From NCBI GenBank assembly GCA_048013815.1, contig CM106586.1, positions 7,130,001 to 7,194,000 of the forward strand: 64,000 nucleotides of DNA, written 5' to 3'. This stretch comes from Setoptus koraiensis (lineage: Eukaryota; Animalia; Arthropoda). Numbering within the stretch: position 1 is the stretch's first letter; the number at the start of each line of letters is the position of its first letter. This document shows positions 1-64,000 of the stretch, piece after piece. The notes under the pieces were generated by a model. It ran no database searches. It had not been told where the DNA came from and saw nothing but the letters and a program-made list of their open reading frames with translations. A program made the translations under genes and the position numbers.

Positions 1-2
1 TC

Positions 3-743
3 TCTAGCTCAATGTCCAATATATTATGTGGTATGAAACTGCATAACTTGTTCTACGAGATACGGCGTCGACTCAAGAAGCATAGAAACTACTTACAGGT
101 AGTTCAATTGATGGAATCAAATTTTTCAATGGCTCAACAAGAAGATTTAAATAACAACAGTGATGATTGTGCAATATGTTGGGATAAAATGGACTCAGCA
201 AGGAAATTACCTTGCGGCCACCTATTCCACAACTCATGCTTGAGGTCATGGTTGGAGCAAGACACTTCATGTCCAACGTGCAGGACTTCACTCAAGAGTT
301 CACCGGATGAACATGATACTGACAATTCCCAAGAAAGTGACGAAGAACCCGGTCTAATACAAAGCGAGCAACCTGGTGGATTACCCACTTTCCAGGGCGC
401 ACCAAATAGGAATCACTTTTTCCACTTCGACAGTTCTCGTTACACCAATCACCCATTCTTGAGCTGGCTGCCCAATATATCTGTTGAGGCTATTTGGAGG
501 CCTACATTGATAGATATGGACACGACTAATCCACAACAAAATCGTGACTTGTTATTACCAGGAGCGTTAGATAGATTATCAAGACAAGTTCATGAATTGT
601 TTCCTGATGTTCCGCTTAGTATCATAACGGAGGATCTGTTAGCCACCAGATCTTTGGAGCTAACAGTTGAGAACATTCTGGAGCGCCGGGCCGAAGGAAG
701 ATTACCACCTAGGCAATCTTCGTCGGATTCCATTTTGATTTAG
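3..743 (+). CDS. AMFR: E3 ubiquitin ligase AMFR/gp78, 3' part (RING-H2 + CUE); 5'-partial
   Basis: Frame is open from the window edge. KKHRNYLQVVQLMESNF...DDCAICWDKMDSARKLPCGHLFHNSCLRSWLEQDTSCPTCR closely matches the gp78 RING-H2 region. HFFHFDSSRY...SWLPNISVE motif present, then a CUE domain (QVHELFPDVPLSIITEDLLATRSLELTVENILE). Confidence 0.9.
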   Translation, partial: SSSMSNILCGMKLHNLFYEIRRRLKKHRNYLQVVQLMESNFSMAQQEDLNNNSDDCAICWDKMDSARKLPCGHLFHNSCLRSWLEQDTSCPTCRTSLKSSPDEHDTDNSQESDEEPGLIQSEQPGGLPTFQGAPNRNHFFHFDSSRYTNHPFLSWLPNISVEAIWRPTLIDMDTTNPQQNRDLLLPGALDRLSRQVHELFPDVPLSIITEDLLATRSLELTVENILERRAEGRLPPRQSSSDSILI

Positions 744-2342
744 TGACTATTTTTAGCCTTGTTAAATGATGCTCTTTGACTGTATAATGTTAGGTCTACC
801 ATCAAAAATCTCATTCACTTGATGGTGGAAATTCTGACAGATCTCTCACTTTCCTCCCACTTTTTTCAAACTTACACACCCGCTTCCGAGACTGTGTTGG
901 AGATTTAAAAATAATAATAAATTGAAAATTAGTGATCAGGGGAGGTAAATCTCTAGCCTAAGCAATCTCTATCATAAAGCCGATTTTTACATGAAAATCG
1001 AACAGGTTTCGACGTTTAGTTTCCTCAATCAGTCGGTAATGTTTCTAATGAAAATACACAGGTTGAAAGAACACACAGTGAGAGTTTCTCACCAGGTCCC
1101 TAAAGAATTCAAAGTATTTCTACTCTTGAGCCATCACCTCTCCGCTGCATGGGTGGTGCGCTGCGCTTGCACCGGCCAACTTATCAAGGCCCTAGCTACA
1201 AAGCTCAAAATACCGTCATATTTTTCCTTCTATTATTCTACCTAATGGTGTAACAAGTTTCTGCTATGAAATTTATTGTGGCTCGTTTCAACAAAAATGG
1301 CATTTTTATTGACAGATTAGTGACAGTTTTACTTGAAAACTTTTCGAATCAGATAGAGCAACCAGACGAACAGTAGTTTACTGATTGCTGTTGATCTTTA
1401 AACAGATCGGTCTACGCTGTCATTCCTTGCATTCAGTAGGAAAACTAATTGATATATGTCAATTTGTTTCTACAAATGATGAACTGGCTACTGCGAGGAA
1501 GTCATTCCGCTGAGCAGTTATGACACTCTGCTAGGGTGTCATCGCCTATTCTGATCCTACTCCTCTTCAGAGGCCTCCACTGGGCCTATACACATCATCA
1601 TTAGGGCTAACCGAATTTTGTAATTACCGCTCTGTTAATAGTGAAGCGATTCACCTGGTTTTCGCACAGTCTACATTTCTGCCTACTTGGAGTTTTATAG
1701 GGCGATTATTTTGCCGAATTATCGTGTTTTGAGGTTTCACCGAAAAAAAATGGCAAGTGTCTAGCTTTGACTGCATTACTTCTGCGAACCCAGCGCCCCT
1801 GGCATCTTAATTCGATAGAAATTTTGCGAAAAAAACCGCCGATTTGGATAGGCCTAATTAAGCTGGTCCACTCTGTTGCCAGTCTTGATGTGCGTTCAAA
1901 AGCGACAGATACATGTGCGACTAAAAGAAATTCTCACTGAAGGCGGCCAAGTCGATCCAAAAGGACACTTGAGGCCCAAGAATAGAGCGCTATCAAGGAA
2001 CGAAAAAGAAGAAAATTTAACCTCTTGCCTACTCTGACAAGCCTTGTGAGCCACATTTCAGGGCGTGATTTCGTTTATTCTGCTAAATAACACTGCTCAA
2101 GTAGAAAATGAATATAAAAAATTAGATGTACGACTAGTACTCGAGTAGACTTTTGGCAATCTTGTGTGTATGTTTTGCGTCAACAAAATTGAGTGTAGAA
2201 AATTAACAACAATCGATATGTTTGTGATTTTTGCATTTGTCATGGATATGAAAGCCCGTATGGGTTGTGATAATGCGCCACTAAGAGGAGGCCCCGACTA
2301 GAGATTGAAGATCGGGTGGAGTGCGATCTAACGATCAACAAG

Positions 2343-5300
2343 TTATGAATGATCGAAATTTCTAATATACTCGAGGGCTGTTTGATAGCAAAACTGGTAT
2401 TGATCCTCAGTCTGTACCATGCCTGGCCTTTGAGTCCTCAAGGTCCTGACTGTTTCAAAGAGATCTAGAACATGCTCATTATTTAGCCTCTCGAGCATGA
2501 TGCTCAATGCTATAAATGCGCCAGTCCTAATAATTGATAAGAAAAGATGTCAGTTAATAATAACATAGCACATAAAGAGTAGAGTATAAACATAGATTTC
2601 ACTTGATCTCACTCACCTGCCCACTCCTGCGCTGCAATGAACTGTTATTGGACCTTCTAATCCGAATTTTCCTTTTGCAGTGTGAACATCCGAGATCAGT
2701 TTTATGAATGACTCTCCGGATTTCGGAACACCCTGAAGAAATAAAAATGATCAAAAAGACAAACGTTTAGTACAAATGAGACAAAACATCCAATATCATT
2801 CTGAAACAATAAATACACTGTACTTACTTGCTCCGGCCAATCCAACAAATGGAACTGTCTTATTATCCTAGGATGATAGCTATGATTGCGGCGATCAGTT
2901 ACAGTGAATTCTCTTAGAATATAATGCGGACTTGTCTCGTCATACTGACGGTTTAGGCTGATACAATAGGGGCCGTATTCACCAGATCTTTCTGCTGGCC
3001 AATACTGGGTACATTTTTCTCTACCCATTTCTTTCAATTTAGTGAGCATCACTATAATACTCGAGTTGTGTTCAACCAACATGCGCCAAAAATCTTCAAC
3101 TGTCTCAGGCAACGGACTCTGAGTTGCAATATAAGCGTTTCTTTGACGATATCCGTCTATAAAACTTGCATTTATGTAGTCCGAGCCTTCTCGACAACCT
3201 GTTGGTTCCAGACAGACACGGCTACTTTCGTAAGGCAATATGTTCATCAGTCTATTTTTATGCTTGTTAACAGGCAGATTGGCACTGATAAACTTCTGAG
3301 GACCGTTTCTGATCGATGCGAGGCGCTTGAACTCAACCTCGAGAGCAGTTGCAGCTTCACCAGGCACAGGTTGCATGAGATGCTGCAGATGGTCGTAAAG
3401 CCTTGCCTCAGGGACCTCAGTATTAGCCGCCAGAACAGCCTCCAACACGGCGTCATGTATAAACATGTATTGATCTTCTGTTTGAACTATGTAGTTCCTC
3501 TGAGCTCTCAAGCAAGTTACGTGACCATAAATGTCGATTGAGTTTTCATATTTGATACGCTCAATCATAGAATCAATAACTATATAGCAACCTGTTCTTC
3601 CAACACCAGCGGAGCATAAGACAATTAGTGGGCCTGCATTTGGTGGATTAGATATCTTAATCCTTCTGAGGAACATGAGGAAAGGTGTTGGATGGTCTGG
3701 AACGCCGTGATCTGGCCAAGCTGTATACTGGAATTGCTTCACCTCTCTGATTTCATTTGATTGTACGTGCTGAATTTTGAAAGTTCTTATACTGTAATAT
3801 GCCAATTCTTCGACCATGGAAACAGAGATAGTTATACCATGGTGGATTTCAGGTTCGCGGGTGGGCCAATATTGTACGCATTTAACTCTTCCGCGCTCTT
3901 CCAGCTGTGTCATCATGACTATAGTCCTCGATTTCTGCTCCCACACCATTCTCCAAAAGTCTCCAACCGTGTTCGGTAGTGGACCTTGAGTAGCAATGTA
4001 GGCGTCAGGCTTACGATAACCATCACAGAAGTTTGCATTGATGTAATCTGAACCTACAATATTGTCGATTGGTCGAAGCACTACCCTAGAATGGTCATAA
4101 GCCACAACATTTCCATATCTGTTCTTCGGCCGGTTGACATCAAGATTAGAATTTTCCCAGGTAAACTGTTGTCCGGGCTCGATTGATTCGTATTCCTGTT
4201 TCAGAGCATCATTAATTTTAAGTTCCTCTATGTGATTAACAAGCTCGCTCACTAAAACTGGTGGATGACTGACCATACCGGGAGATTGGTAGTTCATGCG
4301 TCGCAGCTCGACTGGATCGTTAGGTTGAATAGCGTATGAACTGCGATCGATGTGCATATCTGGCAATAACTTCATTGTTGTTTCATTGTAAACATGATTT
4401 GATTTGATTACCTGTTGCTTGCGTTTTAGTATTGACAATAAAACGAATATTAATAGTATCAATATCGCAATAACTACAATAGTCAAGAATATAACACCTG
4501 TTTTGCCTGAATTTTCATCAGAAGGTAGAACGTTGACAGTACTACTAGGCAGAGTCGGCATCAGGGGTTCTGACCAGGGACTAGAAGTGTAAAGAGAGTT
4601 GGTGGGTTCGTCAACTATGGCCTGAACGAAAACACGATAGCTTTGATCCGGCTGCAGAGGCTTGTTAGTAAAGTTGTCATAGGTTTCTCCATCCCCTAGC
4701 AAGAATTCCTTTCTCATCTTAAGCCTACTAATTTTTGCAGCGACATAAACACCTTGAGGCAAATTCCCAATAGATATGGCATCGGGGTCAGGAACAGGAA
4801 ATTCTATAGGCATATCGCTGGCGACAACAAAGACATAATAGAAGTTTATCGGGCCATATTCCTCGCTTGCTAGTGGCAGGGTGCAAGATTTAGGAGAGCT
4901 GCCTATTGAGGATCGACATTCAGGTTTAACTAATGGCTTAGGTGCTGCCATTAAAGTGGTAACGTAAAATTGCGATGGCGGTCGGAATGATTCGTTGGGG
5001 GGAATAGCTGTAATATTGAAGTGATATTTCGTGAACGGCATCAAATCTAGGAAAGTATAATCGTTGGTTGTTCTATCTAAAACAATGACTTGTTTAGGTA
5101 TGTTTAGGGTCTGAAGATTTCCTTCACTATCATGGAACTGTTTAAAGGCATCATAGCTGATATTATATCTAATGGGAATAAGCTTCATTGGAGGTTTCCA
5201 GACGAGAGACGCGGTATGTGTAGTCTTGCGATTGACCCTTAAGTCCATGGGTACATCTGTGGGCTGGGTAGTTGTAGAAACGATTTCCGATAATTTTCCA

Positions 5301-8300
5301 AATCCGACCGAATCGATCGCACAAACTTTGAAGTTATACATTGTATTATCTTGTAAACTATCAATTATGGCTGAGCTTGTAACTGTTATATTTTTTGTTG
5401 ACCACCTTTCTAAGTCATCAGTGGGGTTCTTGGTATAATATATTCTATAACCAACAATTCCATTAAAGTAAGCCATCTCATCCCACCAAATCATTATCGA
5501 ACGAAAGGTGTCTGCAGCCGCTCTTACATTGTTTGGTGCTGGAGGTAAATCACGAGGCGTCAGGAATGATTTTATTTCACTAAACGGACCGTAACCTACC
5601 CTTGTTCTCGCCCTCACTTTGAAACTGTAATCTGTGTTTTCATTGAGAAAGCTAACAACCAATTTATTGTCTGGAGTCTCAACTTCTTTATCGGCAGGCA
5701 TTCCAGATTTTCCAAACAAGACTTGATAGTAAGTTATATTACCATTCCTTTTGTCTTCCGGAGGTTGAGACCAGGAAAGCGTTACATCGTTTGGACTTAT
5801 CAATCTATGAGTGAGATCTGAAGGTCCTGCAGTAGGCACACCTTCGGGGACGTCAACAAATACTTGAGCCTCTTGACCGTAACCTTTCAGATTGCGGGCG
5901 ACCAATCGAAAGTCATAAACCGCACCTTTCTGTAGATCTTGGATTAGTTTGGAGGACTCTGTTGGATCTATCTGAAGTTCTTTGTGGTGCGAACTGTCTT
6001 TGCGTGAGTATCTGAGACGATATTCAGTTAACTGTCCAAAACTGTTGTTGGGTCTGGACCATGATATCTCGACTGCATCATCTTTGATAATTCTGAAGGA
6101 GATTTCCGGCTTATTCGGTACTCCACCGCGAGTCGTGATCGCTTTCGCCAAACTGAAAACTCCTGGACCCTTACGCGTCACCGCTGCCACTTGAATGGAA
6201 TATTCTGTAGCTGGTTGAAGATCATCAAGTACGAAAGATCTGGCACCGGAATCAATAACATCCCGAAAGATCGGAGATCCGAGAGGACTTTTATCTCTAT
6301 TATTGAGCTCTTGGATAGAAATTTTATAGCCTCTGATGAGATCTTTATTTTCCTTCTCTTGCGGTCCATCCCATTCAACGGTCAGCGAGTTTTCGCTGGA
6401 ACTTGAGGTGATCCTCACGTTGTTTGGCGCCTTCGGAGCTGTGTAGAAATGAACGCAAGAATGTTTGGGATAAGAGGAGTTTTTGTTATTGTATACATAT
6501 ATGTATTCATATGATAAGGAAAAATTATAGACACGAAAATAATACATACTAAACTCTTCTAATGTCTTGGTTAAAATAGGCTCTGATAATCTACCATCAC
6601 CAAAATTGGTGATTGCTAGTATTCTAATTCTATAGGGAGTAGATGCGGTCAAATCGCTTATAGTGTAGAAGTTATCATTTGAAGCTAACTCAATTTCTTG
6701 AGGTCTGATTCCCTCATCGACTTTATCGTTACTCTCTGACAGCTTAATTTTATACCCTGTAATGGACAAGTTTTTTATGTCAGAAATGGGTGCTGTCCAG
6801 TCTAACCTTAGGCTATCAATGAATGGGGTCGCACGAACATTATTGGGAGGAGGTGAAACTAAAAACAAAGGTAATGGACATAGTTGGCGTAAAACAAATA
6901 ATTGAATGTTAATAGACAAACTAAAACAAACAACCGAATCCAACAAGAAAGGAAACTAAATAAGCATACTCACCATATTTTTCTGTGCGAACATTAATAG
7001 GTACACTAGCAGAACCCTCGCCTCTACGCGATTTTCCTGATAGCCAAATCTTGTAGACAGTATCGGGCGATAAATTGGATATGGTATAGCTCTCCAAATC
7101 TGGTACACTCCTTTGAGATACTTGTTGTGTGAAGGTATCATTCCAGAATATTTCATAACCAGATAACGTCTCAGTGAGATCGGCGGGTTTCGACCAACCT
7201 ATTTGTATACTTGTTGGGGTTTTCGATATCTCATGGACATCGGTTGGCATACTGGGAACACCCAGTTGTGTCTTAAACGTTATCTGGGGTGACAGAGGTC
7301 CTCCACCTCTAATAGTCCTAGTTTGTATCTGGACAGTATATTCAGTGTCCGGCGTGAGATCGTTTAGGGTGGTGAGCTGACCGTTATCTACAGGTTGGGA
7401 AGACCAGAATGTGATTGGCTTGTTAGGAGTGCTTGTGTAATAGACTGTATAGCCATTAACGGAATCAGAGCCTAACTCTGGAGGATCCCAGCTCAGATAT
7501 ACAGAGTTATAGCTGGAAGGCTTGGCCCTGAGATTTCTAGCAGCTACTGTATTCACACTCTGTCCCTGGTCCATCGTAGTTACAGAGCTAGACTGACTTG
7601 GAGTACCCCTGCCAACAGAGTTTGAGGCGACAACATCGAATTCGTACTCTGTCGATGGCAATAAATCAGTGATGGAATAATAGTTAGTTGTTATTCCAGT
7701 GATTTCTTTGTATTCCTTAGAATCGATATTCTTTTGTCTGTAGCGTATCATGAAACTGAGACCTGCTTCAGTTGACTGAGGATACAACCATGTCAACCTA
7801 ATGGAGTTATGTGTAATATCACTAATATGAACATCTTTGGGTTCTGGAGGGAGCGTTTTGACAACTACTGAGGTGTGGGTTTTGTTCTCGCCCGATTTTG
7901 ACTTGGCAACACAAGTGTAATTGGCCGTTTCGAGGTCATCGTGTTGTATAATGAGTGTCTTCGTGCCTATAGTGGGAATTGAGCTGGAGCCCAGCTCACG
8001 ACCGTTCTTTTCCCACGTCATAGCTGGCATGGGTGATCCATTAGCGACACATGGTAGCTCAAGAGAGCTTGTTGGTCCTGCAATCACTTCGTATACAGGT
8101 TGCGGAATTCTGGTGAAGAACGGTGAAACAGTTCTAACTTTAACATGCACAGTGGTAATGTTAGAGACAGCGGCACCAACGGAATTGTAAGCCATACACT
8201 CGTAGACACCCTTGTCGTTGTCAGTGGCATTTGTTATTTTTAAATAGGCAGTACCATTGTAGAATGAGGTCTCTAGATTGAGTTTGTCTAAAATTTCTAT

Positions 8301-8855
8301 TGGCAATGAGTTTTTTATCCAAGTAATTTCTGGCTCGGGTGTACCTTCTACTTTGCACATGAGTGTGGCCATTCGTTCCATTTCAACAGTGACAGATTCG
8401 GGGCTTTGTGCAACAATAATGGGAAATCCAGGCCTCTCCTCTGCGATAACTTTAACATCTGCGGCCGCTTTAACCGGATCGCCATGACTGTTTTCGGCAA
8501 GACACTCATAGGTGCCCTCGTCGCGATCACGTCTAACCGGCTCAAGCCTGAGTACGATGCTGTTTTCATATTTAACCGTGGCTATTCTCTTCTTATTTAG
8601 GGGTTTGCCGTCTTTGAGCCAAGTGACACTTGGCTTGGGGTCTCCATCGGCGCTGCACCAGAGGCTGGCCACCCTTTTCTCGATGACAATTTGATTCTTT
8701 GGTGCTATGAGTATGCTTGCCGGCTTATTTTCGGCTAGTGTTACGTGAGTGAGACATCCTAAAACAAGGAGAAGGGTTAAACAAATGAGGTTTTCAGTAT
8801 TCAACAACAGTGTATGACGAATGATATTCCTAAACATGGCATGTGAGTGTATCAA
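2343..8855 (-). CDS. Lar: LAR-family receptor protein tyrosine phosphatase (3 Ig, 9 FN3, TM, PTP D1+D2), ~2033 aa
   Basis: Exons assembled from GT-AG sites: 8855-6974, 6858-6550, 6438-2828, 2732-2617, 2526-2343 (6102 nt, in frame). Signal peptide, three Ig domains, nine FN3 repeats, TM ([24 protein letters not shown]). D1 has [19 protein letters not shown] and QTEDQY. D2 has [19 protein letters not shown] and [12 protein letters not shown], ending YIRNFDHS*. Confidence 0.95.
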
Positions 8856-9174
8856 TATAAATTTGTCTTGCTTTTCTAATGGTTTTAGTGAAATGACGAT
8901 AGAATTTTGCCTCTATTCGATTTGTTGTTGTGCTGTGTGCGCTTGCAATTTCTCATATAAATGCATGTATACAAATGCGTGTGTTTATGCAAATGACGCC
9001 GATGGTCGAGCTAGCCAATCATTGTGGAGTGAGGGATAAAATAATTCTAATTCATTGACAATGTTGATATTTGAGGATATAAATGCAACATTTTGCTAAT
9101 ACTATGGACAGATGTCAAGTTAATAATTGTAATTGTGGATAAACGCAACGCAAATGGAAATAGGAGAACAATAA

Positions 9175-9206
<32 letters not shown>

Positions 9207-9883
9207 CAAAATATTGAGCATAGAGGGAGTGTGTGGCTATGATCGTGAACGATGATGATCGCTGTACTGCTGTATGCACTGTGTATAACAGTGTGTGCGT
9301 GTGTGTGTGCAGAAACGAACCAATAATAATCTGCTTTCACTGGTGCGCCGCAGTCGTCCATTTGCTCCAATTGGTTCGCTCCATCGCTTTTGTACTCTAT
9401 TAAAGGGTGTTTCAATCAAAGCGCAAATCTAGAAAACACACTGTGCTGCTCGCTCGCACATATTCTTTCCGAAATGGTGATCAAATGAAATTCAGCACAA
9501 CAAATCAGATAGACTGTGTTGGGGTCAAGAGAAGTCCCATTTGCTTGGCACAATTATTAATTTCGCGCTGCACATATTCTCTCTCTGCACGCTGTAACTT
9601 CCAGAGTGCATCGACAAATATCGAAAAATGAAGCACTGTGGAAGGCAGCCGTAGCCTTGACAGTACTCCATCACCTCTTTGATTGAAACACACACACACA
9701 CAACCTATGGCACAGGGAGCGAACCTATAGAGCTCCATCACAACGAACGAACGAACGAACGCACAGCGCCGCTGTATACAGCCAATTGTGCACCATCACA
9801 ACCAGCGCACACACACTTACACAGGACACAGTGGACGAGTCACTACAATAACAAATGATACTAATGATAAACAGTCCGGCCGT

Positions 9884-9926
9884 CCTCCAGCCCCCCCCCT
9901 CCCTCCCCCCGCGGCCGCCGCCGCCG
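9884..9926 (-). other. G-rich tract upstream of Lar (possible G-quadruplex)
   Basis: + strand C9-T-C3-T-C6 followed by (GCC)n, so G-tracts lie on the Lar sense strand ~1 kb upstream of the ATG. Confidence 0.3.
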
Positions 9927-11550
9927 CTTTATACATTCGATCTTGCCCTGGCTACGATTTGTGTCTCTCGACTGTAACAGTAAACGAACTGTGTGCGTGT
10001 GTGTCGGTGAGCAGTTTACAGTCTGCAGCTTGTGCTCGTTAACAGCGGTGGTGGCGGCGGCGGCAGCAGTTGGTGGTGGCAATAATGCTGGTAGTTGTGT
10101 GTACAGCACACACTCCTAAACACACGTTCGGCATGACTCATCAGTGTGCCTCTACGGCCGTAGTATTGATATCTCGCTCACTCAAAGCCGCATCTGTGCC
10201 AAAGTGAGTGCAACACTCTGGTCGCCCACTACAGGCCACAGCCAAAGAGTGCATTAATGCTATTTCTCTACACACCACGGCGCGCCATTCTAAACTTTTA
10301 ACAGCAGACCACTGGACAACAGCAGTTAAGCAGTTGTGTTTCAATTGACCTAGCAACAACAACAACAACAACAACATTGTCAGTTTAGTTGGACGGCATG
10401 ATAACGACCGCCAACTGATGCCACGAACAATGTCTCTCAAACTCAATACTACAACAATGTCAATTATCATATATCACACACCGACTAGCGTATGTCACAG
10501 TTATCTAAATGAAGCTCGCCCATAATTTAATGATAAATCGTTTGTGTGCAGAGAGCCCAAATCGTGTCTTGAATCTTATCTCACTAGATCACTCTAGAAA
10601 GTAGTTACAAATTTGTTGATTGACAACACCATATCGACACTCAACAGCAATCCCAATTGGCTGTCGGCCAAGCTACCTTGCGTTGCAACTCAGTTTCAAC
10701 TTTCTCGCCTACAGAGAGGGAACGAGAGAGAGAGAGAGTCTATGTTGGTATACTATACATAATATGTATATTGTGTAAGTGTGTCAAGTGGGCTAATGAC
10801 CGGATGGCTTAATTGCAAAGTTGACGCTGACGAGCGGGCCCGTTTGTTTGAGCGATCAAACGAGAATCAATTATTCATCGAGAGCAGTTCAACTTGATTA
10901 GTAAACAATACACATTTGGCGCTTGTCACTTACTCGATCCACTTGTTTATGTAAACGAACCTGGCTTGCCCGGTCTCGTCGACTAGATGACTGGCGACAT
11001 TGCTCATGTTGGTCACGTTCTCGCGATTGTTGCGAATCATCAATGATTATAAGGGACAGCGCAATCTTGTTACACGAGAGCTCACACTTCTCGAGTTGGC
11101 CGGCTTAGCTAGAATCTCATGCCATTGTTTCATGACAAAATCAAACACTTATGCTGCCCGCTGGCTGGCCATAGATCGCATGCAGAGTGGCCGTCACTGA
11201 CTTTATAACTATGTTACTGGAAAGTATAAATATAAATACCTTAAACATGAGTTCTACTGGCAGGCAAACTATAGTTGCTTCATTATGCACGCTCTTGTAA
11301 CTACTTTCAGTCAATGGCACCTAAAAATAGATACAGGCCTCATATGATGCACCAAGGCGAGTTATGTCGTCTACCATTGTTTCAATTTAGGAATATATGA
11401 GTATCTGAATTTCTATAGTTCTGAATATAACAATCCAGATCAAAAATATGCGTTGGATTTCATTTTGGGCTCAGCACTTCTAGTTGGGTTGTCTTTCTTC
11501 AAGTAGGTTTTTTTAAACAAAAAAAAAGAGTGCAAGAGTTAAACAGCAAA

Positions 11551-13068
11551 ATGGCTCCTTTGATCAGATGCCAGCAAGGTATCTTGATAGCGACAATTCT
11601 TATGTTTCTAATACTACTAGAATGTACGTCAGCCCTCAAATTATGTAAGACAGATTGTAAAGAAGAATTAACTGTGATAGACGGCTTGCTGGACAAATTG
11701 AATAGTGTAGAAGATTGCAATCTACCGTTATACGAAGAGGTACAGATTGCATATCTATCATATCAGGCTATTGTTGGCTCCCATCCTGATGATTATGAAT
11801 CCAGGTTAAGCGAAGATCAAAAGTTATTATCCAATACTGTATTCGATCAATGGTCCTCGTTCTATGCTCACATGAGCCCATCAAAGGGCGTAGTAATAAA
11901 GTCCGCATCCATTGGTGCCCTAATATGCAAGATCAGGGATTACCAAGAAGGCAAATTTGGTCTTGGCAACTCCATTTGTGCTAACCAGGGTGTCAGGCAA
12001 GTTTCAAAGAAAAACAAAAATAAAAATGAATACGAGAAGAATGCGATCGTCAGGTATCTGAAAAGTTTAGAAGGTGAAGAATCTGACGATGCGTATCCAG
12101 AGGCCAAGTATCCGTATCTAGACAAGGCTGCCGGAGAAGCTTGCTATTACGGTCAGTACGATCCGCTAATCAATTCGGCTAGTATCCCCGCTAATTCCAA
12201 CATGATGAATAGAATTAAAGAACTGCGACAAGGAATGGCGGCAGTTGATGATAAACAACAGATTCCGACTCATGACAACCAGAGAAAGAATCGTTACATC
12301 AAACCGTCGGTGAAAGGCGACTCTGGCCAATTCGACATGCAATTTGTGGATATGGACGTGCCACCTCGGGAGACATTCAGCGAAAAGACGAGAGAAAAAT
12401 CGCCTATTTTAGAAAGCTCTTCGCAGATTTCGGATAAGCATAGTTCATCTGGTCAAGTTAGTGATGCTAAACAAGAAGAGAATTCAGGGTCTTCAAGCCC
12501 AGAAGACGATGAAACAGACGAGTCGCCGGATGGAATTATAACTGGTAGCGAAGTAGTAGGCCGACTTGATCGAAAACTCAAAGAGATCCAGCGATTAGTC
12601 CATGAAGTAGAAGCGGAGAATGAAAGTGAGTATCTCGACGATAATTCGCTGGAATCCGTGCAAGATATTGAAACGAAGAACGAGGTGCGTCAAGCGAATC
12701 AACCAGACAAGAGCACAGACAAGTCGCAACAAACACCTAGCGACACAGTATCATCAACTGACGATGCCAATTCGAAATCAGAACCAGGTGCTCGATTCAA
12801 GAAGAGGCCGCCGCTTCATATACCAGGAGAACCCACTCTGGATAAAGATGGCAAAGAAGTTCGTCGACTTCGATCGTTCTTCGGTATGGCTAAATCAGAT
12901 TTGCCAATTGTAGAGGATTCTTACGCCAAGAAGCGAGTATCGCATCTGGCACTCGATCTGAATCCTCCGAATTTAGTTCAAGATAGAAAAACTAAGAAAA
13001 AATCTCTTCTTCACAGTCTTCTTAGATCGAAGCAACGTGATCTAAAAAAATACTTGATAGAAAGCTAA
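11551..13068 (+). CDS. Uncharacterised secreted protein, 505 aa, single exon
   Basis: First ATG at 11551 (ORF track starts at an upstream GTG). Hydrophobic signal ILIATILMFLILLECTSA, Cys-containing N-terminal region, then acidic/Ser-rich and basic C-terminal regions. No family recognised. Confidence 0.75.
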   Translation: MAPLIRCQQGILIATILMFLILLECTSALKLCKTDCKEELTVIDGLLDKLNSVEDCNLPLYEEVQIAYLSYQAIVGSHPDDYESRLSEDQKLLSNTVFDQWSSFYAHMSPSKGVVIKSASIGALICKIRDYQEGKFGLGNSICANQGVRQVSKKNKNKNEYEKNAIVRYLKSLEGEESDDAYPEAKYPYLDKAAGEACYYGQYDPLINSASIPANSNMMNRIKELRQGMAAVDDKQQIPTHDNQRKNRYIKPSVKGDSGQFDMQFVDMDVPPRETFSEKTREKSPILESSSQISDKHSSSGQVSDAKQEENSGSSSPEDDETDESPDGIITGSEVVGRLDRKLKEIQRLVHEVEAENESEYLDDNSLESVQDIETKNEVRQANQPDKSTDKSQQTPSDTVSSTDDANSKSEPGARFKKRPPLHIPGEPTLDKDGKEVRRLRSFFGMAKSDLPIVEDSYAKKRVSHLALDLNPPNLVQDRKTKKKSLLHSLLRSKQRDLKKYLIES

Positions 13069-14107
13069 TGGTTGACAAGTCTGTTAGCCTAAGCCGTTTT
13101 AGTGGTGGTGACGAAAATAATAATAAAATCTAGGATGCACAAAAAGATAGCAACACTCTTGATTACTTTGTTGACGTAATATTTCCATGGCTCTATTGAC
13201 GTACCTTTGTGCTGATTAGTGCCCTTGATGTTCAACCCTCTAGATTTTCCCTACCTTCTTCATTCGAATTGTCTTGCGAAAGAAAGTAACTTTGGAGCTA
13301 ACACTCTCGGATCCATTCTCACGCTGAGTGATAAAATTCATTTGTCGTTTGGTTCCTATGACTTGTACCTAAAGAGATTCTCGAATAGGACTTTTGGACG
13401 TTCGAAGGAAAAGTCACCCAAAGAGATCTCATCGAATGCCACTCTCACATCATGCGTGCTCTCAGGAATATTCGAGTATATTGTACATAACACATACAAT
13501 TACAGTTTAATTGATCGTCATTTTGATGTGCAGTAAATAGCGATACCATAGTCACTAGATCATTCCGCCGCCTAATGCAAATTCTTCAATTGTAGATAGA
13601 GGATAGAATTATTATTTCATGTTTGCTAACATGGAATCGAAGGCTATCCCATTTCCATCATGTGATGCCTCATTTTATTTGACAGGTAAGTAAATAATAT
13701 ATTGATACAATATTAGAACAACCTGTTGTGTCATAAACGATAGATAAACAAACTAGTATCTATATACTGTCACCAGAAAGAGTTTTTTTCCAGAGAAGGA
13801 GGAAAAAGTTTGCGTCATCATTTGCTATAATTGATAGGCAGCGTGAAAAAACTTTGTTTGCATGCATGTTTGTCTACATGTGTCCTGGGTCATTCAAACT
13901 ATCAACGTCAGAGAAACTTTCAACGAGCGAAAAACTACGCCTATCAAACAGAATATCGAAGCTTTGTTAGTTGAAATTCCACATCAACTCATAAGAGCAA
14001 ATTACAAAGGGATGAATCTCTGTTTCAGAGAAAGATTTTTATTCACAAGTCACGAGAAGAAGTATTCATAATTAGTGAAGTGCGATACAATCTAAATAGT
14101 TATAATC

Positions 14108-15008
14108 ATGATCTTTATGAAACAAATGAACCTTGTAGTGGCCACCACATCAATAATTTGCATTCTATTGAAACCCAATACCGTTCAATCAAGAGAAATA
14201 GTAAGTGTATTGCAATAAGACCTGCATGAAGTTATTAGTCAAATGTGATTAGAAAGATATATATATATATATATATAGTTATACAAACTATGAAGAAACT
14301 TAATGTATATTCTAAATGTGTCATTTTCATTTTGATGTCTTGTAATATCACTAATATGAACCTACTATTCGCATTCAGGATGCTGCACTCGTTCAACCAA
14401 TGGCCGATACACTGAAGAGTCTGATAGGTACTATTACTGTTGGCAGTAATTTGGAGATTCATACCAATGTGAATGAAATGGCAAAGGATCTAATTTCACT
14501 AGCATGGCAAACAGGATTTCCAATGAACATTCCGGCGGGAGCCTCGGAAAAAACACAAGCCTTCTATGCAAGAGTTGTAGAGAGAGCCTATGCTACACCT
14601 GTTGATGGGTTACCGAGAAAAACCTTGGATCAGTTGAGGCAAGATATGGACGCTATAATAGACAGTGTTGTAGCTGAAATCAGGGCAAGTCCCGATGGCA
14701 TTTATACCGATATGACACAGATAAAAGTTAATGGAGTTCCCATCGAGGATGCCCTAGTTAAAGTTGGCGTACAACTGCGAGCATACGGTGTTGATATTTA
14801 TAATTATAAGAACATTGCGCAAATGGTATTAGGGGTACCGGTATTACCAAATGTTGCATCTGCCATGATAGGGGCCACAAAGATGTTACCCATGACCGCA
14901 ATAACTGATAATCTTCCATCGATGCCATCAATGCAATCGGCACTGTCATTGAATTTACTAACTAGCAATTTGGCGTCTAGATTGCCTAGTGTGTCATCAA
15001 TAATCTAA
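14108..15008 (+). CDS. Uncharacterised secreted protein, ~240 aa, 2 exons
   Basis: Exon 1 14108-14200 encodes MIFMKQMNLVVATTSIICILLKPNTVQSREI and ends at GTAAGT. The acceptor TTCAG at 14378 joins in phase 0 to DAALVQP-MADTLK... (ORF 14400-15008). Confidence 0.7.
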
Positions 15009-15305
15009 CGGTCGCTGATACCGTCGCGTAGCGGTATCACAACAGATGATGAACTATAGCAACGATCATTGATAGATAGTATAAGGATAAATAATAAAAA
15101 AACAAAAAGTGACGATCATTTAATTTGTAATTGTAATTTAAGAAAAGAAAAAATATATTTATTTAGTTATAATTATTTAATCTGCTACACTCCAGTGCAT
15201 TTCGCTTATCTTGCAAAGGCTTAGTGTGCAATTTTGATAGTTCAAGCACTAATAACTTTGATTGAGGTAGGTAACGCATTAAAGTTGATGAACTATTATG
15301 GCGAA

Positions 15306-17462
15306 CTAATTGTTTATCTTGATTTCAACGAATTCATTCGGAGTGTTGCTACAATCGGACAAGTTGGAGGCCCCGATTAGGACAATTTGTTGAGATTTCT
15401 TCTTGGAGCACGGCATGGGATCCGACGCGTGGTGAATGTATCCGAGATTCTCATAAAAATGGTTACCATCTTCATCCTTGCTGGCATTATCGATGTCAAT
15501 ATGTTCTTTAGTTCTATTGCTTGTACTGTCAACGTAAAATTGTCTGTATCTCATCTGTAGTTGCTTGTGAGGATTGGCCGGCATGAAAAAAGTCGACACA
15601 AAGTCTATGAATGCACAAAATCCAATCAAATAAATCATGCCTTCCCATCCGATGAAAGTTGTGAGGTATTGCGATAACAATGCACTAGAAACAGTCGCTA
15701 TCACCGTGGACATGTAAACAAATCCAATATTTATACTGGCGTACTTATCACCAAATGAATCCTGAGCTGCAGATGGCATTAGAGCGTATTGACTTCCCAC
15801 GGCCTATTTATTTGGTTTATCAATTTTCGCATCCAGTTGAATAGATCGATCGAATGACAGTTGGTAAATATGAATAGGTGATTAATCAGGCTGCTTCAAA
15901 AGATCACACCACAGAGAATGATTAAAGCTTACCCCAACTGCCAGCACCACCCAAATGCCATAGACAATCTTGTTGAAATATTTTGTCATTGGCATGGACA
16001 TCACAAAGAACATTGTCATGCCGCTTAGCGGTATGCTCACTGCCTAGTAAAATAAATCATTGAATAAATATAATATACAAATCGCTATTATTATTCTATT
16101 AATCTAGTGCTTGTTGACACTCTACTGGTGACCACTTACTCTATAACCTAACTTGTCCTTCACGTGACCCATTGCAAGTCGACCTACGGTGTTGCTTATG
16201 GCGCAAGCGGCCCCAACAGCCGACAGGAAATAATCGTCTGGTATGAATGTCTGACCGAAGGGCTAGATTATGCAAATGCAACAATATAATGATTATTTTG
16301 GAACTAGAAAGTTTAGTCAATCGCAAACGATTGGATTATATGATTGAAGGAGATCTCACCTTGTATACAAATAATAAATAGATAAATATCAACTCAGATA
16401 TGAGCACCTTGAGAGACAGAAGCCAAAATTCAAGTGTTTTGAATGCGAACTTCGGTTCGATACTGTAATCTTGAAATTGAGTTTCTTTGTATTCTGCCGG
16501 TTCACAATTCTTAGCAGGAACAGCATCCACGTCTTTAGAAAAGTTGTCATGCGAGCTAGTTGTTGGTTTGTCTTTCTCACAGTCTTCTGACGAAGAGTTC
16601 CTCCTGGAGTCCGCTGGAAACATCAGGGCAACACCAATGCAGAATAGAGACAGTGTAATTGTCCCTTGGACTAGCGTTGATTGCTTGGTTCGGTCAAGAA
16701 CGTAATCGTCGTCGAAAAGTCTGAGTATTTTAGATGATATAATTGCATCTATTTAGCTTCTAAACTCTATCAGATTCGTCGGCCACTATGGTCGATAATG
16801 GATATAGATTATGGTGGAAGATTATGAATCGAGAAAGTTGACTCACCCCAGCTGGTTGGGTTCCACATTGTACGGATTAATTATTGCCGTTATTAATGGT
16901 GTAAAAATGGTTGGAGCCGCAGCCATCGACGCGGCCCCAATACCCGTCACTAGGCCTTTGTGTTTTGGATGCCATTCGCAAACATTCACCATGGGCGAAG
17001 TATAGCAACAGGCCAAACTGACTAGAAACGATCCACCGTAGACAATTACCACCAACAGAAACGTTGTATCTAATGCAAAATATGTTGCGAATATGCCGAG
17101 ACTGACAATGTGAAGAATTCAGAGCTGTCATTAAACGCTTAGCTATATGTTACAACTTCGGATTATTTGTCGAGGGTGCTGACTTACCTTTGCAACAGTC
17201 CACCAACTAGGCAAACTACTCGGACACCGACTTTACCTTTCATCCAACCACCTATGGGTAGGAGCAAAGCTGAAAATCCCGCTGCACTTAGAAACCAAAT
17301 TGAATCGTCTAAACTCATATCACTCTTTGATCTGTAAATTAGATAGGATGTGAGATAGACACCTGTGTTTCCTGCAGCAAAATACAGCCCCATGGCAAAG
17401 TAAACACATGATGTCCCTATAACGGTGAGATATGATTTCACTCTATCACTGATGATTAGCAT
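15306..17462 (-). CDS. MFS transporter, oxalate:formate antiporter (OFA)-like, ~540 aa
   Basis: Six exons joined in frame: 17462-17188, 17101-16847, 16720-16360, 16262-16140, 16043-15933, 15803-15306 (1623 nt). About 12 hydrophobic segments. Family-like motifs YTSPMVNVCEWHPKHKGLVTG, YKPFGQTFIPDDYFL, NTVGRLAMGHVKDKLGYR and QDSFGDKYASINIGFVY. An additional upstream exon cannot be excluded. Confidence 0.85.
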
Positions 17463-19170
17463 GATGATGTCCCCGTGTGAAGACCTCAGTGTGTCCAAGA
17501 TGTTTTTGGGATGATTGGTGTGATAAAATTCAATTGATCAATTGATAGTGATACTTCACCTAACTTCTGATCAAAACACTGGATTCGACACGGGATAAGG
17601 TGCAAAGGTCTACGTGATTATTGATTTGTGCTAAACTATTAGACTATTTTATGGGTTTATTGACTGATAATTGTTAGTTACATTCCTATATGACTTCTAA
17701 GTTGGTCAGTATGATGCGTTGTTGGTTTCGACAATAAAAATATCACAAGTGTCTCACAAATTTATGTCTTCGCATTACCATACTTTAGTTACAACTAATG
17801 ATCTTGTTTTTTTCATGTCTACAATTAATTTGATTTGTTGATGCAAATGTTTCTTCAGCGCACAACTGCGAATGATGCCCCTAAACCGTAATGATCCATC
17901 AATAATTTTCCATGTCAAATTGTTTTATTGTTTTAGCTGCACTCCACGTTTTGCTTGGTAAGTATGTTCACTTTCAATAAGGAGAACCTGTTGTTTTTCT
18001 TCGTCTGACAATAAATAATGCATATTCTATTGCTAGCTGTTGTGGATAAGAATCTTCGTTCACGATCAGGATCAAATCAAGACGCTTGTCAAACGGCTGC
18101 ATTAACTCTGGAAACTACAAACAAAACTGATTTTAACTAATTTGTTTCGCTGATACTTTGTTTGTTTGTTTCGATCTCAGAAACAATTTCCGACTAGAAT
18201 ACTAAGTGAGCCAAGTCGAATGATTCGTTGCATTAACTAGAGAGTGATGCTGAGTGATTCAATTCTTATCTTGAACAATATGTTATAACTAGGCAATATC
18301 CCAGTCTTGGTAGCGTTGAATGATACTCACACAGGTCCATTTGGTTTCGATGATGCTGTTGCCTGACACATGGCAGTTTTCAAATCTTTCATCTCAATAA
18401 ATGATGATTCCCTACCAATTAGAGAAAATTATGTCAATTAGGTTAACATTAAACGGAACTAAGTTGAACTAATTAGATCGTTGGAAGTGAGATGATTTTG
18501 TTTGTGCAAATTTGTGATCATCAGATAGTAGATAACAAGATAACACAAGAGACTTAGACCAACAGACAAAACTGGTTAAACATTCCGATTTTAATTCAAT
18601 TAAAGCCAAGCCGAGTCAAGCAATTACTAGTTGTTACTGAACATGCTTTCATGGTGTTACTACTCACACTTGTTATCTATCTGTATGTCAAACAATCTTT
18701 GCTATAATTTTCTTATTACACTTACCTGTGTCAATCAAATATCTTTAATAGGATCAATAATCTGGATGAGAGAATTTTTCACCTGTCGAAGCTAATCAAT
18801 GAGATCTTTCTATATTAAGACAAATTAATGGTGTGCGTTAAAAATTGAACTCTAATGTGACATACATCACAAGAATGAATAACTTTCGTTTGTTTGCTTG
18901 TTTTTGCTATACATCAAGCAACACCGGAAGTGTGGAATAAATATTATTATTGGAGCTTTAGGAGCCATACTGTCTGCGAGCAACACAACTATTTACCACC
19001 TCGTTCGCTTAGTTCGAGATTGCAAAAGAGATTATTCCAATGATTGGCCTGTTGATAGTCTATTTGCTGATTGCCATCCGTCATACATGTCAATGCTGTA
19101 TTTAAAACAACCAACTGTACCTATTGATAATGAGACAATATTAACAATGACTTGTGTGATATCCAAGCCC

Positions 19171-19274
19171 ACAGTTGGTTAAAGGGGACCAAATAAATCT
19201 GACAACGTAGCGATCCAGAGAAAGTGATTCATCTGAGCCCTACGTCAAAATTTAGTCCGATTCTAACCAACTGC
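19171..19274 (-). ncRNA. mir-133: microRNA mir-133 precursor (long hairpin, variant mature sequence)
   Basis: - strand 19192-19171 reads UUGGUCCCCUUUAACCAACUGU, 20/22 identical to canonical miR-133 (UUGGUCCCCUUCAACCAGCUGU) with an intact seed. The upstream 5' arm GCAGUUGGUUAGAAUCGGACUAAAU (19274-19250) pairs with it over ~22 positions. Confidence 0.85.
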
Positions 19275-22200
19275 GTATTAGACATCTCTCTTGCACGGTG
19301 CAATATTGACAGTCAATTATCTGTCTCGGATGGCATCGAGTTGAATGGGCTACAATGAAAGGGGTTTCTAACGGTGACCATGTATCACTGCAAAAAACTT
19401 GTTGCTTACTTGTTGTTTGCTAAAACGTTCTCTATGGGCGACTAATTTGATTTATATGCTATAAATGCAGTATATAGACAATATATTGTGGACTACTTAT
19501 ATGTTTATATTCTATCTACAGATTATTCACTTGGGGCAATACGTTTCCACTGCTCTATATTGACTGAATAAATGGACGACAAGATGACTGGATGATGCAA
19601 TGACTGAATGAAGTTGAGACAAGAAAAAAGTAAATAGAAATATTCTCTCTCAACAATGACTATCAACTGTAGGCAGTCAATAGATGATATATTATTAATA
19701 CATCTGAATAGTAGAGTTGCTCCCTCTTTCTCTCTATTTCTCTGAGTAAAGAGAGGGGGGTATACATAATTACAGAGCTTATTATGATAATAATAATAAC
19801 AATAATAGTGATAGAGGCGAGCTAAAGAGTTTTCTATTAGTTTTTATTAAGATAAAACAATCGGTTTTATCAGTTTGATTTTTCTCTCATTGGATAAAAC
19901 AGTGCAAACATACACACAAAAACACATCCACGAAAACAAACAGGGTTAGTAGCGGTAGTAATCACGATGGAAAATGTTCCGACTCTACAACTTCATCCTA
20001 GTGAGCTGATTTCCATCACAGTTGTATAGGTGTAGTAGAGCTACTACACTAATAAACTCAAGAGCCTCCGAGATGAAAGAGGAGTCATCAAAGGGGAAAG
20101 AATTAAAGATCACAAACATGGAATAAGAAAAAGATGATCTTGATTTTATAATTCGCATCTTGCTTAACTATCTATAACGTAGCTAGAACAGCTTGAACTA
20201 AGACTCTCATCTCAAGGATACTGCACACTTTACATATGCACATACTCTTTCCCTTGTTAGTGTGCTTATTCTTGAGGTACCTAGGTGTACAAAAACATAC
20301 AACCTCCTCTATGCCATAGTTTCCCCATGATTACTGTACTCTCTGCCTATCTATTATAATCATTTATTATTGTAACGCCGCCAAATTCTTCTGAATATCG
20401 CGCCTCTCTACACACATGTACACAGTTTAGTCCCCTTAATGTCTTGGCGCAATAGCGGAATGACATTAGCCCAATGACACAAGCTTTATATGTATTTTTG
20501 TTTAACTGTCAGCCCAAATCCTCTTCTCAGCTATATCTTTGGATTGCTCCTCCTCTGACAATTCTTGAATCACGATAATTCATTAATTCATGAAAACCTA
20601 GAATTTTCGCGCGTCTACAAAAGTTTCGCCATGCAGCAGTTAACAGGTTTACTAGGTATCTCGATACCTTCAATTAAGTATGATGAGCTTGTTGTTTAGG
20701 TTTTTAACCATTCTAATTGTATTGTACATATTCATACAAAACAATGAAAGAGTTGACATTTGGCTAAGGGTGATGAGTTGGGTGAACAACAAACAAAAAC
20801 ACAACAATTCTCTACGCCATATGAGAGATAACGACCAATATATGATGAAATGCTTTTTGTATGATGCAATACGAAGGAACAGTTCCTACAGTTTGTATTG
20901 GTAGGAAAAGTTAACTACTTTCAATATTAAAACAATATACAGCAGCATCAGACAATAATAATGAGAGCTCGGGGCATAAATGCATAAAGATGTCTGATCA
21001 GATGGTGAAATTCTTGCAGTTTGAATTTAAGAAGACGCCGTTCGTAAACTACCATACTACTTGACATTGTGTGTATGTGTGTGGCTTGGCGCTCTCTATT
21101 TGGAGATTTGCAAAATAATTATATAATAGCTTTCTCCATCGCTTCAAAACACCATTTTATGCATATGCACATTCGCATATGCTTACAAGAAGTCTGTTGT
21201 GTTGTGTTTTGCGTAGCATGGATACATGCTACAGATACATATTTCGAAGTGAGACTGGGAATATGCAGTGAATTGGCATAAGGCAAACAGACATGTTTGC
21301 GTATGTCAAGCTCTTCAAGACGATTCATACTTGGCTCATGTCAAGATAAAGCCCAAAGAGAACGAGAGAGATAATTAGTCCATGTCCTCTATAGTGCCAA
21401 GATGTTGATTGTGATGACGATGAAAAAGCCCATGTGGCGCCTAGCTCTTCCGCCTTAAAACTAAATGTAAATATATGTATGCATAATAGTAGGCGTAGCT
21501 AGACCGTATCTACTGTGTCTCTCAGAATTGGCTTAAATTTTATGATGCAGAAGAATAATGGTGATGGAAGCCAAGAATGTCTGTCATGTGGTGTTCGACT
21601 GGATGTGCACATAACGAATTTAATGTTGTTTGCTTGCTGTTGTATAGCGATAAGAGAAAGAGAGTTGTTTTGCATAGAGATAGTTCCATTTTAGGTGTAT
21701 TAAACTTTAGCGCAACTCCATTTGCTGGAGGGAGCCCTCACCTCCAGCGAACAAGCTTGCGGGCTTGCGGGCGAGCGAGCACAGCTGAACAAAAAGTTCC
21801 CAACAATTACAAATTTGGTTGTTGTTTGCAACCATCCTACTGGGCGCTGGTTGTGTTGATTTAGCTGGTTAGTAGATATAGAAAAACAAAAGATACCAAG
21901 TATTAGCGGCAGGGGCGGCGGCGACATGCGATTCTCGCTACATGTAGCTATCGGGCACACTTATGTAACTCTCGCAACACTCCTCGCGCTCTTGGATCTA
22001 GTCAACTCTTCCTGCTATAAAACCTGTCTCCCCCAGTATATTTGTCTTGTCCTCGTTTGATAGGCCTCAATTAAGGCATGCAGCTTTGTTTAATCTCTTG
22101 ACTGGGTGCACCATGTGAACCAGTTAGCGGTATGACAATGTCTATCACTCAGCTTGTCAGCTGTGCCATGTTGGCGTGGCCGGCGTCGTCAGTGTCGCCG

Positions 22201-23101
22201 ATGGTGTTGGCAGTGGCTAGGGCACATATGAGACAAGTGCTGCAGTTGTATGTTGTGAGTCAAATCTCATCGGAAGATGAATGGTCACCACACTTTGTGT
22301 GGAATAGACAAGAGAATGCATCAATAGACAGTATATTGTCCCCTAGTCGCTTTGTGTCGCTGCTCCCGAAGCACTACACTCACTGTGTGTAGGCGTTTGT
22401 GGCGTGTTGGTGCGATACCAGTTTGTATCTTTGAACTGTCTACCAGCATTGCCTATTGGCGGCCAGTCGAGAGATAAAGTAAGTTGGTCATGGATGGCAG
22501 TGGTGGCGATCTGTCTTGCAATCGTCCGTCGTCCCTTGATTCGTGTGTGCGATATGCAGCAACAGGCCCAGCCTCAGCGCATGCCGTCGCTCCGAAAATT
22601 GTTGTATATATCACTGGATATTATTGGACTGGATTGACATGATAAAATAGATTTATAAATGGTTCAAGCTAGCAGCGATTTTACGACTTGCATGCACAAG
22701 TTGATCATTTGAATATATACACATGATACGTGGTTGTTGTGTTACTTTCGCCATTGCCGCAGCGGGTAATTGGCCCGAGCGTCAGCCCCAGCCCGAAGCC
22801 CCAATTGCCGGTAACCAAAGACCCGCGCCCGAGCATTTGCCCGTTTTTACAATCGATTTGATTCGCTGCCTGTGGGCCTGAACGCTGTTACATGTGCACA
22901 CGCACTAGTCACTATAGCGCTGCTATTAGCAGTCTATCTGTTGGCACCGTGGCAAGCAGACGATAGAACATGTTGCGCGCAGATGGAGAGTGTAAGCGCG
23001 CGCTGCTGCTGCACTGACTGCGACGCTAGTGCAGTTACTGCTAGCAGCCAGTGACACTAGTTCGTTTGTGCCCATTCGGTCGCGTTGTGCGTCGGAGGTG
23101 C

Positions 23102-23399
23102 GCGCGGATATCCAACTGGATATCCGAACCGCCACCGACCCGCTCGGCACGCCCCAGTCCGAAGCGTATCCAGATCGCCAGAATGAATGGTTATCGGGTA
23201 TCCAAGAGTCTTTTTTTCCTGTGAGCCTCGAGCGTATACACCGAGTAGCGATCGCTCCGCAACACCAACACCGAGGCTGTTTTATCGCGAACCGCGCTCC
23301 CAATCCGCTCCGGATGTGGGCCGGATCGGACATGGAGCGCATTGGGCAGGGAGCGGGTCGGGCAGGGAGCGGATATCGGACGGGTATGGATATCCACGC
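23102..23399. mobile_element. ~300-bp foldback / MITE-like element with imperfect terminal inverted repeats
   Basis: Left GCGCGGATATCCA (23102-23114) vs right TGGATATCCACGC (23387-23399) is a 12/13 inverted match. Further inverted blocks GATATCCG and CCGACCCGCTC/GAGCGGGTCGG. TGC flanks both ends. No coding capacity evident. Confidence 0.45.
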
Positions 23400-25715
23400 T
23401 GCTGCGCATCGGCATGCGGCACAAATGCTGGCATAGGTGGCCGTTGTTGTGCGAGCGCGTGAGTAGTGGGCCTTTGAGCACACTCGCTGCATTTGTTAGC
23501 TCATTTGCACTGGCTGCGCGGCTTGTTAGTTCGACTGACTCAATCGGCGATCACGCGATCGAGTCGATTGATCCGGTCGATTGAGTCGATCGAATTACTT
23601 TTGTTCTCCGTTTGCCGGGCCGGGCCGAGCTCGCACTCGTCGCAGGGCGTCATCACTGTTCGAGTGTGTTTGTTTATGAACCCGCGCCACCGTCGTGTGT
23701 CAGCGTCATTCTAAGTGTGGCGTCAATAAATTCGACAACTGATACGGCAACAAGTAGTGCCGCTATTGCGCGCAACTCGTGCAAATGACGACTCCATGTG
23801 CACTCACCATTTTTATCCGATCACATTTGTCCGATTTCATCCAATTTTATAAAATTTTATCCAATTTCATCAGTGACCGAGCGACTGCCGCATTTATTCA
23901 AGATTCACCAATTTGGACACAACAAACCGGCCCCAACGTTGTCATGGTTGACGCGAATCGTGTTGCGACACACACACACACACACATTCGTCACAGCGAG
24001 CGCTGTTATGTGGCATAATGGACAGTGCAAGCGGAACAATAGAAACATAGAAATTATTCTTAATTTGGACAACAACAATCTAAACGCTAGCGCCTTGTGA
24101 GACGAATCTTCACTCACTCGAGTGTGATCGCAACTATCATGGCCAATCTAGCTAACCAAACGACGGCTTTGTGTGTCGAGTGTGTCAAGTGAGCAAGCGT
24201 GAGGACAAACTTTAATCGTGTGCATTGTTCCTCCGGCAAACAAATGATTCTCGCATCAAGAAACAACGTTCCTCTAAACAGGCATTCTTTATGCAAACAA
24301 GATCAGGGTAATTATCATCTCATTTTTGGCAACTGTAATATCAATACAAATGATAATTCCTGCTCACTCTCTCTCACTCTCTCTCTCTCTCCCTCTCCAT
24401 CTCTGACTCCCTCTTGCAGCCAGATATCGCAGATCGCACAATGGTGTGTGCCAGACGGGACAGATAGGCAGATAAAACAAAACGACGACGAAATGATTAT
24501 AAAACGCAGCAATATATAAATTAGGCAACATGCAACAGATGACGAACACACAGCCTGACATCCCTTGTGGGTGCCACATAACAGGGCCAGCGCTGTAGTC
24601 GTCTATTCCTTCCACCATGATCACTGGATCGGTAAACTCCAACGTAAGCCGAGTAGGGATATATAATCTTGAGGAATGGGAATGAGCAAAGCATGGGGAA
24701 GCGGCTCGGGGGGGGGGAGGCGCGAGACATCGGGTAAGCAACAACAAGAGAGCGATATAAATAGCAGCGACAGGCAAATATAGGATGATGTAGCAAGTGA
24801 AGTGATGCGGTACTCTCACAAAAGAACAACATCAACATCTCGTCTCATCGCTTACTCTCTTAAGTTCGAAAGTCATAGAGTCCTTCCTTTTGAGCCATCT
24901 CTGAGCTAAATTAGCACCACTAATATCAATATTTAACGCTAGTACCATCGCCACACCATACTAGACAAATGTTGAACACCACATACAAAACTAACAACTA
25001 TTATTGTAGTGAGCTATCGCCGTATGTGATATGATCCCACTCACTTTCTTCGTCCCATCATCCCACAACTTTCATTCTGTCGTCTCACAATCATCATCTT
25101 CGCCGTGATCATCTTTGTTTTTGGCTGCCCTCTCTCTCTTTCTCTTACTTACACACTCATCACAACCATATCATCAAGCGTACATGGTATTTACAGTCAT
25201 GTTGCTGGAGATAATCTGCAAAGACAACGAGGCTACTGTTGTACGCATCAAGCATCAACTACGAATCGTCGAATGATCGTCAGTTCAGTTTCATACTCTA
25301 CATTGGCATCAACGCGTAACGTTACATCACATACTACATGAATGAGGAGACTTATCTAACACCCAGAAACAGTCGCACATATTTTATCCATCACAGTCTT
25401 AGTTAGTCTATAGAAACGCCCTAAAACTCAACTTCTTCGACATAGTAAGATAGCAGCGGGCACCCATAGCGGCGTTGCTTAGTTTTCGACCGAGTGAGAC
25501 CAAACAACAAAAGTGTCATTATAACTTTAGTCGCCGATACGAGCAGACATATATTCATCTAATCATTAGTTCTGACTCAGGAAATTGATCATTTTAATAT
25601 TGGATCAACAATAACATTCGTCGAAAAAAAAAGTGATTTAATTGGACGACATCTAAACAATCAACAGTAATCACCATTCATTCTGCACATTACATGAGAT
25701 AATTTCCACATTTGA

Positions 25716-25785
25716 TTCCATGAATCTTTGCAATTCCATATGCTTTTAAGTGATGATATTATGGAATGTAAAGAAGTATGGAGTG
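25716..25785 (+). ncRNA. mir-1: microRNA mir-1 precursor, copy 1
   Basis: Mature TGGAATGTAAAGAAGTATGGAG at 25762-25783 is identical to protostome miR-1-3p. The 5' arm CCATGAATCTTTGCAATTCCATA pairs with it. Confidence 0.95.
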
Positions 25786-25828
25786 AGAGAGGAAAAACGA
25801 CTACGCGCTTCTATCATATCCATATCTG

Positions 25829-25895
25829 ATTCCATAATTCTTTGCACTTCCATATGGGACAAATTCTATCTATGGAATGTAAAGAAGTATGGAGT
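25829..25895 (+). ncRNA. mir-1: microRNA mir-1 precursor, copy 2
   Basis: Mature TGGAATGTAAAGAAGTATGGAG at 25873-25894; 5' arm CCATAATTCTTTGCACTTCCATA. Confidence 0.95.
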
Positions 25896-25967
25896 AAGGT
25901 AGGATTTACCGTCGACTGATCAATCTGCATCAACAATTATAATTATCATAATAAATATCTTAATTCA

Positions 25968-26030
25968 GGCCATATTTCTATGCAGTTCCATATACAATTG
26001 ATATTTATGGAATGTAAAGAAGTATGGAGT
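25968..26030 (+). ncRNA. mir-1: microRNA mir-1 precursor, copy 3
   Basis: Mature TGGAATGTAAAGAAGTATGGAG at 26008-26029; 5' arm CCATATTTCTATGCAGTTCCATA. Confidence 0.95.
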
Positions 26031-26301
26031 GAATAAGGATTGCAACTCCGAGTTATTAAGTAAGCAAATATCCATAAAATTATTATAGGTAATACGTGCC
26101 AGAAAAGTTCCAGTTACCGTGCTACTTTGTAGAAATCGTGTCTTCTATTATCAAAAAATATTTATTTCCTGTTTGGATTAAATAATTTCAAATAAAATTT
26201 TACTCTGGGTGATAACAAGTTCAAAATCATCAAGTTTGTTATTGCTACATAATATATTTAATCGCGACTTATGGCGAAAAGGCTAATTCATCATATAAAA
26301 T

Positions 26302-26949
26302 TTAAGCTGCATCATCGGGGTAAATGACCCTCCGCTGTTTCTTATTTTTGCCCATATTTGACAATCCTATTCTCAGAGGTGGCCTTCGTTTACGGTTTGT
26401 TTCACCGATAGTGGGTCCAATGTACCCTCTGATCGGCATCGAGACTTCCTCCAGATTGTTCCTAATGAACTGCTTCTTCCTCAATTCTTTGTACAATTCA
26501 AGGTCTTCATCTTGAAGATCGGTTTGGGTTTGAGCATCTTTAACTTCAACCACAGCTTGAATTTCGCGATCTTTGGATTGAGCCTTGCCGATAAAACATG
26601 TGCTAGATACCTCGAAATTCACTTTCTTGGGAGCCGTTTCCGTCTTTTGGTTTCTTGGTTGAGGACATAGAAAGATATGTGCTTTAAGAGCATTGTCCAC
26701 CTGTGGTTTCTCCTGCACTGGTCCATTTTTTACTAGTTCTTCCTTGACTGATTCATCCTTTTCTAGTTCAACCTCGACTAATTCATCCTTTACTAATTCC
26801 TCTTTTGCTGAATTGTTCTTCACTGGTTTGATATTCTCACTATTTTTGCAGTTTCTATTTTGTCTCCTCCGAGGTGGATCTGAACGAAAATTTTGCATAA
26901 TATCTTCAGGAATCTGTGAGAATTCAAATACGTCTTCCTGTGTAGACAT
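26302..26949 (-). CDS. Uncharacterised charged protein, 215 aa, with KDAQTQT motif
   Basis: ATG-initiated 215-codon ORF in AT-rich DNA. K/E-rich, with (K)(E/D)ELV pentapeptide repeats, KDAQTQT and a basic RKRRPP stretch. Confidence 0.65.
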   Translation of the reverse strand: MSTQEDVFEFSQIPEDIMQNFRSDPPRRRQNRNCKNSENIKPVKNNSAKEELVKDELVEVELEKDESVKEELVKNGPVQEKPQVDNALKAHIFLCPQPRNQKTETAPKKVNFEVSSTCFIGKAQSKDREIQAVVEVKDAQTQTDLQDEDLELYKELRKKQFIRNNLEEVSMPIRGYIGPTIGETNRKRRPPLRIGLSNMGKNKKQRRVIYPDDAA

Positions 26950-27478
26950 TTTGGAATGGCGTTGTTTTATATCAGGTCTAGATGAAACACATTGAGTGAT
27001 AAGCAGCAGCCGGACTTATGCAATGACTTAGTGTTGGATAAGCTGTATCATGTTGCCGATTTAATTGTCGAACTTTTTCAAACTCAAGCACTACCACTGC
27101 TGAGAATGCATTGCAAGTGATTGTGCATTGATTGCAAAGCACGCTCAGAAGCGCAATATTGTGGCTTATCAATGTGCCATTTTTGTTCGCACAGAAAGCA
27201 TTTTCTACAGCGAAGCGCAGTTACAGCGAGGCCAGTTGTGCTGTAAGCGATGGCTGAAAACAAACATGTGATAGGTACACATTTTTTCAGAGCACGTTGC
27301 AATCTAGAAGCAACAGATTCCGTCTTGTACCAGTACAGATATCCAAATATTAACACTACCGACATACTGGATGAATGACTCATGTTATTATTGACCCCAA
27401 ATAGATCATTGACATTTACTAAAGAATCACCGGATCATTTATCAGAATTTACAGGCGAAGCAGAGGCTAGTTGTCACA

Positions 27479-29500
27479 ATGGATCATCAGACGATCAAAA
27501 ACAACATTGATAATTGTATTGCCAGTTCGGTGTCAACCATCAATCAGTCAAGATCATCATTGAAAACACGCGATTCGGCCCTTCACACTCTGAGATCATG
27601 CCTGGCGAAATTGAAATTGAACACATTTATTATCAAGGAACTAAGCCCGAGTAAGAGAATGTCCATCATAGAATGTTTATGTGATGTCTATGCAAATAAA
27701 CAACGGACCCAGTTGGATTTTGATTGTCTTCTAATGTGCCTCAAGGTGCTCCCAAATGACTGTAGCGTCATGAGAGGAAAAATATTTCAACATCTGCAAG
27801 TGCATGCCAATCACGCCAATAGAAATCAAGCATTTAATCCACTGGTCACCGTCATCGCCGACTGCATGGCTCGCTTATATACTCTGGTGAAAAAAGGTGT
27901 CTCACACAATGGCAAAAGTCTCGACACTTGCTCACAAGAAGCATGGAAAGAAGGTATGGCGGCACAATTGACAACTATAGAGCGAAATGTTGATTTAATA
28001 AGTAGCATCTGCAACATTGCATCATCAAAAGTGATAAGACGAGACGAATCCAATAATGCAAGCGGTGATTTTCATAATCCAAAAGTTAGCATCAGTAACG
28101 ATAATCAATCCTATGATATTAAAATCATGGGCTACATTCGAAACATTGATTTTGCTTCTCACGTAATCTGCTCGCTGATATTAATTGGTGTTAGATTCGA
28201 AAAGCCCATTCCAATTACTGTCATTTTGAGAGTATTCGAAAGACTTTCGAATATACGGTGGAGAAGTTATCCCAAGAAACCTCATGGTCAAGATAAGCAA
28301 CTTATCTATAGCCATTCTGTAAGCTTTGTCAGGTTACATTTGATGATTTTGCACGCTCTCTTCAGAGCTTGCGACAGCAATCTTATAAGATACACAGTTT
28401 CTATCAATTCCAGCGTCCTTGGTATGCTCGAATGGACCAGGATCAGCCTTTCGAAGACACTAGAAAAGGCATCTTTAATCGATCTCCGTTGCGCGATCTA
28501 TCAATTTGTTGAAGCGATGCTTGGAACGCTCTTTCTGAATGTCAACTTGGAACAAACTCAACTTGAAAAACTCATATTCACAGAAATTCTCCAAGACTCA
28601 CGACCGAATTTCATTGATGAATACCCCATACAGGACCTCAACGACAAATCTTCAAGATGCTCTGCATATGAATCATATGCAAATACCGCGTTGGCTAAAT
28701 TGACCACTAAGAGTCTCAGCTGCCTCAACAAATTGGTTGTTGTTTATAAAGGCTTCTTAGATCCAGGTTTAGACATCAAAATCAAGCGCTTCGCGATTGT
28801 AACTTGCTTGGATATTTACAGGGAGTTCGATGACATTCAATATCCTTACGATATCTCACACTGCCGCCTCGAACTCATCAAACTTTTGACATCTCTTGCC
28901 AATGAACCATGCAGTACTTCCACATCAGAGATTGTTGACTTCATTCTTGAGCAAGCAATAAGATTTGATCCAGATAGTGAGATAGGCTTCACGTGTCAGG
29001 CGTCTCTGAAGAACAGTCTTACACGTCCAGTTCTTGTCTCTCACCATGACGCGTACACCATCTTTGGGCGACATATGGACCTGGAACAGCAGCTAGACCA
29101 GCTTGAGCAGATTGGAGAAACAAAAGGAAACGACGAAAGAGGTGCGCATGAAAGAGAAGAAGATAAGGATGGAGAGCAAGAAGTACTGATGGAAGGAGAA
29201 GAACAAGAAAAAGTAGAGAGGGAAGCCGAGGAGAAGGAAAAACAGGAAGCAAAGGGAGAAAGAGAAAAAGTGGCAGAGAGAGAACCAGAGGATAAGGGAG
29301 AAGAGGAAGCAAAGAAGAAGGTAGAGGAGAAAGCAAAGGAGATTGAAAACACAAAAGAAGACGTAATACATCTAGATGATAGTGATGCGGAAGTTGAACA
29401 AATGATGCAAGATTTTGTTGATACCGAAAACAAATCTATGGAAAACTTTTTTGATAGTGAGCAAATTATGCAAGACTTTGTTGTTGATACTGTGGACTGA
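27479..29500 (+). CDS. PELP1: PELP1/Rix1-like protein (60S biogenesis), 673 aa, single exon
   Basis: Helical N-terminal domain. PIPITVILRVFERLS and YPYDISHCRLELIKLLTSL...DSEIGFTCQASL resemble PELP1 core motifs as recalled. Glu-rich tail ends in VIHLDDSD and MMQDFVD. Confidence 0.72.
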   Translation: MDHQTIKNNIDNCIASSVSTINQSRSSLKTRDSALHTLRSCLAKLKLNTFIIKELSPSKRMSIIECLCDVYANKQRTQLDFDCLLMCLKVLPNDCSVMRGKIFQHLQVHANHANRNQAFNPLVTVIADCMARLYTLVKKGVSHNGKSLDTCSQEAWKEGMAAQLTTIERNVDLISSICNIASSKVIRRDESNNASGDFHNPKVSISNDNQSYDIKIMGYIRNIDFASHVICSLILIGVRFEKPIPITVILRVFERLSNIRWRSYPKKPHGQDKQLIYSHSVSFVRLHLMILHALFRACDSNLIRYTVSINSSVLGMLEWTRISLSKTLEKASLIDLRCAIYQFVEAMLGTLFLNVNLEQTQLEKLIFTEILQDSRPNFIDEYPIQDLNDKSSRCSAYESYANTALAKLTTKSLSCLNKLVVVYKGFLDPGLDIKIKRFAIVTCLDIYREFDDIQYPYDISHCRLELIKLLTSLANEPCSTSTSEIVDFILEQAIRFDPDSEIGFTCQASLKNSLTRPVLVSHHDAYTIFGRHMDLEQQLDQLEQIGETKGNDERGAHEREEDKDGEQEVLMEGEEQEKVEREAEEKEKQEAKGEREKVAEREPEDKGEEEAKKKVEEKAKEIENTKEDVIHLDDSDAEVEQMMQDFVDTENKSMENFFDSEQIMQDFVVDTVD

Positions 29501-29534
29501 TAAATTTTATATCATAGTGTAGCACCTATTTCTT

Positions 29535-30672
29535 TTATTCACTTTTGAGACGTTTTTCGACTGGCATCGATCCTTCTAATCTTGGTCCATATGTGTGAAG
29601 ACTGAGTGTACCTAACCATTGTAGCATAGATTTTTCTTTTAATTCAGCTTCGACTACTACAGGGTATATATGTTCGTTCTTAAAGTTATCAATCTTATCT
29701 GAGACTGACTCCCACTTTATAGGATCGTGGTGACCATCTCCACCAAATCTCTTATTATACCTGTCGAAATGTGTTTCTTCTAACATAAGGCCTACACCTG
29801 GTGCTTTTGGTATATCCATCCTGTCAGATTCGAAGGACTTTTTGATATGCTCTTCGCTAGCAAAGCCCTTCATTACCGCGATCGCTAAACCGATCATTTT
29901 TCTAATCTGATGCATCATGAATGACTGACCTTTGACACGAATAATCACGAATTCTAAATCGTCTTGATTACATGGATAGAATGGATCGCTACACTCCATC
30001 ATGTGAATTCGTCGAACAACACTTGGATCGTTCGGCTTCTTTCCGGATGTAAAGTTGTGGAAGCAGTGATTTCCGACATATCCACCGAGAATATTATTGA
30101 ATTGTTTAATAATTAGCTCACCAGCCTTAAATTTCTCTGTGGTTAGTTCTTCTGGAGGAGCTAGTGCAAATGACGGCATCAGATATGAGTAGGTTCTAGC
30201 ATCACAATAGTTTTTGGAACAAAATGCTTGTGTCACACGTCTGACACCCATAACTCTTATGTCTTTGGGTAATTTTTCATTCAAATCCTCGATTTTTTCT
30301 GGTAGAGTTTCTCTAACTTTCATAGAGCAAATTTGCCTTATCGCAGATACACTTTTGTCTGTTCTGGCGGCCCTCTGAAAATGGTATTCCTGAGGCTTAT
30401 GGAATTGTTCTTCTGAAATAATTTCACAGTCCCGAAGGGCTTCCATAAGTGGTTCTTCTACAGTCTTTGTGCCTGGATTTCTGTTGGGATAAGGAATCTA
30501 ATTCATTTATGTTAACATATTGGATATCTAATCTTATAAGTTTACTTTTATACGAAATTACAGCTAGAACAAAGAAATCTGGTACTCACCTCTGCATTCC
30601 AAAGTAATTTTTGCCGCAATAACTCAATAGCATACAAAACTTGCGAGTCTTTATTCTCTTCACACCACTCAT
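29535..30672 (-). CDS. PUS1: tRNA pseudouridine synthase 1 (TruA family)
   Basis: Exon 30672-30590 (MSGVKRIKTRKFCMLLSYCGKNYFGMQR), intron 30589-30481, exon 30480-29535. Motifs FQRAARTDKSVSA, CDARTYSYLMP, GNHCFHNFTSG, KGQSFMMHQIRKMIG and IPKAPGVGLMLE. Further N-terminal sequence is possible. Confidence 0.92.
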
Positions 30673-32371
30673 GGTTGTGGCCGGCGTCAATAACAAAAAA
30701 GTATAAAATAAGATTAAGGATCCGACCCCTAAAAATATTATTCTATGAAAATAATCAGACTTTATATTACATGCTGGTGGTAACATATGCATGTGAAACA
30801 AGAAATGTAAATACAAATTTTTGATTCAGACACGTGGGTGCAAAGCTGCACATATCCATCGTGCTCACGAAAGAATTCAGCACAGAAAAATTCCGGCACA
30901 GAAACTGCATGATTTTGTGCTGCCTTTTGCTTCACAATTTAATATTGTTGGCGCCTTTTTTAGAGTACCGAGCTCACGTAATGGTAATGCGGGGGAGGGG
31001 GACTCCGTTCCCTGTTTTCTCGTTTCTCGATCTCTTATCCTCACAAAATGAACGCATTCAGAACAATTCCATCTTAGTTGGCAAGACAACAGCAAGAGTA
31101 TTTAATGTCTTGATTATACTAGTGCTCATGGAGAGATAAAACACAAGATTTCGTTCAGCCTTCTTACACACAGCCTAAGATTGTCGTTGGCTTGAAAGTC
31201 TACTGATGGAAGATTTGATTCGATGGGAAGAGTCTTCGTAGGAGCATTCATTATGCAATGTTACTACTGTTTATATAGTAGCGAGAGAATGACTGTAGGT
31301 CCTAGTTTAGATGTTACAACATGGTACCTTGTGTGTTGCTCTCTCTCGAGAGTAGTCATGTAAGACTTTATGCTCTCACGAACTGATTACCACACAGATT
31401 CAGTCATCAGAAAATGTGGTATTGTAAAGTTAGAGATTATAAAATAAACACAACAATCGTGAATATCCGAGCTGAACATGTTACGGCAAGACTCGATCTG
31501 CATAAAGCATACTGCATAAAGTATAGTTTGAGAAGCATATCTATATGTTCGATCATGATTGTTACAGGCTTACATCATGGCAATTTAAAGTTGAAACAAT
31601 TATAGAAAGATATAATATAATACCGTATATTGAATCACATCTAAGCATTATCCTGTATGAAATCATCTAATCAGGAAATCGAGCCCGCGAAGGGCCATTG
31701 TGTAGCGATTGTACCCGGTTGGTATCTAGGTCTAGTGTGCAGTGTTTTTGTTGATTGGGTAGAAACGAAGGCACTTCAATATATACTGAGCAAGACTGTT
31801 GAGCGATGGGTACAGTGTGTAGTATAAAATATCACCTCCGATTAGTTCCTCAAGCGACACATTAGAATAATAGTGCGCGCAACAGTTGCGCACAACATGC
31901 TAAATCTAGGCTAGCAAAATAGATGGTAGAAATAGGCCGTAGAGGCGCAGAGGATCACGCTTGTTGTGTCAGCATCACAATGAACAAAATTCAAGGGCAA
32001 ATTTTCTTGAAGTCTCATGGAAATAAATTCGAATCAAGTCTATAAACACGCAAGATGAAAAAGTTCGATTCGCAGCACACACACGCTTATTTCATTGTGT
32101 TATTCAATGACTGATGGATGGAACTTGATAGCATTTCACGATATGGAACTGCAGGCACAAAGGAACGAAGGCGACTCACAGATAAGCAGAAGGGGGTCCC
32201 GTCCGTATTATGATACTATATTAACTATTGGGGAAATTCGCATGCAGGGATGAAATTATTAGCCAGCCTGGCAAGACAAAATTGAGCAAGGAAATCAATT
32301 ATAGGCAGGAAATTACATACATTTTCTTGCAGCAAAATAAAACATTTGTGTTAACATCGGCAATTTATATC

Positions 32372-35300
32372 ATGTCTCAGCAACAATTTAATAGACAGTA
32401 TAATCATGAGAAAAATTATCACAAAAAACCCGTGACAAATCACACATCGGCGTTCATGCAAAAAATTCAACATTCATCAGATAGAAACCGAAGCCATCTC
32501 GCCGGTGATTTATCTGCGCCAGCATCATCATCTTTCACTTATCACGGGGACCAACAGCAAGCTGTCGCTTCTGATCGAGATACCATCGACGAAGACTATC
32601 CATTCTCATTCAATGCACCTGCGACATCTGTAATAGCACCAAAAAATTGTTATACGTCTGCTAGATATCTTGCCAATTCCTCTCCAAGAGCCATGTATCG
32701 AGATTGCGATACGTCGGATCTATCGCCGTCCAGCAGATTTAGTCAATCGAGACAGAGCAAAATTCAAGCAAACCAACAACAAGTAGTCCATCCCGGCCAA
32801 CCTGACCAGAATATTATAAGCAACAATCAATATCAGATCAAGATCGAAAGTCCTTGCTCATACTCAAACTCTTCGCCTACTTCGCGTGACATCTCGATAC
32901 AAAGAGGTAATAGTAATGATAGCATTCAAACGGACCAGCAATCCTCTATGAGTAGCAATATCAATAAAGCATATTATTTGAGATCGCTGAGTCAAGAGGG
33001 TAAGTATGGCATAGTTCCCACCACAAGTAATGCATCAGATCAATATAGCTTCTTTCAAGGGAACGATGCAGGAATGCAACATCAGGCGCAAAAAACAACA
33101 ATCAATGACAGACAAGATTTTGTTGCTTTTGAAGATAGAATTGGAGCTAGCACTAGTCAATCGCCCAATCAGGACATTCTGAGGGGCATAAGACTAGGCA
33201 GATCACTGGATGACAATCCTGATGATAATGTCAATCATGAAAATGGACTGAGTCAACATTCGTCTTCATTTCTAGATCCCTCGTCACCTCTGCAGTCATC
33301 TCAAACGTCGTCAAAGCAATCCTCTCATTCAATCAACAGTTATAATAAGGGCTCTATACCACCATCTAGGAGTGATACGTCAGACTTAAGTTACTACGAC
33401 GAAGGTCAATCATCGCTTGCTGAGAGTCACTCTTTGTCATCGTCGTCAACTGTCACAACTATTGTCAATAATCCAACAAAAACAAGTAATATGCGCTTGT
33501 GGAAAAAGTCGGCTTCGGCTTCTTCAGCTTCATTGCAATCTTCTTCTAGTCATTCTCTGGCAACTATATGTTCATCTTTGAATAATACCTCGCACGGAGA
33601 AGAAATTCAGACACCCTCATTCAATGCAACAGATCATAATCTCGACGATCCAAGTTATGAACAACGAGATACGGTGCCCTCAAACAATTATCCTTACCCC
33701 AGGGAGCAAGTTGCTCGTCGGAAGATCATGGATGAACAATATCGTTTGATATCTTCCTCATTGTCACCTACTCCTTCGACCAGCTCTATACTGACCGAGG
33801 GAATAGTTCTCTCCGATACATGCAATCAATATCCCATCAATGCTTATAGAACCAGATCTGCATCTTCAATAAGCAGTAGATCAAGCCCATCTGAATCCAA
33901 TCCGCAATCTCTGCCTATGCCGGTTGGACAGAATTTACCTCCCAACGAAAACTATCACAATCTTGGAAATAGATCAACTGACTTGAAGAATAAGGCATCT
34001 TCGTCTAGACTTCGCCGAGAACCCGCAATTGTATGCCCTGATACAGACATCACTCTGCAAACAAGATATGGGCCAACAATTAAGTATGGATTGGAAAAAA
34101 GTGAAACTGTTGGGGCAAATATGATGAACTTTGATAGGATTCACACAAAAAATGAAACCATAGATGTTGATAACTCGAGCATGAAGGATCGACCATTCGC
34201 TAATAGGTCGGGCAACTACCCTTCGATGACTTATTCGCAATCACAAGATGATAAGTTAGGATCTGATTTTCCTAGCCAAGTATCGAAGGATAATCATGGG
34301 CAAAGAGTTGATGGGCGAATACTTACAAGAAAACCTGACAATTCAATTGCGGCTAATGCTGATAAATTTCAATTCTCAAAACAAGAGACACTTCCATACA
34401 ACAACCCCTACATATCACCAACTTACAGCAAGTATTACATAATGAATGAAAACGATGGAACCATCAGTCAACCCGTCACTAAAACAAAAATCAATTCTTA
34501 CATTGATTGCAATAAAGAATCCCGGGACGCGACTGTTAAAAATCTATGTGATTCGTCGAAGCAATATGTGCCTCAGATTTGTTTACAAACTATCTCAGAT
34601 TGCTCTTCTGATGGATCACACCTGGAAGAATGGAACAGAAGATCTCCGAAGATCTATGTAAGAAAAGATGATGATTTGATGCTTCCAACAAACGACTCAT
34701 CGATCTCGCGCCCAGATGCTCAATCTTGTTCCTCTTCAAAACAACGTAATGTCTCCATGTTAGTTCCAAGTGTATCTGTTAACAATGATCCAGCAATTGA
34801 AGAAAATCGAATAACCGCTTCGGTGATCAAATGTGTACAGGCTGATCAAATCAAAACTGAACCCATCATTTCAGATGAAAATATCCAGTTTGATAAGATG
34901 TCGAAGATAAACAATTCAAGGAGAAGATCCCCGATTGACGAGAAAGACAACTGTAACAAACTCAAGGCTGAGTTGCGACATTTGCGAGAGGTGAATTTAG
35001 AGCTACAGAGGAAAGTGAAATATCTTGAAGATCTAAAACTAATCAATGACAGTCGTCAATACGCGACAGCACTATCTACCGCTACAAACAACATGTCAAG
35101 GCGAATATCTAGGGCTGGAACAAAATTTTTCGATCAATCTATGCCAACTTATGATGATTATCGTAAATACTCGTGCAAATCAACACACAATGAAAAATTT
35201 CCATCCAAAGATTGCCTTAAACAACACAAGAATGCTGAAAAACATCTTATTGGCTCAGATGGAAGTTTCGAAAGCAATTCGAAAGGACTCCCCGAAAAGC

Positions 35301-38300
35301 ATCGAATCTCTTCGAAGCACAAAAAACGAGATAGCCTTCCAGCTCACAATGGATTTAATTGGACTCGAAACCGTAGTAAGTCAGTGGGCTACGGCATTTC
35401 ACGAAAATCTCCTATGGCAGATACTGAAGCATCATTGCAAGAATTACCACCAAATTATAACAATAAATCAAATCAATCGAGGGATAAATACTCTAAGGCA
35501 GGTAGTAAGAGGTTTCCTTGGACCAGAGTCAAAGAGGCCTTTGGTTGGATTAATCAACCACAATCAGGCAACATGGAAGAAGCGTTTGGAGATCTACCGT
35601 ACTCCATAACCGTCGAAGACATTGTCTACGACCAAGAAAGTATTTCGGGTGAACAATCTGATCCCGAAGACACGAATAAACTTCCAAAAGAGAAACAAAC
35701 ATTGCCTAAAACCTTAGACATCCATAATACATCACAGCCATCATCGCGCACAAGCTCGAAAAAATGGTATAACATGAAGACTATCATCGGGCCAAATAAA
35801 AAACCCTGCCAGAATTCCGATGGACCCCCTCGCAAATTACCAAAGTCTGATAAAAATGCTTCTCCTTATTCAATGAACGAACAACATTGCGAAAGTAATA
35901 TAGATAATATAAGTATTGATTACACTAGTGAAGTTACTACTGTCAGTGAGTGCAGCGACAACTCATCTAGACGCCAACAGAATTCTCAAGAATTTCTATT
36001 GTATGTGGATAAGGTGCATCAAGCTGAATTCGATGCTATAAATCAAGGCAAATCTAACATCAAGTATAATTCTAGAAACAATCTTTCTGGAATGTCTGAT
36101 AATCAACAGAGAGACAGCAATGATTCAAATAATAGACCCAGATCAATCCGAAAAGGAAAAACTTCGGAAGCAATATCTTCGACTAATAAGATCGAAAATT
36201 TTACAAGCCACCCGAAAATATCTGGTTATGCGGAGTCTACAATTAACTCTAGTTCATCAATGGTCCCGACTCGCTCTCCCTCAATAAGTAGCCAAGCTCC
36301 ATCTAGTCCATCGTACATGTGCACATCTAGTTTGACAGAAAATCATAGGTTAAACTCTCCAGATCCGCTGACTCGAAATGCTAATAATAAATCATCTCGG
36401 TGGAAGCAAATGAAAAAGGTATTCACAAATTTTGATACGAATCTCAAATCTCCAACTGCAATCGACACTGCGTCAGTATTAGACGTGAGTCTAAGCCCCG
36501 CTCAACCTAGTCCTTCTACTTCATGTCACTTCACTTTCGATATCCGCCGAGAGAAAGAACAATCGACAGATGAATTTTCAACACCAAAGTCACCACAAGA
36601 CACAAATCTTCCAAATACAAGCGAGAGCACAAACAATTGCGTAGTGAATTTGTCATCTGGATCCAAAAACTCTTTCTTCAAGAAAGAACCAATAGAGCAA
36701 TTTAGTGACACAGACAAAAACAAGTTCATTCCATTATCAATCTCAAAGTCCACACCTGTGGCTAATCTAGTAAATGAACTGCAGAAAAATTTAACCAATG
36801 ACTTCAATAAAAAAAACCAAGAGTGGGAGAAGAGGAAAAATATGGGCACATCTGAAACAGCATATGCAAATGTTTCTAAGAAGAATAGCACTAAAGTGGA
36901 AAAAGATCTGGATGTTAATCTGCCCCCTGGCAGTAGTAAACAGACCCCACCACACTCTAGATCGGCGTCGCCGACTCTAGGACAAATCTCTAGTCACTCA
37001 ATTGACCAAGCGGCCAACAACAATATTACCCTTTCTTGTAAAGCAGACAAGCAAAAAGTAAATTGGCTCGATAAAGAACTCCAGAAGATCCAGAAAGAAT
37101 GGGAAAAGCTACGCAAAGAAGAGTTAAAGTACGAAGAGAGAGCAACTAGATTGATGCGATTAAGAGAATCTGTCCTCAGGGGCGACATAGTGAAAGATAA
37201 AAAAGAAGTTTTTGTCAAAACAGCAGCCGGGGAATTTAGATTCGAGGGCATATCTCATGACTTCACCAAGAAACTCTATGAGTGGGAGACAAAGAAGAAC
37301 GTTAAAATGGACATGTCTACGATCGCATTACTAGATAATCTGCAAAACTTCGAATCAAGCCCCACTAAATTTGGTCGTGGTTCGGGTGGAAAGAAAAAGA
37401 GAGACGGAGGTAAACGCAACATTGGCGTTGGAGAAAGTTCTCCAGACGATAACTATTATTGTTGGTTGGATGAAAATATGTTCTTGCTGGACCAGCTCCG
37501 TTCCAAGGAGGAGATTTGCCGCAGGCTTGAGGGAGAATTGAATAAATTAGATGAGGGCATGAACAAAATGAGTAAACAACACGAGCTAGAGATGGGTGAG
37601 TATTGTAAACAGACATATTCTTTTAGACGCAATTTCACAAGTACTAACAAGTAAGTAATAATTTTCATTATATACCCTCTTCACCGATTTTGTTTCAAAA
37701 CGACGTTGAAACCAGAAAAATATCGTCAAAAACTATGGGAATTACATAAGTTACAATCGAATCCGAAAGATATGGAAACTTCCATAAAGTTGATGACGGA
37801 GCTTAAAGGGAAGATCGATGAACTTCAAGCCTGTGGAGAAAGGCTTCGAAATGATAAACAGGCCCTAGAGGTAGGTTGTTACTTCTCTGAAACTCATCTA
37901 GCCTCTGTCTATACTTACAGCAACTGACAATTCAAATCTTCACTTTCTATATCTTATTGATGATTTACAGGATAGCTTCAGGTACCACAGTCAACAGCAG
38001 GCTCACCTGACGATCGACTTGATCGAGAAAATGCGAGACCTTCAGCAGTTGACTTACAACAAATGTGGACTGCCAAATTCATCACAAGAATCGAACACTA
38101 GGAGTAATCAGAAGAGATCATATCTGAAATGTGATATGGAATCATTGTGTAAACTTCACGAACTATCTACACAATTAATGGATCAGGCTAGAAATTTGGA
38201 GAATCGATTGGCCGAAAGAACTCGTCAGATATGTCAACTTAGATGGGAACTAATTGACAGCGATGTCAAAGCAATGCGTATTCAAACAGAGTTGGAAAGT

Positions 38301-39425
38301 TTAAAATGGCAAACCTCAAAGAGAGCTGCGTTACGAAGAAGTCGCTATGGTCAGCGAAGATCGTGGTCATCATCTGAAAGACTGTTTCATAGAGTCATAG
38401 AGTTGGATGAGACCGCTGAAGTCCGCAGTTCGAATTGCGAGCTAGCTGCAGCCCCGAGTATGAGGGGCTCTAGTTACGAGTTTGTAGAATTTCCAAGTTC
38501 CGATCTGAGCGATTGGCTTAAATTTGATGAAGAGTCGGGATCTATCAGTGATACTGTTCAATTACTTAAGTTGGAATTACTCAAACTCGGGACCTTAGAT
38601 AAGGATAGCTCCGTCGCTGTTGCTGAATCGAATTCTGTGCAAAGTGGAATTAATTCCATTATATGTGATCAAGTTGAAGAGAGGGAAGAAAGGGAAGAAA
38701 GTGAATTACGTCTCCAGGAAATAACTAGTCTAGCAAGTGAAAGCTCTGAGACCAGTGGCATCATTGGGCTGAATGACTCTCTGGCGGAGAAAGAAGTTTA
38801 CGTAATAAGATTGCCTCGAAAAAGAATGGATCACATGCAACCTCAAACAATTGTACCTGAGAGCTCAACCCACACCCACAATCAAATCAATGATAAAGGT
38901 CAAATTAGTACAATAAGTAATATCATATCGAGCTCATCTCTAGATAGCCAATCGATGGTGGAAGAGGATATTAATCAATCGTGGGATATGAGGTCCTCGA
39001 CCACTTGTGACCCACCAACATCCACGACAAACACTTCGACGAATACTGCAAGTGTGGTGGCTACTAGTAGCGACAGCAACAATAGCTTGGACAGCAATAG
39101 CCTGCCAAACAGCATGCAAACTAAGAACTTTGAGCCAAATGCCTTGATTATGAACCACCCAACTAGTGAGTTGTTGGATGAAAACCAGGACCACTACTCG
39201 GGTAATAGACAACTATCATCTCATGCATCAACTTCCAGAGCATCCAACAATGATGCGATCAAAGATTCAAAGCTTTGCACGGAGTTCTACAAGTCGAGAC
39301 AAATATTCGTTAAGCTCACAGAGTGTGCAGAAGGCGAAAGGTCGCCTGATTCTCCATCGTTTTCTAGATCGGACCGTAGATGGTCAATCAAGAATAAATC
39401 CGATTGTAAAAAGAGTGCCCCGTAG
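32372..39425 (+). CDS. Large Ser/Asn-rich disordered protein with coiled-coil regions, ~2277 aa, 3 exons
   Basis: First ATG 32372. Exons 32372-37595, 37716-37870 and 37971-39425 join three track ORFs in frame (GTGAGT and GTAGGT donors). Coiled-coil heptads lie near aa 870-900 and across the two splice junctions. Family not recognised. Confidence 0.8.
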
Positions 39426-39529
39426 TGCTATTTACCTCACTGTTCCTATACCCATAACAATTAAACTAAGATCAAATTAATTGCATTTGGTGTGGACTCA
39501 GCCCTAATCACAATTGTTTATTTTTTTGT

Positions 39530-40435
39530 TCACTTAGTGTCAGCCGTTTCTCTATCATGCCTTGCATCCATAGAATGAAGTTGACTTCGATATAGAGTCT
39601 GATGGGATATTCGTTTTAAATAGAGTCGATAATTTAAATAGTTCAGAACAATCCCTATGAGTATCACAGTAGCACAAGCTCTGATTATCATTTCTTGTCT
39701 TGTGAAAGATTTGTGCGGTGCGCTTCTTCTCCGTGACCAAGCTCTGTTATCCATATTCCATCGATCGTTCTGTTTAAAAGCAGATCTATTAAATTCGTGT
39801 TCTCTGTTTAAACGGTCATATACTCTATTTATGTGATTATACTGTTCCTCCATTGTCAATGGGTCCCTCCGAGAATTTCTATAGGGAGGACTGTAGCGTG
39901 GATAGGGAGGTTCATCTCTATTGAAGTAAGGGCCACTTGACGTATTATTTTGACCATGAAATTGATCGTATTGCCCCCTTGAAGCGGGTTCTTTAATGAC
40001 ATCATAGGCCTCTTTCAGGAGAATAAATTTATTATGGTCGCCCGATTCACTATTGTCCGGATGATATCTTTTGCATAATACCATGAAACTATTTTTTAAT
40101 TCTTTATCTGTACAACCAGGTTTTACACCAAGTATTTTATAGTAGTCTTTCGAACGAGAAAATTGTTTCTCTAGGGTAGCATCATATAACAGGGTGCAAG
40201 TAAGGTGTATGTGCCGGCTCTGACAATAGTCCATTTGAATCACATTAGAGGGGGACAATATGCTATAGCTGGAGAATGACCTCAACACAATAGGTGATAT
40301 GATTGACTGTGATTGTTTAGCATGATTGCGATTAGTAATAATTGCACCCTGCAATTCAAGAGATGTTTGTTGATTGCATGTTGAAAGCAGTTTTCTATAG
40401 ATATGAGCGGAGCAGCATTTGGTGTACAGACTCAT
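39530..40435 (-). CDS. DnaJ (J-domain) co-chaperone, mitochondrial type with C-terminal TM (DNAJC4/DnaJ-60-like), ~301 aa
   Basis: First ATG 40435. Basic/hydroxylated presequence, J domain KDYYKILGV...KRYHPD...FILLKEAYDVI with intact HPD, and hydrophobic IIRACATVILIGIVLNYLNY near the C-terminus. Confidence 0.85.
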   Translation of the reverse strand: MSLYTKCCSAHIYRKLLSTCNQQTSLELQGAIITNRNHAKQSQSIISPIVLRSFSSYSILSPSNVIQMDYCQSRHIHLTCTLLYDATLEKQFSRSKDYYKILGVKPGCTDKELKNSFMVLCKRYHPDNSESGDHNKFILLKEAYDVIKEPASRGQYDQFHGQNNTSSGPYFNRDEPPYPRYSPPYRNSRRDPLTMEEQYNHINRVYDRLNREHEFNRSAFKQNDRWNMDNRAWSRRRSAPHKSFTRQEMIIRACATVILIGIVLNYLNYRLYLKRISHQTLYRSQLHSMDARHDRETADTK

Positions 40436-43400
40436 AGGTGGATGATAAAATAAATAACAACTAGGAACAATCGTGCTAGATGACAACAACATTAGGTATT
40501 TTGAATAAATTTACGCTCTGAATTTCCTATATATTTATCCGGTTCATTTTCACTACGATCCTTATCCAGTTCTGTTTGGTGGCCCGCTTAGTAAGATCCT
40601 CTGATTTTGATTAAGAATACAACTCCTCTTTCTAGTTATGAGATTATTTGTTCATTTCAACAGAACAACAGTATGAAGACAAAAAACAATATCTATTGAA
40701 GGTGCAAAAGATCAGCTGACTTTGTTTTTCCGCTCGCTGGTGTTCAAGGTAATTTAGTAGAGGACTCACTGTCATTGGCATCAGTTTGGCGCCAGTTTTC
40801 GAATTCGCTCTAGTTCGGAACTAGTTCGCCGTGTTGCGGAGCGGCGGGATTTTTCGCTCCAAGTTCGCTTCTAGTGTAACTTATGACACACGTGAAATTC
40901 GATGAAACTTGTCTCATTTTTAGTACAAGAATTCTTTAACAAAACGATCTAATTTGACAATTTTCATTCACATTCGCTCCGCAGCACTACTAGTCCAGTG
41001 TTGTTGGGTATAGGACAATAACTGAGCTTATGAAAGGCTCCGTTCATATACCGGATCGCATTAGTATGAGTACAATGGCATTATAAGTTTACATACCGTA
41101 ATGCCAGAGCTTCTGTGAATCTCAGAACAAAACAGACAACAGTTATGTAAGACAAGTTATGTTACATAACTGTACAACATAACGCTGTTGTAGTTTGTAC
41201 AGCTTGAATTTAATTGGCAAATCAGAATGCGTTTTTTTATCTGCGGTTGTCTGTTAACGAGATACATACAATTCGTTTGAGATGCACACACACAAATGGC
41301 AATAAAAATAAGAACAATTTCCATTTCTTCCTTGTTAATATTGTTGGCGATTGAGAGTGATCTCGAATCATGATCATCACATAGACTGTGCGTATCTCAA
41401 CAGGTTTCATTACTCATTATAATGATGATCTAATTTTCGCTTCCTATTAACATCATTCTTCGAATGTCTGTCAATGGTAGGAGTAGGTGGTCATTATAAT
41501 CATAGCAAACCCCCCTCGCACGCCGGCTCGACCAATGTTGATAGAAATTGATTTCATTAGAAATTCAGCCGGACAGTCATCATCAAGTTTGGCGAATGTT
41601 TTGAGAGAGAGAGAGAGTGAAATCAATCAAATAGAAACACTGAAAGTTGCCTCTACCCCTTGGAGCTGATGATAGAAAGTGATTTATTGATGCAAATCTA
41701 TTACCCTACTAACTAACTGCATTACTTGTATTAGTGTGTGTGTGTGCTGCAGCTACCTGTGTGATCGAATTGATGATACCACCTCTGTTTCATTATGGTC
41801 ATTATTGTTGTTGTTACAACTATTACAGATCCAGATATACCCATCTAGACAACGGAATCAGCATGATGTTAGCCGCATGTACGCATGAATTAATGAACCA
41901 ACCAATTCTGATGGTGATCGCGTGGGTTTAGTACGCGCTCATTGTTGTTGTGGCTCACCGGTGTTGCAAATCACTAATCTGGTCTAGTAATTGAAATTTG
42001 CCATCAGTTTTAGCTGATCAATGCAGTTTCATGAAGTCTGGCAGGCAGCGCATTTGTCAATGCTAACTTGTCTAGACTCTCACCTGCTTATAATCTATTC
42101 AATATAAAGACCACTGGTCAGTTTGGATGGTGGCCAACAAAGATAGCTATCGCTTTCCACAGCTGACTCTAATCAATTAGATTAGGAGTTTCAATAGCAC
42201 AATTATCATTATTACTATTATTATTTATATATATATATCGGTTTATTCAATTCGATTTGTTGTTTAGCGCGAACAGGAAGAGGAATATATGCCGTCGGTG
42301 ATAGATGTTTAGTTTGTTGCATTTGAATATGTCAGCCAATCTGCGGTCGTTCGCTCTGTCTGTCTAGTTGGTTGGCGAGCTTTGTCCAATGTAATGCGAT
42401 TGGGAGCGCTTCGATTCATTCAAATCCCATTGAATTGGATTCTTATTCAATCACTAATGATCTGGGTCACCTATCTGGTAGCGTTATATTGTGAATGCCA
42501 GCCTAGCGAGCCTAATTTCATCACAGTAGGCGCTTTTCAAAACTGCACCACAGCTCCTCCACTGACTGATAGAGAAGCATAGAGTGATCTAACGAGAAAG
42601 TGTGTATCGGTTCGTGCATAAGCACCATTGCACCAGCCTCGTTGGCATGGGCAACAGCCAGGCTAGAAAGCCTTAGAAACAACAGGTAGGCCAGTGAACG
42701 GAATTTTACAGTGGTGCATCCATTAATGGTCAGCTGATAGCTCGTGTGCCATAGACAGTTACGATACGATGATAAGCTGAGCTTACAAGTGGTAGATAGT
42801 TGTGGGGGCTTCTTTATGAGGCTGGCGAGCTTGCAAAAGATAGTGTCAGTTGTTGAGTGTGGTGCGGTGAAAGGTGTTGTAATGGACGCTACTCATCCCA
42901 AAAGAGCCTACCTGTTGAGTGGTGAGTTTCCCAGGGAGTGCTGCCGCTGATGTTTCACTCGTTGTTGTTGTTGTTGTTGCTGTTGTTGTTGAGCAGTAGG
43001 AGAATTGATGTAGTTGCAAATGAGCGAGCGAGCGAGCGAGAAAGAAAGAAAGAAAGAAAGAATCATATAATTACTATGCCTCTCTGCTGATATCTATGAT
43101 GATGTTAATCAAGATTCCTCTCTTTCATCTTTATTTGAGTGTGCATCATCTTCGCTTGCTGCTAATGTCTGTGATCAAGACTATCCTGTCCATCTATCAT
43201 TCACCTAGCTGTTTCGTTGGTTTCGTTCGTTAATATTATTGCCAGCACACCTATTCAATTAATTCAGACAAACTAATCCCACTAATCTTTACTACACACT
43301 CATGTCTAACTGTAACTCTTATATGCTGCTCATATGCTGCTGATAGTGGCCAACAACAGGGAGTATAGTTAAACAGACAACAACAAATGGCTGAGAGTAT

Positions 43401-44714
43401 CGTTTATCGCAGTCGGCGAAGCCAATCGCGCGATAGAGCCCAAGTTTTGTTGTTTGTCTCTTCGCTTTGGACAGCACTGGCCGACGCACACTAGCCACCA
43501 CTGGCTGGCAAACACTGGCCAGGTAAGCTGAGGTATGAAAATAGATGTAGCTGGCGCAAGTTGTCATTAATGTTTGCCCGATCATTAGATGAGATAAGCG
43601 ATGCAACAAGCATCATATATATATATATGTGTATGTATATATATATATATTGTTCGCATTGAGCGGATTTATTAGCTTTTGATGGGTTAGCTGCAATAGT
43701 CACAGTTAATCCATTTTTTTCCCTAGCCGTCGCTTATTGTGGCCGCACTAACATGTGTGACTAATATGACGCATCGTACAATTGCAAAATCGAGTGTCAG
43801 ACAACCAACTGACCATTACCTGTTGCTGTGTCATACGCATGTATGTATGTGTGTGTATACTATAGAAATGAGAGGGAGAGAGAGATGTCCATGTCCAATG
43901 ATGTAATCGCCTTTCTAGCGACAGGTAACGCCAGCGCCGTTTGTTATTTGGTGTCGGCATATCTGATAATGTCATTGTTTCTAAAGTTATCAGTTTAGAG
44001 ATAGTGTGCAATAACACTATAATTATCACATCACATAGTTGTTACACTGAAAAGATGTTACACTTACGACGAGTGACGATGGTCATTTGTGTGTCTTGGT
44101 CATGCAAATGCACCACCAGCTAGAGCGATAGAACAATGCCGATGGAGATGAACTTCGGCCGCTTCGAATTGCGATTGTCGAGCGATTGTACGAAGCGGCA
44201 TATACTAGAAATTGGGACCACTATTCAACATGCAACAATGCTCTGAGAGAGTGTGTGCAGTGAAAACAAATAACAGCTTAACGGCTTAGCGGATATAATT
44301 AAAGAATAGACCGGCCAAGAGACCGTTGCAGAGGAAAGTATCATATTTTCTTTGGCCACATATACGCATGTATAAATGTGTTAGAGAGTCGGCCTACCAT
44401 TATCCCTCCCATTCATGCATCATCTGTTTATGGCACTGGCAGCATCAACAACACAGGTGAAGACGAACAACAACAGCAACAACAAGCGAACATGTGAACA
44501 AGCTTGTGCTAATTTCGATTATTACATCATTAGAGGGTGGTTATTTGTTCGGGGGATGAGAAGATTACAACTCACTTACACTGTTTACTGTTCGCTGCTG
44601 AGCTGCTGAGCTCGCCGGCTTCATGAGGGGATTTTCACACAAAAAACAAACAAGCAAACAAACAAATAAACAAGCAAGCGAACACAACAAACTGTTGTGA
44701 TCGCGATTGACTTG

Positions 44715-45288
44715 ATGAAGATGATGATGATGCGGTTGCTGTTGCTATTATTACTCCGACTGGCTGCCAACTGCAAATATGATACGGCTGCTGGTGAGTG
44801 CGACGCAAAAAGCAGCGCCACTCGACGATAATGAGCAGAATGACGATAATGGGGAGAATTATGATAATAGGGACAATGATGATAATGAGAAGAATGGTGA
44901 TAAAGAGAGACAGAGAGACAGTCATGCAAGCAGAGCAATTGCGGCATGCTCACTCTGACGCTGAGATGTCTCATTATGGCCATCAGATTGCGCCTGTTGG
45001 CCCCCCAATCCATTGTATCCAGCGGCTGGCCTTCACCCGGCTGGCCCAGATATCAGTAGTGGCGCGCTCGCTGGGATGATTCGTCGGGTTGAAGCAGAAG
45101 CAGAAGCGGATGAACAACAACAACAACAAATAATATCGCCCAGATTTGAATCACATGCGGAGGTTCGCGAAGCCAGCCGGGCCGACAAGTGGAGTCAGTG
45201 GCGATCATCAGACAATGTTGATGATACATCACCGGCAATCACTGTCATCGTGCCCATCTATCATGCTGCTCATGATGGCGATGAGTGA
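44715..45288 (+). CDS. Putative small secreted (pro)protein, ~126-133 aa, 2 exons, not in the ORF track as a whole
   Basis: Exon 1 44715-44793 (MKMMMMRLLLLLLLRLAANCKYDTAA) ends at G|GTGAGT. Phase-1 acceptors at 44986 (CATCAG) or 44965 join in frame to the ORF ending at 45288. Confidence 0.4.
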
Positions 45289-45926
45289 TAAGCGCCATTA
45301 ACACTGCCGGCCCGTTGGTTGGTTCCTTTGTTGTTGCTCGATTTTGTATCAAATTCTTTGCTCTTGTTGGGTGACTTTCGTTTAATGTATGTACGGGTCA
45401 GTTTAATGGGCTCTAATGCCGCGTAATGTTGCCTAATCACTGTGTGATGGGCGCGAGCGTCCATTGTTGTTGATACGCCGACTATAACTGAGAAAGTAAT
45501 CGGTCAAAAAGCGATCGCCACGCGATACGCCAAGGACAAAACTGTATCACCCATAGGTATCGCCCATTGAGCGCCGCAATATATTGCTGCAAACGATGCC
45601 CAAGCGGCTTATTGCTGGCAAATTAATTGCACCGGACAGCACTAGTTACCTACACACAGAGGGTGAGCTAGACAGGAAGAAACGATACTTGCCACAATAA
45701 AGTATCTAATATATGCTCGTTGCTCAATGCTGGCTCGTTGCATGTATGCTGGCGAGCTAGCGTCGGCGGCAGTTGGCGCTAGTGGTGCGTCTAAATTGGT
45801 TTTTGTGTCGGTGTTTGCATGTATCGTGAGTGTGTCGTCCGCTGACACAACAAACTGACTGATTTAGTTTTCGGCGGATCGGCGTTCGTGCTCGCTGTTT
45901 CAAGTTGTTTCGAGCGGCGTGGCGGG

Positions 45927-45971
45927 ACCTGTGGCCAGTCTGGCTGGCTGGCCGCCAGACTGGCCACAGGT
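45927..45971. repeat. Perfect 18-bp inverted repeat with 9-nt loop
   Basis: ACCTGTGGCCAGTCTGGC (45927-45944) and its exact reverse complement GCCAGACTGGCCACAGGT (45954-45971). Confidence 0.9.
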
Positions 45972-47489
45972 TGACGAAAGCCACTAGCGTCACCTACTGC
46001 AACAAACACGGTCCAGTGTTGTGTCCAGGCGACGATGAGCAGAGGAAACATACTGATTCAGTATTACTTGCTGCACCATGCAAGCAACCATTCGCCGACG
46101 CTTGACCATTGGCCATTCTTGGGCCGACTTGAGCACACACGGCGCGCATCGGCGGACAGGTGAGACGGCAGAGCGGCTTTAATGATGATGTGGTCACCCA
46201 ATGGCGAGCGAGGGAGAGAGGCAAGTTTGTCGAGGATAAGAATTTAAATGAGCCGACCAACGGACGAGAGCCTACCAACTTGGTAGTGCCGAGGATGGAC
46301 GACGAGCGAGAAGAAGAATTGCCAAACATCACAGCCGAATGATTAAAGGCGGCCAGTTGTTCGGCCGGCCGGCCGGCTCACATTGGTCTTGCCGTCCTGT
46401 CTCCATTGTCGCTGGCGTCGGCGTTGGGCCAGCAGTGATCTTGCCAGCCAGCCAGCCAGCAAGCCGCTCATATACGCAGCAGCACATGTATGCTGGCGAT
46501 CGCTGGCAAGCTCGCACACACACCGGCCAGTGGCCGGCCATCAACGGACACAGGCTGAACTTAAATAAAGTGATAGCCGGGGTTAATGAGAGTAAATTAA
46601 CTGTTTTTGTTATATTATGAATTCATTTTCCATCAAACATTTAATGAGTTTCTTGTTGTTGTTGCTGCCGTTGCCGCTGTTGCTGCTGCTGCATAATGAA
46701 ACGTTTGGCTCGCTCGGATAATTTTCTTCGCTGGGCCGTCTCGGCGCTGCTGTTCGCTCGCATTGGCGCTCGCAACGAGTCTCTTTCTTTTGGCGCTCGC
46801 TTCACTTTGGCTGATTATCGCTGCTCGTTGCATATGGCGTAAGTGTATAATATTGGCATATAATATTGTTGTATCGGCATATAATATCGTTATGTGGTCA
46901 CTAATGTAGTGCCAGTGTGTGATGTCAGTATATAGCATTAGTATGTGGTGTTAGTTGGTCGTATTAGTCGGCGCGTCGTGGCGGTTATTGCCACTAATAT
47001 ATACGAATATATATATATATATATATAAACGCGTATAAGTGTGTATAAATATGAATTTGTACATCTATATTGATCTTGTTAGCGGTTGGCGTAATGTTAA
47101 CCATAATGCAATAGTCGCGCTCGGCGCGCATTGTATGGCAAACAATGGACACATTATGTAATGATATTTAGCTGCCACTGCCACTGCAATTATGCTTGCA
47201 CTTGGTGGCAATGATAAAATCTAGTTAGCCCTCGTTATGCCGTCTGTTCGTCTGTCTGTCTGTCTGTCTCTCTTTCACCGTTACTCCATCGGCCGCGTAT
47301 TGGCCGCATATCGCCTGTGTATTACCTATGTATTATCTCTGACAATGCCAATAAGCCGACGAGAGAAATAACACTAAAAACAACATCCTTTCGCCGATCG
47401 CCTTGCATATGTTACATAATCAATCACTGGCACTGTGGCCGCTCGCACTTTGGCACTGACTCGTTTTTTTTATGCGACCCTCTCTCGCA

Positions 47490-47498
<9 letters not shown>

Positions 47499-47533
<35 letters not shown>

Positions 47534-47584
47534 TTGGAATTAGTATGTGATTACTTGTCTCGGCGCTGTTGTTGTTGTTGTTGC

Positions 47585-47618
<34 letters not shown>

Positions 47619-47660
47619 GCTGTTGTTGTTGTTGTTGTTGCTGCTGCTGCTGCTGCTGCT
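47499..47660. repeat. Microsatellites (TG)n and (TGT/TGC)n
   Basis: (TG)n at 47499-47532; (TGT)n grading into (TGC)n at 47567-47660. Confidence 0.95.
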
Positions 47661-48289
47661 AATCACAATCAGATTGGCCAGCCGGCGAGAGACGACCTCT
47701 ATATACCATTGACACACAATGGACACACTAATATGCATTTGCGATGGTCTAATGGTCAATAAAATAACTGCAAACCAATCAAGCTAAGATATATATATCG
47801 TGTTAGCGATAGTGCATGGGATAGCGCATAACAATGAGCGTCACAATGAGCGCCACAATGAGCGCCGCCAGGCCAAGGCGATCGCCCAGCGATCGCTACC
47901 GACTTTTAGAGCAGGCCGAACAGGGCACCCATGGCCTCACTGTGAACAATTATTGCAACTGTCAGTGGGCAAAATGCCGTTTGCCAGCGCTCTCTCAGGC
48001 CACTTAACACTGTTAAGTTAACAGTGGCAAACAGGCCAATAACAGTGATAATAATAAGTGACTGGCCAGCCGAGATTGATTAATATTGATCGGATCGGGC
48101 AAGAGGAGATGGATTGGCGCACAGTGTGTACACTCGGGCGCCGATTGGACGCGGTGCGCTCGGTCAGTTTGCCACTGGACGATTGTTATCGCCGTCGCGT
48201 TCCATATTCCGCTCTCCGCTCGCTTACTCTTTGCTGCTTCCCTTGTGCTCATTATGCGCGCGACCGACAGATATTCCGACAGGTACCCT

Positions 48290-48378
48290 GCACAAGCAGC
48301 CAGATATTGCGCTCGAGCAGCTAGATGTTGTGCACAAACAGGCAGATAATTTGCTCAGACAGCCAGATATTGCGCTCA
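48290..48378. repeat. Degenerate 21-nt tandem repeat, 4 full units plus a partial
   Basis: gcacaagcagccagatattgc / gctcgagcagctagatgttgt / gcacaaacaggcagataattt / gctcagacagccagatattgc / gctca. Confidence 0.85.
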
Positions 48379-49674
48379 TACGGCGAGCAGCAGACAGCAA
48401 ACAGGGTGCCGGGCTGTGTAGGAGGGCCCGCCCATGGCACACTGTTTGCCCGAGCTCGACCGGTGCCGGTGCACCGTTATGCTGTGACGCAACGGCTCGC
48501 CGTGAGCAGGCCCTGTTTGCGCTGTGCAACAGGTTTCTGCCGCGGCATCACTTTCGCTCAGTCCGCCGGCCATCCGATGGCTAATGATCCGAACGGCAGC
48601 TCGCCGGAGCTGCAGCCCGCGAACGATTGCTTGTGGTTGCGCGACAGGACGAACGCAAAGAAATGGAAAGAACGAACGCAACGAAATCGAGCGAGCGAAA
48701 GCGACGCATTCGAAATGGCGCAAACAAATCGCAACGAAATGGCGCAAACAAGTCGAAACGAAAGAGCGAAGGTGCCAGACTGTGGCTGCTGGCCCGAGCT
48801 GCGGACCGTCCGAGGCCGCTGTTCGCATTGGCACCGTTGGTCATCGTGGCGGCGGCGGCAGCAACGAGCTATCTCGTCTACACAATCTATGACGTGTACC
48901 TCTATCTATGACGTGTAGCTCGTCACAGCGTGACAGCATTGGCAACCCCAAAATCACCGGTACTGTCGTCGCCAATAACAAAGGTGACGGCCGGATCAAC
49001 GGGGCCCGACAGGCGAGCGCGTTCGTTCAGTGTTCGGCGGTAGCAGCAGCGACAGCAGCGGCAACCGGAGCGCCAGGGGTGGCAGTGGCAGTTAATTAAC
49101 TGCTCGTTTCAACTAGCGCAATCACAAGCCAGTTGTCAGTTGGTTGGGCCAAGGTAGCCGCCAAACAATCGCTTTTCAATATCATTCGAGGGCGCTGTTG
49201 GTGTTTGCGCGCGGCCGAAATCGCTGGCCGCGTTCGAGTTGACAGTGGCCAGTTGAGTGGTGAGTTGAGTCGCGGCTCGCGAGTTGCAGTTGCGCAATTC
49301 TGGCCATTTTTACCTGTTGTGTTTAGTTTTGTGTGTGTGTGAGTGTGTGTCGCTGTTGTAGAAGCCGTTGCAGAGGGAGTTTTACCTGTTGTAGAACGGG
49401 ACAAGCGAGCAGTGCGAGAGGAGAAACAGCCACCCTCACAGAGCGTTACATGAGAGCATCATTCGAGCAACAACAGCAACAACTACAGCGACAACAACGG
49501 CAACAACAACGGCAGCAGCGAAAGCAACAATAATAACAGTGATAATGCAAATATGTGTGTGTGCGCTCGTTACAGTTAAACAGCGTCCATCGCAGCGATT
49601 GGAACGATAGTGTTGCTCGGCACACACCAACACCAACGACACCGCAAACAACAGCAACAACAACAACAGCAGCG

Positions 49675-49707
<33 letters not shown>

Positions 49708-50424
49708 ACAACAGCAACCACCTGAGCAGTCATTGCGTAACTGCATCAGTGTAACGGCACCGGCAAGTCAGGTGAGCGGCAGTTATCAGCGACGAGCATC
49801 GCCAGCAACAAACAGCCAGTGAGCCAGCTAGCCAACATATGATATCATCGGATAGGTTATGGTCATTCATTAGAGCAACAAGAAGCAGGCAGAAGAAGCA
49901 GAAGTGATTGCGCAAGCGAATAGGATTATTGCGTGCCTGTCATTGGCCACTATCAGTCATCACTAGCGCCACTTAATTATTGTTATTATTATTATTATTT
50001 TTGTTTTTATTGAGAGAAGAAGAAGAAGAAGCGAAGAAGAGAAGACGAAAAAGAATCGCACACTTAGCTAGCAGAGAATCGCCCAAGCGCCCAACTGAAC
50101 CCATCACCTGTGTGCAAAAAAGTGTGCTCAACAAGCCCGCATAAAACGGGGGCCTAGGTCGTCTGTGCACGGACAACAGAGATTACATAATATACAGGGA
50201 ACTATATAGAACTACTGTAGACTGTATAGACTGTATAACACAAACAGCAAAATTGTTGGCGCCCTTTTCGCCGGCTCTGGCCAGAGCACCGTCGAGACTT
50301 CAACTATTCAATTCTCGTCCGCCGTCCGTTCGGCACAGTAATCATCAGGTGGCGCCAAAAGCCAACAGCGGCAAGCAACCACAATCAACGGCAAGCGACC
50401 ACAAACAACAACAAGCGACGCAAC

Positions 50425-50477
50425 AGCAACAACCCGAGAAGCAACAACCCGAAAAGCAACAACCCGAAAAGCAACAA
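50425..50477. repeat. 15-nt tandem repeat AGCAACAACCCGA(G/A)A, about 3.5 copies
   Basis: Directly visible upstream of the mucin gene. Confidence 0.9.
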
Positions 50478-50622
50478 GCGAGCACAACAGCGATGGACCA
50501 ACTAAACTCAGGTAAGACATGGTGAACAGTTAGAGTTGGATATTTTCGCAGACACAACCATTCAACTCGCTTCTTATCTTCACGACAAATATTAAACCAT
50601 CAAAAAAAAAAAAAAAATCACG

Positions 50623-53600
50623 ATGCCAGCTAAACACTGTCTAGCGTCACTAGCGGCCGCTCGTCACATTACCGCCGCTAGGTGTCCACGGTCGTCCACT
50701 CATTCGGTGGCTTATTGGGCCGTGGTCGTCGTATTTATTGCCGCCACACATCACTATAATCAATTGACAGATGCACTGTCCAGTGACATTACTACTATTC
50801 AGCAACATCAACAAAAGCACAATACCATCGAGGCCCACAACGAGCTCAGTCACCAGCGGCCGCTCTACGCACAATCGGCCTTTATATCTAGCTTCGACGA
50901 CGACCAGCAATTGTTGAGCCAAGTCGCTCAGCATCGGGGGGCCCCACAGGCCCCTGTCGACACCAGCAGCGCCAACCAGAACAATGTCACTGGCGCACAA
51001 CAACATGAGCACAACAGTGATACAACAAGCGACCAAGCCAATAGGCACACCAGCGCCAGTGCCAGCTCAGTGGCCCCCTCTGGCGAACATACCGCAAGCG
51101 CAAATAAGTCACCTGTCGTGGTGTTGTCTCAAGTTAAGCAGCACGCAGACGACAGCGACGCGCAAGCCGACGCCGGCCCCTCTCAGGCCGACCTAGACAG
51201 TATCAGCGATCTGCTGGCCGCTGCCTCGGCAGACACCACATCTACCTCGATAGTGGCCGATGACTTTCGCGTTGCGCCACCGTCGCCCCCATCGCAGCCG
51301 GCCACTGCTGTGACTGCCACGGTTCCGTCGGCGTCGTCACAATCGCCCACAGCGACAAAATTAACAACAACAACAACTACAGTCCAGACAACAACTACAA
51401 CAACGCCACAAACGTCAACAGCGCCACAAACGTCAACAGCGCCACAAACGTCAGCTGCAACGCAAGCCGTTTCGCAAACAACAGTGCAAGCTGTGTCCAC
51501 TGCACCAACACAGGCCACAAATTCAATCACAGCAGAAATTGTACCGGTAACCGTCAACACGACGCCGGCAGCATCAACGCCGAAAGTGACAACCAGCGCG
51601 ACAGGTGAACTACCAACGACAACAACAACAACTGAAGCCGCTGCTGCAACCAAAACTCACCAATACGACGCAACGTCAAACAACCCAACAACGACAACAA
51701 CAACGAAAAGTGACACAACAACTAAATCAATCGTTTCCTTCCTGTCAAGTGAGCCGTCATCAACAACTGTCGCCCTGCTGTCATCGTCGCCGACAACAAC
51801 AACTCCATCAGCTGTCACAACAGCATCACTCGCGCCAACAACAACAACGACTGTAGCACCGTCATCAAGTGTCGCCAGTGTCATTGGACGAGACTCAACG
51901 TCGCCGGACAGCAGCACAACAACAGCGAAAGTTGCGCCGTTACAGCCAGCGCAACCTGTTGTTCCGATGACAGTTGTTGACATTGAAATGACAAGAGAAG
52001 TTGCGGTCGCGACATCATCAGCTGTTAATATAACCAATGAGCCCAGTGCGGCGGCAGTCAGCAATGCAAACACCGACGAGCGCCGAGCGAACAACTATGA
52101 CAATTATGAGATTAAAGCGCCGTGCTTGCCATCGTCGCAGCGATCATCGTCACAGCGCGACAACGGCGACAATCCTTGCCGTTACATAGTGGCCAATGCA
52201 CCTGTCGTGTCGTTCAACCGGACAACCCTGGCTGACAATGCGAGCGCATCAGCCAACCATCAGCAGCCCATTGTGAACGAGTTTGTATTTTTGCCAGAGG
52301 ACGAGGCTCTCCAATTTGAGCAGGAACAAGCCAGCAACAGTTCGGCATCAAACAACACGGCCACAATTATCTCCGACAAGGACCTCAAGGCCGAGCACAG
52401 GTCTCTGTCGTCGGGCGACGACATTGATCTGGGCGACGAACTGGCCGACGATGTGCCGACCACATCCGGCCACAGCTCTAGAACGAGCACGAGCACCGGC
52501 AACAGCCGTGACGATTCGTCGCTTGTTGATCTAGACTACGCTGTCAATGGCAACGACGACGAGCCGCCCACGCCTGGCCAGCAGCCACAACAAGCAAGCG
52601 TCATGAACAACAACAACAACAACAAGAACGTGGTCGCCTCGTCCAGATTCGGTGACATATCGGCTGCCAGCAACAGAGACGAAGATGACGACAGCGACAA
52701 TGGCGGCCGTGCCACTGGCAACGACGACGACGACGAAGACGAAAACGAGGAAGCCGATCGAGTTTTTGCCAACCACAAGCCGGCTACCCGAGCCAATGAG
52801 AAAGTGGCAAATAAAAGCGACGTTAGCTCGCCATCGGCAACGCCGACGGTGACGTCTGAGCCAACAAATGTGTTGTCGTCGACCACACTTAATTCCATAT
52901 TTAGCCGAGCCGCGGCCGGGCCCGTTGCAGTAACGGCGCCACCGAGCAACGGCGACGTCCAGCAGCAGCAGCAGCAAAACAGCCAAAACAATAGTGATCA
53001 GACCGGCTTTTGGAAGAATCAAAACATTTTCACCGCATTGAGCAACTTCTTTCGATCTAATAATAGACTGTCGTCGGCGGCCTCGTCCAAGGTAGAGCGC
53101 AGCAGCGGCAACGAGCAACAGCAGCAGCAGCCGGCCCCAACGACAAGCAAACCGACGATGCAAATTATATCGACATCCGTGAAAGTGTCCACCACACTAG
53201 CAACCGGCAATCAATCTACGCCAAGCGAGCTAAAATTATCGCCCAATGATACACTGAGACTCATCGGCCACAATTCAAATTACAAACACAATGCGGCCGC
53301 CACATTATCGGCGCCGCCGGCCGTATCATCCTCCTATCGGATTGATTACTCGGCAAGTCGATTGTCCAGTGACAGGCCACTGCTAGCGGTCGATCAATCA
53401 AACAACATTTCACCTGTCACGCCGAGCGCGACCACGACGACCACAACAACGACCCGAGCACCGACCACTATTAGTAGTAGCGTAAGTGTCAGAAAGAGCA
53501 TTGGCACCTTGCCACCGGCGCCACAGCTGACCGGCGCCACCGCAACAACAGCAACCACCGATCGAGTGGTGGCCGTCGCAGCCGCCAGAAATAGCAATCA

Positions 53601-56118
53601 CCACAACAGGTATTTTCATGAGCCCATGAGGAGATTGACCAGTCGCACCACCAATGCGGCCAGCAACAACAACAACGACGACAGACGAACCAACAACTGG
53701 CAGCCAGTGCAGCAGCCGCCCAGACAGCTCCGTCTGGCGGCCAGGCAACCCGTTAACAACATTTATTTGCCGACGGAAAACGGGGCCGACAGGGAAGAGG
53801 CAGAAATACTCACTCGCTTATCTATTCCGTCTCAATTAACGAGGTTGTCATCGTCCAACAACAACAACAACAACAACAACCAGCATCACAACAGTCGGCC
53901 CAACGAACAACAACAGTATTCTGGCCAGTATCGCAGCAGCGCCGTTTGGTCGCCGCCTAGCACAACCGCCAGTCCCCAGATATGGACCCAGAGGAGCCCA
54001 GTAGAGAGCACAACTATGCGACCACAACCAGTGCCGACATCTAGAATATCAAATAGGGCTCTCAAGTCGACATGGTCGTCGTATCTTGGCCTCACAAACG
54101 ATGAGGAGCATCTAATAAGTGGCGACGATCAGCAAAGGGGCCACAATGTGTTCAGTCGTGTCCCGAAGTCACTCACTGCGGCCCACATAACCCGTCCGTC
54201 CACCACCACCACCACAACCACAACGACATCAACAACTACCACCAGGAGGCCCTCGGTGGCGACTAGTGTTAGTTTTACCGTCCGCGGTGGCAATGGCACA
54301 ACCTCAACGGCTAAACACAATGGAACGACAATCGTTCGCCCCGTTGAGCCCTCTCAACAGTGGCAAACCAACACAACAACTACTAGATTCACAACTATAG
54401 ACATATCCGATGACAGTCCGTCTGACCGTGGTCACAATAGTACTGCCTCAAATAACGAAATAGTGACTATTATGTCTGCCGACTCGTCAAATTCTCGCCA
54501 AATGCGATTCCCACCCATGCCCACTGTTATCTCTCTTTTGCACAATGACGGCACACAACGGATGGCCGATTCGTCTGGTGTTACAACAGAGGCCCCGACA
54601 ACCACGATTAGTAGCACAACAACTTCTAGCGGCCCTACAACTGCCACGCCGACCACTACGCCGACCACCACATCAACCACCAGCACTACGCCAGTGCCAT
54701 CTACAAGCACCACAGAAACTCCCTCCACCACCACAACCACCACCACAACTACCACCGCTACTCAGGAGGTGACGTTCAGCGCCGAAAGGGCCGAAGAGAT
54801 ATTTAGACCAACGGCTGGCAGTATAAGTAGATTATCTCCAAGCAGAAAATCGGGGACTCAGCTGCAAAAAGAGACGCCCGACTCGTTCAAGCCTTCCACG
54901 ATGAACGTATATCCAAGTCAGGTTAAACAGCGCAGAATAAACCCACACCAACAGCATCAAGAAGGCTTGCTGTCAGGTGAGCAGTTTATATTGGGCTTGG
55001 CTGCATCCGGCGACAGCGAGTTTCAGAATTACCGATCTACACCAGTCGAAAAGAAACCCATCCAGAAGTCTATTCCCAAATTAGAGCAGCAGGAACTGGC
55101 CGATATCAAAGCACTCACTGCTGCTTGGGCAGCGCTTGTTAGCGAGTTCGACGGAAGCACTGAAGACCAGTTGGCCTCTGACGACTTCCATCATTCTCGG
55201 CACGTGGGCAGACCCAACAGTAATCAAGTGACGACACCAACCGCAGCCCCAGCACAACGGGAACGGGTAAGAGCATCAACGGAGCCGATCAACACAAATT
55301 TCAAGTTTAAACATATTAACAACAACAATAATAACGGAGTACAAAGCTCTAGAAGTAATAGTGCGGCGCCTCGAACAACGCGCAGGCCAGATATGGATGA
55401 CGAACAATATTACACAACCGCCTCTATATCCAATATTGCGACCAACAATGGTGTCAGCAATGGCAACGACAATAATAACAGGATCGACAATAACCCACCA
55501 GGTAGACCAGGTATAGACTATCCGATATATAGTGATATCCCCAAGACTTCATTTGATTGTCGTGAACACGATTACAGTGGCTTCTACGCAGACGTTGAAA
55601 GTGATTGTCAGGCTTATCATAGTTGTCACAAGGGTCGCGGTGGTAGACATACATTCCTGTGTCCTAATGGAACGCTGTTCTCTCAAGAGCTATTGACATG
55701 CGATTGGTGGTATAATGTTCAATGCAGCGAAACAAAATCATTCTTCCCCGTCACATCGGCGAGGCCGCCAACGTTGTCGCCATCAGCGAGCCTAACGGTC
55801 AACAACGATGTGTCCATGCTTGATATAGTCAATGGCAATGGAGCCGGTTTAGCCACTCTGATTAGTGGACTGGAAAATACTAATCACCATACTAACCAAC
55901 CTGGTATTGCAGATGAGGTTATTTCGTCCAGATCTAGACGCGAGCAGGAGACCAGCAATAGAAGACTGCATTCATCGCTTGAATCAAAATCGTTGGGCCT
56001 GTTAAACTCGGCCGAAAATCCGACAAATTTCGCCAATAGCGATAGTATGGAGGTGTCGGGAACATCTTGGCAACCCAGATTGTCTTTCCTAAGACGAATA
56101 TCCTCGTTGAGTCATTGA
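50623..56118 (+). CDS. Mucin-like protein with one chitin-binding CBM14 (peritrophin-A type) domain, 1831 aa
   Basis: N-terminal hydrophobic stretch YWAVVVVFIAA, extensive Thr/Ser/Pro tracts, and GRPGIDYPIYSDIPKTSFDC...GFYADVESDCQAYHSC...FLCPNGTLFSQELLTCDWWYNVQC with six Cys. An optional upstream mini-exon (50493-50511, MDQLNS-G|GTAAG) is possible. Confidence 0.9.
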   Translation: MPAKHCLASLAAARHITAARCPRSSTHSVAYWAVVVVFIAATHHYNQLTDALSSDITTIQQHQQKHNTIEAHNELSHQRPLYAQSAFISSFDDDQQLLSQVAQHRGAPQAPVDTSSANQNNVTGAQQHEHNSDTTSDQANRHTSASASSVAPSGEHTASANKSPVVVLSQVKQHADDSDAQADAGPSQADLDSISDLLAAASADTTSTSIVADDFRVAPPSPPSQPATAVTATVPSASSQSPTATKLTTTTTTVQTTTTTTPQTSTAPQTSTAPQTSAATQAVSQTTVQAVSTAPTQATNSITAEIVPVTVNTTPAASTPKVTTSATGELPTTTTTTEAAAATKTHQYDATSNNPTTTTTTKSDTTTKSIVSFLSSEPSSTTVALLSSSPTTTTPSAVTTASLAPTTTTTVAPSSSVASVIGRDSTSPDSSTTTAKVAPLQPAQPVVPMTVVDIEMTREVAVATSSAVNITNEPSAAAVSNANTDERRANNYDNYEIKAPCLPSSQRSSSQRDNGDNPCRYIVANAPVVSFNRTTLADNASASANHQQPIVNEFVFLPEDEALQFEQEQASNSSASNNTATIISDKDLKAEHRSLSSGDDIDLGDELADDVPTTSGHSSRTSTSTGNSRDDSSLVDLDYAVNGNDDEPPTPGQQPQQASVMNNNNNNKNVVASSRFGDISAASNRDEDDDSDNGGRATGNDDDDEDENEEADRVFANHKPATRANEKVANKSDVSSPSATPTVTSEPTNVLSSTTLNSIFSRAAAGPVAVTAPPSNGDVQQQQQQNSQNNSDQTGFWKNQNIFTALSNFFRSNNRLSSAASSKVERSSGNEQQQQQPAPTTSKPTMQIISTSVKVSTTLATGNQSTPSELKLSPNDTLRLIGHNSNYKHNAAATLSAPPAVSSSYRIDYSASRLSSDRPLLAVDQSNNISPVTPSATTTTTTTTRAPTTISSSVSVRKSIGTLPPAPQLTGATATTATTDRVVAVAAARNSNHHNRYFHEPMRRLTSRTTNAASNNNNDDRRTNNWQPVQQPPRQLRLAARQPVNNIYLPTENGADREEAEILTRLSIPSQLTRLSSSNNNNNNNNQHHNSRPNEQQQYSGQYRSSAVWSPPSTTASPQIWTQRSPVESTTMRPQPVPTSRISNRALKSTWSSYLGLTNDEEHLISGDDQQRGHNVFSRVPKSLTAAHITRPSTTTTTTTTTSTTTTRRPSVATSVSFTVRGGNGTTSTAKHNGTTIVRPVEPSQQWQTNTTTTRFTTIDISDDSPSDRGHNSTASNNEIVTIMSADSSNSRQMRFPPMPTVISLLHNDGTQRMADSSGVTTEAPTTTISSTTTSSGPTTATPTTTPTTTSTTSTTPVPSTSTTETPSTTTTTTTTTTATQEVTFSAERAEEIFRPTAGSISRLSPSRKSGTQLQKETPDSFKPSTMNVYPSQVKQRRINPHQQHQEGLLSGEQFILGLAASGDSEFQNYRSTPVEKKPIQKSIPKLEQQELADIKALTAAWAALVSEFDGSTEDQLASDDFHHSRHVGRPNSNQVTTPTAAPAQRERVRASTEPINTNFKFKHINNNNNNGVQSSRSNSAAPRTTRRPDMDDEQYYTTASISNIATNNGVSNGNDNNNRIDNNPPGRPGIDYPIYSDIPKTSFDCREHDYSGFYADVESDCQAYHSCHKGRGGRHTFLCPNGTLFSQELLTCDWWYNVQCSETKSFFPVTSARPPTLSPSASLTVNNDVSMLDIVNGNGAGLATLISGLENTNHHTNQPGIADEVISSRSRREQETSNRRLHSSLESKSLGLLNSAENPTNFANSDSMEVSGTSWQPRLSFLRRISSLSH

Positions 56119-57245
56119 AACCAACCCTTGTCATCTCTATCTATTTATAAGTATGCGTACGTGTGTTAAAGCCCATTTCCAAGACATTTTGTCTTATAAG
56201 CTCTCTTGCCAATACTTTAAGCACACTATAAGCACAAAAATTAACTATCAGTATTATCGCGTATATCTTACCATGTAACATAGTGTCTCGTCCTAATTAA
56301 TGATAGAAATAAAGAGTACCATTTTTATACTAATGTTATATTCGCCAAGTTATTATGTACAACAGTATAGCACAAGTGGGTGAACTTTTATCTAACGTGT
56401 AAGCTATGCGCTAGATAAAGGCATCTAATCAACAAGCTATCTTGGATGTAATCATGTTATATATCATAGTTACCTTGTAAAGCGTCGACTAGTCGACACA
56501 TGTCATGAAGCGCCATTTTGTCTGTGTTCTTCAAGACCATGATGATTGCTGAAAATGAATGTGTAGTTATAGCTGCGGCCGAAGCATGCGGCGCTTTGTA
56601 AGGGCTTTTGTGGGATTGTATTGAGAGGGTACAAGTGTTTTTTTGTAAGTGATTGGCATCACTTGAATTGTCGAGTAGTGATTGAGTTTTTGCTAGGCAG
56701 CGTCACAATAGCTTGTATCGAGTGCCGCCTATGCGAAAGTGTTGCGTAAACAAAAGTGAAACTTCACTCCTCTTGTGTGAACTGTTCATTAGCAAAGGAC
56801 TGGGAAGTGGGGTGAAAACATTTTGGCCAAGTAGGCTGTTTGAGGTAGCCATGCGTCTGGGCCAGAGAGTGAGTGGCCAGTGATGGTGGCATTGTGCTAG
56901 CGTTGGCGACAAAAGCGCGATAAAATGGCTCTATGGCTGGCTGGCTTGGCGCAAAGTAATTCTATCTATCTATCTTTTTGATCGTATCCCTCGACTGTTT
57001 GTTGAGATTTTGGCGCTTTTTTGCTGCTCACTTTGTGCCTTTTAGTGAGTGTGTGTGTCGCAGCCATGAATACGTCAGCAGCAGCATCAACGACATTATC
57101 GACAATGATGACAACGCCGGGTCAAATATGATTGTGGCATGTAACAAAAAGTGTCTTATTCCATGGTGCCTCGCAGTGGATAGGGATCATCTTCATCATT
57201 GTCGCTGTTGAGGCATGGCGCCTGGTAACGGCCATCAGCGGGTCG

Positions 57246-57247
<2 letters not shown>

Positions 57248-57296
<49 letters not shown>
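57248..57296. repeat. (GT)n microsatellite
   Basis: Uninterrupted GT dinucleotide run. Confidence 0.95.
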
Positions 57297-57297
<1 letters not shown>

Positions 57298-57671
57298 TAA
57301 TGGGCAAAAGAAAAGAATAATGTAATAACTATCGATTTTATCTCGCTTCTCTCCATCTCGAATGGTGTCATTTGAGTCGACTGCTGTTTGGCTTGGTTAG
57401 GTGGTTTTTTGGATGCAGTTTTGGCGTAGTTGGGCTAGCCAAGTTTGCGAGTTAGTTTTGTCGTTGGTGGCATCTCGTTGTGAGACTAAACTATTGTGTT
57501 TAACTGCGGCCTGGTGTAATAATATATAATAATAAAGTTGCGTAATGAACATCAATATTACATGGCCGCCACTATAAGTCAGTGCCACTAACGAGACGCC
57601 GTGCGTTGTGCGTAACGAGCGTGTGAATCGCACAACTCGAGCGCAGCCGCATGAATCCGTTGTTGGCGCTG

Positions 57672-57732
57672 GCGACGAATTTGTGCTTGAGTTGGGGGCA
57701 TATGCCGGCCGACTCGCGCACAAATTCGTCGC
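57672..57732. repeat. 61-nt fold-back hairpin (perfect 15-bp outer stem plus paired interior); candidate novel pre-miRNA
   Basis: GCGACGAATTTGTGC (57672-57686) is the exact reverse complement of 57718-57732. Interior pairs: TGAGTTGG/CCGACTCG and GGCA/TGCC. Confidence 0.6.
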
Positions 57733-58870
57733 TTGCTGTGGCAATGCTGCCCTGCACAATAAATTTACAAGTGCTGCCAGACTGTGTGGTGCAGCCAGAG
57801 TTACGCTGGCAACTGCACCGCATTCACAGCACCGCGTACACTGTACAGTAACTGCATATTGGTGCAGTGGCTGTTGGTGCAGTGGCAGACGCAAACAGCG
57901 CGTGAGCACACCCATTATGCAGAGTCCGGGCTTTGGCGGACTCACGTTGTGCGAGTCACTCGCAGCGAGTGTGTGTGCATGGCCGAGGTCTGGGTGCTGA
58001 GTCTCAAGTGCACACAGTCGTCGACCAAGCAACTGCGGCTGCAGTTCGGCGCATAGCGTTGGCACTGGGCGCGATTTGCGCATCTAGACTCCAGATTCTG
58101 CAGGCTATCAGCCAGACTGGCAGCCAGAGTCTCTAGTGACTAGTCTCGGCGGGCATGTGTGTGTCACACAGTGTGTGCGGGCTGTTGTTTATGCAAACCA
58201 ACTGTACCGACGACTGCGCGCACCGCACTGGTCCCGTTCGCGTTAGCGTCGAACGCGCCAGTCGGTCCCACCAACGGCACGGCGCTAGCTATCGAATGGC
58301 CGCCGCTCAATGCAGCCTAATGCCGCCTAACGCCGCTTGTTAGTGTCGCACCAACACGACGGTGCCATCCGAGTCGGATAATTCGACCATTGCACCACCA
58401 CCAGTGAGTCACTTGAGTCGCGCAGTGGCGCACAGTTGCAGAGTGCGCCGGGTCCAAACATAGCGCCCGTTGAGTCGGGCTTTACATTATATCATGTATC
58501 GGTGCCATCCAAAAAGAGGGTGTTATCGGCCTCCATGCTTTACGCACACACACACACACACACGCACACTGCTCAGCACTGCTAAGCTAGTTGCGAAAGC
58601 CACCATCTTCTCGCCGTTGTCTCTCCGCTCTAGTCGCCAAAGTCTAGTCGCCAGACTCCAGTGTAGACCGTACTGGGCCAGCCATGCAATATTGTATAAT
58701 ATATAAATATATATAATGGCAAATCAAGATATTGTGCACATTGCCACAGTTGTAATGGAGTCATGGCAAACAATTATCATATCCGCTCAAATTGTATTCA
58801 ATAGTGTGTGTGCTAAACATATCGAGCTAGCCAAATTGAGCTAAACAATTGATACACGCACGCACACACT

Positions 58871-58871
<1 letters not shown>

Positions 58872-58901
<30 letters not shown>
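58872..58901. repeat. (CA)n microsatellite
   Basis: CA run upstream of the SLC7 gene. Confidence 0.9.
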
Positions 58902-58904
<3 letters not shown>

Positions 58905-59575
58905 ACAGATTTTGTGTTTCACACACTACTCATGTTCTCAATTTTATCCAGCGACTCAGCGACATTGATAGCGGCGACCGCGACAACCAAAACGGCGCCG
59001 TCTTGATCGTCGTATTCATTATTAATTCATCAAAATCATTGCTACACCGGCCTGTGTTCACATGCTCACACATAATCTGTCGCCGCCACGCAATTAAAGC
59101 AATTCATTCAATACGCATTCACATCATTCAGTCCATTGTGTCAGATCAAATCAGACTAGATCAGCAAACAGACCAAATCAAATTGTCATTAGATTCATCC
59201 ACCTACACTGGAAATCGCACGCTCCAAACCTACGCTGCTGCATATCAACTAGCTCCATATCAGCTAAAATCCGGACAAGACACGTTGTTATCGTTGTTCC
59301 ATCGCGCCGACACTGAGTACAAACAAACTACTCATTCACCATTGTCGCCGATATTTTTGTCTCAGTAATTAATCTAACATCAGACTTAATTGATCATCAT
59401 CAATTAACAATTACATTATTACAAAATAATAATAATAATAATCATAATCGCCCACTAACTCACCAAAGCCAAACATCAATTTCATCCAACGCCAACCCAA
59501 TATCTCAAGTGTATTTCAGCCAAACGCGTCATACAGGCACCTAGCGAGTGCAGACACAAGTGAATAGTCGCAAAA

Positions 59576-61177
59576 ATGGGAAAAGAATCCCCAGAGTCAG
59601 TGCCACTGACGCAAACTCAAAGTCAATTGTCAAAACTAGACTCGCCAGATGCTGCAGACGATAGCAGCAAAACGACAGCACCCTCAGAAAGAGCGGCAGT
59701 TTACGTCAAACAATCGGCCGCAGATGGACAAGAGGCCGTGTCGCTCACAGGTGCTGACAACGTGCCAAGCGCTGATGGGGGCGCTATTAGATTGCAGCCG
59801 AAGATGACATTACAAAACGGCATAACCGTTATTGTGGGCTCCATCATCGGATCGGGAATTTTCGTTGCGCCAAAGGGAGTGCTTAAGGACACAGGAAGTG
59901 TGGGCTTATCACTAATCGTCTGGGTTTTAAGTGGTGTATATTCGTTAATTGGGGCCTATTGTTTCGCCGAATTGGGATGCATGATCCCAAAATCCGGTGC
60001 TGACTACGCTTACATAATGACGTCTTTCGGACCATTCTTGGCTTTCATGCGTCTATGGATTGAGTGCATAGTGGTCAGACCAACATCGCAAGCCATCGTA
60101 GCGCTCACCTTCGCTAACTATGCGTTAAGACCATTTTTCACAACTTGCGATCCGCCAATGATAGCAACCCAATCGTTGGCTATTCTGTGTATACTCGTTC
60201 TCACATTTGTTAATTGTTGGAGTGTTAAGTGGTCTACCCGTGTTCAGGATGTCTGTACATATGGAAAATTGCTCGCTTTAGCACTCATAATAGCATCCGG
60301 ATTGTATCAATTAACACAAGGAAAAACTCAAAATTTCAGCATGGATGGCTCTATCTGGAACGTGTCTCAATTCGCATTGTCATTTTATTCCGGTTTGTTC
60401 GCTTACAATGGGTGGAACTACTTAAATTTCATCATTGAGGAATTAAAAGACCCGGAGAAAAATTTGCCAAAAGCTATCTTCATATCCGTAATTTTAGTTA
60501 CTGTGGTCTACACGTTAACTATAATGTCATTTCACACCACAATGTCTGTTGCAGATGTTCTAGCCAGTGAAGCTGTTGCATCAACGTTCGCAAGAGGAAT
60601 TTATGGAAACTTGGCTCTAGTTGTCCCTGCTTTTGTGGCCCTATCCACTTTCGGTGGTGTCAACGGAATTTTGTTAACATCATCGAGATTGTTCTACGCC
60701 GGAGCGGAGGAGAGACAAATGCCATCTGTATTGTCCATGATACAGATTAATCATTTGACACCTACACCAGCTGTAATTGCAATGTGTTTGTTATCTCTAT
60801 TATACCTTTTCTTTAAGGATATATATTTACTCATCAACTACGTTGGATTTACATCATGGTTGGCGATAGGCTTGGCTGTGGCATGTGTTCCTTATCTCCG
60901 TTGGAAACACCCCGAATGGAGAAGACCCATCAAAGTGCACATGTTCTGGCCTATCTTATATATAATTGCAACTGTATTTATTGTTGTAGTGCCAGCAATA
61001 TCCGACCCTTACGCTACTGGTATGGGTTGCATAATAATACTGACTGGTATGCCCGTCTATTTCATATTCATAGGTATGAAAAACAAACCAGCATGGTTGG
61101 AAAATATAGTAATGAGCACTACTCACACCTTACAGAAGATAATGGTAGTAGTTCCTCCAGAGAAGAAATCAACTTAG
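59576..61177 (+). CDS. L-type amino acid transporter light chain (SLC7A5/SLC7A8-like, APC superfamily), 533 aa, intronless
   Basis: TM1 VGSIIGSGIFVAPKGV, GALCYAELG-like GAYCFAELG, PKSGADYAYI, TM6 LFAYNGWNYLNFIIEELKDPEKNLPKAI, and LLTSSRLFYAGA. Confidence 0.95.
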   Translation: MGKESPESVPLTQTQSQLSKLDSPDAADDSSKTTAPSERAAVYVKQSAADGQEAVSLTGADNVPSADGGAIRLQPKMTLQNGITVIVGSIIGSGIFVAPKGVLKDTGSVGLSLIVWVLSGVYSLIGAYCFAELGCMIPKSGADYAYIMTSFGPFLAFMRLWIECIVVRPTSQAIVALTFANYALRPFFTTCDPPMIATQSLAILCILVLTFVNCWSVKWSTRVQDVCTYGKLLALALIIASGLYQLTQGKTQNFSMDGSIWNVSQFALSFYSGLFAYNGWNYLNFIIEELKDPEKNLPKAIFISVILVTVVYTLTIMSFHTTMSVADVLASEAVASTFARGIYGNLALVVPAFVALSTFGGVNGILLTSSRLFYAGAEERQMPSVLSMIQINHLTPTPAVIAMCLLSLLYLFFKDIYLLINYVGFTSWLAIGLAVACVPYLRWKHPEWRRPIKVHMFWPILYIIATVFIVVVPAISDPYATGMGCIIILTGMPVYFIFIGMKNKPAWLENIVMSTTHTLQKIMVVVPPEKKST

Positions 61178-62236
61178 GATTGTCTTCATTAGCATATTAA
61201 GTAAATCTGAGTGTCTGGCATAGCATTTATATCAAGTGTATATTATGGAAGGACAACATTTTTTTATCTTCAACTACTTCATCGAACTGCCTTTTTTAAC
61301 TGATTACAATGCCAATACTAACTCTTTCTTTGAACTGTTATAGAATATATACATGTGACACAACTGACCAGTTTGCGGAATTCACTAAGGGATGCACCTG
61401 GTATTGACGGAAAATTCTCACATTTAATATATAAGCATCTAGATAACGATACCTGCCAAATTGGATATCTCGATGTATCAAGGTATATGAACTACTATGA
61501 CTATGTATACAATATCATTTATACAACTAGTGATCGAATGAGAGTTAGCTGATTAATTTTTTTAGATCAATTACTTGGGCGATATCCATTATATCATCCC
61601 TGTAGGACCAATATCGAGACATAATCATATTTACAATACCGTCACTTCAGCTCTGTCAAGAGTACATTTTTTAAATAATATTAATATTGATAACAAACAC
61701 AAAATTCAATTTACTGCCTACTGATCAGTCTATTTTATTACTTTTACCCCATCCCAAGAGTGTTGAGAACACATAAAGCGAAAGCTTCACTCGAAGTGTT
61801 TATCTCTATTTCAAGCAAAAGTGATTCCTCCAGAGTTCGATTGTAGTAGCGATGCTTTTTTATTCACACTTATTGTTCGATTACATAATGAATTAACGTT
61901 AAGTGAATCTCAATTACGATTCGGCCTTTGTCTAGTATTCTAATATCTGATCTCATTTCATAATTAGTTAATGAGAGTATTGATTAGAATTAAACTAGTT
62001 GGTTATAATTAACTAGTCCATAAACGAGTGGCGAGTTTCAATATGAATGAGCAAAATATCTAAGAAGACGCACACTCATGCAATCATAAATGACCATCTT
62101 TGGGTAATTCATATGGCTTCATTCTATTTTGGGGTTACTAATATCAACTGACATGTTCTTTAGCTACATGGTTAGTTGTCGGTACTGTCATATTTCGTGC
62201 TGTCATTTAGCTACCCAATGTATAAATCTCCTTGTA

Positions 62237-62932
62237 TTATCGCGTCATTGTTGTTGACGAGGAACTGTCCACGGTAGAGGTGCCGTTATTATTTGCGCAA
62301 CAAGATACACTCTGCGAGTGTTTGTATTCTTTACAACCGAAAGCAAGATTGCCTATTATCAAAATTTTGTTAGATAACTGGCAAGTCGAGTACTGATCCA
62401 TTGTTCCAGAGAATTTGTGCTTGCATAAATTTTCAAGACAATCTTTACCATTGACGACCACAAGAATTGGAATGCAAAATGAGATTTATTCATCAGTGTG
62501 CATCGGAACAAAGAGTTGATGGAGGTTCAACTTACCTTGAAATTCAAGATCGCAAACCAGCTTGTTTTTACCACAAATTCTGTAGCATTGATGCAATTGT
62601 TGACAACAACTTAGCATATCTAAACTAGGTAGGTCATTTTCTTGTATATCCAGGCCAAATATAGCACAACTTCCTGTCTTGTTTGGCCTATGATTAGCTT
62701 GCTGAGAAGAATTCCACAGGCACACTGCCTCACAGTGTTCATGCAAAGAATTTTGAATGACAACGTCGGCGAGATAACTTGCTTTCTCTAGTAGCCGATC
62801 GATGAAATTCGTCATCACCGCGGAGTAATGTCCCAAACTCTCTAAATATATCGGGTGAGCCTGCTGGGAAAAACTCATCAGTAAAACAAAACAAATACTG
62901 GCACCGACCAACGATCTCTTCGATGTGTCCAT
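62237..62932 (-). CDS. Group XII secretory phospholipase A2-like protein, catalytically degenerate, 200 aa, 2 exons
   Basis: Exons 62932-62536 and 62442-62237 (intron GTAAGT...AAAG, phase 1). Signal peptide, and a group XII Cys pattern CCQQLHQCYRICGKNKLVCDLEFQDCLENLC...C...FGCKEYKHSQSVSC. Confidence 0.85.
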
Positions 62933-63911
62933 CTTGTAATCAATGATTGAATAATGATGCTTGCAGATTTATTTTAAGAGATGTCCAAATCTTCTACGTT
63001 ACCAAACTGATTGGTGAATCGCTTATATTGCAACATGCATGATTAATTACTATTAAATTTATTGCTACGGCAACCGTGTTTTGGTGGGGATACATTCGAA
63101 TGTATTTCCGATAAAGTACGTCATTCAGATTCCAAGAAACTCGTGTTCTCTAGCACGCGATCCATAACGACCTGCAACAGTATATGCAAATATTTGTATT
63201 GCCAATAGTTATTCGCTAGATATGCCCTATATTTGAATATTTAAGTTCTGTCCCTAAGTTTTTTGAATGAGGATTGTCACGAAATTGCCAGAAGTTACAA
63301 CAATCCATATCCTCCAGACTGACTTTTCGATCACAGTGAGTGTTGCATCGTAAGTTTGCAACTTGAGGCAGCCTATTTCATAAAGATATCTATTAATTTA
63401 TGACCAAAATTCAATACATTCGAGTAGGCATTTTGCCTACCGGCAACATCATACAGATTATTTCAGGAAATTTCGATGCATCGTCTGACCCAGTGAGGCA
63501 CTATCTGCATCTTGCCTGAAGCTAATCTCTCACATTCTCAATCATGATATCCGGATTTTCGATCAATTTAACCAGATTACATATTGTTCACCTGCTAATA
63601 CTCATATGAACCGGAGCGAAAAGAGACAAAAATTAGAAAGTCTTCAGCGGACCATCAATCCCAGGTCACTTCAAGCTGTGGCGGTAAGATGATATTCATG
63701 GTTTGCTTGTTTGGAAAATCACCCATCTTAGATTTAAAAACTAAAATCATGTCAAAAAGTTTCTTGGTCTTTACATGGTTGGAGTTGCCGAGTATATATC
63801 CATGTTTCACAACAACACCCGGGCCGCCACGCTTGTTATAACATTGTGAACATAAGCCCGAAAATAGGCAATAACCAACATCAAACAACAGTAAATAAAA
63901 AATCAAAGACA

Positions 63912-64000
63912 ATGTCTCGACCACCCACATTCAACGACCGACCAGAGAGCCCTTGGTCCGTTGTACCGTCGATGACAGCGCCCGACAATCAATTTAACCA
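63912..64000 (+). CDS. Possible start of a gene running off the window end
   Basis: ATG in an A-rich context, open to the window end: MSRPPTFNDRPESPWSVVPSMTAPDNQFN. Too short to identify. Confidence 0.3.
   Translation, partial: MSRPPTFNDRPESPWSVVPSMTAPDNQFN

What the first reader, a model, noticed from the sequence alone, without database searches (positions are those of the whole stretch)
19171..26030. Rearranged myomiR locus: mir-133 and mir-1 face away from each other across ~6.4 kb
Seen: mir-133 on -, three mir-1 on +, with no convincing protein gene between them. Known: mir-1 and mir-133 are anciently linked muscle microRNAs, generally in the same orientation (bicistronic in vertebrates). 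Inference: an inversion retained linkage but excludes a single pri-miRNA, implying divergent transcription from a shared muscle enhancer or bidirectional promoter, with a 3:1 hairpin dosage. This is the best candidate for an undescribed system in the window.
Basis: partly seen in the sequence, partly recalled or inferred. Interest (0 to 1): 0.82.

Follow-up and report, generated by a model that had tools for sequence, protein, structure and literature searches.

The report
Head-to-head muscle microRNA genes in mites
In this mite, the two ancient muscle microRNA genes (mir-133, and mir-1 in three copies) point away from each other across a gene-free 6.4 kb spacer; two other mite species share the layout, so it is an inherited variant of a well-known gene pair rather than a new kind of system.

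Summary
Three tandem mir-1 hairpins lie on the + strand at 25709-26036, each with the exact 22-nt mature miR-1. One long mir-133 hairpin lies on the - strand at 19166-19279, with an intact seed and two substitutions. They are head-to-head across 6,429 nt, and no ORF in that spacer looks coding.

The window comes from an eriophyoid-like mite: its pseudouridine synthase is 66% identical to that of Aceria tosichella.

The layout is neither an assembly error nor private to this genome. Two independently assembled metagenome contigs, L002 and L013 (the latter confirmed by L024), show the same layout. L013 is shown to be an acariform mite; L002 is inferred to be its relative. Both have head-to-head orientation, tandem mir-1 copies, the same G18A change in miR-133 and the same unusual mir-1 5' arm. 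A third contig, L003, keeps the usual same-strand order.

Flanking genes differ between the window and these contigs, yet the pair stays together. The only conserved spacer sequence is a 16-mer, CCTAAAATGGAACTAT, which contains a consensus CArG (SRF-type) box.

Best reading: two divergent primary transcripts from separate core promoters that share an upstream region. This is a new variant of the known miR-1/133 cluster. The same window carries two first-stage notes on its parts (the mir-1 triplication and the long mir-133).

The parts
19166..19279 (-). mir-133 hairpin, a long precursor of about 104-114 nt. The mature 3' arm at 19171-19192 reads UUGGUCCCCUUUAACCAACUGU: seed intact, C12U and G18A relative to the canonical sequence.
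   Evidence: Rfam RF00446 scores 32.7 bits, E = 3.5e-4, full model 1-74 with a 51-nt loop insertion. Two mismatches to canonical miR-133. Fold -51.2 kcal/mol, z = -6.8. The 5' arm pairs with both substituted positions.
21680..21695 (-). Conserved 16-mer CCTAAAATGGAACTAT. Its first ten bases are a consensus CArG box, CC(A/T)6GG, the SRF-type site. This is a candidate shared muscle regulatory element.
   Evidence: Exact 16-nt match to the L013 spacer, and 13/16 in L002 (ACTAAAATGGAGCTAG). Same orientation relative to the miRNAs, and 29-37% of the way along the spacer from the mir-133 side, in all three. None of 200 shuffles gives a match of 16 or more. It occurs once in the window. Binding is inferred, not tested.
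21700..23700 (.). G+C-rich island inside the spacer (about 52% G+C against about 39% around it). It is non-coding and starts just right of the CArG element.
   Evidence: Composition profile. ORFs here score as non-coding and have no Pfam hit.
22016..22022 (+). Candidate TATA box (TATAAAA) pointing toward mir-1, 335 nt from the CArG core. It is one of several candidates; others lie at 24513, 24660 and 24756.
   Evidence: Motif listing. Inference only: the window's spacer is A+T-rich enough for such motifs to occur by chance.
21119..21125 (-). Candidate TATA box pointing toward mir-133, 562 nt from the CArG core.
   Evidence: Motif listing. Inference only. The better-supported equivalents are in L002 and L013 (GGCCATAT(A/T)AATACA).
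25709..25790 (+). mir-1 copy 1; mature arm at 25762-25783.
   Evidence: RF00103 44.4 bits, exact mature sequence, fold z = -5.5.
25823..25901 (+). mir-1 copy 2; mature arm at 25873-25894.
   Evidence: RF00103 59.5 bits, above the gathering score, exact mature sequence, fold z = -7.0.
25961..26036 (+). mir-1 copy 3; mature arm at 26008-26029.
   Evidence: RF00103 41.2 bits, exact mature sequence, fold z = -7.3.
15306..17498 (-). Flanking gene, not part of the unit: an MFS-type transporter. Its N-terminal exon ORF runs to 17498, 1.7 kb downstream of mir-133 on the same strand.
   Evidence: ORFs, weak Pfam MFS_1 hit on the 15306-15800 exon, coding score 0.155. No counterpart lies next to mir-133 in L002 or L013.
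26302..26949 (-). Flanking gene, not part of the unit: a 215-aa ORF convergent with the mir-1 cluster, ending 266 nt from mir-1 copy 3.
   Evidence: ORF list, coding score 0.144, no Pfam hit. Not homologous to the SNARE-like gene in the same position in L002.

Best explanation
This is the mite version of the ancient miR-1/miR-133 muscle microRNA cluster, in an inherited head-to-head configuration. mir-133 is made from a leftward primary transcript. The three tandem mir-1 hairpins, all within 330 nt, are made from one rightward polycistronic transcript. Each transcript starts at its own core promoter inside the gene-free 6.4 kb spacer, so that spacer is upstream DNA for both. A conserved CArG-type (SRF-like) element in it most likely helps drive both in muscle. 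Keeping this shared upstream region intact would explain why the two genes have stayed adjacent while the genes around them were reshuffled. Shown: the hairpins, their strands, the absence of coding sequence between them, the same layout in two other mite species, and the conserved motif. Inferred: the transcription start sites, SRF binding, muscle expression and co-regulation.
For: Hairpins and strands are established. The spacer is non-coding. A metagenome scan with the miR-1 22-mer returned 34 loci, and three of them hold both families. L002 has mir-1 on - and mir-133 on +, with a 5.6 kb spacer. L013 has two mir-1 copies on - and mir-133 on +, with a 2.45 kb spacer. Both are head-to-head like the window. 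L024 is a second assembly of the L013 species at 99% identity. Both relatives share the derived G18A in miR-133. They also share the unusual near-perfect mir-1 5' arm with its flank, CTGATTCCATAA..TCTTT, which is absent from the other 30 loci. L013 is an acariform mite: its ARHGEF10-like protein is 59-64% identical to named acariform mites and about 41% to other chelicerates. The window is eriophyoid-like: its pseudouridine synthase is 66% identical to Aceria tosichella and 53% to Tetranychus. Flanking genes are not shared between the window and L002/L013. ARHGEF10 lies next to mir-133 in L013 but not in an 89%-identical relative or in Oppia. The conserved CArG-containing 16-mer is supported. 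In the G+C-rich L002 and L013 spacers there is exactly one TATA box pointing to mir-1 (TATATAAG, 482 and 342 nt upstream of the first hairpin). There is also one conserved GGCCATAT(A/T)AATACA pointing to mir-133, 331 and 258 nt from the CArG core.
Against: There are no expression data, so transcription starts and muscle specificity are inferred. The exact consensus CArG is present in the window and L013 only; L002 has a one-base variant (ACTAAAATGG). No MEF2 consensus site occurs in any of the three spacers. CArG boxes upstream of mir-1 across all loci run at 0.17 per kb, compared only with my rough estimate of about 0.06 per kb. The window's own TATA candidates are ambiguous because the sequence is A+T-rich. 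The conserved CArG sits close to the inferred mir-133 promoter, so it may serve mir-133 alone. The family-level identity of L002 and L013 is unresolved, so the age of the inversion is uncertain.
Confidence: 0.62

Rival explanations
1. Passive relic. The two genes are independently regulated by unrelated promoters, and they remain neighbours only because an old local inversion happened in a compact genome. The shared 16-mer would be either chance or a mir-133-only promoter element.
For: In L002 and L013 the inferred core promoters are 1.5-3.8 kb apart, and the CArG core lies only 258-331 nt from the mir-133-directed box. No other conserved block exists in the spacer between the window and these relatives.
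Against: Linkage and orientation persist in three species while every other neighbouring gene compared differs between the window and L002/L013. A 16-nt exact match was never reached in 200 shuffles.
Confidence: 0.22
2. mir-133 is hosted by the neighbouring MFS transporter gene. It would lie in that gene's 5' leader or first intron on the - strand and be co-transcribed with it.
For: Same strand, and the hairpin is 1.7 kb upstream of the MFS N-terminal exon ORF, which runs to 17498.
Against: No MFS gene lies downstream of mir-133 in L002 or L013, so any such hosting would be new to this lineage. A conserved TATA-type box and CArG lie upstream of mir-133 in the relatives.
Confidence: 0.08
3. Assembly artefact: a misassembled inversion created the opposite orientation.
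For: None found. The window is a single assembly, and I could not inspect any reads.
Against: The same orientation appears in three independent metagenome assemblies of two related species (L002, L013, L024). No long inverted repeats flank either gene block.
Confidence: 0.02
4. The mir-133 hairpin is a decaying relic: long loop, two substitutions in a normally invariant mature sequence, Rfam score below threshold. On this reading the locus is in effect a mir-1-only cluster.
For: RF00446 scores 32.7 bits against a gathering score of 55.5. There are two mismatches to the canonical mature sequence.
Against: The seed is intact. Both substitutions are matched by pairing partners in the 5' arm. The fold has z = -6.8. 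The hairpin aligns along its length with L002's (69.6% over 112 nt). Long mir-133 hairpins with conserved arms also occur in L002, L013 and L003.
Confidence: 0.06

Closest known systems
Vertebrate bicistronic miR-1/miR-133 clusters (miR-1-1/133a-2, miR-1-2/133a-1, miR-206/133b)
   Same: Same two microRNA families, physically linked within a few kb. A CArG (SRF-type) site is a known regulator of these clusters in vertebrates; that is from my own knowledge of Zhao et al. 2005 and was not checked here. The 'mir-1 cluster' of mir-1 plus mir-133 is called ancient in PMC1388199, and ancestral in PMC12257675.
   Different: There, both hairpins lie on one strand and are cut from one primary transcript. 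Here they are on opposite strands facing outward, so co-transcription is impossible, and mir-1 is triplicated.
Compact bicistronic miR-1/miR-133 of Ciona (Kusakabe et al. 2013, as cited in PMC6589888)
   Same: [quoted passage not shown]
   Different: Same-strand and polycistronic in Ciona; divergent here.
Same-strand invertebrate locus L003 (metagenome contig JAALOO010000697.1)
   Same: mir-1 and mir-133 are 1.85 kb apart, and mir-133 also has a very long hairpin of about 240 nt.
   Different: Both lie on one strand in the order mir-1 then mir-133, with canonical miR-133 and the ordinary mir-1 5' arm. It represents the usual state against which the mite layout is the derived one. Its taxon is unknown.
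Drosophila mir-1 and mir-133
   Same: A precedent for the two families not sharing a transcript in an arthropod. From memory, fly mir-1 is driven by Twist, Mef2 and an SRF-like site.
   Different: From memory only, and not verified with the tools here: the fly genes are more than 100 kb apart on chromosome arm 2L. The mite genes are a compact head-to-head pair conserved across species.

Membership tests
mir-1 microRNA precursor family (Rfam RF00103) | Hairpin that matches the covariance model at or above the gathering score | tested here: met
   Copy 2 scores 59.5 bits against a gathering score of 45.6. Copies 1 and 3 score 44.4 and 41.2 bits, just below it, with full-length model alignment.
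mir-1 microRNA precursor family (Rfam RF00103) | Canonical mature miR-1 on the 3' arm | tested here: met
   Exact 22-mer UGGAAUGUAAAGAAGUAUGGAG three times on the + strand, with 0 expected by chance.
mir-1 microRNA precursor family (Rfam RF00103) | Mature small RNA is actually produced | not testable with these tools
   No small-RNA data are available.
mir-133 microRNA precursor family (Rfam RF00446) | Hairpin that matches the covariance model at or above the gathering score | tested here: not met
   32.7 bits against a gathering score of 55.5, E = 3.5e-4. The shortfall comes from a 51-nt loop insertion and two arm substitutions. L002's orthologue scores 51.5 bits.
mir-133 microRNA precursor family (Rfam RF00446) | Mature 3' arm with the miR-133 seed (UGGUCCC), paired in a stable hairpin | tested here: met
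   20 of 22 bases identical, seed intact. Fold -51.2 kcal/mol, z = -6.8, with both substituted positions paired.
Polycistronic miR-1/miR-133 cluster (as in vertebrates and Ciona) | Both families within a few kb of each other | tested here: met
   6,429 nt between the hairpins.
Polycistronic miR-1/miR-133 cluster (as in vertebrates and Ciona) | Same strand, so that one primary transcript can carry both | tested here: not met
   mir-133 is on -, mir-1 on +, facing outward. The same holds in L002 and L013.
Bidirectional promoter pair | Two divergent transcription starts within about 1 kb that share one promoter region | tested here: inconclusive
   No transcription start data. In L002 and L013 the only opposed TATA-type boxes are 3.8 and 1.5 kb apart, which argues against a classical bidirectional promoter. 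The window has candidate boxes 335 and 562 nt either side of the CArG, but they are not distinguishable from chance.
SRF/CArG-regulated muscle gene | Consensus CArG box CC(A/T)6GG in the regulatory region, conserved in relatives | tested here: met
   CCTAAAATGG at 21686-21695, inside a 16-mer identical in L013; L002 has ACTAAAATGG.
SRF/CArG-regulated muscle gene | SRF binding and muscle-specific activity | not testable with these tools
   Needs EMSA, ChIP or reporter assays.

The most novel reading that the evidence does not exclude
The head-to-head myomiR unit is an old, selectively maintained trait of a mite clade that includes Eriophyoidea. It would be held together not by co-transcription but by a shared upstream region with an SRF-type element. 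That would make it a natural experiment showing that enhancer sharing alone can preserve miR-1/133 linkage. Together with miR-133 G18A and the altered mir-1 5' arm, it would also be a rare genomic change usable for the disputed placement of eriophyoid mites.
Probability: 0.3. Interest if true: 0.6.

Novelty: new variant of a known kind. Interest (0 to 1): 0.4.

Why it matters
miR-1 and miR-133 form one of the oldest conserved microRNA linkages in animals, and the usual explanation is that they are cut from one transcript. Here the linkage survives in several mite species even though the genes face apart and the surrounding genes have been reshuffled. This suggests that something other than co-transcription, most simply shared regulatory DNA, can hold the pair together. 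The point is testable and of modest interest to people who study microRNA cluster evolution. The derived characters (inversion, G18A, mir-1 5' arm type) may also be useful markers for mite phylogeny. It does not amount to a new class of system.

Tried and rejected
- Exact look-up of two window proteins in public assemblies found nothing, so the window's genome is not in the collection under these gene models.
- The 673-aa neighbour gave no hit in the word-indexed search. The full HMMER search found only remote relatives at 34% identity or less. The contig of one of them, L047, holds neither miRNA.
- The pseudouridine synthase neighbour located a 90%-identical relative (L035, SRR33593474), but that contig ends about 2.7 kb short of the position corresponding to the mir-1 cluster. 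Other eriophyoid-like contigs (L036-L041) have different neighbours and no miRNAs.
- The ARHGEF10-like gene beside mir-133 in L013 was followed into relatives (L042, L044-L046) and Oppia nitens (L043). No miRNAs were found, so that linkage is not conserved.
- Scans of the viral and prokaryote-genome collections with the miR-1 22-mer found nothing.
- No MEF2 consensus site occurs in any spacer.
- No alignable non-coding block exists between the window's spacer and those of L002 or L013 apart from the CArG 16-mer.
- The ORF downstream of mir-1 in the window is not homologous to the SNARE-like gene at that position in L002/L013.
- Literature searches found statements that the cluster is ancient. 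They found no description of its orientation in mites or other chelicerates. Supplementary Table S18 of the Aculops lycopersici genome paper, which lists miRNA hits, is not held.
- The listing of cluster members returned no sample accessions, so I could not tie L002/L013 to eriophyoid-bearing samples.
Full report
**Observation**

An Rfam scan of the window finds mir-1 at 25823-25901 (+) above the gathering score (59.5 bits). A permissive scan of 17-29 kb adds two more mir-1 hairpins at 25709-25790 and 25961-26036 (44.4 and 41.2 bits). It also finds a mir-133 hairpin at 19166-19279 on the - strand (32.7 bits, E = 3.5e-4).

- The canonical miR-1 22-mer occurs exactly three times, all on the + strand, with none expected by chance.
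- A miR-133-like 22-mer lies at 19171-19192 (-). It has two substitutions outside the seed, C12U and G18A.
- All four hairpins fold much better than dinucleotide shuffles, with z from -5.5 to -7.3.
- In the mir-133 hairpin both substituted bases are paired, and the precursor carries about 50 extra nucleotides in an extended upper stem.
- Each family scores better on the stated strand than on the opposite one.

The two sets are therefore head-to-head. mir-133 is read leftward and the mir-1 trio rightward, away from a 6,429-nt spacer at 19280-25708.

**Is the spacer gene-free?**

No spacer ORF hits Pfam. I trained a codon-usage log-odds score on the window's eight longest ORFs.

| ORF set | Score |
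|---|---|
| Training genes | 0.12-0.18 |
| Independent real exons (MFS exon, pseudouridine synthase, 215-aa neighbour) | 0.13-0.16 |
| Three longest spacer ORFs | -0.06 to 0.03 |
| Any spacer ORF (maximum, a 60-codon ORF) | 0.12 |

The spacer contains a G+C-rich island at about 21.7-23.7 kb and no sizeable repeats.

**Whose genome is this?**

The pseudouridine synthase at 29535-30446 (-) has its best named match in the eriophyoid mite Aceria tosichella, at 66% identity. Tetranychus, oribatid and astigmatid mites match at 50-54%. Many unnamed matches at 58-67% come from Logan sequencing-run assemblies, and one reaches 90%. The window therefore comes from an eriophyoid-type mite, in line with other notes of this scan that call the genome a mite.

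**Is the arrangement private, or an artefact?**

A scan of JGI metagenome contigs with the miR-1 22-mer returned 34 loci. Three of them carry both families.

| Locus | mir-1 | mir-133 | Layout | Spacer |
|---|---|---|---|---|
| Window | three copies, + | - | head-to-head | 6.4 kb |
| L002 | two copies, - | + | head-to-head | 5.6 kb |
| L013 | two clean tandem copies, - | + | head-to-head | 2.45 kb |
| L003 | - | - | same strand, mir-1 then mir-133 | 1.85 kb apart |

L024, from a different sample, is 99% identical to L013 over 2.5 kb. It is an independent assembly of the same species.

L002 and L013 share further derived characters with the window:

- the G18A change in miR-133;
- a distinctive, almost perfectly complementary mir-1 5' arm with the flank CTGATTCCATAA..TCTTT, unlike the CCGTGCTTCCTTAC-type arm in the other 30 loci;
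- a long mir-133 precursor that aligns along its length between the window and L002 (69.6% over 112 nt).

L003 has canonical miR-133 and the ordinary 5' arm. It shows what the usual state looks like.

L013's ARHGEF10-like gene is 59-64% identical to named acariform mites of both major orders and about 41% to ticks, spiders and horseshoe crabs. L013 is therefore an acariform mite of a lineage without a named genome in the database. A protein 89% identical to it occurs in the same sample as L002, which suggests that L002 is a relative.

I conclude that the head-to-head layout is inherited within a mite clade. A misassembly is excluded for practical purposes.

**Flanks are reshuffled but the pair stays together**

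- Translated comparison of L002, L013 and L024 with the whole window matches nothing except the hairpins.
- The gene beside mir-1 is a SNARE-like tail-anchored protein in L002 and L013. In the window it is an unrelated 215-aa ORF.
- ARHGEF10 lies 6.6 kb from mir-133 in L013. No miRNA lies within 10 kb of it in an 89%-identical relative (L044) or in Oppia nitens (L043).
- Eriophyoid-like contigs carrying the pseudouridine synthase have other neighbours and no miRNAs.

Against this background of rapid rearrangement, a retained adjacency with fixed orientation suggests constraint.

**A conserved element in the spacer**

The three spacers do not align. They do share more short words than Markov shuffles predict: six 10-mers against 0.5 expected. 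That null does not model the G+C island or simple repeats.

One shared word stands out. The window and L013 share an exact 16-mer, CCTAAAATGGAACTAT, at window 21680-21695, reading on the - strand. L002 has ACTAAAATGGAGCTAG.

- No match of 16 or more arose in 200 shuffled pairs; the maximum was 15.
- The motif occurs once in the 64 kb window.
- Among 47 loci it occurs only in L002, L013 and L024.
- In all three species it has the same orientation relative to the miRNAs and lies 29-37% of the way along the spacer from the mir-133 side.
- Its first ten bases are a consensus CArG box, CC(A/T)6GG. That it binds SRF is inference from the consensus.

SRF is a known driver of miR-1/133 in vertebrates and of mir-1 in flies; this is from my own knowledge and was not checked here.

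**Promoters**

TATA-type motifs are rare in the G+C-rich L002 and L013 spacers, so they are informative there. Each spacer has exactly one pointing to mir-1 (TATATAAG, 482 and 342 nt upstream of the first hairpin). Each also has a conserved GGCCATAT(A/T)AATACA pointing to mir-133, 331 and 258 nt from the CArG core.

This suggests two separate core promoters, 3.8 and 1.5 kb apart, with the CArG between them and nearer the mir-133 side. That is a shared upstream region rather than a classical bidirectional promoter.

In the A+T-richer window several TATA candidates exist on each strand, for example 22016 (+) and 21119 (-). They cannot be ranked. No MEF2 consensus site occurs in any spacer. CArG boxes upstream of mir-1 across all loci run at 0.17 per kb, against my rough estimate of about 0.06 per kb by chance.

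**Mechanism**

My best reading, at about 0.6, is two divergent primary transcripts: mir-133 alone, and a three-hairpin mir-1 polycistron. Each starts from its own promoter within the spacer, and they are co-regulated through shared upstream DNA that includes the CArG element.

The rivals are:

- independent regulation with passive linkage (about 0.2);
- hosting of mir-133 by the downstream MFS gene (about 0.08), which is not conserved in the relatives;
- a decaying mir-133 (about 0.06), opposed by the paired substitutions and conserved arms;
- misassembly (about 0.02).

**Comparison with what is known**

The mir-1/mir-133 cluster is described as ancient or ancestral (PMC1388199; PMC12257675). 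In Ciona the two are processed from a single transcript (PMC6589888).

I found no paper in the searchable library that describes its orientation in mites or other chelicerates. The Aculops lycopersici genome paper reports miR-1 in that eriophyoid and notes the absence of Exportin-5 and Staufen (PMC7738191). Its miRNA coordinate table is not held.

The locus meets the sequence criteria of both microRNA families, with mir-133 below Rfam's threshold because of its long loop. It fails the same-strand criterion of the polycistronic cluster. I rate it a new variant of a known kind.

**Verdict**

It is instead a lineage-level orientation variant of a famous cluster. The useful part is that linkage persists without co-transcription, around one conserved SRF-type motif. 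Interest 0.4.

The same window also carries two first-stage notes on the parts (the mir-1 triplication and the long mir-133). My results agree with both.

Noticed in passing
window 19166-19279; L002:7482-7602; L013:3205-3416; L003:8375-8615; L002:1301-1898: Unusually long pre-miRNA hairpins. mir-133 spans about 104 nt in the window, 120 nt in L002, 220 nt in L013 and 240 nt in L003. The two L002 mir-1 copies have about 140 and 230 nt between their arms, yet still fold with the arms paired (z = -3.5 to -8.8). The Aculops lycopersici genome paper reports no Exportin-5 or Staufen in that eriophyoid (PMC7738191), which might relax limits on precursor length.
   Followed up: partly
window 23527-23597: A roughly 70-nt near-perfect palindromic hairpin (20-nt arms, 31-nt loop) lies inside the G+C-rich island of the spacer. 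Fold z = -3.0 on + and -2.4 on -. It is not conserved in L002 or L013. It could be a new hairpin RNA or a protein-binding palindrome.
   Followed up: partly
window 27479-29500 (+): A 673-aa intronless ORF next to the mir-1 cluster has coding-like codon usage and no Pfam domain. It has only 23 remote relatives at 34% identity or less among 1.8 billion representatives; of the ten whose sources I looked up, all come from run or metagenome assemblies. This looks like a fast-evolving family of unknown function, possibly restricted to mites.
   Followed up: partly
window 26036-26302: The mir-1 cluster and the convergent 215-aa gene are only 266 nt apart. Poly(A)-type signals occur on both strands inside that gap (AATAAA on + at about 26191; AATAAA on - at about 26168-26163). 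The two transcripts must end almost back to back or overlap.
   Followed up: no
L002:365-1165 (+) and L013:35-457 (+): A conserved 266-aa coiled-coil protein with a C-terminal membrane anchor (SNARE-like, weak DUF6594 hit) sits immediately downstream of mir-1 on the opposite strand in both related mites. It is absent from that position in the window.
   Followed up: partly
window 29535-40230 vs L035: A Logan contig from run SRR33593474 is collinear with window 29.5-40.2 kb, with about 90% protein identity in the pseudouridine synthase. This marks a close relative that could be used for phylogenetic footprinting if its reads were reassembled across the miRNA locus.
   Followed up: partly

Follow-up and report, generated by a model that had tools for sequence, protein, structure and literature searches.

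The microRNA mir-133 is a muscle microRNA of bilaterian animals that is linked to mir-1 and is among the most conserved of the microRNAs. Long precursors are also known from plants, in which the fold-backs of the miR319/miR159 type are processed by sequential DCL1 cuts.

Within the invertebrates, conserved microRNAs have been lengthened repeatedly, a long hairpin being defined as one in which the Dicer-excised region is at least 42 nt (Javad-zada et al. 2025; PMC12553114). The lengthened examples include fly mir-989, Daphnia mir-375, let-7, and mir-278, lepidopteran mir-12, and Tetranychus urticae mir-375 (PMC12553114). Fly mir-989 is dependent on Drosha, Pasha, and Dcr-1 and is diced by recombinant Dcr-1/Loqs-PB; it needs a bulge close to its dicing site as well as an extension that is base-paired, and the bulge probably acts as an internal platform for Pasha/DGCR8 (PMC12553114). 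Very long hairpins show modest processing in cells, and species-specific enzyme preferences or extra factors were not excluded by the authors (PMC12553114). Drosophila Dicer-1 is reported to select its substrates by loop size (PMC8482068). Among the eriophyoid mites, Dicer-1, Loqs, Drosha, and Pasha have been reported in Aculops lycopersici, for which the genome paper found no clear Exportin-5 and suggested a deviating microRNA pathway (PMC7738191).

Here we describe a mir-133 hairpin on the minus strand of a 64,000-nt stretch of the genome of an eriophyoid mite, Setoptus koraiensis; this whole stretch is referred to as the window. We consider it likely that the locus is the sole functional mir-133 orthologue of this mite, that it has grown between its arms, and that it is processed by canonical cropping and a single dicing step. 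Lengthened precursors of conserved invertebrate microRNAs are already published (PMC12553114), and mir-133 in an eriophyoid is an added case; neither mir-133 nor the eriophyoid mites appear in the main text of that paper. In the searchable literature, neither of the two variant mature sequences described below was found, bar one unrelated human primer.

Sequence, fold, and family assignment of the mir-133 locus

The mature strand reads TTGGTCCCCTTTAACCAACTGT, which is miR-133 with U in place of C at position 12 and A in place of G at position 18 (c and G, respectively, in the Rfam consensus), the same two changes that an initial annotation of this DNA had read on the minus strand. The remaining bases, 20 of the 22, match both the search pattern and the Rfam consensus, and the seed at positions 2-8, UGGUCCC, is unchanged from canonical miR-133. 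The locus folds into a 126-nt hairpin of -51.2 kcal/mol (z = -6.8), a stability equalled by none of 200 shuffled sequences. In the minimum free energy fold U12 is paired with A19264 and A18 with U19270, in agreement with the Watson-Crick pairing that had been claimed for both of the changed bases.

The ends of the arms were set by the 2-nt 3' overhang rule, and the cleavage sites are accordingly predicted ones. The predicted pre-miRNA is 102 nt long, around 40 bases over the usual hairpin length, and has 57 nt between its arms. The unusual length first noted for this precursor is thus upheld, although the original estimate of about 104 nt had counted in two basal bases. Above a lower stem of about 13 nt, the hairpin consists of a 22-bp duplex and 2 bp more, which are followed on the 3' strand by a UUU bulge of 3 nt. 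The inter-arm segment, when folded alone, forms the GACGUAG/CUACGUU stem described earlier, with z = -2.4. The coordinates of these elements, and of neighbouring features discussed later, are collected in Table 1.

Table 1. Features of the mir-133 locus and its surroundings, in window positions; L007 is the orthologous locus of a close relative
Feature	Length	Position	Strand	Remarks
miR-133-3p, predicted guide	22 nt	19171..19192	-	U12, A18, seed UGGUCCC kept; identical in L007
miR-133-5p, predicted passenger	23 nt	19250..19272	-	U3 opposite A18; extra A9 opposite U12; 23/23 in L007
Predicted pre-miRNA	102 nt	19272-19171	-	
Inter-arm (Dicer-excised, predicted) region	57 nt	19193..19249	-	imperfect stem extension; 43/57 in L007, no indels
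UUU bulge, 3' strand	3 nt	19195..19197	-	2 bp above predicted dicing site; may stand in for the apical junction and dock Pasha
Basal stem, 5' side		19273..19284	-	below predicted Drosha cut; 13/13 identical to L007 over 19273-19285
Basal stem, 3' side		19160..19170	-	12/13 identical to L007 over 19158-19170
RF00446 match		19166-19279	-	full length, model positions 1-74
mir-1 tandem triplet	76-82 nt (normal)	25709-25790, 25823-25901, 25961-26036	+	44.4, 59.5, and 41.2 bits
GC-rich island		22000-24000		
MFS-type transporter gene		15306-17498	-	multi-exon

When the window was scanned at Rfam gathering scores, mir-1 alone was reported. An E-value scan with the mir-133 model, RF00446, gave a full-length match on the minus strand of 32.7 bits (E = 1.9e-5), in which the 5p arm aligns to the 5' half of the model and in which the loop holds an insertion of 51 nt. 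It is because of this insertion that the score falls under the gathering score of 55.5 bits. The initial annotation had expected standard predictors to miss the hairpin, and this is what happens both here and in a longer relative (L017, see below), whose mir-133 goes undetected by Rfam even at E <= 5. With the RF00446 family the mite hairpin has in common a mature strand in the 3p arm, an identical seed, a single copy, and the presence of mir-1 at a distance of 6.4 kb. It differs from the family in the C12U and G18A changes, in an extra A in the 5p arm, in the 57 nt between the arms (about 15-20 in the model), in its position on the strand opposite to mir-1, and in its score below the gathering cut-off.

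Across the whole 48.8-Mb, two-contig genome, the RF00446 search found this locus as its only match. A pattern search of the genome with up to 3 mismatches returned this site, with 2 mismatches, and one 3-mismatch site (L003), which was rejected as a second mir-133, having z = -0.55, no hairpin, and no RF00446 signal. A canonical short mir-133 elsewhere, which the initial annotation had envisaged as a possible competitor, is thus not among the matches: neither a second nor a canonical short copy was found in the 48.8-Mb genome by RF00446 or by the pattern at up to 3 mismatches. A reversed control pattern gave no match in the whole genome with up to 2 mismatches, and simple arithmetic over 2 x 48.8 Mb predicts about 0.01 chance matches at that tolerance, against the 1 observed. 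A chance origin of the miR-133 match is excluded.

The same figures bear on the suggestion that the functional product comes from an antisense hairpin on the plus strand, or that the structure has arisen by chance and is unrelated to microRNA biogenesis. RF00446 does match the plus strand weakly (20.5 bits, E = 0.06), as it would for any near-symmetrical hairpin, but the minus strand scores 12 bits better, the sense strand also outscores the antisense strand in a metagenomic relative (L016), and the exact seed with its 20/22 match, for which about 0.01 occurrences are expected by chance, is found on the minus strand only. This explanation is extremely improbable.

Conservation of the arms and lengthening across the lineage

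Relatives of the mite were sought through the genes beside mir-133. A neighbouring 202-aa ORF shares 55% identity with a hypothetical protein from the eriophyoid mite Fragariocoptes setiger and 94% identity with a protein on a Logan contig of run SRR33593474, the run that represents the close relative L007. The other matches of this ORF were an F. setiger contig (L008) that stops 590 bp past the gene and a contig, L009, that is too short. Exon 1 of the neighbouring MFS gene, used as a single-exon query with the exons not joined, matched short contigs only, none of which carries mir-133, and a neighbouring 673-aa ORF gave no matches.

In L007 the orthologous hairpin is found at 9136-9249 (-), with a pre-miRNA of 102 nt and z = -6.7. 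Between this one close relative, on which the comparison of rates rests, and the window, the arms are identical at 45 of 45 positions and the lower stem at 25 of 26, whereas the flanks are only 69-72% identical and contain many indels. The inter-arm segment, at 75% identity, resembles the flanks (Fisher p = 0.53), from which the arms differ strongly (p = 9e-7). The single difference in the lower stem, on its 3' side, adds pairs in L007, and the UUU bulge, at hairpin positions 89-91, is unpaired in both. The contrast between arms and flanks shows strong purifying selection on the arms and on the lowermost stem, with an extension that drifts in sequence. Within the consensus structure that the two extensions share, there are three two-sided pair changes (GC->AU, CG->UA, and AU->UG) and two one-sided changes. 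When 14 random substitutions with the same mix of transitions and transversions were simulated, an equal consensus structure was kept in 8-11% of trials (p = 0.08-0.11), so that the case for a selected shape in the extension is no more than suggestive.

More distant relatives came from exact-pattern scans of metagenomes, which covered the T12 form of the mature sequence and a form with C12 and A18. No T12 form was found in the JGI metagenomes, in the GTDB genome contigs, or in IMG/VR. The C12/A18 form is absent from GTDB contigs and occurs on three metagenome contigs, L016, L017, and L018 (the contigs concerned being Ga0058701_10000196, Ga0268247_10002314, and Ga0209372_1000017), of which L016 and L018 are one and the same sequence. 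L016 combines A18 with the canonical C12 in a pre-miRNA of 109 nt, with 64 nt between the arms and z = -7.1, and scores 51.5 bits against RF00446. L017, which also has A18 with C12, has a pre-miRNA of 207 nt with a branched inter-arm segment of 162 nt and z = -3.7. No ORFs are common to L016-L018 and the window. A 1356-aa RhoGEF-WD40 ORF on L017 is 65% identical over 1293 aa to the genome of this mite, and L017 also carries at least two tandem mir-1 hairpins, 2.5 kb off on the other strand and facing away from mir-133. On these two grounds L017 appears to derive from a related mite in which the locus is arranged in the same way. A (CAA)n microsatellite is present at 3263-3297 of L017, inside the 162-nt inter-arm segment, and repeat slippage may be a partial source of its lengthening.

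Taken with the window and L007, these contigs give four sequences, representing three or four species, in which the taxonomy of the metagenomic contigs is inferred. The loop comparison with other mites that the initial annotation had proposed can thus be made with organisms that are, by their sequences, probably related mites, and gives 57 nt (L007), 64 nt (L016), and 162 nt (L017). The pre-miRNA is 102, 102, 109, and 207 nt long in the window, L007, L016, and L017, respectively. The arms are nearly invariant throughout, the 5p arm of L016 differing from that of the window by 1 base, while the extensions of the window, L016, and L017 have no alignable sequence in common. All four extensions are paired in their folds, with modest loop-only z scores of -2.4, -0.7, -1.65, and -2.1. 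The place of the window's UUU bulge is taken in L016 by a 3x5 internal loop and in L017 by 7-9 unpaired nt of the 3' side, such that an unpaired stretch of the 3' strand lies just above the predicted dicing site in 4/4 hairpins. Since L016 and L017 combine A18 and a long inter-arm segment with C12, the lengthening, the extra A of the 5p arm, and the U3:A18 pair are lineage-wide, and C12U is recent and restricted to the species of the window and to L007. The length of the extension, on the same comparison, is highly labile.

The four hairpins also clarify how the two changes in the mature strand came about, which the initial annotation had described as compensated substitutions. At position 18 this description holds: A18:U3 represents a true two-sided change against the family consensus, and G18A and the C-to-U change of its partner are old, being common to all four taxa. 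At position 12 the pairing holds but the co-substitution does not, as A9 is already present, and bulged, in relatives with C12. In L016 the partner of C12 is G10; in the window U12 is paired by A9, and G10 forms a wobble pair with U11. Exchanging C and U at position 12 in silico, in either hairpin, makes a difference of 0.3 kcal/mol, which is what C12U costs. Because the helix can shift its register by means of the additional A of the 5p arm, U12 is structurally neutral, with no 5p co-substitution. Neither position 12 nor position 18 belongs to the seed or to the supplementary pairing region at 13-16. The hairpin is not weakened either, which accounts for the tolerance of both changes, and the canonical set of miR-133 targets should be kept.

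It could be argued that mir-133 is a decaying or poorly processed locus, in which growth of the loop has crippled biogenesis and which is being lost from a streamlined genome. The modest processing of very long hairpins in cells (PMC12553114) would accord with such a fate, as would a mature sequence that has started to change and the failure to detect let-7 and mir-7 in the genome, a hint of microRNA loss in the lineage. Yet 45/45 arm positions and 25/26 of the lower stem are conserved amid neutral divergence of about 30%, the hairpin is retained in four sequences despite full turnover of the loop, and both mature changes keep their pairing with the seed intact. We regard decay as quite unlikely. 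The locus is better described as a real, if divergent, mir-133 that selection has maintained and whose precursor is of unusual length. The proposal of a functional, divergent mir-133 with which this work began finds backing in the selection on the arms, the full-length RF00446 match, and the intact seed.

Two further sources of the additional length were considered and rejected. Among the microRNAs that could be located, long loops are not a general trait of the genome: mir-9 (79 nt), mir-124 (76 nt), and each copy of mir-1 fall in the normal range, at 76-82 nt. Nor is the inter-arm insert a transposon or other repeat, as a 60-nt query has a single genomic match. The lengthening is specific to mir-133 and involves no recognisable transposon insertion.

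Processing of the lengthened precursor

The mite hairpin shares a number of features with the lengthened hairpins of other invertebrates (PMC12553114). Its 57-nt region exceeds the 42-nt threshold, and an unpaired bulge lies by the predicted dicing site. One microRNA is lengthened and others are of normal size, and the length differs widely among relatives, at 57, 64, and 162 nt. A base-paired extension, as drawn in the folds, may be a further likeness, the loop-only z running from -0.7 to -2.4 over the four sequences. In contrast to the published cases, which range from >100 nt to >1 kb, the mite extension is modest. The likeness to the long fold-backs of plants is more distant and consists of a long stem beyond the microRNA duplex; in the mite there is no evidence of phased or sequential cuts, the extension is unconserved, and the enzymes are those of animals, Drosha and Dicer-1.

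From the match between this hairpin and the mir-989-type description we infer ordinary cropping followed by a single dicing. The sequence, fold, uniqueness, conservation, and lineage spread of the hairpin were computed, and the cleavage sites, the choice of strand, and the role of the bulge in the following scheme are deduced from them. The precursor was lengthened in the mite lineage through growth between the arms, to 57 nt here and to 64 and 162 nt in relatives. Drosha/Pasha would crop the pri-miRNA at the bottom of a roughly 35-bp stem, composed of around 13 nt of lower stem and the 22-bp duplex. The 3-nt bulge just above the duplex would replace the terminal loop, acting both as apical junction and as docking site for Pasha. 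Dicer-1 would then cut the 102-nt pre-miRNA once, measuring about 22 nt from its ends, and the 57-nt apical hairpin would be freed as a by-product. The 3p strand would be loaded as the guide because it starts with U, its 5' end is weakly paired, and its seed is intact. As fly Dcr-1 is selective for loop size (PMC8482068), the paired extension could lower the efficiency of processing.

A functional mir-133 might instead be processed non-canonically, either through a second dicing of the 57-nt fragment or through a lineage-specific factor or an altered Dicer or Microprocessor. The excised region is indeed stem-like and of the size of a pre-miRNA, and the loop-size selectivity of fly Dcr-1 (PMC8482068), the species-specific enzymes or extra factors left open for long hairpins (PMC12553114), and the deviating pathway put forward for A. 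lycopersici (PMC7738191) could all be brought in on this side. The would-be second duplex, however, is no better conserved in L007 than the flanks are, at 75% identity, the extensions of L016 and L017 are unrelated to it in sequence and shape, and the fragment left by the first cut would have a 3' tail of 5 nt rather than 2 nt. Furthermore, fly mir-989, the sole long hairpin tested so far, follows the canonical route, and the genome of this mite contains a 1222-aa ORF of the Exportin-5 family (contig C2:12198252-12200873 (-); PF19273 over positions 3-816, 137.9 bits). A deviating pathway of the Aculops type need not be invoked. Non-canonical processing is thus unlikely. The initial annotation had raised a need for atypical or two-step Dicer processing; this finds no support, since the geometry fits the canonical route of mir-989 and the second duplex that two-step dicing would use is not conserved.

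Besides the scheme of canonical cropping and single dicing, it is conceivable, if doubtful, that the apical region is a selected regulatory module and no passive by-product. It might serve as a docking site that gates Microprocessor or Dicer and thereby decouples the output of mir-133 from that of the divergent mir-1 triplet, or it might give rise to another small RNA that evolves quickly. If this were true, the repeated growth of the region, up to 162 nt, would mark an active process in an otherwise streamlining genome.

Genomic neighbourhood and implications for mite microRNAs

The mir-1 triplet lies 6.4 kb from mir-133 on the opposite strand, and this proximity fits the ancient linkage of mir-1 and mir-133. 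Midway between the two divergent loci is a GC-rich island, of 48-60% GC in surroundings of about 35-38%, which contains overlapping ORFs on both strands without a Pfam match and may be a shared bidirectional promoter region of mir-133 and mir-1. On the other side of mir-133, 1.7 kb downstream and on the same strand, begins the multi-exon gene for an MFS-type transporter, a layout that is also seen in L007; mir-133 could share a primary transcript or promoter with this gene.

The sole mir-124 candidate, at C2:22842384-22842459 (+), scores 31.8 bits against a gathering score of 49 at normal length and may be another diverged conserved microRNA. In the whole genome let-7 was not detected with RF00027 or with a mature pattern at up to 2 mismatches, nor was mir-7 detected with RF00053. 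Given the behaviour of mir-133, both may still be present in a longer or diverged form.

With this locus, mir-133 and the eriophyoid mites join the list of lineage-restricted hairpin lengthenings. The graded series of 57, 64, and 162 nt, in which every member has a bulge at the dicing site, provides independent comparative support for the rule derived from mir-989 mutants. The C12U change illustrates how a substitution in a mature strand can be structurally free where the passenger arm has a spare base. Finally, the locus exposes a failure of homology tools, in that Rfam overlooks the 102-nt form at its gathering cut-off and the 207-nt form at any threshold, and the microRNA "losses" of streamlined mite genomes therefore need rechecking by searches that use the arms only.

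Follow-up and report, generated by a model that had tools for sequence, protein, structure and literature searches.

Three head-to-tail mir-1 hairpins with an identical mature arm and conserved structure in a mite genome assigned to the eriophyoids

The 64,000-nt stretch of DNA analysed here (the window) very likely carries three functional, paralogous mir-1 genes, which are arranged head to tail, would have originated by tandem duplication, appear to be kept by purifying selection and are likely to be read in one transcript. Few animal microRNAs are as conserved as mir-1, of which a mir-1/mir-133 locus normally holds one copy. The evidence for the triplet comes from exact matches to the mature sequence, from the folding of each copy, and above all from the comparison of the array with its counterpart in a related species, where the differences are concentrated outside the hairpins.

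Results

The mir-1 array

The 22-nt miR-1 sequence TGGAATGTAAAGAAGTATGGAG, which we take to match the arthropod-type miR-1 of Drosophila, is present in three exact copies on the + strand, with mature starts 111 and 135 nt apart. The full hairpins including their basal stems occupy 25703-26040, slightly beyond the interval 25716-26030 first annotated, so that the head-to-tail array lies within 340 nt. Its parts are as follows:

25703-25795, + strand: mir-1 hairpin A (star arm 25718-25740, bulge A at 25733, mature 25762-25783)
25796-25817, + strand: spacer A-B, 22 nt
25818-25905, + strand: mir-1 hairpin B (star arm 25832-25854, bulge C at 25847, mature 25873-25894)
25906-25956, + strand: spacer B-C, 51 nt
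25957-26040, + strand: mir-1 hairpin C (star arm 25970-25992, bulge G at 25985, mature 26008-26029)

According to shuffled sequences, the expected number of chance matches to the 22-mer TGGAATGTAAAGAAGTATGGAG is 0, even at 3 mismatches. The three array sites were the only matches at up to 2 mismatches in a pattern search of the 48.76-Mb genome (2 contigs), and the Rfam mir-1 search of the whole genome likewise returned these three sites only. Matches to mir-1 on the minus strand were rejected as genes, being weaker mirror images of the + strand hairpins.

The mature sequence, with the seed GGAAUGU, is located on the 3' arm in all three hairpins. Folded alone as 101-nt units, hairpins A, B and C reached -31.7, -37.6 and -32.2 kcal/mol, with z-scores of -5.9, -5.8 and -5.8, respectively, and in each case none of 200 shuffles was as stable; the same three hairpins formed when a 391-nt RNA spanning the array was folded as one molecule. 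Every copy thus displays the stable hairpin of about 60-80 nt and the extended basal stem suited to Microprocessor that are expected of a precursor. Scored against the Rfam mir-1 model (RF00103; gathering score 45.6 bits), hairpin B obtained 59.5 bits, above the gathering score, whereas hairpins A (44.4 bits, E 2e-7 in a 2-kb search) and C (41.2 bits, E 1e-6 in a 2-kb search) fell just under it, owing to loop length and a few non-canonical pairs and not to the mature arm.

In the 5' arm, a one-base bulge is found at the same place in all copies, directly after GCA, occupied by A, C and G in hairpins A, B and C, respectively. The star arms begin with CCAUGAAU in A, CCAUAAUU in B and CCAUAUUU in C. 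Of the paralogues, B comes closest to a canonical mir-1 hairpin and C has diverged furthest. The first-pass annotation had described three mir-1 hairpins starting 111 and 135 nt apart around an invariant 22-nt mature, a single-nucleotide bulge at one position carrying A, C or G, and star arms differing between copies; the exact matches, the folds and the star-arm starts all agree with this description. The term "unalignable" that it also used is appropriate for the loops, which are mutually unrelated, but not for the 5' arm and basal stem, which are 84% identical between A and B over 37 nt, with C at 65-68% identity to either.

Host and neighbouring genes

Protein matches and the small genome together place the host among the eriophyoid mites (gall or rust mites). 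The best named match of the pseudouridine synthase encoded at 29535-30446 is from Aceria tosichella (66% identity), followed by Tetranychus urticae (53%) and by oribatid and astigmatid mites (50-54%); many unnamed matches at 60-67% come from plant sequencing runs. The window contains long intron-free ORFs, and the genome, which had been described as streamlined from the window, is indeed small (48.8 Mb in 2 contigs).

Two further ORFs are neighbours of the array. For the one at 27479-29500 (+ strand), which encodes 673 aa and lacks Pfam domains, a search of 1.8 billion proteins gave only 23 representative homologues, none above 34% identity; it appears to belong to a fast-evolving, lineage-restricted family. 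The other, at 26302-26949 (- strand), encodes a Lys/Glu-rich protein of 215 aa, its 3' end converging on the putative mir-1 transcript.

Conservation of the array in a related species

The 215-aa neighbour gene has a single homologue in the protein collection (57% identity), through which a 4.1-kb Logan contig, L043 (run SRR33593474), was reached. The same run also gave a pseudouridine synthase 90% identical to that of the window; compared with this value, the 57% of the 215-aa protein indicates that the latter evolves very fast. On L043, miR-1 likewise occurs as three exact copies, with strand and order matching those of the window and spacings of 112 and 115 nt. Identities between the window and L043 were distributed as follows:

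5' flank: 100/131 identical
Hairpin A: 91/93 identical, both substitutions in the terminal loop
A-B spacer: 16/22 identical
Hairpin B: 87/88 identical
B-C spacer: 21/31 aligned bases identical, plus a 20-nt indel
Hairpin C: 78/84 identical
3' flank: 185/247 identical

In this single pairwise comparison with the one close relative recovered, the pooled hairpins were identical at 256 of 265 positions (96.6%) and the spacers and flanks at 322 of 431 (74.7%; Fisher p = 5e-16), and the difference persisted when the mature arms were removed from the hairpins (190/199; p = 1.5e-11). The divergence of the A-B spacer is consistent with neutral drift.

The nine hairpin substitutions comprise five in terminal loops, the bulge base of C, one change from G-C to G-U, and one double change. 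Besides two loop bases, the differences in hairpin C are the bulge base at 25985, G in the window and A in L043, with the bulge itself kept; position 25966, where a G-C pair becomes G-U in L043 and pairing is kept; and 25962 (A>C) together with 26035 (A>G), which turn an A.A mismatch into a C-G pair in L043. Hairpin A additionally has a single-base indel at 25792, in its 3' basal region. All the hairpin differences either fall in a loop or bulge, or leave a pair kept or created. The orthologous hairpins of L043 fold alike, C being more stable there, and A and C have z-scores below -5.6 in both species.

This pattern argues for selection on the structure of each hairpin, as predicted, and is unlike that of a decaying copy; it supports the view that all three copies are real and under purifying selection on structure. 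The earlier proposal of an old duplication under such selection is thus borne out by hairpins at 93-99% identity within surroundings at about 75% and interrupted by indels.

Further signs of structural constraint were found in an alignment of eight hairpins, where the duplex pairs are invariant or changed to wobble only, while four basal-stem pairs have changed on both sides with pairing kept. The basal stems are unlike between paralogues, yet still paired. A CNNC motif, which has a role in Microprocessor recognition, starts 14-17 nt past the 3' end of the mature in each of the hairpins A, B and C, in the window as in L043; CNNC occurs in the window at a background frequency of 0.20 per site.

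Putative transcript and flanking elements

Two conserved elements bracket the array:

25140-25555, no strand assigned: conserved upstream block, putative promoter or enhancer, with TATAA at 25520-25524
26191-26196, + strand: AATAAA, candidate polyadenylation signal of the mir-1 transcript, 151 nt past the base of hairpin C and conserved in L043

The upstream block (about 400 nt) is 85-100% identical to L043 in 40-nt windows, except for 25392-25474, where identity is 50-78% and L043 has a 17-nt insertion. It includes a run of 65 identical bases, compared with about 75% identity in nearby neutral sequence, and identity drops to 50-58% after 25555. The TATAA at 25520 and GATA motifs at 25209 and 25352 are conserved in L043. 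No RNA-fold signal was detected on either strand of the block, and a further structured RNA was rejected here, the Rfam matches to mir-57 and snoR117 being at chance level. MEF2, CArG and E-box motifs were absent from the 600 nt upstream, both in the window and as motifs conserved in L043; muscle-specific control of the array is consequently assumed by analogy with mir-1 in other animals, the motifs of this region giving it no support.

No ORF was found between the hairpins, whose bases are separated by gaps of 22 and 51 nt on the same strand. From these short gaps, together with the conserved TATAA and AATAAA, we infer a single short primary transcript containing all three hairpins, with a dosage effect. 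A convergent AATAAA on the - strand (26161-26166), 25 nt from the candidate signal of mir-1, would serve the 215-aa gene.

Distribution of mir-1 copies

Public metagenome contigs were scanned for the 22-mer, yielding 34 loci that form about 18 groups by hairpin sequence. A single mir-1 copy was present within the contig DNA examined at 31 of the 34 loci, and the approximately 16 other arthropod-type sequence groups had one copy each within the contig DNA examined, in agreement with the initial statement that mir-1 is usually single-copy. In most groups the star arms are of insect type and the contigs bear serially repeated names; as a guess, these groups could stem from gut or nest metagenomes of social insects.

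Two of the loci, L016 and L027, represent the same GC-rich sequence in two samples and contain two exact copies 122 nt apart, both of which fold; no third copy was found within 5.4 kb downstream in L027. L016 also contains an intron-free gene for a RhoGEF/WD40 protein of 1356 aa, which has a counterpart with 65% identity in the present genome. Since this is the same level as the Aceria match, the source of L016 is very probably another eriophyoid. A third locus, L005, carries a mir-1 hairpin at 1285-1515 (- strand), with about 140 nt of structured sequence inserted apically between its star and mature arms (z -5.4); such "giant hairpins" are known from invertebrates (PMC12553114). About 320 nt upstream of it, at 1600-1710 (- strand), lies a decayed relic of mir-1, its mature altered at two positions and its hairpin gone (z +0.8).

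The 5' arm and basal sequence of hairpin B are 81-84% identical to those of the downstream copy of L016 (copy 2) and of the L005 hairpin. Because both share this sequence, B is probably the ancestral-type copy. The pairing of A or C with the upstream copy of L016 was attempted and dropped, the arms being too short and too constrained to decide.

Neither mir-1 nor mir-133 was present on five other eriophyoid contigs carrying the pseudouridine synthase (L038-L042), of which the closest stops 0.8 kb short and the others have different neighbours. mir-1 was also absent from two contigs with homologues of the 673-aa neighbour (L044 and L045). Within the genome itself, Rfam searches returned one locus each for mir-133, mir-9 (C2:4923537) and mir-124 (C2:22842384), and a genome-wide multiplication of microRNAs was rejected, all three being single. 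A heuristic Rfam search of the genome gave no locus for let-7, being too heuristic for this result to mean absence.

The mir-133 partner and the age of the duplication

The partner gene of mir-1 is also present in the window:

19166-19279, - strand: mir-133 (Rfam mir-133, 32.7 bits, sole match in the genome)

It is oriented divergently from mir-1, on the other strand and at a distance of about 6.4 kb, and so cannot share a primary transcript with it. The same divergent arrangement is found in L016 (mir-133 at 3395, + strand; 2.7 kb) and L005 (7576, + strand; about 6 kb), while locus L006 has the canonical order, with mir-1 and then mir-133 on the same strand, 1.85 kb apart, and an unchanged miR-133. 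The mature miR-133 of the window has two mismatches to the canonical sequence, G18A and C12U; G18A is common to the window, L016 and L005, and C12U is a further change in the window. On these sequences, a divergent mir-133 bearing G18A looks like a clade marker.

The shared G18A, the divergent mir-133 and the retention of three copies, two, or one plus a relic suggest that the window, L016 and L005 form a clade with an early mir-1 duplication, which would therefore be old and specific to this eriophyoid-like clade.

The gap of 6.4 kb between mir-133 and mir-1 is gene-free and long for so compact a genome. Within it, 22000-24000 is GC-rich (52% against about 39% around it) and contains short tandem repeats; the short ORFs of this segment have no Pfam matches.

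Discussion

Interpretation of the array

The array would have grown by local tandem duplication, long ago, of a unit about 110-135 nt in length, with B of the ancestral type, A a B-like duplicate and C the most diverged copy. Each would act as a Drosha/Dicer-type hairpin, releasing the same 22-nt miR-1 from its 3' arm. Selection would keep the mature arm, its pairing partner, the bulge, the basal stem and the downstream CNNC, and would let loops and spacers drift. One primary transcript of about 650 nt could span the interval between a TATA-type promoter near 25520-25550 and the AATAAA at 26191; cropped at three sites, it may yield as much as three times the miR-1 from each transcription event, presumably in muscle.

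That selection acts on more than dosage was considered, as the three 5' arms differ in their seed regions (the seeds would be CAUGAAU, CAUAAUU and CAUAUUU) and the window and L043 differ in these arms by nothing but the bulge base of C. Sub- or neofunctionalisation of the star arms would imply that three 5' arm products are loaded into Argonaute and address different targets. Strong dominance of the 3' arm is the rule for miR-1 in the animals studied, which speaks against such products, and the conservation of the 5' arms is already accounted for by their having to pair with a mature arm that does not vary, so that it gives no independent support. Although arm switching after duplication is reported to be common among chelicerate microRNA paralogues (PMC4987109), we regard this explanation as unlikely. 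A related proposal, to which we likewise attach a low probability, is that three seed-distinct 5' arm microRNAs serve as eriophyoid-specific regulators, or that the multiplication offsets altered export or processing, Exportin-5 and Staufen being reported missing in Aculops lycopersici (PMC7738191). In the former case, the most conserved muscle microRNA would have served as the scaffold for this new set of regulators.

It would also be conceivable that B is the sole working gene and that A and/or C are decaying duplicates still able to fold, given that both score just below the Rfam gathering threshold and that the decayed upstream copy of L005 demonstrates paralogue loss within the clade. That relic, however, has lost its hairpin and acquired two changes in the mature, unlike A and C, which match their orthologues at 91/93 and 78/84 positions amid surroundings at about 75% identity with indels, retain z-scores below -5.6 in both species, and differ only by changes that spare or improve pairing; decay of A or C is accordingly judged improbable. 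An assembly artefact, with one locus or its haplotypes stacked into a false tandem array, was considered since tandem near-repeats can mis-assemble, and nothing was found in its favour. The arms, loops and flanks are not the same in the three units, and the independent assembly of a second species has the same three units in the same order, which leaves this possibility next to negligible. Three functional mir-1 genes kept by purifying selection are thus the preferred reading of the array.

Comparison with known systems

The window resembles Drosophila mir-1 and the RF00103 and MIR-1 families in having the mature on the 3' arm and a bulge or internal loop placed as in the Rfam consensus. It differs in having three hairpins, the non-eriophyoid arthropod-type loci of the sample having one each. 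With respect to the ancient bicistronic mir-1/mir-133 cluster (PMC1388199), which in Ciona forms a compact bicistronic precursor (cited in PMC6589888), mir-1 and mir-133 of the window are still neighbours at about 6.4 kb; unlike in that cluster, the window, L016 and L005 have the two genes on opposite strands in divergent orientation, and in the window mir-1 is multiplied whereas mir-133 is single.

Tandem duplication of hairpins is a standard route of microRNA cluster growth (PMC4238352; PMC4987109). As in other tandemly duplicated families, the array would reflect local duplication of a hairpin unit within one transcription unit, with divergence of loops and spacers. Matures usually diversify in those families, whereas three identical matures are found here, and in a gene, mir-1, that is normally single per locus. 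The vertebrate paralogues mir-1-1, mir-1-2 and mir-206 similarly provide several mir-1 family genes per genome, raising or partitioning miR-1, but they lie on separate chromosomes, each with its own mir-133, as a product of whole-genome duplication (PMC1388199), and form no head-to-tail array.

Among eriophyoids, miR-1 is recorded as present in the Aculops lycopersici genome paper, with no copy number in its text (PMC7738191), and MirGeneDB 3.0 includes Tetranychus and no eriophyoid. No published tandem mir-1 array in mites was found in the open-access literature searched, which is not proof of novelty. The array is an unusual variant of ordinary microRNA gene duplication, in which a microRNA that is deeply conserved and normally single is maintained as a tandem triplet, specifically in an eriophyoid clade.

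Significance

The array reveals no new mechanism. It provides a clean natural case in which hairpin architecture (bulge, basal stem and CNNC) is selected, with loops, spacers and the identity of the bulge base left to drift. The number of copies, the divergent mir-133 and G18A could be used as characters for the phylogenetics of eriophyoid-like lineages and for sorting metagenome contigs. For the animals themselves, mir-1 has been triplicated and kept, next to a flipped and single mir-133, in a lineage known for extreme genome reduction, which raises the question of what use a larger yield of miR-1 per transcript would be to a minute animal whose musculature is reduced.
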